From Lytechinus pictus (lineage: Eukaryota): a stretch of 64,000 nt of DNA. Each line of letters starts with the position of its first letter. Within the stretch, counting starts at the first letter, position 1. The notes below the pieces were generated by a model. That model was not told where the DNA came from. It did not search any database and saw only the letters and a program-made list of their open reading frames with translations. Positions 1 to 64,000 of this stretch are shown piece after piece. The position numbers and the translations under genes are program-made. Location of the stretch: positions 51,460,001 to 51,524,000 of the forward strand of contig NC_087246.1 of the NCBI RefSeq assembly GCF_037042905.1, in the 5' to 3' direction.

Positions 1-432
1 ATTTCTAATTGTTACAAAGTGAAACAAAGTTTGATTTCCCCCTGAATAGGTGGTATTGCTATTGCTGTAACCTACTGTGATTTGATGAAGAGTGTATGTT
101 TTTATTGTCAAATTTGAAACAAAAAATCAAACAATAAAATACAAAAGAAATAGTAAATGAGTGACATTGTTAACTTTCTCAATTGCATATAACTGTGTTA
201 TGCATAATAAAAATAATAACAGCTGAGGAAACAATGCACTGCTATTATTACCCCGGCTATAGCCGTGCTGCCAACAGGCGCATAACTGTTTGGGGGAAAA
301 TAAGCGAAATTTTAAAATGTCTTAAGTAACCGTATATTACATTTAACTTTGATGAAATTATCAGTGTTGTGCTAGTTTGATTTTTCTTCTTTTTCACTCA
401 AATCATCTATATGTTTTTTATGTGGCCTTGTC
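1..432. mobile_element. Partial, degenerate Kolobok/T2-like MITE
   Basis: Matches the right half of the 36862-37435 family (aagcgaaattttaaaatgtc..gatgaaatt..gtggccttgtccc). Confidence 0.6.
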
Positions 433-1211
433 CCTAATCTGAATTTCGGTCTTAAATAAAGTATGTGGAGAGCTGGAGTTGGTAATCTAGCTCAAATAAA
501 GCAATTCAATCAAAATTTCTACTTTATTCCTGGTGATGTAAAGTATTAAATCATCAATAAAGCAAAGTAGCATCTGTATTCAAATAGGTGGACAACAAAA
601 ACAAAAACAAGGACAATAATACACAAGAAAACAACAATAAAAACAACAAATGACAAAACAAGATCAGGAACCAGGAGGAAATGAAAGAATAGTGAGGTGT
701 AATGACTGTAATCTATCAAAATTAGATCACCTCATTACAAAATCTAGTTGTAAAGCATATCAACGAGTCAATTTTCTCTGAGGGTAAACCTTGGTTTTAA
801 TAACATTTCATTCATATCTGTTGTCTACAGTCATTAACTCATTGGCTTGCTATGTAGAACTTCCACGATAGCATTTAGCATACACAATAAAATGACTACT
901 CCAATCAATAACAGCTAAATCAATAAGATGATTATTACTTGTCACAATTCTCACAACCTTGGCCAATGCAAATTATCGAAGGCCACTTCATGTAATTATA
1001 TGTATATGTGTATATATATAAATATATATATGTATAACTGTGACAATTACAACTTGAGCAGAATATGAAATATACCACTATGATATGGATTGTATACAGC
1101 ATACACATGTTACACTAAAAAGCAATCATAATAATTAATATTCTGATTTTTAATCCGATAGTGCCAATGCTCAAGGGGGGGAGGTAGCAAGATGAAATGA
1201 TAATGACTTAC

Positions 1212-1520
1212 CAGTGTTATAAATTGTGAGGTAATCCAGATTATAATCCAGTTAAAGAGATTCCATTTCAAATAGCTATTCCAGTAGAACACTGCATGCT
1301 GTCATAACTGCTACCCATGCAGTAAACACATCCAAGATTGAATCATAGGCCTAGGGCTAGGGCCATTCAAATCCATTCATCACTCCCTCGCATGCTGGCT
1401 GGCTGGCTGCCTGCGTAAGGTTCTCCGTACAAAAGCCACCGCTGGCTGTCGTCGCTACGAACGCCACTTCCTTGCCGATGAACTATGCGTATTCAAGCTT
1501 CCATTTCACACTCTCCCACA
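1212..1520 (-). other. Candidate alternative non-coding first exon
   Basis: Donor CTG|GTAAGT at 1211; CpG-rich block 1385-1600 upstream; only short uORFs; 5' end approximate. Confidence 0.3.
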
Positions 1521-3278
1521 CACGCACAATAGATGGGTAGCTTAACGAGTGCTTGCTTTGTTGGCATAGAGTGTGTTCATACAGCGTAACCTACTTTCAT
1601 TCCTACTCGGGTCAATAGGGCCATATGAACAGGTCCCATGTATTCAAAGCATTGAGTAAGTAGGAAATATAGGAGCTACATCATGACCCCTTTAATGGCA
1701 TTAAAATTAATAAACAAATACCCTTTAAGCAATATCAAGTTAATAAGCTTTTAAAAAAGTTTTATCAATGAAGAATATGAAAAGAAATATGACCAATGCC
1801 CCCGCCCCCATTAAATGTATTGTTAGGCTAAACCACAGCGACATTCGTTCAATTTTTATAAAAACATAAATTTTATGTTATTTGATGGTCATTATGTGAT
1901 CATGACTGTTATATTCATGTATCTGGTCATGTTCATTGCTCAATGCAGAGGTGTAAGCAAACTCGAAACTGACAAGTCGTCTGATATAGCAACAAGAAGC
2001 TGTCCCACACTGCCCTTAAGCTGATCGTAACCTAAGATTTGTAAGTTGTCAGAGTAAAAATTTTCACTCTTTTCATTAGCAACATCATTACAAAGCAGAG
2101 ATATCAAAATTCAAAAAGTGTGTCTAGATTCTAGAATTCCTTGATTTCATATAACTATGTTATCATTCTGCATTTGATTTTCTTTCTTCTTTTTTTTTTT
2201 GGTTGATGTTGTTCTTATATTCTTATCTTTCTGGTTCCAAAACCACAACTCTCTGTGTTTGCAGGACTGTAAATTCCACTCTGGGTAAATTCCTAGATGT
2301 TTTTTAAATCTATTTCCTTTCCTTTAAAAAAACATATATATTTCCTAATAACAGTATAAATGTCAGACATTTCTTGAAGTAAATAGATGAGATGATTGAG
2401 GCAAGTTCAGCAATACTGCAGAAAGGATTAAGATGACACTCTTACCATTTCCATAATATTGTATTGAATTAAATTGCTTATTTCTCTTTGGTATGAACAT
2501 ATTCACCTGTATGAGACATATATCATTGACATTCCATATCAATGGCTTGACCAAACTATTATGTTTCTTTTCAATACTACCCATCCGTGACACCCCATGT
2601 GAGGACATGTAGTCTCAGTAATCAGTCTCTATTCAATTACTCCAGAGTCAAAAATTCCTCCTTTTTTCACATTATTGATGAATGAGGAAAATCCAAATTC
2701 ATCTTTAGATTTAACTTCCAAAAGTATCAGTACAGGTGAAATATCTATATTTTGATGATTAGATAACGAAGGGGGAAATTACATGCGGAATATCTTATAA
2801 ATCTCATACAAAATTTTTAAAAAGAACAAAAAAAATAGGTTTACCTCCTACCCCCCCCCCCAAAAAAAAAGGAGTGAAAGTGTGTATGCCCTTAAAAAAT
2901 AATTTTAGCCCTGTATAAGAAATTTTAGTGTAAGTAATCTATACAGACTTCTTATTTAGGGGGATGTCCCTAATATACTGTGCATATTTCATAGACTAGT
3001 TGATAATTGTGAGGATAATACCCTATTTCTATTGTTAAAGTACCATTCAAAAGGAGGGAGGGGTCTAATTTGGGCCAGGTACATTCATCACTTTGTTTAC
3101 TGTTACCGAAAAATGGAAGAGTCTGCCCAACATGAAAATGATTTGATTCAACAGAAATGATATTAATTAATAAATGAATATATGATCAACTACTTGAATA
3201 AATGAGTAAATAAACATTAGATGAATTTATCAATCAATCCATTCATTATTGAATGATGAAACATATAGCTTTAAAAAG

Positions 3279-3695
3279 GTACTCACATATATTGGTGGTA
3301 TGGGGACGTGCCGCTTTGATGACCCCGTTTTTCAGACCTAATTTTCAGTTGTCATACTCTGAATGACAAAATTCCATTCAGAAGCCGCCAGGGCCGCCCC
3401 GCTCGCAAGACCCCCGTTACGAAACATCTCAGTTCCCTTGCCCTGCCAAAATTGTCCAGCGCGAGCTTCGCTTGCAAGAGCTGCACGCACGGCTTCACAA
3501 CTCCCAATGCTAGCGCCCATATACATGCCCAGCGCTAGCGTGCACCGTACCTACTGTACCACGATCCCGTTCCGTAGACCGTTTTTCACACTGCCCAGTA
3601 TATATTTAGTTCCCATGATCCCGTATTTTACCCTTGGGGTCAGTTCCTTAGACCTCCATTTCAGAAAAAACAATTTGAGTGCCCCCCCCCCCCGG
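3279..3695. mobile_element. GC-rich non-autonomous DNA element with poly-C/CCGG end
   Basis: GC island ending gagtgccccccccccccgg and starting gtactca; same end type as 22643-23071; explains the spurious 140-aa ORF. Confidence 0.45.
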
Positions 3696-4636
3696 CATCA
3701 ACTAGAAAGTAAATCAAATAACACAATACATATACATTTTGTAAACAAAGGAAACAAAAGAGAGAAGGAGGGGAGAGTGATATGAAATGGAGAAAAAAAA
3801 TGAATTTGAAGGTTTATCAGTAAAGAAATATACAATGTGAAATTTTCCTATAAACCCTTTCAAAATGGATATATTTTCTGCTTATAGGTTTCAAAGAATC
3901 TACAAGTTTATAAAATATAAATAGATTAACAAACACAAGATGACATGCCTAAGTCAATGATGCAAGTTTTAATTTCATTAATCAGAACATAAAACAACAT
4001 TCATAAGGGTGACAAGCAGATAACTGCAGAAATGACATGTCCTACATGAGTAGGAAAAATAAGTACTCATTGATGGCCAAGACCATCCAAACTTAAGGCT
4101 CAGGACAAGTACCATCAATCAACTCAGAAATTGGATATGTTTGATAAATGAGATTAAAGGAAGATTACAACAAACATGATCACAAAAAAGACCTCAACAA
4201 ATCGATTATGAGGGGGGACTCTTCATGTCATTGTTTTACAATTTATTAATTGGTGTAGACTGTAGATATTGATTCCGATGCTTTCCTTACTGCTGACCAA
4301 TTTTTTCTACAAATATTCTTTGATTTTTCTATCCTCACACAAGCTAACTTTTCTTTCCAAGGGTTTCCTTCTTATTTAAGAATAAAATTAAATATTTGCT
4401 CAATGTACTTCTCACACTCCATGCATTCTCTCAAAAATGTTTAAAAGAAACAAAGTCAAGTTCATGTAGAATAATTATCTCAACAATACTGTCGTGAAGC
4501 TTGTACAAGAAGAACTTGTTGCAAGCTCTTACTTTTGGAATTATGCTGTAATTTGTCCAAAGAGGGAGCTGTTGAAGTATTAATTGTCATCTGCTTGACA
4601 GTTGGCTGTCCTGTAAGCTTGATTCAGAGCCATTAA

Positions 4637-5230
4637 AGGGGAATCCAACCCAAATAAAAACTTGTTTTTATAAGAAAAAGAAAATTCAGACAAGTTGATA
4701 GGTGAAAGTTTGAGCAATATTGGACAAACAACAAGAAAGTTATAAATTTTTAAAAGTTGTAAATATTGGTAATCATTATACCCATGGAGACTTCAAATTG
4801 GCCGCATATGGGATGTCATAGTGATGTAAGGCAAGGACTACTCTTCCAAGTACTCCAATACATATTATGGCTAAAATGTCATTTTTCCCAAAAGTTTTAT
4901 TTCAAATTATATTTTTCTTTCATGAGGACATTAAACAATATACTACCTGGGTTATATTTAGATTACTGCCCCAGGGGAATGGGTACTTAGCAGAAAACCA
5001 CAAATCCTGATAATAAAGTACATGGCCTATGGGAAAGTTGTCCTTACCCCTTGTCATAATTTACTTACCCAGTTGCCAATTTGAAATCTACATACTATTA
5101 GTGATCTCAATTTTAAAGCAGCTATAACTTTCTTATTGTTTGTCCGATTTCTTTCAAACTTTCACCATTCTGTTTAATCTATTTTTCTCCTTCCCAACAC
5201 AAAATTTTATGGCCAAGGCTGGATTCCCCT
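4637..5230. mobile_element. Kolobok/T2-like MITE
   Basis: TTAA|aggggaatccaacc ... ggctggattcccct|TTAA. Confidence 0.85.
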
Positions 5231-5234
5231 TTAA

Positions 5235-5702
5235 AGGTCAAGTCCACCCCAGAAAAAAGTTGATTTTAATAGAGACAAATCAAACCAACATAACGCTGAA
5301 AATATCATCAAAATCAGATGAAAAATAAGAAAGTTATGACATTTAAAAATTTTGACTTATTTTTCACCAAAAAATTATATGCACATCTCAGTGACATGCA
5401 AATGAGAGAGTCAATGATGTCTCTCACTCACTATTTCTTTTATTATTTTTTTTTTATTGTTTGAATAAAAAAATATTTCAATGTTAACAGATCTGATATA
5501 AAGACCAACTTGAATGAACCATAAAACATTTAAACAATGGTAATTCCACATGTTCAGGGAGAAATCCAACTCTGTTTTACAGAAGAATGTCAGAACTTTC
5601 TTATTTTACATTCCATTTTGATGAAATTTTTAGTGTTTAATATGCTTGTTTGATTTGTCTCTTTTTAATCAAATCAACTTTTTGTTGGAATGGACGTGTC
5701 CT
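5235..5702. mobile_element. Kolobok/T2-like MITE (AGGWCAAGTCCACCCC family)
   Basis: TTAA|aggtcaagtccacccc ... tggacgtgtcct|TTAA; shares the TTAA at 5231-5234 with the preceding element. Confidence 0.85.
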
Positions 5703-6895
5703 TTAATAGAGAGTTTGGCCAACCCAGTTTCAATGGATCACTGTGAACATGGAATAATAATTTCTTTTAAATTGGGCTTGCCTAACGAGGCATTATGTTG
5801 GTAACCCACTGAAACCAGGTGACCAAACTCTCTAGATATTAATGGTTCTCAGTGTGGTATTGTACCATCTACCTCCATGGTTCCATAAAGCTGTGTAAAC
5901 GTTTTATTCATGACTGGTAATTTGTCCTTGGGTGCCATGTATCAATTCTCAATCATCTCTATTATAATCTACTAAAATATAAATCCATTCTTTTTTATCT
6001 TCTTTTTTCTTCAATTATCATCTGAATGCAAAGATTATAGGCCTAATTTGTTGAAAAAGTAACCGGAAAAATTACTCCTAATATGATAAAAGTTTAAAAA
6101 CCGGGAAAAAGGAGCTCTGCAGTTTAAAATAGGTCACTGGTTATGTCTGAGGTTGTGTATAACTCATGAACAGCTCTTATGAAACTGTTTGTATAGAAAG
6201 CTGTTCAAGTATAAAATTGGTGAGCAAATATTGACTCTGACAACCCATAAATTATTTTGAGTACAAGTATAATACTGTTTTTCTCACAGAGCTCTAATTA
6301 TTTTGAGAGATAAGGGGGATCCTGGTAGCTAAGTTCCTTCAAAAAAACCTTTGTGAAAACTTGTAAATCAGAGAATATGAGCTATATATCAACAAATGTA
6401 GAAATTAAAAAAAAAACATATTTTTCAAAGAACTGTAAGAAAATTTTAAAGGTATTTTTCAAAGATTTCTTTTTTTTCATAAAAGATCACGTTTTGACTG
6501 TATTTTGCTATGTGTAATTCCAACCTTCATCGATTACTTGGATCTTTGGGTGACTTTCTGTTTGTCTCATTGTGAATCCATCAAGAGCTTCTTTAAATTT
6601 GTTTTTATCACATCCCAAATATAGGAAATTATGCTGCTATGAGGGGGATGCCCCATAGATTCCAGCTGATGAAAATAATAATAAATATATAAATAATTAA
6701 TTAAAACTCAGTGCGCATATTATTTGGCCAACACCTCCGTGTTTTGAAAATATGAAAATTTGTTTACAAATTTTCATTCTGTACCTGTCATTCTGAAGCA
6801 AAATATATAATTTCAGGATCACCAGAGAAAGACTGATCAAACTCATAACTTTTCTCATTTCGAAATCGATTTTGAGGTACAACTTTTTTGTTATA

Positions 6896-7154
6896 CCCCT
6901 TTCATAAACCCAATTATGCGGCTAATAGCAGCATAATTTGGTCGTAAAATCGGAGGAGGACCAGAGTTATCCGCATTATTTTGATGCTGCAATTTTCCGC
7001 ATAATAGCGGCATCGGGACCAGATTTTGACTTTATGAACGCATTTCCAAATATTGCGGATAATTGCCGTGGTGCGGTCACAAGGTCACCCTTTTCCAACA
7101 CAACCGCATCGGAGGGGGCGTATGCAGTTGTCATGACGATTATCCGCCTTTTTC
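6896..7154 (+). mobile_element. Truncated copy of the 375-bp CCCCTTTCATAAACCC MITE
   Basis: Near-identical to the first ~260 bp of 57410-57784. Confidence 0.85.
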
Positions 7155-8658
7155 AACTTTGGGTTCCATTTTCCTTTATCTGGCTTTTTCCTACATTATC
7201 TCTAGATTCTTAAATAAGCAAAACAGAAGGAGAATTTCTGGGGGAAAATCAATCTTTTTGGCCTTTGGTCTTGGAGGCCTTCACACCTAGTGAATATTTG
7301 GTTCAATGCTGTGACCTACACTTGCCTACAAGATTCCATAAAATACTTTTTTTTCAAAGTCAGGTCAACCCTTAGCAGCCAGGTTGAACCAAACAATCAA
7401 ACTAGCTTCCATTAATGATTAATGTTGTACCGATTTCCTCCTGTCTGAACAGGGCCATCAGACAATACTAAATATGGAGCATGACCTCGACATCGACCTC
7501 TGTAATGATGACCTCATATCAATTGAATTAAAGCAAATCAGCATGGAACCGTTATACAAGACATCAACATCTCATTTTGAGTTGACATATGAAGGCTACA
7601 AACAAGCTTCTTGGCCTTCTACTGGATTCTTCAATGGTCAGTTACAATGTCAGAATAGACATCTATTTCTATCCAACCAACAAAGCAAAGATGATTGTGA
7701 CGAATACTGCATGCTATTGCTATTAAAGGTGAATGATGAGGTATCGTCATATCTCCCATGCTCATCACATGCAGAATTTATTCTTTTACTTTTGTTTAAA
7801 ACATCAACGATCTGAATGATCATGATTCATGGATTTGTTTCCTAATAAAGTGATAAAGCATATATCAAAATGTCCAATACGACATGGCAGATTGATGTTT
7901 GAAGGGGCACATCACTTTTTACAAATGGGGGAGCCCTTTTTGTCTCGAAAGGGTATTTTTTTAAGTGGGCAACCCCACATGCAACATTCTGTAGCCCGTC
8001 TCATCCAATCATTTCAAGCAATCTTTTACAAGTTTGGATGAACTCACACAACATTCAAGCCTACCACAGGATCTCAATTACTAGATGCTTTCACTGTCTT
8101 ATTAGCCTATATTGTCTACTGCTTTGGTGGGAAAACGAAATTGATGTTTTTCAACAATCCCTCAAATAAGTAGAAATGGAGCATGTTTTTCGTGAACTTT
8201 TTCGTCATTCATATTTTACGCATAAGGTCTCATATGAAAGATGAAAAGATGGATATTCAAGTTATGAACTTTATTCTCCAAATATTTTGCAGAAAAAGCA
8301 AGAAAAATTCACTCAAAATTGTCATTTGCTTGTACAAATGAAAATTTGGTAGCACCACTTTCCATTGTTCTGACTCAGTCATGCCTGCAATATGAACGTT
8401 GAAATTTGCCTCAAATGAAAGAAGAGAAGCACATCTCTCCATTCATGTACATCTCATGAAGCAAATTTTTATCACGACAGCAAATTTTTTTTTTTACTTA
8501 AAGCGAATTATGGTTTCATTTTTGTTTCTGGGACGTACTGTATAACAGGCCATTTACTATTACCATCATCATCACTCTCCCCCACCCCCGCCCCCCCCCT
8601 CTTCCTCCTCCTCCTCATCATCATCATTCATGTGACATTTTATAATGAATTAAAATGC

Positions 8659-8843
8659 CTGGTGGGTGTTTCATAAAGCTGTTCGTACGTTAAGAGCGAC
8701 TTTAAGAACGACTGGTGATCCTTTCTTACACACTAAATAATCACCAACATATAACGGTGAACATCATTTAACGCAAGAAAGGATCACCGGTCGTTCTTAA
8801 AGTGGCTCTTAACTTACGAACAGCTTTATGAAACGAGCCCCTG
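8659..8843. mobile_element. ~185-bp palindromic MITE (uninterrupted copy)
   Basis: Arms gtttcataaagctgttcgtacgttaagagcgactttaagaacgactggtgatcctttctt and its reverse complement; homologous to 39692-40475. Confidence 0.85.
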
Positions 8844-9049
8844 TCAAGTTATTTTTTTAATGTAAATTGAGTGCAATTCAGTCACTGGCTGCAAAAAAAA
8901 ACCCTGAATAATAACATCTTCATCACAATCATCATCGTCATCACTATCAACATCATGGCGATATGCTTACAACATGTTTCTTGTAGCGAACTGGTTCTGT
9001 CATCATTTCGCAGACATACTCCCAATCACCGTCCACTATCACAAGCTGA

Positions 9050-9660
9050 AGATGGTGCACATACGATGACATTCCTTCGGGATCCTACGACTCCTTTCAT
9101 CAAATCTTATTCAAAGTGAATACAGTCACTCCAATACAACAAATAAAGTTCCGAGATTTGAACGTAGACTTATAGAAGCTATTAAATAGTCTCATATTTC
9201 TCTAGTTCGTCTTCAAAGCGGATATCTCCTCAATTCCCTAAGCCTTTCATCCACGAGATATCCTACTGGACAGGATTCTCTGGTTATACAAATAAAATTC
9301 TCGGGTCATATATTTCCTTCGTGACCAATCACAAGATTTGTTGTAAAATTTGTAAAAAGTAAGCCACCTCAGTTTGTAAGATCACATTTAATCCTTAATT
9401 TCCATTTCATGACATGCCTGTTTCTTGTGACTTAGAATTCTAGGAACTGATGGTGAAAAAGATGCATAAATGTTTACATTACAACCTCCAACAAATAGGA
9501 TTTTGACGAATTTCAGAGCCACATTCAGGAAATTCCGTTGACGTGAATGTAGTTTATTCAGTTCTGTATCACTTAATCCTGTGAAAAAGAACTGCATTTA
9601 TCACAGAGCTCAGGTAGAATCAATCCCTTTGCAATACGAGTAGTTTCCTGAACTTGTCCA
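9050..9660 (-). mobile_element. Degenerate LINE (CR1/L2-like) RT C-terminal remnant
   Basis: Frameshifted LILPEL..KCSS/FFTGLSDTELNKLHSRQ resembles the LI.P.LDYC.S...GL....L.KLQ..Q region of CR1/L2 ORF2; boundaries approximate. Confidence 0.35.
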
Positions 9661-9769
9661 CACAGTAACCCTTTTTTTTCCCTTTTTTTTTAAATCATGT
9701 AAATAGCTTGTTGATTTGTTTGATTTGTACACAGTAACCCTTTTGAGCAAATGCCAATGATTTCTTTAC

Positions 9770-9814
9770 CAAATCCAGACAGCATTCTTCCGTCACATGA
9801 CTCGAAGTTGTCAT
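9770..9814 (-). CDS. Candidate alternative first coding exon (MTTSSHVTEECCLDL), phase 0
   Basis: ATG at 9814, 15 codons, donor TTG|GTAAAG; same exit phase as the 11656 exon; CpG-containing promoter-like DNA upstream. Confidence 0.3.
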
Positions 9815-10429
9815 GATCTATCTAGCTTCGGTTTCATTCCATAAATATCATCAGGAAATTCAGGAAAATTCCTTCAAAATAAAGGAAGATATTTCCAAGC
9901 CGGAAAATGAAATCAATCCAACAAAAATGCAAGACTTTCTCCCCGCCTCCATTCCGTCTTCCATGCAGTATAACAATGAAAATCATCAATATCTATCCCA
10001 TCACAGTGATCAGTTTCACTCAGAAATTTCCCAGAAAAGGCAAGTCTGAAACGGGGCCAAGTCCAAAGTTCCTGCGCATGCATGCGCAAAAACCACAGAG
10101 AAGGGATCAAAAACCCTAAAAGGATCATGTTCTTCTGATGGCCAGAGATAAGATGGGACAGAGCCTTTCGAGTTACCATGGAAACCTCATAACAAGTATG
10201 TTCCATCTATTATCACAATGATAATATGATACTCTATGACATCACCATCATCATCATCATACATGAAGAAAAAAAAAACATAGATGGCACAGAAGGATCA
10301 AACTACATTATTCAACATTGCATTATTGTTTCGAAGATCACATGAACTACTGTAAGCCACAATATCCATCCAAATGAAGTATATCCACATAAAATATCAA
10401 AGAGTTTATTTCAGTTTACTAGTTCACAA

Positions 10430-10859
10430 CACTAGCGTACCTACGGGGGGGGGGGGGGGCAGGGGGGCACTCTGCCCCCCCTGACGAGCCACAACCCATA
10501 CAAAATTTTTTTTTTTTTTCAATTTGTTTCCCCTCCACAGGGATTTTATTATTATTCAAAACATAACAAGATATCTTTTCAATGACAAATCAAATTAATA
10601 ACAACGAAATACAATACAACCCATACAAAATACATATCACTGCCCCCCCTGACGAACTTGAAGACCTTTATTGCCCCCCCTGACGAGCTTGAAGACCTTT
10701 TTTTTTTTTTTTTTTTTTGCTTGTCAATATTTTTTCTGGTACAATAAGCTTTATTTTTGATTGAAGACCTTTTTTTTTTTTTTTTTTTTTTTTTTTGCTT
10801 GTCAATTTTTTTGGCGGCCGATTTTGCCCCCCCTGTGGAAAATCCTAGGTACGCCGGTG
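10430..10859. mobile_element. hAT-like MITE with 8-bp TSD
   Basis: GTTCACAA|cactagcgtacctacgg ... cctaggtacgccggtg|GTTCACAA; internal poly-G/poly-T and repeated cccccctgacga. Confidence 0.85.
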
Positions 10860-11655
10860 GTTCACAATATTCATAAGTTGCTATGTTTACAATCGGAATA
10901 CAATGGTTTTGCTTTCTTTTACGTAGCAAGGAAATGCTGAAGTGGAAATTTGGTGATATTGAACTTGAAAGATAAAACAATCCCAAAATTCAGAACTTGT
11001 AACTACTTTTCCAGAATATTCATATCATACATGTATGTGAAAAGCATTTCATGACCATTAGACAGTCAGCTCTTTCGGAGACTCCATGTCTAAGTCTTTG
11101 CATCATGGATACCATGTGAATCTTTAAACCCATTAACAGATATTGATCATCATCATTGTGCACGTTGCAATGCTTTTACTGGCCACATAATATCTAGGTC
11201 AATACAGAAAAAACAATCAATATGATTATTAAAGAGTGCAATCATCTAAAAGTAATCATTTATGTAAACTAATTTATGGGTAATTTTTTGTTCGAAGAGA
11301 AACTGCCTAAAGCAACCACATGAATCACAATTGAATATTATTTTGCAATTCACTTTCAATTTCACTTTGAACACAAAAGAGTCTAGAGAATAGACTATTT
11401 CAATGCATAGAATACTTTGGAAAGCGATGTTTTTTGTTGTCCTTGTTATAATTGAAAGTATATAATTTCTGCTATTCCATGATAACTTGGTCACTCTGCA
11501 AAAAGAATTGAATCATATTATAACATTCAAAGTGAGATATTAATTCTTCTTAGCTGTAATGTAATATTTTTTCTATTATTTGGTACTTTTTTTGCTGCAC
11601 CATTGTCCATCAAGTAGTTATACAGAAATGAAACAATTTCAACTGAACGACTTAC

Positions 11656-11772
11656 CGCCAAGAAAGGATCCGACGGAACATCGTCGCGGAAACCTGCAAA
11701 CGAATTGCTGCGGAGGAGACTGGAGTGAATGGATGACCTTTGACTCCTGCGTCCCGTCAGCGACCCAGACAT
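11656..11772 (-). CDS. N-terminal coding exon of a second gene, possibly RIPOR/FAM65 family; the gene would continue beyond the window's left end
   Basis: Acceptor tattacctag at 11787, donor GCG|GTAAGT at 11655, locally GC-rich. MSGSLTGRRSQRSSIHSSLLRSNSFAGFRDDVPSDPFLA; RSNSFAGF resembles the RSQSFAG(F/V) motif of vertebrate RIPOR1/2 (recalled, not searched). The frame stays open upstream to an ATG at 11883. Confidence 0.55.
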
Positions 11773-13169
11773 GTCCTGGAGTCGGCCTAGGTAATAGAAC
11801 ATGAGTTGAGATATGTGAGAGGTCGCGGCATGGTTGATCACGGATAGATGCCGGACTTTGATGTTACGCCTACGGGAAGACATCTTAAAATTACTAATTA
11901 AATGTTAAAAATGAGCGAAGAAAATTAAGTTTATACAGTTCAAGAAACAGAGTATGTTCCGTAATCAGTGATGCTTAGCAGCAATCATCATGTTGATAGT
12001 TTATAAAATGTTATATCCAAATATCTATATCTCTATATCACTTGGTGAGAAAAATGAGTCACATTCCACGCAGTAATGTTTCATGTACACACGGAGTTGG
12101 TTTAATAATTCAATCCGTCAGATGAAGAAACTAGCCATCAACATTGAAGTTCCAGCAGAATTTACCATTTGGAGTCGAGAGTATAAAATGAAGAGTTTGA
12201 TGGTTCAGTTCAATCACTGAGGTATAAAGAGAATTAGTCCTGGAGTAGAATTTATTACGAGCTGAAAACGATTTCAGACAAAGCGTTATCCATTAATCAA
12301 TTAATTCCAGATAGTAGATGGTTAGTCAATTCATATGGAATGAAGAAAGCTAGATTCACTAGAGCGATAAATCTCGATCACAGAGATTCTGATGTTCAAT
12401 TCAAGAAGCCGTATGTTTTAAATTCTCCTAACAACGATTGATACCAACTTCCAGAAAGGCAATACTATAATCTCTCCAATGGTTGTAAAATATATCTCAC
12501 TCATTACAAATACAAAATCTATGGCCAGGAGCGAAGTCAATATCATTGGCAAAGCGGTTGATTATTGCTTCAATATGTAGGCCTATATATGTATCTCCTC
12601 AAAAGCTTTTAATGAACCCCGGGTTCCACTACCTCCTCATGAAAATAGAATCATACTAGGACCATCACTGCCAACAAAAAGTTCCAAAGCAGTCCTTCAT
12701 CCGTCAATCAGTGCGACTTGAACAGGCAGTCGAAAAGATTCAATTAACATAGGTTCTCTTTCTCACACAAAGATTATGCGTAGGATGATGCCAGTGACGA
12801 TGATGAGATGCTGGGATGCACGGGATGAAATGCCGATTGATCTCAGAAAACATACATCTGAAGACTGCTGCAGTAAGCTCCCAAAACAAGAACTCAAGGA
12901 GTCATAACTATCCGATCATTAGTAGAAGGAATGTGACTTGAACTCAACACATGAGAATATCCTCCACTGTGCTTCGCCTGTAAATCATAATCCAATTGGT
13001 AATATACCAGTTCTCCAGTTTTGCCATCCCCGTCCACCAAACATGGCTTGAAAGGGAATGATCTTAGCAGACGAAGGGAGCAGGGAGCGTAACAAGCGGT
13101 TTTGTGACCTATTCCATCTCCTTCACCTGTCAGAGAACACCAAATTGAGTTACCATTCTCTAACCCTCG

Positions 13170-13600
13170 CACTCCCTCCATCTACCCCCCCCCCCCTCCC
13201 CCATATACTCTCTCTTTCTCTCTCCCTCTCTCTCTGGCTCTCTTTCTCTTTCTCTGGCTCTCCCTCTCTCACTAACACATTCTCTCTCTCCATGTTTTTT
13301 TTTCTCCTTTTATATCCTGATCCTAGGCATCTCTCTTTAATTGCTCTTTGAATACTGACCCCAGCTCCTCCCACATCCCTTCTTCGTTGTCTCCCCATTT
13401 CCATATCCTCTCCTTTTATCCCCTTTTCTATATTTTCTCCCACTTATCCCCCATCTATCCCTGTTTCTCTCCCCCTTTTCATATTTTACCCCCCCCCCCC
13501 CTCTCCTTTCCTTCTTGTCCCTCTTGCCCTTTCTCTCCCTACCTCTTGCTTATTCTGTCTCCCTTCTCTCTCACTTTTTTTTTTCTCTCTCTCCCTCCAT
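13170..13600. repeat. Polypyrimidine (CT-rich) low-complexity tract
   Basis: ~430 bp dominated by C/T on the + strand. Confidence 0.85.
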
Positions 13601-16600
13601 AATACAAATTTGCCCTGCTGAGCAATACAGTCTTTACAGAACATGTACACATGTTGGTCAATCATTATAATTGCAATGGGACCCCAGTGCTGTATTTGGT
13701 TGTTGTCTGAACCAATTACTTAAAGAGCTGGACTGCTCTTTCCATTTGCTGTAACATACCCAGCAAAAACAAATGACTAAGAATGTTTAGTGTTATAGAA
13801 TATGACTCATGAGGTCCTTTTCAGTAATAGTACGCTTTCTGCCACATAGAAGGATATGAAAGAGATAAAAATAAGAGTCAAGTGAAATTCATAACATGAC
13901 AAACAATAATTTTTCCATTATATGTCAATTTCCACCATGACTAAAACATTTTATGAGCTTAAATTTCATGTTTTTTTTTAATATTGTGCCAATGTTTTTT
14001 TTTCATATGTCTTAATTAAGTCTTTTTTTCCCTCTCTATGCAGAAATTAGATTAAACATTTGAGTTGCCCTTTATCAAAATAATGAGCTCAAGACGTGGT
14101 GGGTGGAAGGGGACAGGTCTGGAAAATAGCCAAAGTTAATGTTCAAAGGGGAATTTCCCACCAGAATTAACTGTTGTACAAGTAATAAGCAGTAATATAA
14201 TGAGAGAAATAGGTCAATGGGAGTTTGCACACATTTGCTATTTAAAAAGTTTGAAAAATATTATATACTATAAGGCAAATCTGAAATGTTTGGCAAGCTC
14301 CCCTTCAATAGAATATATCAATTATGATTGTATCTGATTGCAAAGAACAAACTTTAAAACCCTTTTAAGAGCAAATCAGAAAAAAAAAGTGACCACCCCT
14401 TTCACACCTCTCCCAGGATTTTCACACTGATTGCTATTCCTTTCTTTTCTAGTCATGAAATTTCCCTTCACACTCTGTATTTCATGGATTTAAATTCAAA
14501 TAGATCAAGATCGGCTGACTGTGAATAGTGATCAGTCACAAACACCTGATTAAGATTTAAACCTTAAAGATTTAGATTTTAAGATTTAATAAACATGAAT
14601 GTAAAAATTATCATTGGTGTTCAAATTAACTTTAGATTTCAAGTGGTCACTAAAGGACAGTGGAATTAGTTTATTCTAAATCCATGTAATTTTATGTGAA
14701 GTTTTTTTTGTCAAATCATTTTTTTCTAAATGGTCTCCAAAGCATTGACACTATTGATTGGAGCAACTTTCTCTTTAATTTCATTTGATAAGTTCAAGCT
14801 TATACTCACAATAATAGATGGCATACAAGGCTAGAGATTTGCCCCTTTCAAGACAGAAAAAAAAAATCGAACCCACAGCAAAACTTTGCAAGCAAATATA
14901 ATCAGTCTTTTAAAAGCAATACCATGAATTTTATTTCTGGTCACTCAACAACAAAAGGTATAGCTTTTGCACCCACAAATGAGAACCTGGCTGTGGTTTG
15001 TTTTGTTATACTGGACTTGTGGAAGGCAGTCTGAATAAAGGAAAGACTTGCCCATGGTCATAAATGCTACAATTAATTTTACTACTGATAAATCTTACCT
15101 ACAATTCATATCAATCACAAGTTTGAAGTAAGACGATATATTTAAAAGAGTGGAAATATATCATAAGATTAATCAAATCCTTTTATCTGTAACAAATGAC
15201 ATCTATGTTTAACCAAATACTAAGGGGGTGTTGTAAGAAAATATTTGCAATCAAATGCAAATATTCTGTTGCAATTTTACAATTGATGGACCAATTTTAA
15301 CTATAGCAAATTAGGTTATTCTGCTTGTTTGAAGGAGCAGATTAGCAATTAATCACCAATTTACAATTAATTGCAAGACATGTGATTGTTTTAGGAACCA
15401 AAAATAGACTTGCAATTGATTGCAAGTTTCTTGCAATGCCGAATAATACTGGTAAAATAATAAAATATAAAGCAACATGGCAAGAGCAATCTTGAAAGGT
15501 TTCTTTAATAAAAATCCAAATCGAGGATAAACTCCGTGCCTGAACAGGCTTTTGGAAGAAGTGTTAACATGCAAAGACTTATGAAAAGCCAGAGGGGGGT
15601 TAGAGGAAAGTAAAGGCGCTGGATCAGATTTCATATTCAAACAATACCTCTACCATGAATCACCTCTTTGGACTTTCTTTCTTGGTTCAAGCGAAAAAGG
15701 AAAGAAACCGAGGGGAGAGACGGAGTTGTTGTAAGAAGTCAGCCATTTTTTTTTCAATTTATCAATTTAGTCTAGAATCATAGCCTCTAAATTGAAAATT
15801 AAACAATAAAGATGAAGCCCCTTACCTTGCAATCACTTTAAATAAAGCAGAAAAAAATAAAGAGACACAGTTTGGTGACCAGCGCCCACCCCCTTCTAAA
15901 GGTGCAAACAAAAAACAATTAGAGAGGAACCATTAACAAATTCTATGAGCCCCCCCCCCCTTCCCCATGTGATCATATAGTATAGCATTCAACACCTGAC
16001 CAAACGAGTCATATTTTTCATTCTTTTGTTGAAAATGGTCTTTAATCATAGATCTATCCTAATAAAACAATTATGATTAAATTTCCATACACATAAAAAT
16101 GTTTTTCAATATAATTTGTCTAAGCATAATGAAATATAGTCATAAATTACTGCATGATAAAAATCCTGTAAAAAAAACAATTTTTCATAATCAATTACTA
16201 CAAGAATTTAAGAGAAAATCCCTAAATAGCAGAACAGAGCCTATTCTTTACAATATATCAATATGTTACAAATTCATTATTTACTGATAACATAAAATAT
16301 TAATTAATTTCAAATCCATCACTGGAAGAAATGGCATGTTATAACTACACTCCTTGTTGACTCTAATTTTCTGCCAAATTTATATCTAACTAATGTCAGG
16401 GTCGAATTCTCCTTTTTAGAAGAAAATCCATGCATGTTATAATATAGACTGTCTACCTAGTTACTTCATATTTCTGTCATGTTCCCCTATGACCAAAATT
16501 TTCCATCATTTGATATCTATGGATAGCATGCATGCTGATAAATGACAGATACGGTGATATACATGGCATGTGTTGAGTCTCCCAACATCACTTCTTATAA

Positions 16601-16844
16601 CCACAAACAAATAATTCTGTGAAACACAGCTGATATTATTAGCTTCACACTGAGAGGGTCCATTCCAGTTAAGTCTTAAACCAGTTCCAAAAGTCGCAAG
16701 TTTACCTATTCCCACATTCATGTCCATGGAGCATACAATGTTTTGCAATGTATCCCGCCTCCCACCCTGCCCTGACTGAACAATAAAAAATGCAAACATC
16801 CTGACTACTGCCCCTGGATAAGATGAATTTATAAGCAATTCATA

Positions 16845-17219
16845 CCCCTTTCATAAACCCATCCTCCAATTAGCCGCCTAAGAGTAATGCGGATATTTCA
16901 ATAAAAATTGCGTTCACAAACTCCGAAAATAATCCGCACTATTTTTACGAGCGCCCGTCCTGAAAAGGCGGATAATCGTCATGGCAACCGCACACACCCC
17001 CTCCGATGCGGTTGTGTTGGAAAAGGGTGACCTTGTGACCGCACCATGGCAATTATCCGCATTACTTTGAAATGCGTTCATAAAGTCAAAATCTGGTCCC
17101 GATGCCGCTATTATGCGGATAATTGCAGCATCAAAATTATGCGGATAACTCTGGTCCTCCTCCGATTTTACGACCAAATTATGCTGCTATTAGCCACATA
17201 ATTGGGTTTATGAAAGGGG
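16845..17219 (-). mobile_element. 375-bp MITE, TIR CCCCTTTCATAAACCC, TA-flanked
   Basis: TA|cccctttcataaaccc ... gggtttatgaaagggg|TA; reverse-orientation copy of 57410-57784. Confidence 0.9.
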
Positions 17220-17372
17220 TATCAGTATATAGAATGTACACTTATATATTTCTCATCTTGAAGCGGGTATCAGGAATATCTTTATTACTGTATTATATCC
17301 ATAAATCTGTATGGCATGTATTGTATCTATTGCCATCTTTTTAATTAACACTTAATGTCTTGTTAAACTAAT

Positions 17373-17531
17373 ACCTCGGTCACATTTGCTCTACGGCGGC
17401 CGTACGGCGAGTCGAAAACAAATGTTTTAACACTTTTTAGTAATAGCAACACAAAGGTGGTTTGAATAAAAATGAAAAATGGTTGTTTTCGACTCACCGT
17501 ACAGCCACCGTAGAGCAAATGTGACTGAGGT
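17373..17531. mobile_element. ~160-bp palindromic MITE
   Basis: cctcggtcacatttgctctacggcggccgtacggcgagtcgaaaaca / tgttttcgactcaccgtacagccaccgtagagcaaatgtgactgagg. Confidence 0.8.
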
Positions 17532-19975
17532 TTGACTCTTATCTGTTTAGTTTATGTGAATGAGTGAAATATTTAGGGGGGGGTAGGGGTAAGGGGCTGT
17601 CTGCTTATTTAGGGGGATCCTGCCATACACACCACAGGGGAAAAAAAGAATTCCTTTCGAGAATATTCCTTCATCAGTAAGAGTGTACAATACAATCAAA
17701 CGTGACCAAATGATTTTAATAACTTATCACAGTTGTTAGTGAAAATCAATGGTGTGAATTTTGACATCTATGATCAAGAGATGGCGCTATTCATTTGAAA
17801 ATCTCACAAGGGTATCAACTGTACAGAGATAATCATATCAACTCTTCATAGTTAACTACTAAGATGCAAGGAAATCAAACAGAAGGAATCTAAAAAAATA
17901 AGTACTGAAGAAAAAAAAATGTGATTAATTACTATGATTTCTGCATTTGGGTTTGATGATATAATTAATAACTTCAGTGTTTTACCATCTTAAGTAGATA
18001 GCAATATTTACATTTCCTTTGAGCATTCCTTTTCTTTTACTTTATAATGAATACAATTTTGGGGGGATTACGTGAGGCAAAGTAAAAATTGCTTCTATCT
18101 ACATCCTTTACAACCATTACTTTTTCTATTTGGTGGTATGCAGCATAATTAATTTTTAAAACTATTTTGCATCATTTGAAACTCAGCTTTGCAAGGCTAA
18201 ATTCCATGCAATTCAGAAATTGATTCAAAAGAATGCTGTTGAGCATCAAACTCAAGCAATCTCACTACATATCACACCTAAAGGAAAATTTACTTGGAAA
18301 AAGTGAAATACCTCAAAGTTAATTGGCAAGTTTTAAAAAAGGATATAAAGTTTGAGCATTGCTGAATCATGGTACTCATTACTCACAAACACAAAAATTC
18401 AAAGAATCCCGACTGTCATGTAAAATCAGTAGAAACTCAACATCACAAATAACGAAAAAGATAATTTTCAAATATAGGGTCTGTTGTTTTAGCTTTCATC
18501 CCTGATATATCAGATTATGGCCCCAGGGTAGGCATGGCTTAACAGAAAACAGGAAATCCATGATATTTTAGTGCATTACATTACAGATGGATGCATCAGC
18601 ATCTGACGAATTTGTCCCATTTGGAACAGTCTGTACTGACCGGTTGACCAACTTGAGATTATATCTAGTTCTCAAATTCCAAGTAGCAATAGAATGTTAG
18701 TTATTTTTAAAAGTTGCTCAAATTTTCATTAAGCTCCATCTGTTCCTATATAGATGTTTGTGAAACATTTTTTTTTTCTAGTATCAGAGAATATACAGCA
18801 TAATGTGAGTGGGGACAAGGCATTATCCTACCCCACCCCCAATGATTTTTCAAGTGTTGAAAACATGAGAGCATAGAAGGGAAAGGAAACCAGAATGAAA
18901 GAGATGTCTATGTCCTAGAACTACATAAAATACATTACAATGACATGTATTCTGAAGTCAGACCATAGATTGTAGTTTAACTCTGTGCTAAAATTATAGG
19001 AAGACATACATGTAGGGCCTACATGTCAAGATTTTGTTTACATTGCACGCTACGTATGTTTACTGTGCTCTTTTCTAATTCTTTAATGGTGAAGACAACT
19101 ATCTTATTTTTGTTATTTAACCTTGCCAGGCGGTTGAGCTGATTCATTGAACTTCTATTGTTGGATATTTATGTCACATTTGGCTGTCCATAGTTAAACC
19201 ACAACTTTATTTAATTAAACCAGACTTCAGAATACAGGCCAATAAATCAAATTTAGAATCTCTTGCTCCCCTATCAAAAGCTGCCACCAGTCTGCACACA
19301 GGCTAGTGAAATCTCAACTGTATAATATGTTTATGTGTAAAATCAACCACAAATTTTTGACGTACTAATGTAGATATAGTTGGGCCTACAGAACTAATTT
19401 TCGAGTCATTTCCTTCTCACTGTTATACATTTTGATTTCTGATAAAATATAGACAATAATGAAAATTCCGCGAGACATAAATTATCTAGCCATTATCCTA
19501 TGCTCTCGAGTAGGTGAACTATGTAAGCCAGAAGTAGTGACATATAGCAAGGAGCCAACTGCAGATCATGCACTGGTAGATAGGGTCCATTAATTCTATT
19601 AGGCTTTTTAGTCAAAAATATACCATATGGTCTTTAATCGGTTTTCCCTTTCTGAAGTTGTAATTTATCATGCACGTACAATGTTGTCTTTGGTGGAAAA
19701 AAAGTGCATGTACCTTTGAATAATAATTTAATAACTTTAAGAATAATTTGGCATCAACTTGATGCATAGAATAAAATCTGATGGTGTTATTCTTCATATT
19801 TTCTAATTGATACATATTTCCTCATGCATGCTTTCTTATTATCCTGTCATTTAGGTATTTTACATTCATTATCTGCTGCTGACAGTACATTGACAAAAGT
19901 CACCCTACCAATGATCTATGTTTAATGTATCAGCCACTATTTGATTCTAAATGTATGCGAAAATGTTAATTCTGC

Positions 19976-20250
19976 ATATTAATAATATATATAATTTATG
20001 AGGCGCCGATTTATCTAGTTTCCTATTTAATGGCGCACTATATATTACCCCTGCTGTAGCTCCAGCTGCTAAAGGCACTTGTTGCATTCAAGGAATTAAT
20101 CCTGCCAGGTGCCCATTCATCTCACCTGGGTTGAGTGCAGCACAATGTGGATAAATTTCTTGCTGAAGGAAAACACGCCATGTCTGAGATTCGAACCCAC
20201 GTCCCTCTCATTGAAAGACGAGATTTGTAACCACTAGACCCCAATGCCCC
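19976..20250 (-). mobile_element. tRNA-derived SINE
   Basis: Minus-strand head ggggcattggggtctagtggtta..gtgggttcgaatct (pol III A/B boxes), a body and an AT-rich tail. Confidence 0.75.
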
Positions 20251-20445
20251 CACTTAGCTTGTGGTAGCCTATATATTTTGTGGGTTATGTTTGTAAAAGA
20301 TTGTTTCAATTGCACAGCAGGGGGATTGCTTTACTCACAAGAATAGAATGACCTTCACATATCATATCCTACAATTATAGTCACATATGACTAATGTGGG
20401 CACTTTAGATCTTTATTAGCATTGTAGATGTGCATTCTCTATTAA

Positions 20446-21134
20446 AGGACAAGCCCACCCCAACAAAAAGTTGATTTGAATAAAAAGAGAAAAATCCAAC
20501 AAGTATAACACTGCAAATTTCATCAAAATCGGATGTAAAATAAGAAAGTTATGACATTTTAAAGTTTCGCTTAATTTCACAAATCAGTTATATGCACATC
20601 CTGGCTGGTATGCAAATGAGGAGACAATGACGTCATCCACTCACTATTTCTTTTGTATTTTAATTTCACAAATCAGTTATATGCACATCCTGGCTGGTAT
20701 GCAAATGAGGAGACAATGACGTCATCCACTCACTATTTCTTTTGTATTTTATTATATGAAATGTGAAATATTCTAATTTTCTCCTCATTGTCAAGTGATA
20801 CGATTAATTCCTCCCTGAACTTGTGAAATTAGCATTGTTTAATACTATATGGTTCAGTCAAGTTGGTCCTTATTGTCAAATCTATAAAAAAATGAAATAT
20901 TGTATAATTCAAACAATAAAAAACAAAAGAAATAGTGAGTGAAGGACATCATTGACTCTCTGATTTGCATGTCACTGAGATGTGCATATCACTGTTTTGT
21001 GAAAAATAAGCGAAACTTTAAAATGCCATAACTTTCTTATTTTACATCCGATTTTGATGAAATTTTCAGCACTATGCTAGTTTGATATTTCTCTATTTAT
21101 TCAAGACGGCATTTTCCTGGGGTGTACTTGACCT
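20446..21134. mobile_element. Kolobok/T2-like MITE with internal 89-bp tandem duplication
   Basis: TTAA|aggacaagcccacccc ... ggggtgtacttgacct|TTAA; duplicated unit spans ~20571-20751. Confidence 0.9.
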
Positions 21135-21282
21135 TTAAATTCCATTTCGCATTAAACAAATCACAACTGAAAAGCTATAGTCAACTTTGTGTACTGTGGA
21201 ACCCCCCCCCCCCCCCATATAAAATTTGACACAAGTTTCAGCAAAATACATCTAGTTTGAAGAACAGACTCAAAACTGTCTG

Positions 21283-21538
21283 TACGGAGTCGCTCTCTAC
21301 AACGCACCAATTCCTTTGAAAATGCAAGTAAAATCACACTGGAGAGCTGAGAGGCTTTTGTCGTAAGTTGGTGGATCGGGACAGCAGATCATCCGAAGAT
21401 TTAGTGCACCAGATGAACAACTGCAGATATGTCGTTGTCCCTGGTCCACCAACTTTCGACGAAAGCCTCTCAGCTCTCCATTGTGATTTCACTTGCATTT
21501 CCAAAGGAATTGTTGCGTTGCAGAAAGCGGCTCCGTAG
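21283..21538. mobile_element. Foldback/palindromic MITE
   Basis: ~100-bp imperfect arms (tacggagtcgct..ggagagctgagaggcttt / aaagcctctcagctctcc..agcggctccgta). Confidence 0.75.
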
Positions 21539-22642
21539 TAAATGCAAAACCTCTCTAATGTCACTACTGCAGAGTCTACATCACAGACTATATGAAGACT
21601 AAAGGTCTATGCCTGCAGACTATCCACCCCCCCTTCCTCCATCTGACACAATACAGTTAAACCTGTGCAATAATGCAATTGGCGTTCCTCCTCATGACTA
21701 AATACCTCCCAATATCATTCCTTTCCTGTTGTACCTAATTCACACATACTGAACAGTAGTTGATTAATTAGAGGTTGTGTAGGTGTGACCAAATGGTAGA
21801 CTGTTGAGTAATAAAGACAGTTATAGAACAGTGAAAAATCCCTATGGTGTATGGTTTTTCAAGTGTTTATACCACAACATTTTTCAATGGCCTCACACAG
21901 TTGGAATTACATCAAAGAGGAAGTCGAATACTGACATCACATTATTTTCAGTAAAAGCAGGAAAAATTAGAGAAACTTATAAATGAGTTTTGGGGAAGAA
22001 TGTAAGAGTTAATGAGGTGTTAAAAGTTTTGATATTGTTATGTCAGATGAAAATGCGGCAAAATTGATATATTGATATAACACCGAATTATTCCTACATG
22101 CTATTAAAACAATCAACAAGAATAATAACTCATGGAATTAATATGGAAGGTGCTCAAATGCGACTTCACAAAGATTTAGAAATCCTAAAATATGTGATAA
22201 TCTTTACGACAATATATCAAAAGAATAAAATCATAGAAAAATAATTTGGTAATTATGAAAAGAAATATAATCCAACATAATAAACAGATATTGCCAATTT
22301 AAAGAATTTCAACACTGATTTTTTTGGTTACCATAGCACTAAACATGATTATAACCATACAAGGAACATAAGGAAATAACAGGTAATTTTTTAGGGTTCT
22401 GCATCATAATCTTTGAGCACAAATTGCAAAATATCTTGTTTAAATCAGTACACCATTACATCAGCACTGCAAACAAAGCCAATATATTTGTATACAAACA
22501 ACTTTGTTCAAGTATTTATTATCGCTTATCAACTTTGTTTTCCTATGTGGCCATTTTCATAATGCAAAAAAAAAATCACACTGGTGAGTAAATTAAACAA
22601 AAATAAAACTACCCAGAAAATTTCATACTTTCAATTACAAAA

Positions 22643-23071
22643 CCCAGGGGGGGGGCCGGCAAATGTATTGCTGTATACATGAGTGACCAAATTTTTTTCC
22701 AAACACCCCCTAAACGAGTTTTTCTCTGTGTGCAAAATAACCCCATAAACAAGTTTTTGCGGGCTTTATTTACACCTCTTGGCCCCTAAACAAGTTGTCG
22801 CCAGATATGACCCCGGGGAAAAAGCTTGGGAAAAAACATACCCTTAACACGTTTGGTTAGTCTTAAAAAAAAAAAGCTTTGGAAAAAACATACGTTTGAC
22901 CCAGCGATTGACCATTGACCATTCTTTCAAAACCTTAATCAGTGTTTTATATACCCTTAACGAGTGCATGTGCGGCCCGCATCCAAAACTGAAAAACACC
23001 CCTTTAAACATGTTTTTTGGGGGGTCACGCATGTGTACAGCAATATATATTTGACTGCTCCCCCGCCCCGG
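22643..23071. mobile_element. MITE with poly-G/poly-C termini
   Basis: cccaggggggggg..tattgctgtatacatgagtgacc / ggtcacgcatgtgtacagcaata..ccccgccccgg; acaaaa on both flanks. Confidence 0.7.
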
Positions 23072-25613
23072 CACAAAACAAGAAAACATACCTGATATAG
23101 AAGGTATCGAAGGTGAACAATGCACCATGACTTGTGTGTCATTATGCCAAACCCTGACATACAGACCAAAGACAGATGATAACTGAGGCATGATCCTACA
23201 AATCCTGGATAAAAACCTGCTCTTTAACTTGAAATTAATCCCCAAGCAATAGAAGAAATCAAAAGCCTCTTCACTCCATCGCTGTCCCGAATGAGTAGTA
23301 ATCCTTGACCAAGATCGTTGGCACAGGCACACACATGCACACACACCCCTGGCCATGACTAAGCCTTGGATTGGAGCAATTGGAACACTAATCACAGACT
23401 ACAGATGACATCAAACATTTCCTTTCTTAAATCAGCTATTTAAAGGGATGCCCTCTATCACTCTGCGGCATTTGCAGTTCAGTCTTGTCAGGTTTCCCAA
23501 AGATGCATCAAAGTCTAGTCAACCTTGAATCACGACCCTGGTAGAATCAGTTCACCCAGACCCCGTTCTCAGTATACTTTCTTGACCTGTTTTCCCTTAA
23601 ACCAGTTGAGGAAACCAGTTTAGAAGACCGCTTTACAAGTGCCCTCAGTACCGCATCGTCGGCATTGTGCACAGTGTGCACTGAGTAGCAGCGCCCAATA
23701 TGCACACACTCTTGTACTTTCGTGCGAAGATCAGGGGTGTGAGTGGTCACAAATAAAAAGATCTGAAAAAAGCTGAAGAGTGTTGAAAAAGTCTGAAATA
23801 GAAAGAGCTCCCATACTTTTTGTACAGAGGAAGGCCAAAAATAAGCTGAAATTAAGCTGAAAATAAAAACAAAAAAATCTGAATCGCTTCCCGAAGAACG
23901 ATTGTGTCCCCACCAATGCTCAAATTAGAAAACGAGTCAAAACAGTCTTAAAAACCACCCCGCGAGGTGGCTTTTCCAAACTGGTTTGGAAGATAGCTTC
24001 CAAGACTACTTCAAACGTTCTTATTACATGTCAAACTAGTATCCACTTAACAGGTTTCCACTAGGACGTAGATAAGAACTGAGTCTTACAACCATCAGGA
24101 TACCAAACACCTTTGCTGAACACAATTCAAGTCACCAAGGACATATACCGCCTTCGCTCGGAAATTCAAATCACAGTTTTCGAAAGAGCGTACGTGTGAT
24201 GGTCCGATGATTCTCAAGACGTATTGCAATCATCACAATGATGATTCAAGATTCACGTGTGAAAAGGCCCAGTATCATTATCTCTTTAGCTTCACAAATG
24301 TGATGGGCCTTGATGCTTTTAAACTTGTGGCTGTTGTCATACAAGTCATACAAAAGCCTCTATGAGCTTTAATAGCCTGCTCATTTCCCAGGTAATCCTA
24401 GATTCATTTTCTTATTTTCTATTATAAATTACACCCTAATCTACGATTTACAAATTGGCAGCGAGAATCAATTGCTAGATAATTTGCCTATTTGGAAATT
24501 AGGGTGCAAATCTTATCATTAAAACTCATCAAATTGTATTTTGAACCTACCATATAATATCAAACAAATTTTAACTAATATTTTTATGAGTTTTATCTGT
24601 ACATTTGATTTTTTATTGAAAAAAATAGAATATATAATGCCCAAACTTTGAGAGATGTAGTTCGTCGCTGACGTAATAATTTTCTAACTAACCCCACAAA
24701 AATGGCGACCTCCATCCAGAAACTTCGAACCATACAAGGGCCAACTTTGAAAAGGTGGTACTCCGTAATTGAAAATCGGATTGGGGTATGAGTAGATTCA
24801 TTTTGATTGTCCTGTATTTATCAATGGGCTCATGTGGTATTATATTATTGGGTGTTATTTTCCTTTAATTTCGATATTACATGCCAGGGTATTGTCCTAG
24901 TTTTCATTTTTAGTGCGTAAATTGATCAAATTATTCGATAAATATTTCTTAAAATGCATGGTGCCTGTTCCTTTGTACACTATTCTAAACTGAGTGGACT
25001 CCAAATACATATATTATCATCCCTCGTCTATTTCTACTTGCCCTTCGGCCTTGAAGTAAACTTTGGATAATTATGCATTTTGTTATACACTTTGCAGCAG
25101 CTACTTATATGATATTACCTATTGTAGACACATCCTTATGTTTTGTTCATTTTCTTAACAATTAAGGGTTTAATCATTTTTGTCTGTAAGCATGAAACAA
25201 AGAGTAATCAATCCATTCTGTATGTGTGACCTGCCCAAAAAAACTACAATGGTCGTTAATTTGGTTTGCTGAAAAGCCTGATAGCCTTCGAGGTAACTTT
25301 AAAGTATTTAAAAGAAATGTATCTAGAAAAGTATTTATATGTAATTTCTCTGATGGTTACTGTTATGTTACACTTTTTGTACAGAAAAGCAGCTGTTATA
25401 CATTTTTTTTTCAATATCAAATGTAAATCAGTAAGTCATGTAAACTGATGACTCTATTCAGAGCTAATTACCAGTACTTTCTATATCACTTGTAAAATAA
25501 TTTGTTTGTTCATTGAAGGTGTTGTATTTTCCTAATCTTATAAAAGTCCATAGGATCATGAACACATTCTACTGCTACCAAAATGCTTACCCATGATCTG
25601 TGATGTATATCTA

Positions 25614-26880
25614 ACCAGTTACCACACACATTGCAACACACCAGTTGCTACATACATTATCATGCATCAGTTATCACACATACCATCACAATAGTTACCA
25701 CACACATTTTGGGTAATGACTCTGATGCATGGTATTATGTGTAGTATGTGTAGTATGTACAATATGTGTGGTAACGTGTGTGGTAATTGTAATGCATGTG
25801 GTAACTGGTGAGTGTTTACCACACATTTACCACATGAATTACCTCATATTTTACCACACACCGGTTACCACATGCATTAACACACCAGTTACCACACATT
25901 TACCACACACCAGTTATCACATGCATTACCACACACCAGTTACGTAACTGGTGTGTGGAAGTGTATGTGGTAACGCATGTGGTAAATGGTGTGTGGTAAT
26001 GCAAGTGGTAACCGGTGTGTGGTAAAATGTGAGAAAATTGGTGTGGTAAATGGTGTGTGGTAATTGTAATGCACGTGGTAACTGGTGTATGTTTACCACA
26101 CATTTACCACACACATACCATACACCAGTTACCACACACCATTTACGGTACCACACAAATTACCCCACATTTTACCACACACCACTTACCACATGCATTA
26201 CCACACACCAGTTACCACATACATTACCACACACCAGTTCCGTAACTGGTGTGTGGTAAATGGTGTGTGGTAGTGCATGTGGTAACTGGTGTGTGGTATC
26301 GCGTGTGGTAAATCGTGTGTTGTAATGCATGTGGTAACCGGTGTGTGGTAAAATGTGACGTAATTTGTGTGGTAAATGGTGTGTGGTAACTGGTGTATGG
26401 TAAAATGTGAGGTAATTTGTGTGGTAACGCATGTGGTAACTGGTGTGTGGTAAAATGTGAGGTAATTTGTGTGGTAAATGGTGTGTGGTAACGCATGTGG
26501 TAACTGGTGTGTGGTAAAATGTGAGGTAATTTGTGTGGTAAATGGTGTGTGGTAATGCATGTGGTAACTGGTGTGTGGTAATTTTGTGTGGTAAATAGTG
26601 TGGTAAAATGTGTGGTAACTGGTGTGTGGTAAAAATTGTTACCATAAATTAATCCCTTGTGTGGTAAATGTTACCGTATATTAATCCATTCATGTGGTAT
26701 TCCTGTGGTAATGTTGTGTGGTAAATGTTCCAATTTACCACATGACAATACCACACGACATTACCACATATTGCCACACATTACCACAGGACATTAAGAC
26801 ATAGCATTACCTCACCACAATATATGTGGTAATCGTGTGGTAAAGTCCTATGGTAATTATATGGTATTACCACAGGACAT
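25614..26880. repeat. TACCACAC/GTGTGGTA-based satellite with alternating orientation blocks
   Basis: Dozens of ~12-14-bp variants; source of all the His/Thr-rich ORFs between 25.7 and 26.6 kb. Confidence 0.95.
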
Positions 26881-28152
26881 TTTTGTAAGGGAAGTAAGTT
26901 TATTGTACTTTATAATTGGGTGGGTCACTTTGTGCAGATCAATACTATCTACATATGAATGCAATTGAAAGTGTTTACATTTTCTGTAAGTAATGGATGT
27001 TTTTTTTATAATCAATATCAATATGACTAATAGCTTCATGCTTTAATGGCAATCCACTTCTTTACTCTTGGCTGTGTTATTTTTTATGATAAATACTCTG
27101 GCCAACCATTAATCATACTTTTGATTCATTTTGCAATAGAGATAGAGCAGGAAGTACAAGCTTAACATAGATCCATACATTTATTTCCTCCCTGTCATAT
27201 TCAATGCAGGGCCATTATTTCAGGGTTTTAGGGTTCATAATTTCATTGTTTTCAAAGAGGCCTAAACTCTAATCGTTGGCATAAGGCCATACTATTAATA
27301 GATTTCAGTTAAAAGTAATATGTCTAGTTTGGGACGCCATAATTTCAAGCCAGGAAAATTCAACCTTGAAAATGATCTACATGAATGGAAAGCAAAATGA
27401 CTTTATAAACGTAGCGTACTCATTAAGGCTTGTATGATTTCAAGGACCATCATGAAATGAATATTAATTGCATCAAGAAAAATTAAGAACGCATTACATG
27501 TAGGCCTACACTTCAAACAGTTTTATACTTTGCATCAGGAAATGATTTCGGTAAAGAGAACATGCATGTCATCATATGAGATTGATAAGCTGATGATCTC
27601 GGAGTTTGTTCTTAATTAATATGTTTTACTTTTAATATGTTCTGCTTTTTAACATTTTTATTCTTAATCTTCATTTTTTTTATGTTTTGGGGGGTTTCAC
27701 ATTGTTACATCTTGTCAATCTACTGTAGATGTTGCACATGATTCTTGATGATATATCATAAAAATATTGGAAAAAAAATCTCAACACTTTTAATTTTGTA
27801 TTTTAACAAAGTCAAACCTGTTATAGTGGCCATCTGCAAAGAAAGACCACTTTTTTTTCCTTGAACATTGCATCATCTAATTAAAAAAAAACAGAACCTG
27901 TCTATAAAAACCATCTGCTCATAAATACATTTTAAGTCTCCCCTGAGTGGTCTTTACAGTTTGTTGATCATTATGTGAAATTAGAACCATTCAATTTTAT
28001 TTTGCCCAAAGAATACAAAAAAAGGATTTACAGACTCTTCATTTAATGTGTAAGATTATCATTGCTGTAACCTAGTTTGCCAAATGAAATTGATAATGTA
28101 TAAATAAAGGAATAATCAAGATTTTAGAAATAAGGAAAAAAAGGAAATCCAA

Positions 28153-28639
28153 AGTTGGGCTCAATTATTTTCTTCAATTACAATTACAAGTACCGGTACC
28201 TAATTGAAGGATATTCAATTACAATTACTTTTTAATTAAATTACATTTTTTTCAATTATAATTACCAATTACTTTTGATAAAAAGTCATAAATTAAATCA
28301 ACTTGTATTCTGTATGTATTAGCGCTAACAACATAGTTCTAAGTTACAGAAAAACTAACAAGATGAAGTTTGTTAAACAGCACGGATTCTGCCTAATACA
28401 CTCTTTGATGCTTATGCAGTTGACATGAAAAATGTCATGAAATTGAATAATAGATTAAGTAAGTTTATTGTAAAGTAATTGAATGTAATTAAAAGTAATT
28501 GACGGTAATCAAAGTCAATTACATTTTTTTTCAATTACAATTACTTTCCCTTTCAAATTTTCAAATACAATTACAATTACTGAAAAAATGTAATTAATTA
28601 CGTAAATGATTAATTACCTTGTAACTGAGCCCAACCCTG
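28153..28639. mobile_element. MITE with CAATTAC internal repeats
   Basis: gttgggctcaatta ... taactgagcccaaccctg; many caattacaattac / gtaattg units. Confidence 0.7.
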
Positions 28640-29166
28640 GGATAGTGACATCATAAACTGACTCATCGAATATTCCTGATTTCATGGATACACGTTTTGT
28701 TGTAATAAAATGCAGAACTGAAAAAATCCATAACTTTGGTATTTTTCATCCAATTAATATTAAGGTTTATACATGTAGTGTCTTGCATGTTTTAAAAATT
28801 CTCTGTTCATTAGTATAATTTTCAGCCTTGAGTATCGCTTTAAAACAAAGTTAGAAAGTCAGTATCACTTCTTGAAATGGGAAGAAATCTGCAAAATATC
28901 TGTTACACAAAAAGGGAAAACTTCTATGTCAAAACATTTTTCTCAATGTATGATAGCTGCTGATACTAAACAGTGAATGTGATCGTCTCCAACCTGTATG
29001 AAGTATGAACATAGGCATAAAAATTGTGGCAATTGTGATCAAAATCGCATTTCCTTTCATTTATGATTCCCACTGGTATGCAGATATATCCATCTGCAAT
29101 TCAAACTTAGATCACATTGATAAGACACATTATATTCAATAAATTCCAATTTAATTGGTTTCTTAC

Positions 29167-29291
29167 CTCTGACAGAAACTGAAACGAACACTTGAAAATC
29201 CAGCTTGCTTCCTTCCCTCTCGGATCATCACATTGGCAACTGTCGAGCTTCACCCTATGTGCCTGTTATATCGCAGGGAAGCACTTCACTT
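29167..29291 (-). other. Probable non-coding 5' UTR exon of the second gene
   Basis: Strong acceptor tttttttgttcttaatag and donor GAG|GTAAGA around a GC-richer 125-nt block; stops in all three frames. Confidence 0.5.
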
Positions 29292-29642
29292 CTATTAAGA
29301 ACAAAAAAATAAGTATGATAGAATTCATTTAACATCAAATATCAGAGTTTTATTTCTCCCTCCTTCTATCTCCCCCACTTATCGTTATTTATCCTAATAC
29401 CGGTAATCATTCTATCCCAATGAAGCAATGATTGACAATAATTTTGTATCCATAGAACACCAAGTCACTAGGAATCACCCCCCCCCCCTTTAATAGATCT
29501 TAATCTCTTTCTATTTTTTCCCCAGCTCGATTAAGTTATGTTAGCATTTTAATTTCCAACAAAACATGATTTTTTATATTATATATCTATGTATAAAAAA
29601 ATAATAAAAAGTAAGATCTGCCTAATACTGTTCTCCCTTTTT

Positions 29643-29800
29643 GTTGGAATGCTCCCCAGGGAGTGGGGAAGGTGCATACATTGTATGCGGGCATGCAAGG
29701 ATCCGATGACCGGGGTAATAATATATCTGTAAAGCGCTTAGAGACGTCGTTCCGATGTGTTAAGCGCTATATAAATGCGGAATATTATTATAATTATTAT
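29643..29800 (+). mobile_element. SINE 3' half
   Basis: GC-richer body ending gtaaagcgcttagagac..aagcgctatataaatgcggaa(tat)n, an L2-type SINE tail. Confidence 0.65.
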
Positions 29801-31379
29801 TTTTCATCTTCACCGTTTTATTTCTCTCAACAAAAAACTTTGCAAATCCCTGAATCGGTCATAATGCTTCAAATGGTTTAGGAAATACAACGTACAAGAA
29901 TTAGAAACGTGATCTATTCCTGCCACTTCCTTCCTTTAAACAATGTTATTTTTTGTAAATATGTTAATTGCCTGAAATAAAAACTAAAAACACTGATTAA
30001 TCAGATTTGACTAGACAACTTGAAGAATAAACATGGATAAAAAAAAATAAGAGAGACAATTTCATACTGTTTTAAAAGCACAAAATATATAGTCATGATT
30101 AATCTACTAATGGTATAAAGGAAACATGCATGCTTGACAATTTAATAACAATTTACTGAATTCAATATCGTTGGAAAGGTAATTTTGAATCTAAAAATGT
30201 GCCCCCCCTCTTTGTCTATCAAAATGTATCTATCTATTATCTATCTATCCATCCATCCATCCATCTTACCAATAGATCAAACTATTGATTCATCTATCTT
30301 CTATCTAATTATCCTTTCAAATCTCTTCTATTGTTTCTTTCTCAAGTCTCAGAAATTTCTCATCTTCTGTCATTCTCGTAGAATGTAGATTTTTTCAGTT
30401 CATCTGCGCATCCTTTCTTACTACTGAACCCTGTATCCCAAGACACAAGACAGCTCATCTTGGCTGGTTTATTTGTAAGGATTGTTGCCATGGAAACCTA
30501 GTAATTCCACCATTTCAAACAGATGTTGACAACTTCTCCTGATGTGGGTGGTTTGAGTCATAATTTTTGTCTTCATTTTAGCTATATCACTTCCTTTACA
30601 ATAAAGTATGTGAAACTGAGCTACGCTATTAAGCACTGTATGTGCATAGAGTGCTTGTAAAATTGAAACCGATAGTACTATTGCCATTCAGCCTCTAATG
30701 CTTAAACGATATTTGATCTGTAAGCACTATTTATAGACATACATTAGTCATGATTTTTTTCAACAGTAACGCCTTTTATTACCTAAATATGATGAATTTA
30801 GGTATTGATTGGCAAACAAATGCAAGAATGTTTAAAGTTAGAAAATAAGGAATAAAAATTCTACTGCAAATGGGAAAATAATGGTTTTAGACAGTACAAA
30901 TTTTTTTATATAGGAACTAAATATTATTTCTAATTGGTATCTGGAACAATTATGATTACATTATTAATTGAAATCCACTGTACCCCCAAGTATTAATCTT
31001 AAATTTACTTAAGGTGTGTAATACTAGATTCTAAATCCTGCAACTGAGCTAGAACTTCATAATGACACAGGATAAAATAGTATTAAAACTGTATTTTACT
31101 GGGATGTTCAAAACATACTCTTCTAAAACCATTGCATAAGTTAATCAGCATTTAGACATACCCTTGATAATATTATTCATAAATGAAAATGAAAAAGATG
31201 TAGATTAAGGAAGAAAAGTAATCTTAACAAGGATGAGGAGAATAAAGAAGCAGTAAGGAAATAAAGGGGACAGAACAAAAATATATAAAGACAAAACTTT
31301 GGGTCTGTGCTCTGACTCCTTCCCATTCAGTGAAGGAGTCACAGCTCGGAGGCCAAAAAAAAAGATAAAGTGAAAGGAA

Positions 31380-31855
31380 TGTGAGAAGAGAAAGGAGGGA
31401 GAAGCGAGGAAGAGGAGGGAGAAAATGATGAAATGGAGAGTAAGGATAACACTGGGAAAGAAGTAGAGGCAAGTGAGGTGAAAGAGGGAAAAGGTGAGAG
31501 AGAGGGAGCTAGCTAGAGGATGTGGTGGAGGAAAATGGTTAATGATGAGGGGCAGGGAAAGGAGGGAATGGGAGAAGGGGGTGGGGGAGGAGGGGAGGGA
31601 GTAGAGGAGATCAAGAGTGAGGGGAGGATGGGGAAAGGGGGTGAAGGGAGAAGTGAAGAGCTAGGAAGGATGTGGAGGGGAGGATCGAGTAGAGGGGATA
31701 GAGAGAAGAGCTAGGACAGGAGGGGGTGGGAGGAGGGAGGAGCTGGGAAAGGAAGAAGGGAGAATTAAGGGATGAGGAAGGGGTAGAAAGATATGAAGTG
31801 GAGAGGACTCCAAAAGAAGGGAGTATGGGAGGAAAGGAATGGAGAGGAAGGGGTC
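31380..31855. repeat. Polypurine (GA/G-rich) tract
   Basis: ~470 bp dominated by G/A with many GGG runs. Confidence 0.85.
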
Positions 31856-32167
31856 AAAACATCTGACACATTGGTATTTGATGGCTTCATGCAATACGGG
31901 TACCCACAGTTGATCCGCACACATTACACAGAGTCAGATACAGGTCGAGCCTCGCAACCTCCCTGAAAACTTTCTCAGGCCACAATCAGCATCCGCGATG
32001 AATTATCAACGGGGAACTCCCGCATCCAAGCAGTATACACGTGCACACACAATTATTCCGCAAAGCAAACAGGGCAACATGAATAGATTCTATTAATAAA
32101 GTCTTTCCTCATGAAATCAATCAACAATATTTCACTCACTACACAAGAAGGAAGGCTAACTACGTAC

Positions 32168-32512
32168 CTCTATTCCAAAGTCAACTCTAAAAATGTTTAT
32201 CTCTGATCCTAGCTCATCCACTTGTTTTGACAGGATTGACTGACAGGTCTCTGAACATTACACACATCGGATCACATCAACAGATGCTGTGCTTTTGAGT
32301 TGTTTGTAACTGTGCATACAGTGAAAGTTGAGGGAGTTATTCAACATCAAGTTCAAGCTCGCTCGAGTAGGAAAAAAAGAAAAGGGGACCCCCTTCACGA
32401 TTTCAGAGGAAATTGATTTAATACCTTTGTTAAAAAGGGTGAGATGTGTTTTGTCCTGAACACGGGCCATAACAATCCTCGCACTAATGGCATGAGACCG
32501 AGCTATTTAAAA
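32168..32512 (-). promoter_or_regulatory. Candidate promoter/first exon
   Basis: TTTAAATA (32504-32511) about 26 nt before an Inr-like TTAGT (32483-32487); donor GAG|GTACGT at 32167. Confidence 0.3.
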
Positions 32513-32814
32513 GTTGCTGACCTAAATACGACTGGTGGAAATCACTAATCTACCTCTAAATGCGTCATTTATAACAAGCGATGAAAGACAGACAGACAAG
32601 TTCAGAAACATTGTTAGATTTATGACTCCTACTAGACAAAATTGCAAAGTTTACATTCTGCATCAGAGACGTTGCTACAGGGGGAGGATGTGGAGCATAT
32701 GAGTTGGGTGGATCATGGAAGGGAGAAAAGGATGATAGGATAAGTAGGCCTTGCAATTTCCCTATATGTGGCATCCTCAGATCCCCATATTCCTATAGGC
32801 CCCTATAGGCTCCT

Positions 32815-32945
32815 CCTCTTTTTTTTTTAAATCTCTTTCTTTCTTTCTTTCTTTCTTTCTCGGCCTTCCTTCCTTCTTTCCTTCCTTCTTTCTTTAGTTC
32901 TTTCTTTCGTTCTTTCTTTCTTTCTTAATTCTTTCACTCTCTCTG
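32815..32945. repeat. (TTTC)n/(TTCC)n microsatellite
   Basis: Read directly from the sequence. Confidence 0.85.
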
Positions 32946-33451
32946 TCCAATTGCTTTAATTGCATACCTATATCATTAAGCAGCTGGTCCCATCCCTGAT
33001 TCAAGATGGCAATAATAATTAAGCAGAGTACAACTCTCTGGGAATTATCTCGGTTAGGTAAGAATACTTGATTCATATTCACCAAAAAGCCGACGAAACC
33101 CGATAGGTGCCGTTTATTCCAAGACCCAATTAAACCTCTTGTAGATTGGATTATAAAACAATGTCTTGCTATACCTGAGAGAAATGCTAAATTTAAACTT
33201 TGACGAACCAGCTAGTGTTGCCGGTGGGTCATTGATATCAATGAACAAAATTGATGACACATTTACACACTTTGTTGAAATATTTATTTCATTGGAAACT
33301 TTATTTTCATAAAAAAATGATCAAACAAAAAAAATCAAACACAAAAGAATAATGACCTGTAAAATATACATGTTATATGTTCTGCCTTCAAATTTATGTT
33401 CATGAATGATATAGGTCTACGCCAGCGTTTTAAAACATGTTGTCCACTTAA

Positions 33452-34058
33452 AAGGGTACTCCAGGCTAAAAAATAATTATATGTAATTAAATAGAATAAC
33501 ATTTTCCAAGCAAAATACTGAAAATTTCATCTAAATCCGACAATAAAGAACAAAGTTATAGAATTTCAAAGTTTAACAATGTTTTGTGAAAACAGTTATA
33601 TGCAAATCGTCATGAATATTCATTAGGTGGGCTGATTATGTCACAATCCCAATTTCCCTTTTCTCATGTTATTACATGAAATCACATTTATTTCATATTT
33701 TCATACATTTGTGTATGATATATGTCTCCTTATCATAAAATAAGTTACAGCAATAAATAATTATTTAATGCATATTAAATCAGTTGTCAATTCATTTCTT
33801 CTTTTTTTCTTGGAGGATAGAATTTGAATGATTTCATAAATACAAAAGAACAAGTGGGGATATGGCATCATCAGTTTGCTCATTGAATTTTCATGAAGAC
33901 ATGCATAGAACTGTTTCACCGAAATAATGCAAATCCTTATAGTGTCTTACTTCTCACCTTCGTTATTCCTTATCCAATTTTGATGAACTTGTCAGTTTTT
34001 TTTGTCCGATTTTTCTTTATCTGTTCAAATCTTATTTTGTTCAGCCTGGAGTACTTCT
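33452..34058. mobile_element. Kolobok/T2-like MITE (GTACTCCAGGCT subfamily)
   Basis: TTAA|aagggtactccaggct ... agcctggagtacttct|TTAA; degraded relatives at ~43300-43870 and ~28645-28840. Confidence 0.8.
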
Positions 34059-34457
34059 TTAATTCGTTGGAAAGCATTAAGGTCAGTCTCAAGATCTGCC
34101 ATAATTTTAGGAGGGGAATTCATGAATTTAAAAACTAAATATTATAATTTTTAGGCCTATATCATCTCTTATTTCATGGAGGCCTTATTTTTAATGTACG
34201 TCCAATCAAAATTGGCAAAATTAAGTAAAAAGTTGATAAGCACTATTAAAGGTCCTCATTCATCACTCAAAGAATGATAATTCATTTTTTTCTCATCTGA
34301 ATCATTAGTGGTAACAATGGCCGTTATTCAATGAGCCTTACACTCTTATGTTAATTTTTCCCTATTTCGTTCATCGGTTATTGAAAATTTGCTTGGGAAG
34401 TCTATACGAGCTACTTTAGATTTCACCAATCATGATCACTCAAAATATTAATAAGGT

Positions 34458-34684
34458 CAGTGGCGGATCCGGGTAGGGGCACATTCCGACCCGTGCCCCC
34501 TTTCAGAGCCATAACAATTATTTGTAAGGGAAATATGTCATGCATTCCCAAACTGAGGAACCCCCCTTCTTTTTTCTTTGCTTGTCAAATTTTTCATGAC
34601 ATAAATCACCATTAATTGGGAATAAAGACTCTTTTTTTGGGGGGGAGGGTTGCCCCTCTTTTTGAAAATCCTGGATCCGCCCTG
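34458..34684. mobile_element. hAT-like MITE (CAGTGGCGGATCC)
   Basis: aataaggt|cagtggcggatcc ... ggatccgccctg|aaaaaggt; flanks match at 7 of 8 positions. Confidence 0.8.
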
Positions 34685-34722
34685 AAAAAGGTAAGAAATT
34701 TTGAAGAAGAATACTAGCCATT

Positions 34723-34957
34723 NNNNNNNNNNNNNNNNNNNNNNNNNNNNNNNNNNNNNNNNNNNNNNNNNNNNNNNNNNNNNNNNNNNNNNNNNNNNNN
34801 NNNNNNNNNNNNNNNNNNNNNNNNNNNNNNNNNNNNNNNNNNNNNNNNNNNNNNNNNNNNNNNNNNNNNNNNNNNNNNNNNNNNNNNNNNNNNNNNNNNN
34901 NNNNNNNNNNNNNNNNNNNNNNNNNNNNNNNNNNNNNNNNNNNNNNNNNNNNNNNNN
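34723..34957. other. Assembly gap
   Basis: 235 consecutive N. Confidence 1.
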
Positions 34958-35545
34958 CTTTATTCATTCAAGGCTGTTTTGAAGAGAAATACACTGTTAA
35001 AATATAATACCTAAAATCTCGGTGTGTAATAATACGTATCAACCGACATTACAACCCCCCCCCCTCCGCACTTGCACTCTCGCACACTTGCACTTGCACT
35101 TGCACTTTTATCAACATGATTATAACTTCCTCATTTTAATTTTTCTTTCCCTATCTACTTTTTTGGTAATATTCCTATTATTTTGTGCAATAAAAGATAA
35201 GTCTCTTTTATTGCACTGTTTGTCTGATTTTCCTTCCCCTTTCCTTTTGAGGCCTTTATAAATTTCAAGCTCTAAGCTTAAGATGAAGGTCTCCCACATT
35301 TCAAAATGTATTATGTTGATATTTGTATATATATAATTTTTTCCTGCTATTTATTTTAATAATTTAAAAAAAAAAAATTATCAGGTATAAATATATTTCA
35401 ATTAGATTGTTAGATTGTATACATGCATATGTTATTAATTATATCATTTGCTTATTGTTATGTTATGCTAAGAAAAAAATGATCACACTTGTATATACTT
35501 TTTTTTATTGGAATGTGCAAATAAATAAATCAAATCAAATCAATC
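34958..35545 (+). mobile_element. LINE 3' end (CR1-like)
   Basis: SFKAVLKRNTLLKY resembles the end of ORF2; long AT-rich UTR ending aataaataaatcaaatcaaatcaatc. Confidence 0.45.
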
Positions 35546-36104
35546 ATCAATGATTATTATCTTTACTATTATTAGTTCTCGGTTGATCTTAATGGGGGAG
35601 AGGGAAGTTTCATTACATACAAAAAATGTAGTTAACAAACCGTTACCAATCAATTGGTGAATATGACACCTCCCATGCACCCAAATGGAATCCTCTACTT
35701 TCAACCAATTTTAACTTATTACCAATTGAGTTTGAAAACCATAGGTCCCATATGCCTCTCTGTATAAAGGGGATAACCTATATATAATCATATTTAAAAA
35801 AATATTTTATATTTGTTGGTAAATTTAAGCCCTTCCTTTGTTCGCATCAGTGATCTCGATCATCTCGTCTTGGTATCACTCAGATGGCATATTTCAGATC
35901 AGTTATTGAAAGAGTCTCCATGCATCATCATCAATATTTCCAGTGCTCATCAATGGATAATATGGGACTGAAAAAATGAAATTAAATGACAGAAATGTGA
36001 GCCCAAGAAAATGGGAGTGAGGTTGTGGGCATGGACAAGTATAGTATAGACTCAGACAAAGAAGATAAAGGGTAAGGTTTGGTATGGCTTGCAAAGACTT
36101 TATG

Positions 36105-36319
36105 CACTGGCGGATCCAGGGGGGGGGGGCACATCCAGCCCGTGCCCCCCTTTTGAGAGGCACAATTAAAATTTGTAATGTAAAAATGCCGTTAAAACAG
36201 AGGTGTGCCCCCCCCCCTGGAAAGTGAAGACCTTTTTTTTCTTTTTTTTTTGCTTCTCAAATTTTTCCTCGAGAAAGTGTGCCCCCCCCCCTTCGAAAAA
36301 ATCCTTTGATCCGCCCCTG
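36105..36319. mobile_element. hAT-like MITE with 8-bp TSD
   Basis: ACTTTATG|cactggcggatcc ... gatccgcccctg|ACTTTATG. Confidence 0.9.
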
Positions 36320-36861
36320 ACTTTATGGACTGTATATAGAGACCCCCGAGAAACCCCCAGAGTACAAACGAAAAATGTAAATCATGTAGATGTTATGCAA
36401 TAAATATGTATTCGCAGGATATGAAAGATTACAAATTTCTTGAATCAATCATTAGCATGTCTATTCGTTTAACAATTAAGTCTCACGTAACTAACCCTGG
36501 TTTGAAAATACAGAAAGAAACAAAAAGAGAATAATATATATGATTGAGCAGAGGATAATATATATGATAGAAAGAAACTATATGATTATAATCAAGTATA
36601 TCAAAAACGAATAATCAAAGTTAACTTTTTTCTCAGAGGACTGCATAGATCTGTGGGGGGGGGGGGGGGACAAACATAATTATGATTTGTTTATGAACAG
36701 AAAAATGGAGTCAAATGTTTTTACCATACCTGTACCCCTCCTCATCTTTCCCCCTTCTAATCTCTTTGCTTCTGTGTACTTACATTTAGGATGTTAACTG
36801 TTTTGTCCCCCTCCCCACTCTCTATCCATGTCCCTCACTTTACTCCCTCTCTCATTGTTAA

Positions 36862-37435
36862 AGGTCAAGTCCACCCCAGAAAAATGTTGATTTGAATAAA
36901 TAGAGAAAAATCAAACTAGCATATAACGCTGAAAATTTCATCAAAATCGGATGAGTTTTTAAAGTTTTGCTTAATTTCACAAAATAGTTATATGCACATC
37001 CCGGTCGATATGCAAATGAGACAGTCGATGATGTCCCTCACTCACGATTTCTTGTTTTTGTTTGAATTATACATTATTTCATTTTTTTACAGATTTGACA
37101 CAAGGACCAACTTGACTGAACCATATAGTACTATATAGTGATAATTCCACATGTTCAGAGAGAAATTAATCGTCGTTTCACTTGGCAATGAGGAGAAAAT
37201 TTGAAAATTTCATATAATAAAATACAAAAGAAATAGTGAGTGGATGACGTCATCAGTCTACTCATTTGCACATCGACCAGGATGTGCATATAACTATTTT
37301 GTGAAATTAAGCAAAACTTAAAAATGTCATAACTTTTTTCTTTTACATCCAATTTTGATGAAATTTTCAGTGTTATGCTTGCTGAATTTTTCTCTTTTTA
37401 TTCAAATCAACCTTTTTCTGGGGTGGACTTGTCCT
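36862..37435. mobile_element. Kolobok/T2-like MITE
   Basis: TTAA|aggtcaagtccaccccagaaaaa ... tttttctggggtggacttgtcct|TTAA. Confidence 0.92.
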
Positions 37436-38518
37436 TTAAAGACGTCACCATCTTCCCATACCCATCCCCTGCTGTATCTTCGTCTGCTCCTCCCTCGCTC
37501 CTTCTTCATCTTAACTTTCTTCTATTGGCCTACATGCAGCTTTAGTTCTGTCTTATGCAAAGTTTACTTTCCATGTATTTAGGCCACCCGTAACATTTGA
37601 TTATCTCATTTTTAAACTGCATTATCATCAATCTCAATATTTCCATATATATATTCATTGTGGTTACTTCCATAGCAAGTGACTATTCCATCATTCTGAA
37701 TATCATACTGATCAGCGATCGATCAAATACTCTTTTTGGGCTATGCAGAGCTGCACAGATCTGATATGTTGGGGGAAGTGTGGAAGCGGGGGTGGTGGAG
37801 GGGCTGGGCAAGGCACTGGGAACGAATTTGGCAGGGGGTGCTGAAACTTTAATACAAGCACAAAAAAGGGTTTCACTACAAAATGAAGGTCGTTTTGGTG
37901 CCAAGAAATTTGACAAGCAAAAAAAAAGTGTTCGACTTAAAATGTCAGTCATTTTCCTTATATTTTTCAAATTTGCCACACCTACCTAAATCCCAGGGGG
38001 TGCTGCCTATGGAGAATGATACACACAACACCCCCTGAGAAAATCATAGGGGTGCTGTAAAGCACCCCCGCTTCTCAGGGCCATGGGGCCGGGATTGTAT
38101 TCTCTATATGCATAATCATATTTCCATGCCTCATAGTCATTTAATAATATAAATCACTTGCATGCCATGCTTCTCTGATTTCCTTTACTAATGCCCCCAT
38201 TTTCCTCAATATATTCTCCCTTACATCAGATTTTATCCATGGAGCCTGTCATATTGTGAAATGGTGATACTGTATAATGGTAAACTCCAAATTTTACAAA
38301 GAGGGTACAACTTCAATTACATAGCTATCATGAAATAGCTTCTAAATATAGGACAGGGCAACATTAATTTGCGTAGATATGCATGCATAAGACATCAAAG
38401 TATATGTATATGTTGTCTACCACTTCATCAACATGAATCCAAATACCTCCAACAAAAATATTCATAGACAAATGAATAAAAAAAATATAACAAGCAAACA
38501 TGCATTTGAATTCCAAAC

Positions 38519-38524
38519 TTTATT
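38519..38524 (-). terminator. Candidate polyadenylation signal of the LRR/Calx-beta gene (implies a ~4.4-kb 3' UTR)
   Basis: AATAAA on the minus strand followed by a GT/T-rich element (gtttgcttgttatatttttttt). Other AATAAA hexamers are likely in this AT-rich DNA. Confidence 0.3.
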
Positions 38525-39691
38525 TTTGGTTAAAAAATAGGTTATACAACTTTGTCCATGTAAAACAAATAATAACATATCCAAGCACAAACAGTTTCAC
38601 CCAAATTTGCATAAGATATAAAGTTATACACATATGTGTATATAAAAAAAGAAAGTAATATATCATCATCATTTTCACAAACTCAAGAAGGTTTCATCAA
38701 ACAGAGACAAATTTTGAAATTCCACATGTTTAAAGTCCATCTTTATATATATATATATATGAATTCAATGAATACACAATTTTTTTTCAGTCTTAATTGT
38801 ATAGATGTAACTTATACCTCAAAAGAGTTTGCAGTTATGAAAATGATCCAACTTTGATTCAGTTTTAATTCTATACGGATATGATTTCATATTTTTTCAA
38901 TATTTTTCCCTTACCACAATTGGTTGGATTGATTTAAAATGTAAGAAATTCAGAGGTAATGGGCCATATCAGCACACAATTAAGACATTGGAAAGCACCA
39001 GAATTATATCTCTTTAACAAATATTTTACAGTGAGGATCTCTTCTTGTTATCATCAACAAGTTTATGAATACAATAATAAACATCTTTCTTGCAGTATCA
39101 TTTCTAATTATGGTATCTAATCTAACTCCAGCAACAAAATACTATCCAAGTACTGTTTTTGACTTAGAAGAACTCTGTATAACATACTCAGCCAACTATA
39201 TGTTTATGATTTCCACCTAAATCCAAGACAACTACTTATAAGAATGAAACCCAGTAATAAAGGCCTTTGTCATGCTGCATGAGAATTACAGCATTTTGGA
39301 TGGAAAATAATGGATCATAATGCTAATTATAATTGTATTCCCCCAATTCAGGTTACCATAGTACTTTGCAAGGATACAATTGGAATGTGACTACGGCATG
39401 ACCTTCATTGGTGACTCCATGCACAAACTTCTCCATATTATTCCATATCAAGCAAGCATGCACATCACTTTTAAAGATTTACCAGTTTCTTTGGTAACCC
39501 CTCCCCTACCGACCATCTTTTGATTTGAATCCTTCAACTGACATACCTTGTTTGGACAGGTATATAATGCCCTACCCCATACACTTTGACCTAATATATA
39601 TGTCTTGTATATATGTACATAATATATGTTACTTCAGAATTGAGTCTCTGGAGTAGATTCAAAGCCTCACTTGGAGTAGATTTATCACTTC

Positions 39692-40475
39692 GGGTGCATT
39701 GTTTCATAAAGCTGTTCGTAAGTTAAGAGCGACTTTAAAGGACAAGTCCACCCCAACAAAAAGTTTATTTGACTAAAAAGAGAAAAATCCAACAAGCAGA
39801 ACACTGAAAATTTCATCAAAATTGGATGTAAAATAAGAAAGTTATGATATTTTGAAGTTTCGCTTAATTTCACAAAACATTTACATGCACATCCTGGTCG
39901 GTATGCAAATGAGGAGACTGATGACATCATCCACTCACTATTTCTTTTGTATTTTATTATATGAAATGTGAAATATTCTAATTTTCTCATCATTGTCAAT
40001 TGAAACAACGATAATTCCTCCCTGAACATATGGAATTAGCATTGTTTAATACTATATGGTTCAGTCAAGTTGGTCCATATTGTCAAATTCGTAAAAAATG
40101 AAATATGGTATAATTCAAACAATAAAAAACATAAGAAATAGTGAGTGAGGGACATCATCCACTGTCTCATTGGCATGTCACTGAGTTGTGCATATCACTG
40201 TTTTTTGAAAAATGAGCGAAACTGTAAAATGTCATAACTTTCTTATTTTACATCCGATTTTGATGAAATTTTCAGCGTTATGCTAGTTTGATTTTATTCT
40301 ATTTATTCAAATCAACATTTTCCTGGGGTGGACTTGACCTTTAAGAACGACTGGTGATCCTTTCTTGGGGTAAAGGGTATATTGAATTGGAGATGATTTA
40401 GCGCGTAAGAAGGGTTAACCAGTCGGTCTTAAAGTCGCTCTTAACTTACGAACAGATTTATGAAACATCCCCCAG
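39692..40475. mobile_element. Palindromic MITE (8659 family) interrupted by a Kolobok-like MITE at 39739-40340
   Basis: Host reads ..gcgact TTAA [insert] TTAA gaacgactggtgatcc..; the uninterrupted copy at 8659 has a single TTAA. Confidence 0.92.
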
Positions 40476-41012
40476 GTAACGATTTCTTTATTACCTAGGT
40501 ACATGTGAAAGATTTATCTTAATAACTCTTCTTATGCTGTCTTGACTACCAGCCTAATATAAATGTAAAGTACTATAAATTAACATTAACATAATATAAA
40601 CACATATTAAATTCTTGATAGTTGATTCTGAACATAAACCATGAAAGACAAAATTTAATGCATATTAGTATATTTCAAATCATATTCATGTAATGCATGT
40701 ATTTAATAAATTATGTTTAATTCATTTGTCATTTGTATTCAAAATCATACCTATATTTCAATCTATTTAACAAAATAAAAACCAACATACTTTTATATAA
40801 TATGCATACACTTTAAAAAAACATTTTTTACTGATAAATTGTTAAGTAGATAGAGAATAAAACTTTCGACTTATTAAAAAAACACTTGAAAATATACATT
40901 AATTCTTAAATTGCTCAAAATCCTCAATAGCACCTTAAATCTTCTGGAAAGGGGCTCTATAAATCCACTTGTTTTTATTATCAGCATTATCATCATTGAT
41001 AGTTGATATATG

Positions 41013-41225
41013 TACACATGCTGTTTGAAATCTTTTATACAATGCTGTAAACCATGTGAAATTTACACTTGTTGTTTAACAGTTTAAACAAGTGTTTAAT
41101 ATCAAAGCTGATTTTTAATATTTCATTTTCATGAATTTGTTTAAGTTGTTAAAACAGTTAAACAACTCTAAAATTCATTTGGTACACAGCATTGTATAAA
41201 TATTGAATAGCGTTTTTACTGTGTA
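41013..41225. mobile_element. AT-rich palindromic MITE
   Basis: tttatacaatgctgt..gttgtttaacagtttaaacaa / ttgttaaaacagttaaacaac..acagcattgtataaa. Confidence 0.65.
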
Positions 41226-42889
41226 GACTATCTAATAAATATGTGCATTCATAAAAGGTATGTAGTATATAGTCAGCAGTTTCCCAGCATGAAGTTTGGC
41301 CAAATAGAATAAACTGACAAAGGATCAAAGAATTGCAGCACTAGATAAAATGGTACATAACATACAGTATCCATAGTTTGTCAAGGATGAAATCTTTTAG
41401 CAAAACATGTGGAAATCTTGCTTTTCTTAATGTGTAATATACCTCTGAAACCTAGCATCTTAAGAGGCTATGATTATGACCAAATTGAATAACTACAAAC
41501 TGCTGATCTACAACTTGGCTAACTCAAAGGTATGCCAATTAACACAAGTGCAATATTCTGAGGGTTGAGACTTACATATTTCGGGCGGAAAAACAGTATT
41601 TTAAACTTTTCTGCGAAAGACATTGTAAGTAAAATAATTTGGGAATACAGTATTATTAGTAAAACCATATTACTATTCACCCAAGATTTCACATGTATGT
41701 TCTATTTCACGAAAATGACAAACACATCATGATTGCTATTTTCTTTCAGCAAACAAACAACTCATTACTCATTACATTTTTTTTAGAACTAATTATTCCT
41801 CCAGATTTTGATGACTATCTTTACACACAAATTTGATAATTGTTTGTTGCATTTTGTGTTTTTACTTATTTTTCTGCAAAACTTTTTGTTATTATTTATC
41901 TATTTTTTTCATCAGCCATAATTTTATTACGAACAAAATATACAGTGCAGCATTATAAATATCCTGAGAAAACCAATGAAACACAGAGAACATCTGTAAA
42001 AGCGCTTAGTGAAAAAAGGTGTCTTTCATGATACATACAAAACTATGGTGTAGCATGCCAAAATAAAGAACATTACGAAATACAATATTCATGCCATGCT
42101 TCAATTAAAACATGCATTTCTCTGCATCTATGATTCATCAGTGATCTCAATTTCATTCAATTTAAATTAGAAACTTTCAGACACAGCATCCGTATCCAAC
42201 ATTTGGAAACATAATAACAACATCTACATTACACATAAATATCTTCCTATTGGATTAACTACAGGTACATGATATACCAAAAAAAGTAAAACAATATTTT
42301 TCTTATTTAAGCACTTCTTTGGTTGAGGCACAACTTTATCAGTGAATGTGGGATTTCTGTCTCCTTAATTGGTTGGTTGGTGGGATTCAGTCGTTCAATG
42401 AGAAACTGTTTTATCTACAGAGGGGGGGGGGGGGGCTCCTATTGACTTATGAAAAAAAAGTAATTGAAGTTAAAAAAGGGTTTAAAAATTAAACTATTAC
42501 TGTATCAGCTACACAATCAACACAAGTAGATACAATTTTTTTTTTTTTGAAAACCACTTTTCAACGACTTCTTTTAGGGATAAGAAATGTGTTGTTAAAA
42601 CTTCAAACAACTTACTGCTCGTAAAGGATCTGTTTGTAATCAAGTTAATGCTAGAGAACACCACTTTCTTAATTGAAACCAATCTCCTACAAACAAGACT
42701 TCCATAAGAGAACAAATTCTTGTTACAAGAATCCACTGGTAATATATAAATAAAACGCACCATGACGATACTATTGGACACAATATATAAAGTTTTGTAG
42801 TAGTATTTTCATTTTAAAAAGATCATTTTGCATCATAAATTATTGGCAGCTTTGAAAAGAAGGCAGCATGAAACATGCATGGTCAAACA

Positions 42890-43065
42890 TCATGCTTTGG
42901 CAGTCACATCACTGTATACTTTGCCTCGATTCTGCACAGCAGCATAACGTACCCCAGCAGTAGTTGCTTTATTGATCGTCCTGGTCTGACGATACCAGAG
43001 ATACCCTGCTATGACTGCCACAATCACGCTGATCAGTATTATGGGAACTACTATGGCTGCTACAT
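42890..43065 (-). CDS. Alternative terminal exon B: TM helix + tail with two YxxV motifs
   Basis: aatcag|AT GTA..; VAAIVVPIILISVIVAVIAGYLWY-RQTRTINKATTAGVRYAAVQNRGKVYSDVTAKA*; in phase with the stalk exon. Confidence 0.82.
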
Positions 43066-46000
43066 CTGATTCACACAAAAAGAGTGTAGGGGTTGGACGA
43101 GGTAAGAGGAATAGTTAGGAGTGAAAAGAGAGAGTGAAATAAATAAAGTAAATAATCCAATTTGAAGATCAATACATATAGTTAGATTATTTCCTTTTTG
43201 AAACATCTACTTGTGAAATGAAGAGCAATGGACACTGTTCATCTATCAATCATTGGGTGATGTCAAGCATATTTTTTTTTAATGTTGAAAGCTTTGAAAG
43301 CTACTGAAAATAATTATGTCTAAATAAGACGAGTGAATATTTCATCAAAATATGACAACAAATAGCAAAGTCATTGAATGTTAAAGTTTAGCAAAAAGTT
43401 CTGTAAAAATATGCATGTCGTCATAAATATGTGTTAGGTGGGCTGATGTCATGTCCCCGATTTCCTTTTTCTTATGTTTATTTCTTATTTTCATATATGT
43501 GTATGCTATGTCTCCCTTTTTAAGTTCTAAAAGAAGTTGCAGAAATGCATATATGCATGAAGTCTATTGTCAATCCAATTTTTTGTCATTCTTCGACAAA
43601 ATTTGAATAAATATTTTTCATATCTAAAAGACAAAAGAATAGGTGGGGATATGACATCATCAACTTGCTCATTGCATATTCATGGAGACATGCATAGAAC
43701 TGTTTGACTGAAATAATGCAAAACCTAAAATAACTTTGTTATTCCTTGTCCAACTTTGATAAAAATGTCAATGTTTAGTTTGTCTGAACTTACTTTATCT
43801 GTGTAAATTACCATATCTGTTTGAATCATAGTAGGCCTACAGTTTTATTTCCAGCCTGGAGTAGCCTTTTTTTAAAGTGCAACAACACTAACAGGAATAC
43901 ACAAACAACACAAATAAATATTGATAATGACTTTGATGGCTTGAAACTGAGTGACTTCACACCTTCAAGTGAAAACATCTCAAATTCAATCGGGTGATGT
44001 TAAGTTCTGTGTTGACGTTTTGATGTTGGTGTTAAATCATTTTTTCTGTCGGCACAACACCAAGCTTTATCAACTAAATTGGTCTTGTGACAAATCTTTT
44101 TAAGAGTTGAGCTATCTAAAGGAACAAGAGTTGGATTATTTTTGTTAACTCAGAGCAGGTGTTGTAGCTAGAAAATGCAATCCAAATTGTGCTTCTAACA
44201 CAACACCAATATCAACACCAAACTTGAAATCACCCACTGTAAAAGGTATAACATGTCAAAAGCAAAGTAAATGAGATATAGCAACAATATGATCATACAT
44301 AGATTGCAGAGGAATGAAGAAAAACTATTATAAGTCTTTAAAAAAATTTAGAGCTTGGATAATGTGCAGATTTGCAATAGTTTTGATAAAAAAAGACATT
44401 ATTGTGAGATTTTCACTAGGTACATGGTCATGAGATTCATAAACATCAAAACAAAGCCCAAACTTGGGAAAAAGTCCCCAAGCCCTAGTACTTTGGCTGG
44501 TGTTGTTAAATGAGAAATTACATAGAAACCATTAACACTAACCATTACATTAAGTTTGAAACCTTCAACATTAGTCTTCAATAAGAACTTCTTACTAATA
44601 ATTATTTCATGTATGTCATACATATGTCCCACCACCAGTTTTGTTTCAAGTTTGGTGATGTCAGCTAGTGTTGGCATATTAAACAAAAAATACCGAGACC
44701 AACTGTCAAACACCAAAAGTACAATCACCGATCATGGCCCAGAATTGGTTGCTTTTGTGTTCCGAGTGTGTCGATACCACAAATACCCGACTATAACTGC
44801 CACTATCACGACGATCAGAACAATAGGTACCACAATGGCTGCCACATCTGATTTTTTTAAATAAATGGCAAGAAAGAGGAAGAGAGAGATATGAGTGAAA
44901 ATGATAATTGACATAATGGTTAGAGAATGACACACATATACACATAATTGGGAAAGAGAGGAAGACAGGTGTGAGAGAAATAATATTTAACATACAATTT
45001 ATTTTGGGGATCAATTTGCTATATTACAAACATATAGACAGAAAGAAAAATAAGTGAGTGAGAACTTGTTTACAACAGAACTTCTTGTGTACACCACATA
45101 AACAAATGAGAGGGAGAGAGAGGGGGGGGGGGGGCAGAAAGAGAGAGAGGGAAAGAAAGAGAAGGGGGAAGTGAGAACTGATATTTTGTGCATGTTAAAC
45201 AATACATTTAGAAATTAAGGCTTACTTCAAACAAACCCATATAAAAGTATTACCAAGTTGCAGCATTATTAAACATTTAGAGATTTTTTTAGGGGATGAT
45301 AATGGAATGTTGATTATGGTATAGGCCTGATAAAGACTTTTATGATACAACATATAACTTCTTTATTTTTTGTCTGAAAAAAAAAGGTTTTAATGAGAAA
45401 GAGAACCCCTCGCGAAATTTAATTTTCCTCTCGAAAAAGTTGATAACTTGAGATGGCAAATGGCAAGATTGCTTTGTAAAATTCCAACTTATGCTCCAAA
45501 GGTAAAATCAATGTAATATCATCAATGGAAATTGATGAATACATGTAAAGTATAAAAAGCTTAATAGAGCAGTGATGGTAACTTACTGACTGCGTTGGTA
45601 TTGGGTTGTGGTGATTGGCTGGCTGTAGTCATCATCACCACCGGGTTAGTAGTTTCATCTTCAGCCTGGGTAGATGCTGTGGGACTACGGGTTGTTGAAG
45701 TTGTCGTTGACATCATGGTGGGAACTGGACTATCATCTGTATAGTATAAGACAAGTGTGAATTTTAAATCAAGATAATAACAAAGCCATGAGAACATATA
45801 CTGATGAGAGGTAATGCTACTTTTGAGATGATCAAAAGCTCAAGTAAAGTTTTGATAGCAAAACAAGGAATTGGGATAATTTCAAAATTGACATTCAGGT
45901 ACCATACCAAAGTTGAAAATCCCAGACTTCATCTAACTATAACTTTAAATAAATGTGTCAGAATGCATGACAGAAAGGGGCAGGGGTTATGTACCCCTTG

Positions 46001-49000
46001 TGTAGTAATATATTCTCCTTCCCATTTTCCACTTGTAAGATTTTTGAGGGGGGGGGGCAATTTCATCATTTTGGAGGAGTGACAACATGTTTTATGAGTC
46101 CAATTTTGAAGAAGTCAATCCACACGGTTTTCTTGAGATTAAAAAAAAAAAAAAGCTACCTAAAGGAAATTTCTGAACCCACTCACCCAAACCATTCAGA
46201 TATTTTTATTGTCCATAATGCAATTAGTAACAAATGGAAATTCAATTTGTTCACACAAAAGTAATTTAGAATGTCTAAAGATAGAATGTCTTTAATAAGA
46301 TACAAAGATTACATGATACATATATGTAAACATTATACAAGTCAACAAAGATCAGTGAAATTAAGATAGAGGCGGGGGGGGGGGGGTGTGGGTAATACCA
46401 TTTTATGGCTATTAAATGAACGGATTGAGACAGGAATAAAAGAATTTACGAAGCGTGAGTTTCTGCCGGGAGGTGATCTCAGATGTTTGACTGTCCTAAT
46501 CAAATTATAATATTTACGGAAAGCACCCTTTTTCTTTTATTTTAGAGGCTTGCTTTTAAATTCTTTTTAGTTTTTGTAGATCATCTTTCCTACTCGCATG
46601 TATTAAAACAATAAAACCTCCCTTAAACATGGAACCTCCCTTGAATTAACACTCACTATCCTGTATGGTAACTCGTGTGGTGCCATCTACGACGGTTCCC
46701 ATGTTAGCTTCTCCACGTGACTCGATGGTTATGGATACCGTGAAGGATTCATCAGTCTCTATTATATCGTCATCAATGAGGAGGATATCAATACCAACTC
46801 TGGTTTGACCCTCTAGCATGGTGTGTGTGCTACCCACAGTCGGGGCAAAATCCTGTCCTTCTAATGCTGTCTCACCGGTAAAAGTCACATCTGCAATGAA
46901 ATATTCAAGGAAGAACATTCCATCATTAATTTTTACTAAAATACTGTAATAATATAGAGTAGAATAAAGTATAACACAACATTCTAGGTTTCACTTCATT
47001 GGGTTAAATATGAACGTTATATACACTCAGCAAAAAAAGTTCTTGGACACTTATAAAAGTTAAAATATTCCATATAGATATTTGATTAAAGGCAAATTAT
47101 TGTATGTCAACATGACCAGATAATATTCCTATTCCAGTATGACATGACATTTTCATGTGAACAGTCATGCATGGGTAGTTAAATGCTTTAAACAATAGCA
47201 ATGTCAGTAAAAGAAAATTGCAAGAAATGGATCAGTCAGTGCATGGCTGGTTTAAACAATGGCAATGTCAGTTAAAGAAAATTGCAAGAAAACGATCAGT
47301 CATTCTTTCAGTTGTGAAAGTTTGTGTGGCATAAATATCCATTAAACGATAAAAGCAAACTTAAAGGCAAATACCACTCTAAAAGTGAAGAGAAAGTTAT
47401 CCACCTTGGATGCATCACTATTCCATTGGAATTTTAAGTCAAAGTTAGTTGATGAAAAAAATGTCAAATTTCAGTATCTTGGCATAAGAAAAAGAAAATT
47501 ATCCTTATCCTACTATCTTCTGCAGGGGTGGTGGCCCTAGGTCGACCACTCCTAAGGCGGTCTCTAACTTCATCAGTAGCCAAATACCGCTGGTTCAAAT
47601 TTGAAATTGTTGTTGGTGAAACTTGGAAATATCGAGCCACTTGTCTAAATGACTGCCCAGACTGCAACATTCCTATTGCTCTTGCACGCTCTTGGTTGGA
47701 AAGCTTCATCTTGAAAGTGAGTGTCCAAATGATCCATCGCATTATGCATCCCTAAGCATTCAATTCAAATGATGACCAACTGTTGAAATTGTTGAATGTA
47801 TGCCTACAGGATGGCCATGATCATTAGCATTTGAGTGGTCCATTTCTTGCAAATTTCTTTTACTGACATTGCTATTGATTAAAGCATTTAACCACCCATG
47901 CATGACTGTTCACATGAAAATGTCATGTCATACTGGAAGAGGAATATTGTCTGGTCATGTTGACATACAATAATTTGCCTTTAATCAAATAACTATATGG
48001 AATATTTTAACTTTTATAAGTGTCCAAGAACTTTTTTTGCTGAGTGTATTACAATTGCAACATCCATTTCATATCCCCTTGAAGATTGAATGGTTAATCA
48101 GATTAAATGTCTTGATAACTCATTTTCTCTGATGATATACCTACTTTACAATAACTGGTGAATTCATGATAGTTCAAAAACTTTATTACGAATGAAAATA
48201 TTCTATTTCATCAAATTATATTATTCCAAAATAAATTTTACACCAAAAGAACAAAAGAAATAAAAGTCTGTTTTCAAATTAATCATATATGCCAATCTTC
48301 ACTTTATATTAGTTTTTCCTTTCAAGTTCAGTGATGCACAATGAACATCCAATCTCTGTAATAGTGTGTAAAGATGATTATCAATGTCATATGCACTTTA
48401 AAATATACACTATCATCACAAAACATGAGGACATATCCTCCATTGTTGAACTTCACATGGAAAGATGCCGTTGTTTTGCATACAAAATGGAAAACAACCA
48501 TTGTTTTGATAGAATCGCATAAGCTTGGCAGACAGCCAGACACGCAAACTAAATTTCTCTCCATGGGAATTTCATATCATATCATAAATGGGTAAGCCCA
48601 TCGCGTTCATTGGGTCCATTTTTGTGACATACCAAAACTATAAAACTGTGTCTCATTTAAACCAGGCAAATATCTTCTAATGATTACTTCTGCAAAAATG
48701 GTGGCCCACAAAGGATTACTACTTAAATATCAATCATGATTTCCAATGATATATATGAGTGTGATAGATCCATGTACCATTGGTTAAAAAGTTAATTTAT
48801 GCTACAACAAATCCAGAAAAGATTTCAAGATCAAACATGAATTGCTACGGTGGAGACATTCCTCACACAGATCTACACTGTGAAATAGAATAGTTGATAC
48901 CTAATTTACAAGGACATCTTGTAATTTTTTTTTACCCAACCCGATGGACTCGCCCAAATACAAGAAAAGATTTCTGGTAACTTATGACAATAGTCAGTGT

Positions 49001-52000
49001 AAATCACTGACTACATATTTGATGAAATGCTCTGAATTACAGTTTACACTTCCTACAGACATGGTTCAAATTTCTGAGAGAACAGTATATTTCTCAAGTG
49101 GCTGCCATTAAGGTCATGGGCATGTGATTTACTACCACAACTGCTTGTTCTTAAATCCTTTATACTTTTCTCTTTGATATTTGAACCCTATCTAAAGGAA
49201 GTTATGAACCATGATCGGGAGTATTCCTGGAAAATATAGTCAGTAATTTGCACTGACTTTTGTTATAAGCCACTAAAAATCCTTGCATCTGATTGGCTGA
49301 GAGCGACTCATTATGAAATGCTCCACGAGGATGGATTGCACCACCCTCCTCATCCAGGATATCGCCAAAAATACATTCTAAAACCAGCAGCTTTGGTATA
49401 TTATACTTAATGATCATTATTCTAAAATTCAATATCAACAAAAATGAAGTGATCGTTGCATGATTTATCACTGATTTATTCTTGAACAAAATTTGAATTT
49501 AGTCTTTCAATGCCTCTCTTTGCAATGGTTATTTGAATATAAAATCCCCATCAACATACAGAATTAGTTATGAAATATCAGGAGGAGGTTCTAATGAATA
49601 TTGTATCATTAAATATGTGCCCATTCCATGGTTTTAGAAGTGGTTTATACCAAAATGAAAAATGAACCAAAAAGTATGTACTGCAATTCAAATCATTACA
49701 TCTAAGTTGTGAATTCTACATGTTTTTATCTAGGATCTCTTGCCCAATATATGTCTCGTGAACTGACAATGAACCTAAATTTAGAAAATTTATAAACTAT
49801 TGATTTTCTGAAACTTGATATACTGGTTTTAATAAATGCCTAACAAACTTTTGAAGTATGTATTTCATCATAACAACATGACTGACTTAATTTCCAGTAT
49901 AAAGCATTAATTGGTTATGAATTATGTATCGATAATTTGCAAAGCTTACTGGTACTTGTTTTGATGTCATTTGTAATGCATAAACCTGTTTCATATATTC
50001 TCCCTTTTCTGAGATATTTAGGGGTGTTAAAAAAAAACCTGCGATGAAGATCAAAGCTATTACCATTAAGTATTTCAACCACATGAAACATGATTTCAGG
50101 TGTATGACAAAATTCATCATCAAGGCCAGAATTTTAAACACACAAACAACCACACAAACCAAAATCTCTCATTTGTGACTTTGTAAACAAGTTGTAATCA
50201 CCAAAGAATGCATTATCAAATTATTTATGCATATCATAATACCTATGAATTCTAACACCCCACACAAACAAGAGTATAAACACCAAAATAGCCTTGAATA
50301 GAACAAACTAAAATTCATTGATTTTTGGTACAGGTAAGGCCATCTTTGAGATGAACACCCCACTAACAATTTTTGTTCTTTTAATCAAAATTTCAATGTT
50401 ACCTGGTTGTTTTTATTTTCTTTCCTCTCATACAACTCTGCACTGGAGTACAGGAAGGGGGGGGGGGGAATGGACCCTCAAAATTTTCCATGACCAAGAA
50501 AAAAATAGAAAAAAGAAAGAGAGAAGGGTGAAATATGATATTATTTTCTGAATATTATGGAAAAATCTATCACAAAATTTGAGTTTCGTAATAAAAAAAT
50601 TCTAATTTTTGCTTGCTCGCAACTTTTTACAAATTTTGCCAGATACGCCATATCTGGCCCCCTCAAAATGTTTGCCTTATTATGCCACTGCAACTCTGTC
50701 TCTCTCTCTCTCCGTCCAAGATCTTTCTATGTTTCAAAAGGGTTGAAATGCCCTGTTTAATTTCCTTGATGTGGTCTTGGTAATGTTAGTTTATTTATTC
50801 TGCTTAGAATGTTATACTTAAAGGAGAATGAAACCCTTGGAGCAAGTTAGCTTTTGTGAAAGCAGAAAAATCAAAGAATAAGATCAACAAAAGTTTGAGT
50901 AAAATAGGACTAGCAATAGAAGAGTTATGAGCATTTGAATGTCGAGATCACTAATGCTATGGAGATCCTCCCATTGGCAATGCGACCAAGATCTATGATG
51001 TCACAGATGAACAACTCTCCCCTTTTGAACACTGAAAATATACCCCAAAACATCTCTTTTTGCTCATTCTAATCATATGACAAACGATTCATCAATGATA
51101 TAATGTTGTGAAACCTCTGTACTTGTCCTCTCATAAAGAGAACACCTCAACTTGTGATAGACTCTATAAAAGTGAGAATATAGGTAAAATAAGTACTAAA
51201 GTAATGAGGGAGTTGTACGTGTGTGACATCACAGATCTTGGTCGCATTGCCAATGGTAGGATCTACATGGCATTAGTGATCTCAATATTCAAATGCTCAT
51301 AACTTTCTTATTATTCATTCAATCTTCCTCAAACTTTCAACAATATGTTTCTTTGATTTTTCTCTTTGATATGGATTCAGCTGGTTTCAAGGGTTTCATT
51401 CTCCTTTAATTACTCTTTCTTACCGAACTGCACGATTGTCCCCACTATACCAGTTCTAGTAACCACAACTTCAGCAACTCCAGCATCCTCTGCTACTCTG
51501 TATTCAAGTTCTTCAAACGAAAACAAGGCAGAGGCCGGCTCTGCTAATGCATCTGTAAATTCAAAATAATAACACGACCACAATGAGATGTTCAGACATT
51601 TGAATTAAACTGGGTTCCAAAAGAAACATATCAAACTTATAAATTCCACTCAGTCAAACTGAACAAAATTTTGACACAGGCTATCTTCAATAATCTTTAC
51701 TAAGCACATATCAATAATTAAGAGATTGGTTTAATCACAAAGAGGCTGTAGCCCCTCAATTCAATTGGTTCCGGAATCCAAAGTCACAAAATGGCAACAA
51801 CAAAAAAAAAGACTGGCCAATGAAAAGGGGGGTGGGATTGAATGATCTTACCAGTTTATTAAAGTTCCCATGCAGTATGGCCATTGGCATGTTGAATTGA
51901 TTGCCTCAATAAACTAAGAAGTTACAGAATTTAAAATTAACATTTTAAACACACCTATTGAGGTCAAAGAAGCATAATGCATGAATGGACTCAATAGCAG

Positions 52001-55000
52001 TCAAGCAAAGAATGACCATTTGGTTTAATCCCATCTCATTTTCATTGGTCTAATTCCTTTGCCATTTTGTGACTTTGGATTCCGGAACCAATTGATTTGA
52101 GGGGCTACAGCCTCTTAATTATTGACATGTGCTTAGTAAAGATTAATGAAGCTAGCCTGTGTCAAAATTTTGTTCATTTTGACTGAGTGGAATTTGTGTA
52201 GCGCACTTGTGAAGTTTGATAAGTTTCTTTTGGAACAGTTTATGTTCTTCATGTCCGGAGCTTCATAGTCTGAATGCCCAGAAGAGTGACTACTAAAAAA
52301 AAACCACCAACTTTCTTTTATATAAAAAGCATGACACAATAACACATCATATTGCATTAACACACATAAGGAATACAAGCAATATGAGAAACAATTGCAG
52401 AATTTAGGAAAAGTATAACATTAAGAGTAAATATCACATGATTTAATAGTTGGATGATTGGTCTAAAAATAACGAATTTCTTCATTTTTAAAAGGGAACA
52501 TTGATAGTATAGTTTTTTTTCTATCTTTCATAAACAGAATCATGTTTCAAAAGAATATACATATATTTGAATGTATTTTAGTTGTGCGATGCCATTAATG
52601 TCATGAAATATACATAATATTTGAAGTTGTGCAATGTCATTAATGTCATGAAATGAAAGTTTCAATCACTAAAAGAATGCATTTAATTTTAATATTTCTT
52701 GCAGGGTTTTAACTGTTATCTAGTCAGTTTTCTAAGTGAAATAATCAAATGCATCTTTGTGTATTGTACTTACCTATAGCTTCAAATATTGTTTCAGAAG
52801 TACCCGAGCATTCACCAGTGAGAACAGGGCTATTACTCGATGCCAACCAACCTTTTAACCAAGCATTCGCCGCATTACTACAATCAAATGGATTACCATT
52901 CAACAACCTGTATTGAAAAAGATGATTGCATTCCGATTATCAAACAAATTTTGTCGGCCCAGTCATCCAAACTGTCGTACCACAGATATGACAGTGCAAA
53001 CCCATTTCACAGATAATCAACTTCAAAGTGTACTATAATTTCCACACTTTTGTCCCCAGCCTTACAAGATTTTCATTGCCTGAAACTACATTTTGTTTAT
53101 TTACATATTTGTCTTCTTTACATAGGGTAGCCTGTTCAGTGTTTAAAATACTGTTCTCAACCAGGGTCCTGCAAAATACATATTTACATAGAACAATCAT
53201 AAGAACACAATATACAAAACATGAAATAAAAATTATTACATTACAATACAATTACATGACCAAGACAATTGTTTACATTAGTCTCTTTATTTTGAATACA
53301 CTAAAACAAGAATCCAGGGAAATAATGCAAAAGAGCTACAAGCTTGTAATTTCCGTTTGAGCAGTTCAGATTTTTCCTGTACAAAAACGCCTTAGGACAA
53401 TGCTGACACACTTTCCATAGTATGCGCGATCACCACAATGTCATATCACTGACCGCGCATTTCTCCTCCATCATCTCAAATTTTCTCCTAATGATGTGGT
53501 AAAAAACTGACATTTTCATGGACTAATTTGTACTCAATAATCCATAAAATGATTACATACACTGTTTTGTTCAATCAATCTGAGACGATACATTCTATCT
53601 CCTGTATTTAAGGAGATAAATGGATCACATCATCAGGTAATATGAATATGACATCACTCTCATGGAGATCATTTCATGACTTGCAATCAAAATGATGAAG
53701 TAATAATCCTGCAACATCTTCTAAAGGTTTACCAACAAAGAACTCACATTGGAATAGGTGATTACATATTAATGTTTCCAAATTCCCAATCAGTACCATG
53801 AAGATGTTTGCATTATACTGGTTTATCAACAAAACATCTGTACAAAAAATTGACCCTCATACCAATTGGTCCAGCAGTGTACACATCCACACCATTCTAG
53901 ATTCTAGTCTATCAAATCACCAATATTAACAAATGGTTTTGAGATGATTTTTTTTTCACATTCATGGGATCATTGTTCTATTTCTTTTCTTTAAATAAAA
54001 ATGCCATCAATCCATATGGTAGAATAATATTTGGACATGATCATACTTACAGCTCAGTTAGACCAGACACCAAATTGAAACCAGTCTGATCAAGGGTGGA
54101 AAGACTGTTCTGCTCAAAGTTTCTATAACATGAAAATAATATAGCAATTTTTAAAATATGATAAATTTCAGTGGGAGATCCAGAGAGGGGGAGGGAGAGG
54201 GGGAGAGGGGGAGAGGGCAAGCCCCCATTCCCTGCTGGTCCATTTAGGAGGCAACAATATTTTATTAAAAATATTAAACAAAATTGATTTTTTTTTTCTG
54301 TTTAGAGGCTCTATAAGATTTTCATAGATCAAAAGATTGAATGGATCATTTTTTAATATATAATTTTCTTTCACAATGAAATATGCCTGAATTTCAATTT
54401 TTGAAGTTTGAAAAAAGGCTAAACTGATAAATCATTTCCAATTCTCTATATCAGCCATTCTCAATTAATTTTGTTGAAGCGCCAAATTTCTTGTTGAGAA
54501 TCTGGACTGCTCCACTATCCAACACGCGAATAGCGAAATATTGTGGTATGGGGGGGGGGGGGGGATGCAGGACCAACTGAAGAGCAGAAAGCCTTTTAAA
54601 TGGCCGAGAGGGGTTCTCAATCAACAGAAGATATCAAAATACCAACATACTACACAATTTATTTATCATTTACGATTGGTACAAAGACTATGTATATTAT
54701 ATGTGAACATAGATTTGTGAACAGTGCTTTTAATAATAACAATAATAATCATAATTATGTTTTATTTACTCAGGGTAGCCATTTCGGTTAGGGAACTGCA
54801 GCGGGCCCTGCATTTCCATGTATGTTATTACTACCCTTCTCCAATTTAAATGCTGAGCGCCAAGCAAGAAGGCAGAAGGTTCCATTCCTAAATATATATA
54901 TATATATTTTGTATGACTCTGTTGGGGATCGAACCCACGGCCTCCCGTTCATGAGGCTGACGCTCTACCACTGATCAACATACCCGGTTTGCTTTTTAAA

Positions 55001-58000
55001 CACGACCCTCATTAAGAACAAAATTTAATACAGAAACATGATAATTAATGCTAATTTTAGCAAGTCACTCATCATTTTTTTAAATAAATTGTGTAGTATG
55101 TTGGTATTTTGATACCTTCTGTTGATTGAGAACCCCTCTCGGCCATTTAAAAGGCTTTCTGCTCTTCAGTTTGTCCTGCATCCCCCCCCCCCCCATACCA
55201 CAATATTTCGCTCTTCGCGTGTTGGATAGTGGAGCAGTCCAGATTCTCAACAAGAAATTTGGCGCTTCAACAAAATTAATTGAGAATGGCTGCAATAGAT
55301 CCTCCATAATAGGGGTTATCGAATGCTAGATTACACAAAATCAGAGGAAATCAAATAGCATTTAGATTTTAAAAAGAGCTGAGTTTTCCAGATTAATAGA
55401 AGATCAACCTTTTATTTTCTAATGTTTTTTCTTTTTCTCTACCGGCTCCCACGCGCCACTCCGGAAGGCTCGGCGCGCCACAAGTGGCGCGCACGCCACC
55501 ATTTGAGAATCCCTGCTCTATATCATCTTTGACGTAAATACAAGCCGCAAAGCTACTGTTCAGAGAGGATACCCCCATATTTCAATAGTGTGAATAACGT
55601 TATACAAAATTCCCCAGTTTGAATACTTTAAATGGCAAGGATTTCAATGAATACACAGAAAGAATTGATTTCATGACAACCGGTACTTGGAAGCAAAACT
55701 GAAATGAAATACAGCGCGGTTCAATGGCGGGATTCGAACCTGAGGTCAAGGTAGCAGTTTGAATTTGATATCTAATGGGACCCATAGACATTTTATGGAA
55801 ACCTGTCTAGCAGAAGATACTGATAATACACTTCAAAGAATTGTCTGTCTCGATCATAAATTATCACTGTAGTAAGAGAAATGCAAAGTTGCAAACTCAC
55901 AAATGTACAATTAATTATCCTTGTGGGTTTTTAGGGGCAGTGTTTTTTTTTTAAATAACAGTTCTGAAACTCGCTATGTTTTGTAAGTGTCTTAGCTATA
56001 AAATCAATTAAAATTAAAAAAAAATACTACTTTTATTCCAGCAATATAAGCTGAAAAAAATAATGGAAAGATATTTATACTCACATGGATGTCAACTGAT
56101 TGAGATTATCAAATGCCCCAGGATGAATCATTGTGATTAAATTGTTCTTTAAAATTCTAGAAAACAAGAATATGAAATTTACAAGCCACAATGAATAAAT
56201 GCCTTATGGATACAACCTAGAACCAATTTCCAACTAAAATTATGTAGGAGTATATTTCAAAAAGTTTCATGAAGTATTCAGTATAACTTTGCTTTCCAAA
56301 TCCAATGGATCTTATACAGGAATGTAGAAAGGTGGTCGTGTTTTAGAATGACAACTTATTAATTTCTCTTTAAACGCACATCATATTACAACAAAATGAA
56401 ATTAATATCATAAACTAATCCAAATAAAACTAACAAGAAACCTAGCAATATAGTTAAATTGAAATGATATTTGTCTACATTTCTTTAAACATTCAAAAAA
56501 TGAAAGAATAAACATTGAAACCTTTTATTTTTAACTTCATAATTACTTCATAATAGGTCCTATATCATAATCAGGCTTAATGTTAAATAGGAAATACATG
56601 TACATGTATGTGAAGGTCTGTACTCCTCATAATTCACAAATTTTCCTGTGCCAAATTCTATCTTTAGGCCCTATTCTGTTTCCAGTTTTGAAATGTATAC
56701 ATGTAGAATTGTGGACAATTGTAATTTCAATTTACCTAATTTGAAAAGTCTGTATTTTGCAGTCTCAATTGAATTAATTGATATAATGAATGTAAATGTA
56801 TCATGAAATAATTACAATTTAAAACAAAGATCAAATGCACTTGAAGTTAATGGTCAATAGATCTTAAAAATCACAATTATAGTTTGATTTAGATTAGAAT
56901 AGATCCAGGAGAATGATAAAAAATACAAACCAATGAACTGTTTAATTTTTGTCCTTTTTATACTTATAAAGGACAGCGAATATTAGACATACTTGTGAAC
57001 TTCGGGCATACAGTTTTTAAATATTTGCAACAAAGGTCGCGAACTTTAGATAGATAGATGTATAGATAAATATAGGCCTATAAACAAAATAATGTAAGTG
57101 AGATGAAAGTCAAGGTACAAGCTACTCACATTCTTTGCAAAGGTACATTTGTAAATGTGTTTGATGGTATTTCCTGGAGGCTATTGTAAGAAAAATCACT
57201 GTAAAGAAAAGAAGGACATATGATCAAGATTGAAGAACATGATTAATTGCACCAGTTATTACTAGAACATTCCGAGTTTACATGAACTCTGCCCCGGACT
57301 TGCAAGGTTGTTGGGAGTGTAAGAATGCAACTTATGACCCAAGTTTTTCAAGTTTTGTAGATCAGTAAAGATTGGTCAAGAGAGTTTCCAAGGTAAAGAG
57401 CGACAAATACCCCTTTCATAAACCCAATTATGCGGCTAATAGCAGCATAATTTGGTCGTAAAATCGGAGGAGGACCAGAGTTATCCGCATTATTTTGATG
57501 CTGCAATTATCCGCATAATAGCGGCATCGGGACCAGATTTTTACTTTATGAACGCATTTTCAAATAATGCGGATAATTGCCATGGTGCGGTCACAAGGTC
57601 ACCCTTTTCCAACACAGCCGCATCGGAGGGGGCGTGTGCAGTTGTCATGACGATTATCCGCCTTTTCAGGACGGGCGCTCGTAAAAATAGTGCGGATTAT
57701 TTTCGGAGTTTGTGAACGCAATTTTTATTGAATTATCCGCATTACTCTTAGGCTGCTAATTGGAGGATGGGTTTATGAAAGGGGTAAAAGAGTCACCAGT
57801 TACTTCAATGGCATGGGATTTTATCCCACCGCTGCCACAAGGTATATGATACAAGACTTGATCTGTATGCACTCAAATCCAGAGGTGAAATCTAGGTTTC
57901 ATGTATAGGCACACGGATATGCTTTTCACACTACAGAAATTTCCCTTAGTCCCGGGAAATAGCTGGGGCTGGGGGCCTTAGCCCCACCAATTTCCCGGGG

Positions 58001-61000
58001 TTAAGCTTAGCCCACTTGGTTTCACACTACGTTCTACCAAAGTGGGCTAGCTAGCATGCATGGTAAATAGTATGCTACTATCTGGCCAAGCTAAAATGCA
58101 AGGTTAGCCGGATTACTTAATAAGAACTGTAGTCAGAAACCAACTGGGCTAAGGAAAAGTGGGGCTAAGCACTTGAAATTGCATGTTAATCCTGAGCTGT
58201 GGGGCAAAAATTATCAATATTCATGAGCTGTGCGATAGTCCAGTGTTAAGGCGTTAACCCCAGCTAAGTAAATTGTATGGGGTTAAAAGACAGTCTGAAA
58301 CCAAAAAAGATGGTATAGGGTTCACAATAGTCGAAGCTGGAAGATCATAATGTTATAAGACTAATCATACTGGTACTTATTTTCACATACGAATACACTG
58401 CAGGGTGGGTTTGTTCATTTTATGTAAAATTGATTTACAAGAGTGTCCTGGAGTTTAACACATGCTTAATTCAATATCCTGATTATCAAGAAACAGAGGA
58501 CAAATTATCTGATGAACTTTGCATTTTTTTTTAAAGAATGTAAAAAATTAAAGCAGCTTTGGGAAAGTACATGTAGGCATATTTCCAAACTTGCTTGGCT
58601 TATAGGTTCCATGATTACGCAAGTGCCATGATTTATTGCCTAAATAAAACACTTTTCAGTAACATGGCCAAAGCTATTGAATCAACTTCCTATCCAAGTA
58701 TGTGCTCCAACTCATCAACGGAAACATTCAAGTCCAAACTGAAAAAAATTATTTGCTCCTCTCCCATTAACAAGTTAATGATGTATTGTGTTCAGGAGAA
58801 AATAAGTTTCATTTTATTTCTATTTTTTTTTTAATTGTTCCTGTATATACATGTATTTACTTTCTTGAAGCACCATGAGCACCAAAGTTGGACCAGTGCG
58901 CTCTCTATGTAAGAAGCAAATATTGTTATTTAAATCTTTCAAAGTTTGCACAATTAGAAATCAATCAAGGAGCTTATCGTATTGAAAAAAACAATTGCAA
59001 GCACAAAATAACCATGCTAGGGTCTATGCCACAGTAGACCAGGTCTAGAGCATATTACATAGTCCACGCCATGCAGTCTGGAAGAAAGTGAGGGAAATTG
59101 GTATACTTGAAATACAAATTCCTGATGCAGTATGATAGTTTTGGTATAAGGATCCTGAGACATGATAAAAGTCCAGGACTTAGTTCTAGGATTATCAAAA
59201 ACTTTGTAAACCTGAAGTAAATGATTCTGAGTTTGGTTGAATTTTGTACTGTCCAAATGTTTATCACACTAGTCCAACGGGCTCGCATGATGATGGACAA
59301 GTAAACAAGCCTTTGGAAATTGCCTACAATTTAATTTCCCAGTGGTTCAGGACTTTCATTCCCCTTTAACAGAGTTGGATCGGTTCTCAAGACATTATAA
59401 ATTAATCCACAAATTCAAACTGACAACCCCTAAAAACATATCAGAGGAGATGTGTAAAAATTACTGAAGTTGGTCATCTAAATTCATAAAATTAAAAAGT
59501 CTAAATTTATATCACAGAAAACTAACATAATACCTGTTAACCCAAGATAACAAAAGATATGAAAAATATGTACATTTTTAAAAGTTTCATCATTTTGAAT
59601 TTCCTCTCAATACAGCAATTTTTTTCAAAAAGCAATAACACAAGGGTAGAAATTATCCCTTTCTTCATAAAATAATAGAAATTCCCTGTCATTTATAAGG
59701 GATTTGATGTATGAATTCAGTTTAATACACAATGTAGCTTTTGAACAAATTTTCTCCTTTTGTATGAATGTTGAGAGGTCAACCTGGCTTTTATTTAAAC
59801 TATATTTGGGAGTTATAATTTGATCATGGTGTTGTTAGCCACTTCTATGACCCACTCCAGACTTGTTGAGGAAATTGTTCAAATATTATACTTCCCCTAG
59901 GATCTCATAAACAAATGATGGTGTTGTTATTGTCAACTTAATTGATTTAAAAGAACAATAAATCAACCAATACACTTGTCACTTGTGTATTTTTCATATT
60001 TAGCACTTTGAAATGGAAATAAAACACTTTAAATATTTTGGTGATAAATGCAATTTTGTGATTGTTCTGCGATCAGTTGATTAAGATTTTTTAAAGTATT
60101 TCTTGCAGCCCCAAATGCCAATAATCTGGGGCAACACTACTATGATTTTTTAGTTTTACCCCTATCCATTTGCTTCATTCCCTTGGATTCCTTCTCTACT
60201 GATCGCTTTATAACCTGCCATTTTCATCTCCAAGGTTATGTTTATCTGAAATATTCTTGAAATAACAATCAATGGCCTTAGTCCAGACTATTCTTTTTTT
60301 TCCAAACCAGAAAGTTATTTGGTGGTCCAAAATTCTCTATGAATGCAAACAGTTTTATAAATAAAATCATATTCCAAATAAATTTCTATATTTTTTATGG
60401 AAAAAAAAAAAAATTGGAAATGAATGAATAATTTGTAATTCAATTAAGCTTTCATGAAACTGATTATGGCATAATTCCTCCTTATCTTGATGGAAGAATG
60501 AAGATATTTTGTAAGCTCTATCTGAATCAATAAATATTTTACTGAATTGAATTGAACTATAGATCAGATGCCATAGTCAAATAGGCCTACATTACTATCG
60601 ACTAAACTTGTTATTGTATGATTTCTTAGACTACAAGAGAGAAACAACTAAAGACATAAACATAACATGTTTGTTATAACAGATGTAATTGTAAAGAATA
60701 TAAAAACACACACCTTAAATGTAAAACCCTGTCAACATCAATTCCATAAAATCAGAGGGAATACTGGTTGTGGCTTGACCTCTCTAAGTATTAATTAAAA
60801 TGACTAAGAATCCCTAGAAACTTCTAGGTAATATAACCATGCAATGAATTGCTTTTTACACAATGTGATGACAGGAGTGATTAACATACTTCCTACTGAA
60901 GGGACTTTCCCTTAATGGCCACACCCAAGACTGTCCGGTCAGCAAAAACAATGGGACCAAGATGAGCTATACCCCCTCATCATTCTTCCCTTACCCAGAC

Positions 61001-63881
61001 AGTCTAACTCCCACTTCCCTGAATACATGCAATAAACACAAGGTATTTGCACAAAAATCACAGCACATGTATACTATTGAATTGAGAAATACATACATTT
61101 TACAATAGATGATTACATTTCTCTTGAAGAAAACTGAAACACATCATGTGATTTAATGCATTGCATTATGTCTGTTGTTGGCTTTGCTCACATTGGTAAA
61201 TTGCCATCAAAGTCGAACTCAATTCTAATGTCAAGTTTGGTTTAAGGGCAAGTCCAAGAATTTGTGCGTGTTATGTATGGGACATTTCAGAGGCTTTAAT
61301 GACCTGAAAAGTAGTGTTAAATGACTTTGATTAGATTGAATACCCTCATGATGGTATAATCGACATCTACGAGAATAATAATAATTATTCATAAGAAGTC
61401 CCAACACTCTAGTATATCTAAGGCAAGTTTCATGTCATAAGCTATAACCTTCTAATTACAGACTCTAAACAAATTAATGACATGTTACGTATGGGACAGT
61501 TACGTATGGGACATTTTGTCCCCATAGAGAACGTAAACAATTTTCCCCATAATTTCAAAAATTTTAATAATTTGAAATATGGAAATAACAAAAGAGTTTT
61601 TTTTTCTTTTAAAATGTTCTATTGAGACATATTTGATATGACTGAAAAGGAAATTAGCCATTTCAACATTTTTTTTTCTTGTTTTTCATGGTTTCAAGAA
61701 TTTCTTATGTATTTCTCTTGTTTTGTATTTTTTTCATATTTTTCCATTTTCACAATTTTTTTGCTTCGATTGTTTTCATTAATCAATATTCATAACAAAT
61801 TACTCTTTAAAAACTAAAGAAAAAGGTATTTAATCACTTTTTAGAGCACTCTTAAAATTTGTTTTTCTCCATTCACTTTGTACACAAATCTCTCCATTGA
61901 CATTGTGTGTAAATGTCCCATACGTGACATGTTGTCCCATACGTAACAATTTTTTAATTAACTTTTAATTAAAAATAAACTATATTTTTGAATCTTTTTG
62001 TGGTATAACATTTTCATACTTAATAAATTAGAACTTCCCAGAGATGCAATAATACAAGTATTGTATTATGAGAAATTACTTTAAAAAATATCCTCAAAAT
62101 GTTACGTATGGGACATTCCATCCTTGGACAAGACCTAATTTGCATATTTAATTTGATGACCCACTTTTTCCCCCAAAAGCAATAAGATGTTAGGGGGTCC
62201 ATGTCCCACCTATGACTAAATCTCACAAGTTTTGTTTTTATTTTCTATGAGTTTTTATATTTGTCCCATACGTAACGCCCATTTTACCAATTATGCAAAT
62301 TAGGTGGCCCAAATTAGCATAAATATGCATATTATCAAATTTTTCTTTATGAAATTTTAAAATTCAACATTTGGGCTTTCTTACCCCACCAAAGATAACT
62401 CTTAAAAATTAAAGATGAAATTTTGCCTTCTAGGATGACCTTTTCTTGGACTTACCCTTAAACTTTTATTATTGTGATAATTAACCGGAGGCTCATCATA
62501 AATTTACACTGTAAAATTTCAAATTGTTTTGAATAAAAACTAATACTGAAGAACAGTCATCTAAAAGATAATATAGACAAAAAATTTAATAATTGAATTT
62601 ATGAGTAAACTTTAAATAAACATTCAAAAAGGGCTTCATAGTAAAAGTAAAACTAAGATCGCATTCATGATTGAGGAGTATCTAGATAATGGAAAGAACT
62701 GTTTCCTATTTACATAAATCTTCAAAATTTGCAAATATTGCATCAGTAAAGTATATAAACAAAACTAACAAACTTTACATGAAATAACATTATGCAAACC
62801 AGTGTATTCATCTTTCTTGAAGCAGTACTTACTGTACACTGGAAGAAGATGAAGAGGTTGATAAAGTAATGTCAAAAAAGCATTTTTTTTTTTGGGGGGG
62901 GAGGGGTTAATCTAATTGAATTTCAAAAGTTAATTTGGAATCATGATGGTAATACATACAGAATATTGAATTTGAGGGTTAAAATGGTGCATTATTTATT
63001 ACAAACTTCCCGGTATCCTTCACTCTGTTAATTTCTTTTTAAAAAATATGTATATTTTCAATTAGTCACTATATTCATGGGGGGGAAAAAATATTTAGAC
63101 CTTCACATTTTCTACATGAATCACATCAATAATTAGGCAATATGAAATAATGTAATTTCATGTAAATTGTGATTACACTGTTTCTGGAAAATTTTTACAT
63201 TACTTATTAGTTTACATAAAAGTATACAATCTCTACAACTTCTTCTAAAGCACAGGTTAATTGTAGGTCAATTATCCCAATGTATTAAATGCTTTGTAAA
63301 AACTGTTTAACATTTTCATTAACTATTCTCTATCATAGCTACCACTAAAAGTCTACCTTGCATTGAACTCATATGTAGGCTAATTTACAAGTCAAAAGTA
63401 CAATATTTATCACTCTTTAAATAAAAAGACTTTATATGTAAACAGGGCAATGGACTTCTGAGAATGAACACCCCTTCATTTTCAAAAGCATTTTCATTCA
63501 GGCAGTAAAAGTAATGATGATTACAACACATTCAGAGATCATACTCCATAACTCCACCCCACTCAGACCCCATCACAGTACCTCACCCTTTACACCAATG
63601 GCAATAGATAGAAACTCATCCACACCCACATCTCTTCTTACCCCCACACTACCAGCTGAAAGCAAGGTGTCAATGGACACAGCCGGCACATATGCAAATA
63701 CTTACAAGACATCGAAGTTCTGGAAGGATACTGCCGGAATGGTGTTCAGATTCAATCCAGAGCAGTTGAAAATACGATTTTGACATTGACATCCATCTGG
63801 CGTTCCACTAGGGCATTCTTGAGCAAAAACGAGGTGAAATATCACCAAAAAGAGCGTTACGACAAATATCCCCCTCGCCAT
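42890..63881 (-). CDS. Spliced gene: LRR + Calx-beta type-I transmembrane protein; 8 shared coding exons plus one of two alternative terminal TM exons (383 or 403 aa)
   Basis: Manual assembly with GT-AG sites and consistent phases (2,2,2,2,1,1,1,1): 63706-63881, 57130-57198, 56085-56156, 54051-54122, 52774-52907, 51424-51552, 46657-46890, 45587-45736, then 44732-44847 or 42890-43065. Totals are 1152 or 1212 nt, both multiples of 3 with no internal stop. Confidence 0.88.
44732..44847 (-). CDS. Alternative terminal exon A: TM helix + short tail without distal tyrosine motifs
   Basis: aatcag|AT GTG..; VAAIVVPIVLIVVIVAVIVGYLWY-RHTRNTKATNSGP*; in phase with the stalk exon. The acceptor is immediately preceded by an A-run, with the pyrimidine tract further upstream. 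Confidence 0.7.
45587..45736 (-). CDS. Ser/Thr/Pro-rich (mucin-like) stalk exon
   Basis: atacag|..|gtaagt; 150 nt, phase 1-1; DSPVPTMMSTTTSTTRSPTASTQAEDETTNPVVMMTTASQSPQPNTNAV. Confidence 0.85.
46657..46890 (-). CDS. Calx-beta domain, C-terminal half
   Basis: ttgcag|..|gtgagt; VTFTGETALEGQDF...ILLIDDDIIETDESFTVSI...TTRVTIQD matches Calx-beta TA..G.DF and I.DD...E..E.F.V. Confidence 0.9.
47024..48046 (-). mobile_element. Tc1/mariner internal-deletion derivative with ~205-bp TIRs
   Basis: TA|cactcagcaaaaaaagttcttggacac ... gtgtccaagaactttttttgctgagtg|TA; contains a transposase N-terminus. Confidence 0.93.
47464..47709 (-). pseudogene. Tc1 transposase N-terminal paired-like HTH domain only
   Basis: MKLSNQERARAIGMLQSGQSFRQVARYFQVSPTTISNL...RSGRPRATTPAEDSRIR with the GRPR motif; no DDE domain. 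Confidence 0.88.
50441..50690. mobile_element. hAT-like MITE with 8-bp TSD
   Basis: CAACTCTG|cactggagta ... tatgccactg|CAACTCTG. Confidence 0.85.
50822..51405. mobile_element. Kolobok/T2-like MITE (AGGAGAATGAAACCC)
   Basis: TTAA|aggagaatgaaacccttg ... caagggtttcattctcct|TTAA; ~185-bp imperfect arms. Confidence 0.9.
51424..51552 (-). CDS. Calx-beta domain, N-terminal half
   Basis: tttacag|..|gtaaga; translates ALAEPASALFSFEELEYRVAEDAGVAEVVVTRTGIVGTIVQF, matching Calx-beta F.F....Y.V.E..G...V.V.R.G. Confidence 0.88.
51590..52276. mobile_element. Foldback element with ~240-bp arms
   Basis: Includes aagaggctgtagcccctcaattcaattggttccggaatccaaagtcacaaaatggcaa and its near-perfect inverse at ~52058-52115. 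Confidence 0.8.
52774..52907 (-). CDS. Last LRR + LRRCT cap exon
   Basis: atacag|..|gtaagt; translates LLNGNPFDCSNAANAWLKGWLASSNSPVLTGECSGTSETIFEAI; the NPFxC..WL..W..C pattern is LRRCT. Confidence 0.9.
54051..54122 (-). CDS. LRR exon (72 nt)
   Basis: ttatag|..|gtaagt; translates NFEQNSLSTLDQTGFNLVSGLTE. Confidence 0.9.
54452..55292. mobile_element. Foldback element with ~213-bp near-identical arms
   Basis: 54452-54666 is the reverse complement of 55081-55292 apart from a few substitutions and poly-G length. Confidence 0.88.
54730..54987 (-). mobile_element. tRNA-derived SINE inside the foldback spacer
   Basis: Head ..gatcagtggtagagcg..gtgggttcgatcccc (A/B boxes); (tta)n tail. Confidence 0.75.
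56085..56156 (-). CDS. LRR exon (72 nt)
   Basis: ttctag|..|gtgagt; translates ILKNNLITMIHPGAFDNLNQLTS. Confidence 0.92.
57130..57198 (-). CDS. LRR exon (69 nt)
   Basis: tttacag|T GAT..AGA AT|gtgagt; translates DFSYNSLQEIPSNTFTNVPLQR; phase-2 flanks typical of LRR exons. Confidence 0.9.
57410..57784 (+). mobile_element. 375-bp MITE, TIR CCCCTTTCATAAACCC, TA-flanked
   Basis: Full copy, same length as 16845-17219; internal TTATCCGCA/TGCGGATAA repeats. Confidence 0.9.
58600..58930 (+). mobile_element. L2-like LINE 3' remnant
   Basis: PKLLNQLP / STETFKSKLKK ORF2-end motifs (frameshifted), then a gaagcaccatgagca..gcgct..tattgttatt tail. Confidence 0.5.
61246..62457. mobile_element. 1.2-kb non-autonomous Kolobok-like element
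   Basis: TTAA|gggcaagtccaagaa ... ttcttggacttaccc|TTAA; seven internal copies of GTTACGTATGGGACA. Confidence 0.82.
63706..63881 (-). CDS. Exon 1: signal peptide + LRRNT cap
   Basis: MARGIFVVTLFLVIFHLVFA-QECPSGTPDGCQCQNRIFNCSGLNLNTIPAVSFQNFDV: hydrophobic leader, then CP..C.C....C....L..IP LRRNT pattern. Donor TT|GTAAGT. Absent from the ORF track because the unspliced ORF is 59 aa. Confidence 0.9.
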
Positions 63882-64000
63882 GGTTCTGTGTGTATAGTAA
63901 ATCCTTTTCGCCTAGCTTAGCTTTCCCCGCAATCTTTGTACTGCTGCTGTCCGAAGATCGAGTCACCGACTTTGCCTGAAAACAGGGTTTTAGTCGAATG

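Follow-up and report, generated by a model that had tools for sequence, protein, structure and literature searches.

LOC129254021 of the echinoid Lytechinus pictus probably yields two membrane isoforms, one with and one without a cytoplasmic tail, from duplicated transmembrane (TM) exons that both appear to have been kept by selection, the tail being the presumed switch between them. The window analyzed here is a stretch of 64,000 nucleotides from contig NC_087246.1 (positions 51,460,001 to 51,524,000 of assembly GCF_037042905.1); all coordinates below are positions in this window, and all features lie on its minus strand. That a single gene provides both tail-plus and tail-less forms is well supported by annotated isoforms in two species and by signs of selection on both exon copies. 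Alternative use of the two exons, hereafter exon A and exon B, is already in public annotation as RefSeq isoforms X1 and X2.

The product of LOC129254021 is a 403-amino-acid (aa) type I membrane protein with, in this order, a signal peptide, an LRRNT, three LRRs, an LRRCT, a Calx-beta domain, a Ser/Thr stalk, a TM segment, and a short tail. When the second Calx-beta exon was used as the query in a profile-free search against 1.8 billion representative proteins, it matched a 403-aa protein at 99% identity, which a cluster look-up identified as XP_063951170.1, isoform X1 of LOC129254021 from L. pictus; the same cluster also holds XP_063951171.1, isoform X2, of 383 aa. The splice chain begins with the coding part of exon 1 (63706 to 63881), which carries the start codon, the signal peptide, the LRRNT, and the start of the first LRR. 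Each LRR has its own exon in phase 2, of 69 nt (57130 to 57198), 72 nt (56085 to 56156), and 72 nt (54051 to 54122), followed by the LRRCT cap exon (52774 to 52907), the two exons across which the Calx-beta domain is split (51424 to 51552 and 46657 to 46890), and a Ser/Thr/Pro-rich stalk exon (45587 to 45736; donor GTAAGT at 45586), the last exon common to all isoforms. When these exons are spliced with exon B last, they give XP_063951170.1 (X1, 403 aa) residue for residue, and with exon A last they give XP_063951171.1 (X2, 383 aa), again residue for residue. Pfam detects LRRNT in exon 1, LRR_8 in the exon at 56085 to 56156, and Calx-beta in both of its exons (1.4e-7 for the second), and it finds no Ig domain in the protein. 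The isoforms end in ..TAKA and ..NSGP, neither of them a PDZ-binding C terminus. The RefSeq name "LRRC4-like", which is automatic, mirrors the LRR module only. The gene is a single locus with no paralogues in the L. pictus genome, and no mention of its identifiers was found in the literature.

Exon A (44732 to 44847) encodes a TM helix and a 13-aa stub free of tyrosine, with the terminal sequence ..RHTRNTKATNSGP closing in KATNSGP. Exon B (42890 to 43065) encodes a near-identical helix, after which it reads ..RQTRTINKATTAGVRYAAVQNRGKVYSDVTAKA*; its cytoplasmic part is 33 aa long, a juxtamembrane stretch closing with the 20-aa tail VRYAAVQNRGKVYSDVTAKA, whose last residues are SDVTAKA. Both tyrosines of exon B (in VRYAAV and KVYSDV) belong to this tail, and its coding segment (42893 to 42952) starts from an internal GT (GGG|GTACGT, GT at 42952 to 42951). 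The same acceptor, aatcag|AT, precedes both exons. The stalk exon leaves one base, and this A joined to AT makes an Asn codon, so that exons A and B are both in phase (phase 1). Homology between the two exons begins a few tens of bases 5' of the acceptor, where it is no better than that of shuffled pyrimidine tracts, and it ends exactly at a shared GGG. Downstream of this GGG nothing aligns, and the upstream flanks show no alignment beyond chance (score of 15 over 150 nt versus 11.1 +/- 1.9 for shuffles, with 15 reached in 19 of 300). The idea that a precise deletion of the tail segment turned a copy of exon B into exon A is unsupported, as the flanks past the two stops align no better than shuffles do. 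No further copy of this TM exon is present in the 812-Mb whole genome beyond A and B. In both Lytechinus species, a run of A breaks the pyrimidine tract of the exon A acceptor, which by its sequence is probably weak and regulated. A sequence-only reading of this DNA had described two homologous exons with this acceptor, the phase of the stalk exon, separate stops, and barely alignable flanks, and had proposed that they are used alternatively after the stalk exon to place one ectodomain on the membrane with or without a Tyr-bearing tail. Every structural detail was confirmed on the window sequence, the alternative use is annotated as X1 (exon B) and X2 (exon A), and the same pair of isoforms is annotated in Lytechinus variegatus.

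Each copy thus has its own in-phase acceptor and its own stop behind one upstream donor, an arrangement that reproduces RefSeq X1 and X2. The 3' ends fit two forms of this arrangement. Past the exon A stop, no canonical poly(A) signal occurs within 880 nt, the first AATAAA being 883 nt away, and a noncoding block with AATAAA that is conserved with Strongylocentrotus purpuratus (38466 to 38613), some 4.4 kb beyond the stop of exon B, is likely to be the distal poly(A) region. Exon A would be either a genuine alternative last exon with a poly(A) site of its own or the start of one long terminal exon that is entered through an alternative acceptor and uses the distal AATAAA block. The region around exon A also held two other candidate coding segments. 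A third terminal exon at about 44150 to 44238, which matches the tail of an older model, XP_054770199.1 (P0022), was not accepted as a conserved coding exon, since its divergence of 11.2% between the Lytechinus species exceeds the intron average and its protein frame differs after 11 residues. A 110-codon open frame right after the exon A stop (44402 to 44731) was taken as chance, with no credible Pfam match and with the first 300 nt past the stop, which make up most of the frame, diverging at the intron level. Protein searches with the exon A open frame gave no match, and those with the C-terminal 184 aa of X2 gave nothing new and no transcript-derived fragments from other urchins. In a sequencing-run index, runs of organism A hold 66 to 80% of a 3-kb region and 100% of exon A, and runs of organism B hold 5 to 9% and 40 to 50%, respectively, none of them recorded as RNA; these figures are uninformative, because DNA of a close relative would match them (exon divergence of 3.4% versus 8.65% for introns).

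Homologues of the LOC129254021 protein were found only in L. variegatus and S. purpuratus. In L. variegatus, one chromosome carries the gene at two loci that are almost identical, with exons A and B in the same order at each, and each locus has an isoform X1 ending in exon B (404 aa) and an isoform X3 ending in exon A (384 aa). Isoform X2 (386 aa, "KSD"), again at each locus, enters exon A through an AG 6 nt upstream of the usual acceptor, and this extra AG is in the L. variegatus sequence and missing from that of L. pictus. Acceptor variants of 6 nt are typical of transcript-supported models in the NCBI pipeline. RefSeq isoform models in two species suggest that exon A is expressed. In S. purpuratus the only TM exon is of the B type; homology in the 3' untranslated region identifies it as the positional orthologue of exon B, and exon A is absent across 36 kb. 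Isoform X1 of S. purpuratus reads through this exon to ..VRYAAVQNRGKVYADVTAKA, and X2 joins the internal donor GGG|GTACGT to a mini-exon, IYSVL; this donor sits exactly where the homology of the Lytechinus exons ends. In an older S. purpuratus model, the last splice leads to a degenerate partial copy of the tail (NRG*). Both Lytechinus species have retained the internal donor, and the mini-exon with its acceptor is kept in L. variegatus and in L. pictus (36633 to 36650, cacag|ATCTATGCAGTCCTCTGA, encoding IYAVL* and homologous to the IYSVL exon of S. purpuratus), although no isoform using it is among the annotated L. pictus proteins retrieved. Synonymous differences number 14 between A and B, 10 between A and the S. 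purpuratus exon, and 9 between B and the S. purpuratus exon, on about 23 sites. Small as these numbers are, such a star-like tree suggests that the duplication dates roughly from the split between Lytechinus and Strongylocentrotus, or is older, with loss in S. purpuratus. The absence of exon A from S. purpuratus indicates that it is lineage restricted rather than dead, and that the gene family can do without it.

The tail of exon B is the best-conserved part of the protein. L. pictus and S. purpuratus share 19 of its 20 residues (95%; dN of 0.046, dS of 0.93), compared to identities of 67% for the LRR module, 57% for Calx-beta, and 60% for the stalk. We infer that the tail is the functional switch, acting either by phosphotyrosine docking or by YxxPhi sorting. 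On the side of docking, VRYAAV fits the ITIM consensus (I/V/L/S)xYxx(I/V/L) and is conserved in both L. variegatus and S. purpuratus; KVYSDV, with K at -2, departs from it. The ITAM pattern Yxx(L/I)-x6-12-Yxx(L/I) is matched in its spacing (YAAV-x6-YSDV) but not in its +3 residues, both of which are V in all three species. A description of the B form as signaling and the A form as decoy would be plausible, and tyrosine-based sorting fits equally.

In the sorting alternative, which we regard as a serious possibility although not the probable one, the tail would be an endocytosis or sorting signal of the YxxPhi type (YAAV, YSDV) instead of a phosphotyrosine docking site, and the isoforms would differ in surface residence, recycling, or polarized targeting. 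Both tyrosines stand in YxxV, which agrees with YxxPhi, and they lie 16 and 26 residues past the TM segment, where at least 7 residues from the membrane are needed; only the first fits an ITIM, and neither +3 residue is the canonical L or I of an ITAM. The alternative ending, IYSVL* in S. purpuratus and IYAVL* in Lytechinus, is again a C-terminal YxxL, suggesting that a YxxPhi element gets swapped, and the TM segment of exon A, VAAIVVPIVLIVVIVAVIVGYLWY, has no charged residue for pairing with an adaptor. Conservation of 19 of 20 residues, however, exceeds what a four-residue motif needs, and the spacing YxxV-x6-YxxV resembles that of an ITAM.

The reading of two maintained isoforms draws on the substitution pattern of the two exons. 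Over the 28 aligned codons from VAAI to R, 12 are identical between A and B, 12 differ only synonymously, and 4 carry a replacement, exactly the count on which the earlier proposal of long purifying selection on both copies had been based. By the Nei-Gojobori method there are 14.0 differences on 23.2 synonymous sites and 6.0 on 60.8 nonsynonymous sites (pS of 0.60, pN of 0.10), giving an omega of about 0.09 (one-sided Fisher P = 4.5e-6) at a near-saturated dS of about 1.2; identity at the three codon positions is 24/28, 26/28, and 14/28. If copy A had drifted since the duplication, omega would be at least 0.5. In the comparison of L. pictus with L. variegatus, 4 of 116 sites differ in exon A (3.4%; P = 0.024) and 6 of 176 in exon B (3.4%; P = 0.005), both tested against the 8.65% of substitutions in the two flanking introns of the same species pair. 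Neither exon has an indel in this comparison, and the stalk exon diverges by 8.0%, the intron rate. With S. purpuratus as the reference, the private changes of the A lineage comprise 5 to 6 synonymous changes and 2 conservative replacements (M12V and A19V), so few replacements having a binomial probability of about 0.007 under neutrality in a hand calculation, and the B lineage has about the same number of changes. These three lines agree, on small numbers (23 synonymous sites; 4 and 6 differences), in indicating that exons A and B are both under purifying selection, which upholds the earlier proposal. With respect to orthologues, the proposal held in part: exon A is constrained relative to L. 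variegatus (4/116), but it is absent from the 36 kb of S. purpuratus covered here.

The same data bear on the view that exon A is tolerated, low-level splice noise onto an old duplicate without function, its conservation being a small-sample effect or a constraint on splicing elements. Its absence from S. purpuratus, the A-run in its pyrimidine tract in both Lytechinus species, which suggests a weak acceptor, and the lack of a canonical poly(A) signal near its stop would all agree with noise. We nevertheless consider this view improbable. The A-versus-B omega is far from the value of at least 0.5 predicted for a neutral copy A, the A branch has synonymous changes in excess of its two conservative replacements, and the frame, acceptor, and stop of exon A are intact and free of indels in three Lytechinus sequences. 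Furthermore, exon A is as constrained as exon B between species, whereas the adjoining stalk exon is unconstrained. Slightly less probable still is that the isoforms differ functionally through the membrane helix rather than the tail, with other membrane partners or oligomerization set by positions 9 (V/I), 12 (V in A versus S/T in B), and 19 (V/A): exon B does have a stripe of small residues (S/T12, A16, G20) where A has V12, and both TM sequences are fixed within Lytechinus, but position 12 is not conserved (M in S. purpuratus; in L. pictus, S in the window and isoform X1 and T in an older model, P0152), the TM differences are conservative, and what separates the isoforms most, and is best conserved, is the tail.

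For the preferred reading, selected isoforms with and without a tail, the following sequence of events can be proposed. The TM exon of LOC129254021 would have been duplicated in tandem long ago, each copy with its own stop, and the stalk exon would now be joined to either acceptor A (proximal) or acceptor B (distal). Choice of A would give a tail-less membrane protein and choice of B the tailed form, with identical ectodomains, and this choice is presumably regulated. A third ending could arise from exon B through the internal donor and the mini-exon, as annotated only in S. purpuratus. With a B-type exon only, S. purpuratus drops the tail through the internal donor GGG|GTACGT, and copy A may be a hard-wired tail-less version of what the ancestral exon could do by splicing. 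This would be subfunctionalization at the exon level, in which duplication of an exon whose tail was optional left one of the two copies without a tail for good. That purifying selection kept both copies suggests that both isoforms are used.

Several known systems share parts of this design. The TM exons 17.1 and 17.2 of Drosophila Dscam1 are tandem duplicates chosen alternatively behind a common ectodomain, and the choice sends the protein to different compartments, much as the sorting alternative would have it for the echinoid isoforms. LOC129254021 likewise has tandem homologous TM exons and one ectodomain; in Dscam1, however, the exons are internal and mutually exclusive and lead into common downstream cytoplasmic exons, whereas the echinoid copies each have their own stop, so that the choice sets the presence of the tail. 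LRRC4 (netrin-G ligand), from which the RefSeq name of X2 derives, shares the N-terminal LRRNT-LRR-LRRCT array on a type I membrane protein but has an Ig domain and a PDZ-binding C terminus; LOC129254021 has neither and carries a Calx-beta domain instead. In CEACAM1, splicing of one gene with one ectodomain gives a long tail with ITIM tyrosines (CEACAM1-L) or a short tail (CEACAM1-S) (PMC11646291, PMC4113144). The likeness to LOC129254021 lies in a long tyrosine-motif tail versus a short tail without it on the same ectodomain. The route differs: CEACAM1 splices a cytoplasmic exon in or out behind its one TM exon, while LOC129254021 has two copies of the TM exon, both of which close the reading frame. 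The former has an Ig ectodomain and the latter one of LRR plus Calx-beta, and SHP recruitment is demonstrated for CEACAM1 and putative for LOC129254021.

Paired receptors of vertebrates (KIR, LILR, Siglec, and NKp44) also combine similar or identical ectodomains with a tyrosine-motif tail or a short tail, with no sequence homology to LOC129254021. Most of them are separate genes, as the sequence-only reading said, but the contrast that it drew is weakened by the single-gene CEACAM1-L/S pair and by NKp44, whose long- and short-tailed isoforms come from one receptor gene (PMC13072323). In the short-tailed members of these receptors, ITAM adaptors are recruited by a charged TM residue, which exon A lacks. 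In its most specific form, the comparison would make LOC129254021 a single-gene paired receptor in an invertebrate deuterostome, with an ITIM-like, SH2-recruiting form of an LRR/Calx-beta receptor set against a ligand-competing tail-less form, the two chosen through duplicated TM exons by cell type or immune challenge, and with the Lytechinus duplication hard-wiring the internal-donor splicing of other echinoids. We offer this only tentatively and think it unlikely as a whole.

With the isoforms already in RefSeq and receptors with long and short tails familiar from other animals, the finding is no surprise, and its value is that of annotation and of an evolutionary case study. It provides a compact, clear-cut instance of a duplicated exon whose copies came to divide their labor, both having apparently stayed under selection for about as long as Lytechinus and Strongylocentrotus have been separate. 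Isoform-specific knockouts are feasible, given the genetic tractability of L. pictus. The tail is the most conserved stretch of a fast-evolving, echinoid-specific surface protein, and it marks where the function of this protein may be sought.

Independent duplications have affected the 3' end of the gene in two lineages, Lytechinus and S. purpuratus. In the S. purpuratus locus (L003), part of the tail-coding segment is duplicated in tandem (L003:20815-20875 and 21095-21215), and this duplicate has decayed: an insertion of ~250 nt splits it, and a premature stop lies inside. An older S. purpuratus model joins this duplicate by splicing and ends in NRG*. On a different scale, the whole locus is found twice in L. 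variegatus, on CM031016.1 at 22.49 Mb (L004) and 29.72 Mb (L005). The two copies are 97 to 100% identical, and the gene that precedes each of them encodes mevalonate diphosphate decarboxylase domains. Either the segment was duplicated recently, or the assembly contains both haplotypes of one locus.

Downstream of exon B, an 18-nt mini-exon with a strong acceptor (window 36633-36650, minus strand) encodes IYAVL* and is kept in both L. variegatus and S. purpuratus, where the counterpart in the latter reads IYSVL*. A conserved G(G/T)TAAC lies 3' of it and may serve as a donor. Among the annotated proteins retrieved, no L. pictus isoform uses this mini-exon. A non-coding block containing AATAAA (window 38466-38613, minus strand), with 74% identity to S. 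purpuratus and ~4.4 kb past the stop of the TM exon, probably represents a distal poly(A) region that has been conserved; the 3'UTR would then be very long. Two further blocks 3' of the gene (window 30394-30624 and 32397-32596) show 72 to 80% identity to S. purpuratus and have an open frame on neither strand; they represent either non-coding sequence under conservation or a repeat that both species share.

An interspersed repeat is present in three copies (6929-7210, plus strand; 16917-17186, minus strand; 57443-57712, plus strand) whose 90-aa open frames resemble one another (QHNLVVKSEEDQSYPH..), and one of the three falls within an intron of LOC129254021. An open frame with a Tc1/mariner-type transposase helix-turn-helix (Pfam HTH_38, 2.8e-8) lies at window 47467-47751 on the minus strand, in the intron separating the two Calx-beta exons. 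A run of 235 N (window 34723-34957) marks a gap or masked sequence.

Older L. pictus protein models comprise P0022 (XP_054770199.1), P0153 (XP_054770232.1), and P0152 (XP_054748442.1). The earlier annotation held a second L. pictus "gene," LOC129278020, ~92% identical; since no counterpart was found in the present L. pictus assembly, this "gene" probably represents a divergent haplotype. The P0152 model shows two allelic replacements within exon B (Ser to Thr in the TM and Gly to Ser in the tail). In the P0153 model, the donor of Calx-beta exon 2 is left unspliced and the frame terminates in ..TIQDSEC*, an ending that would yield a secreted form.
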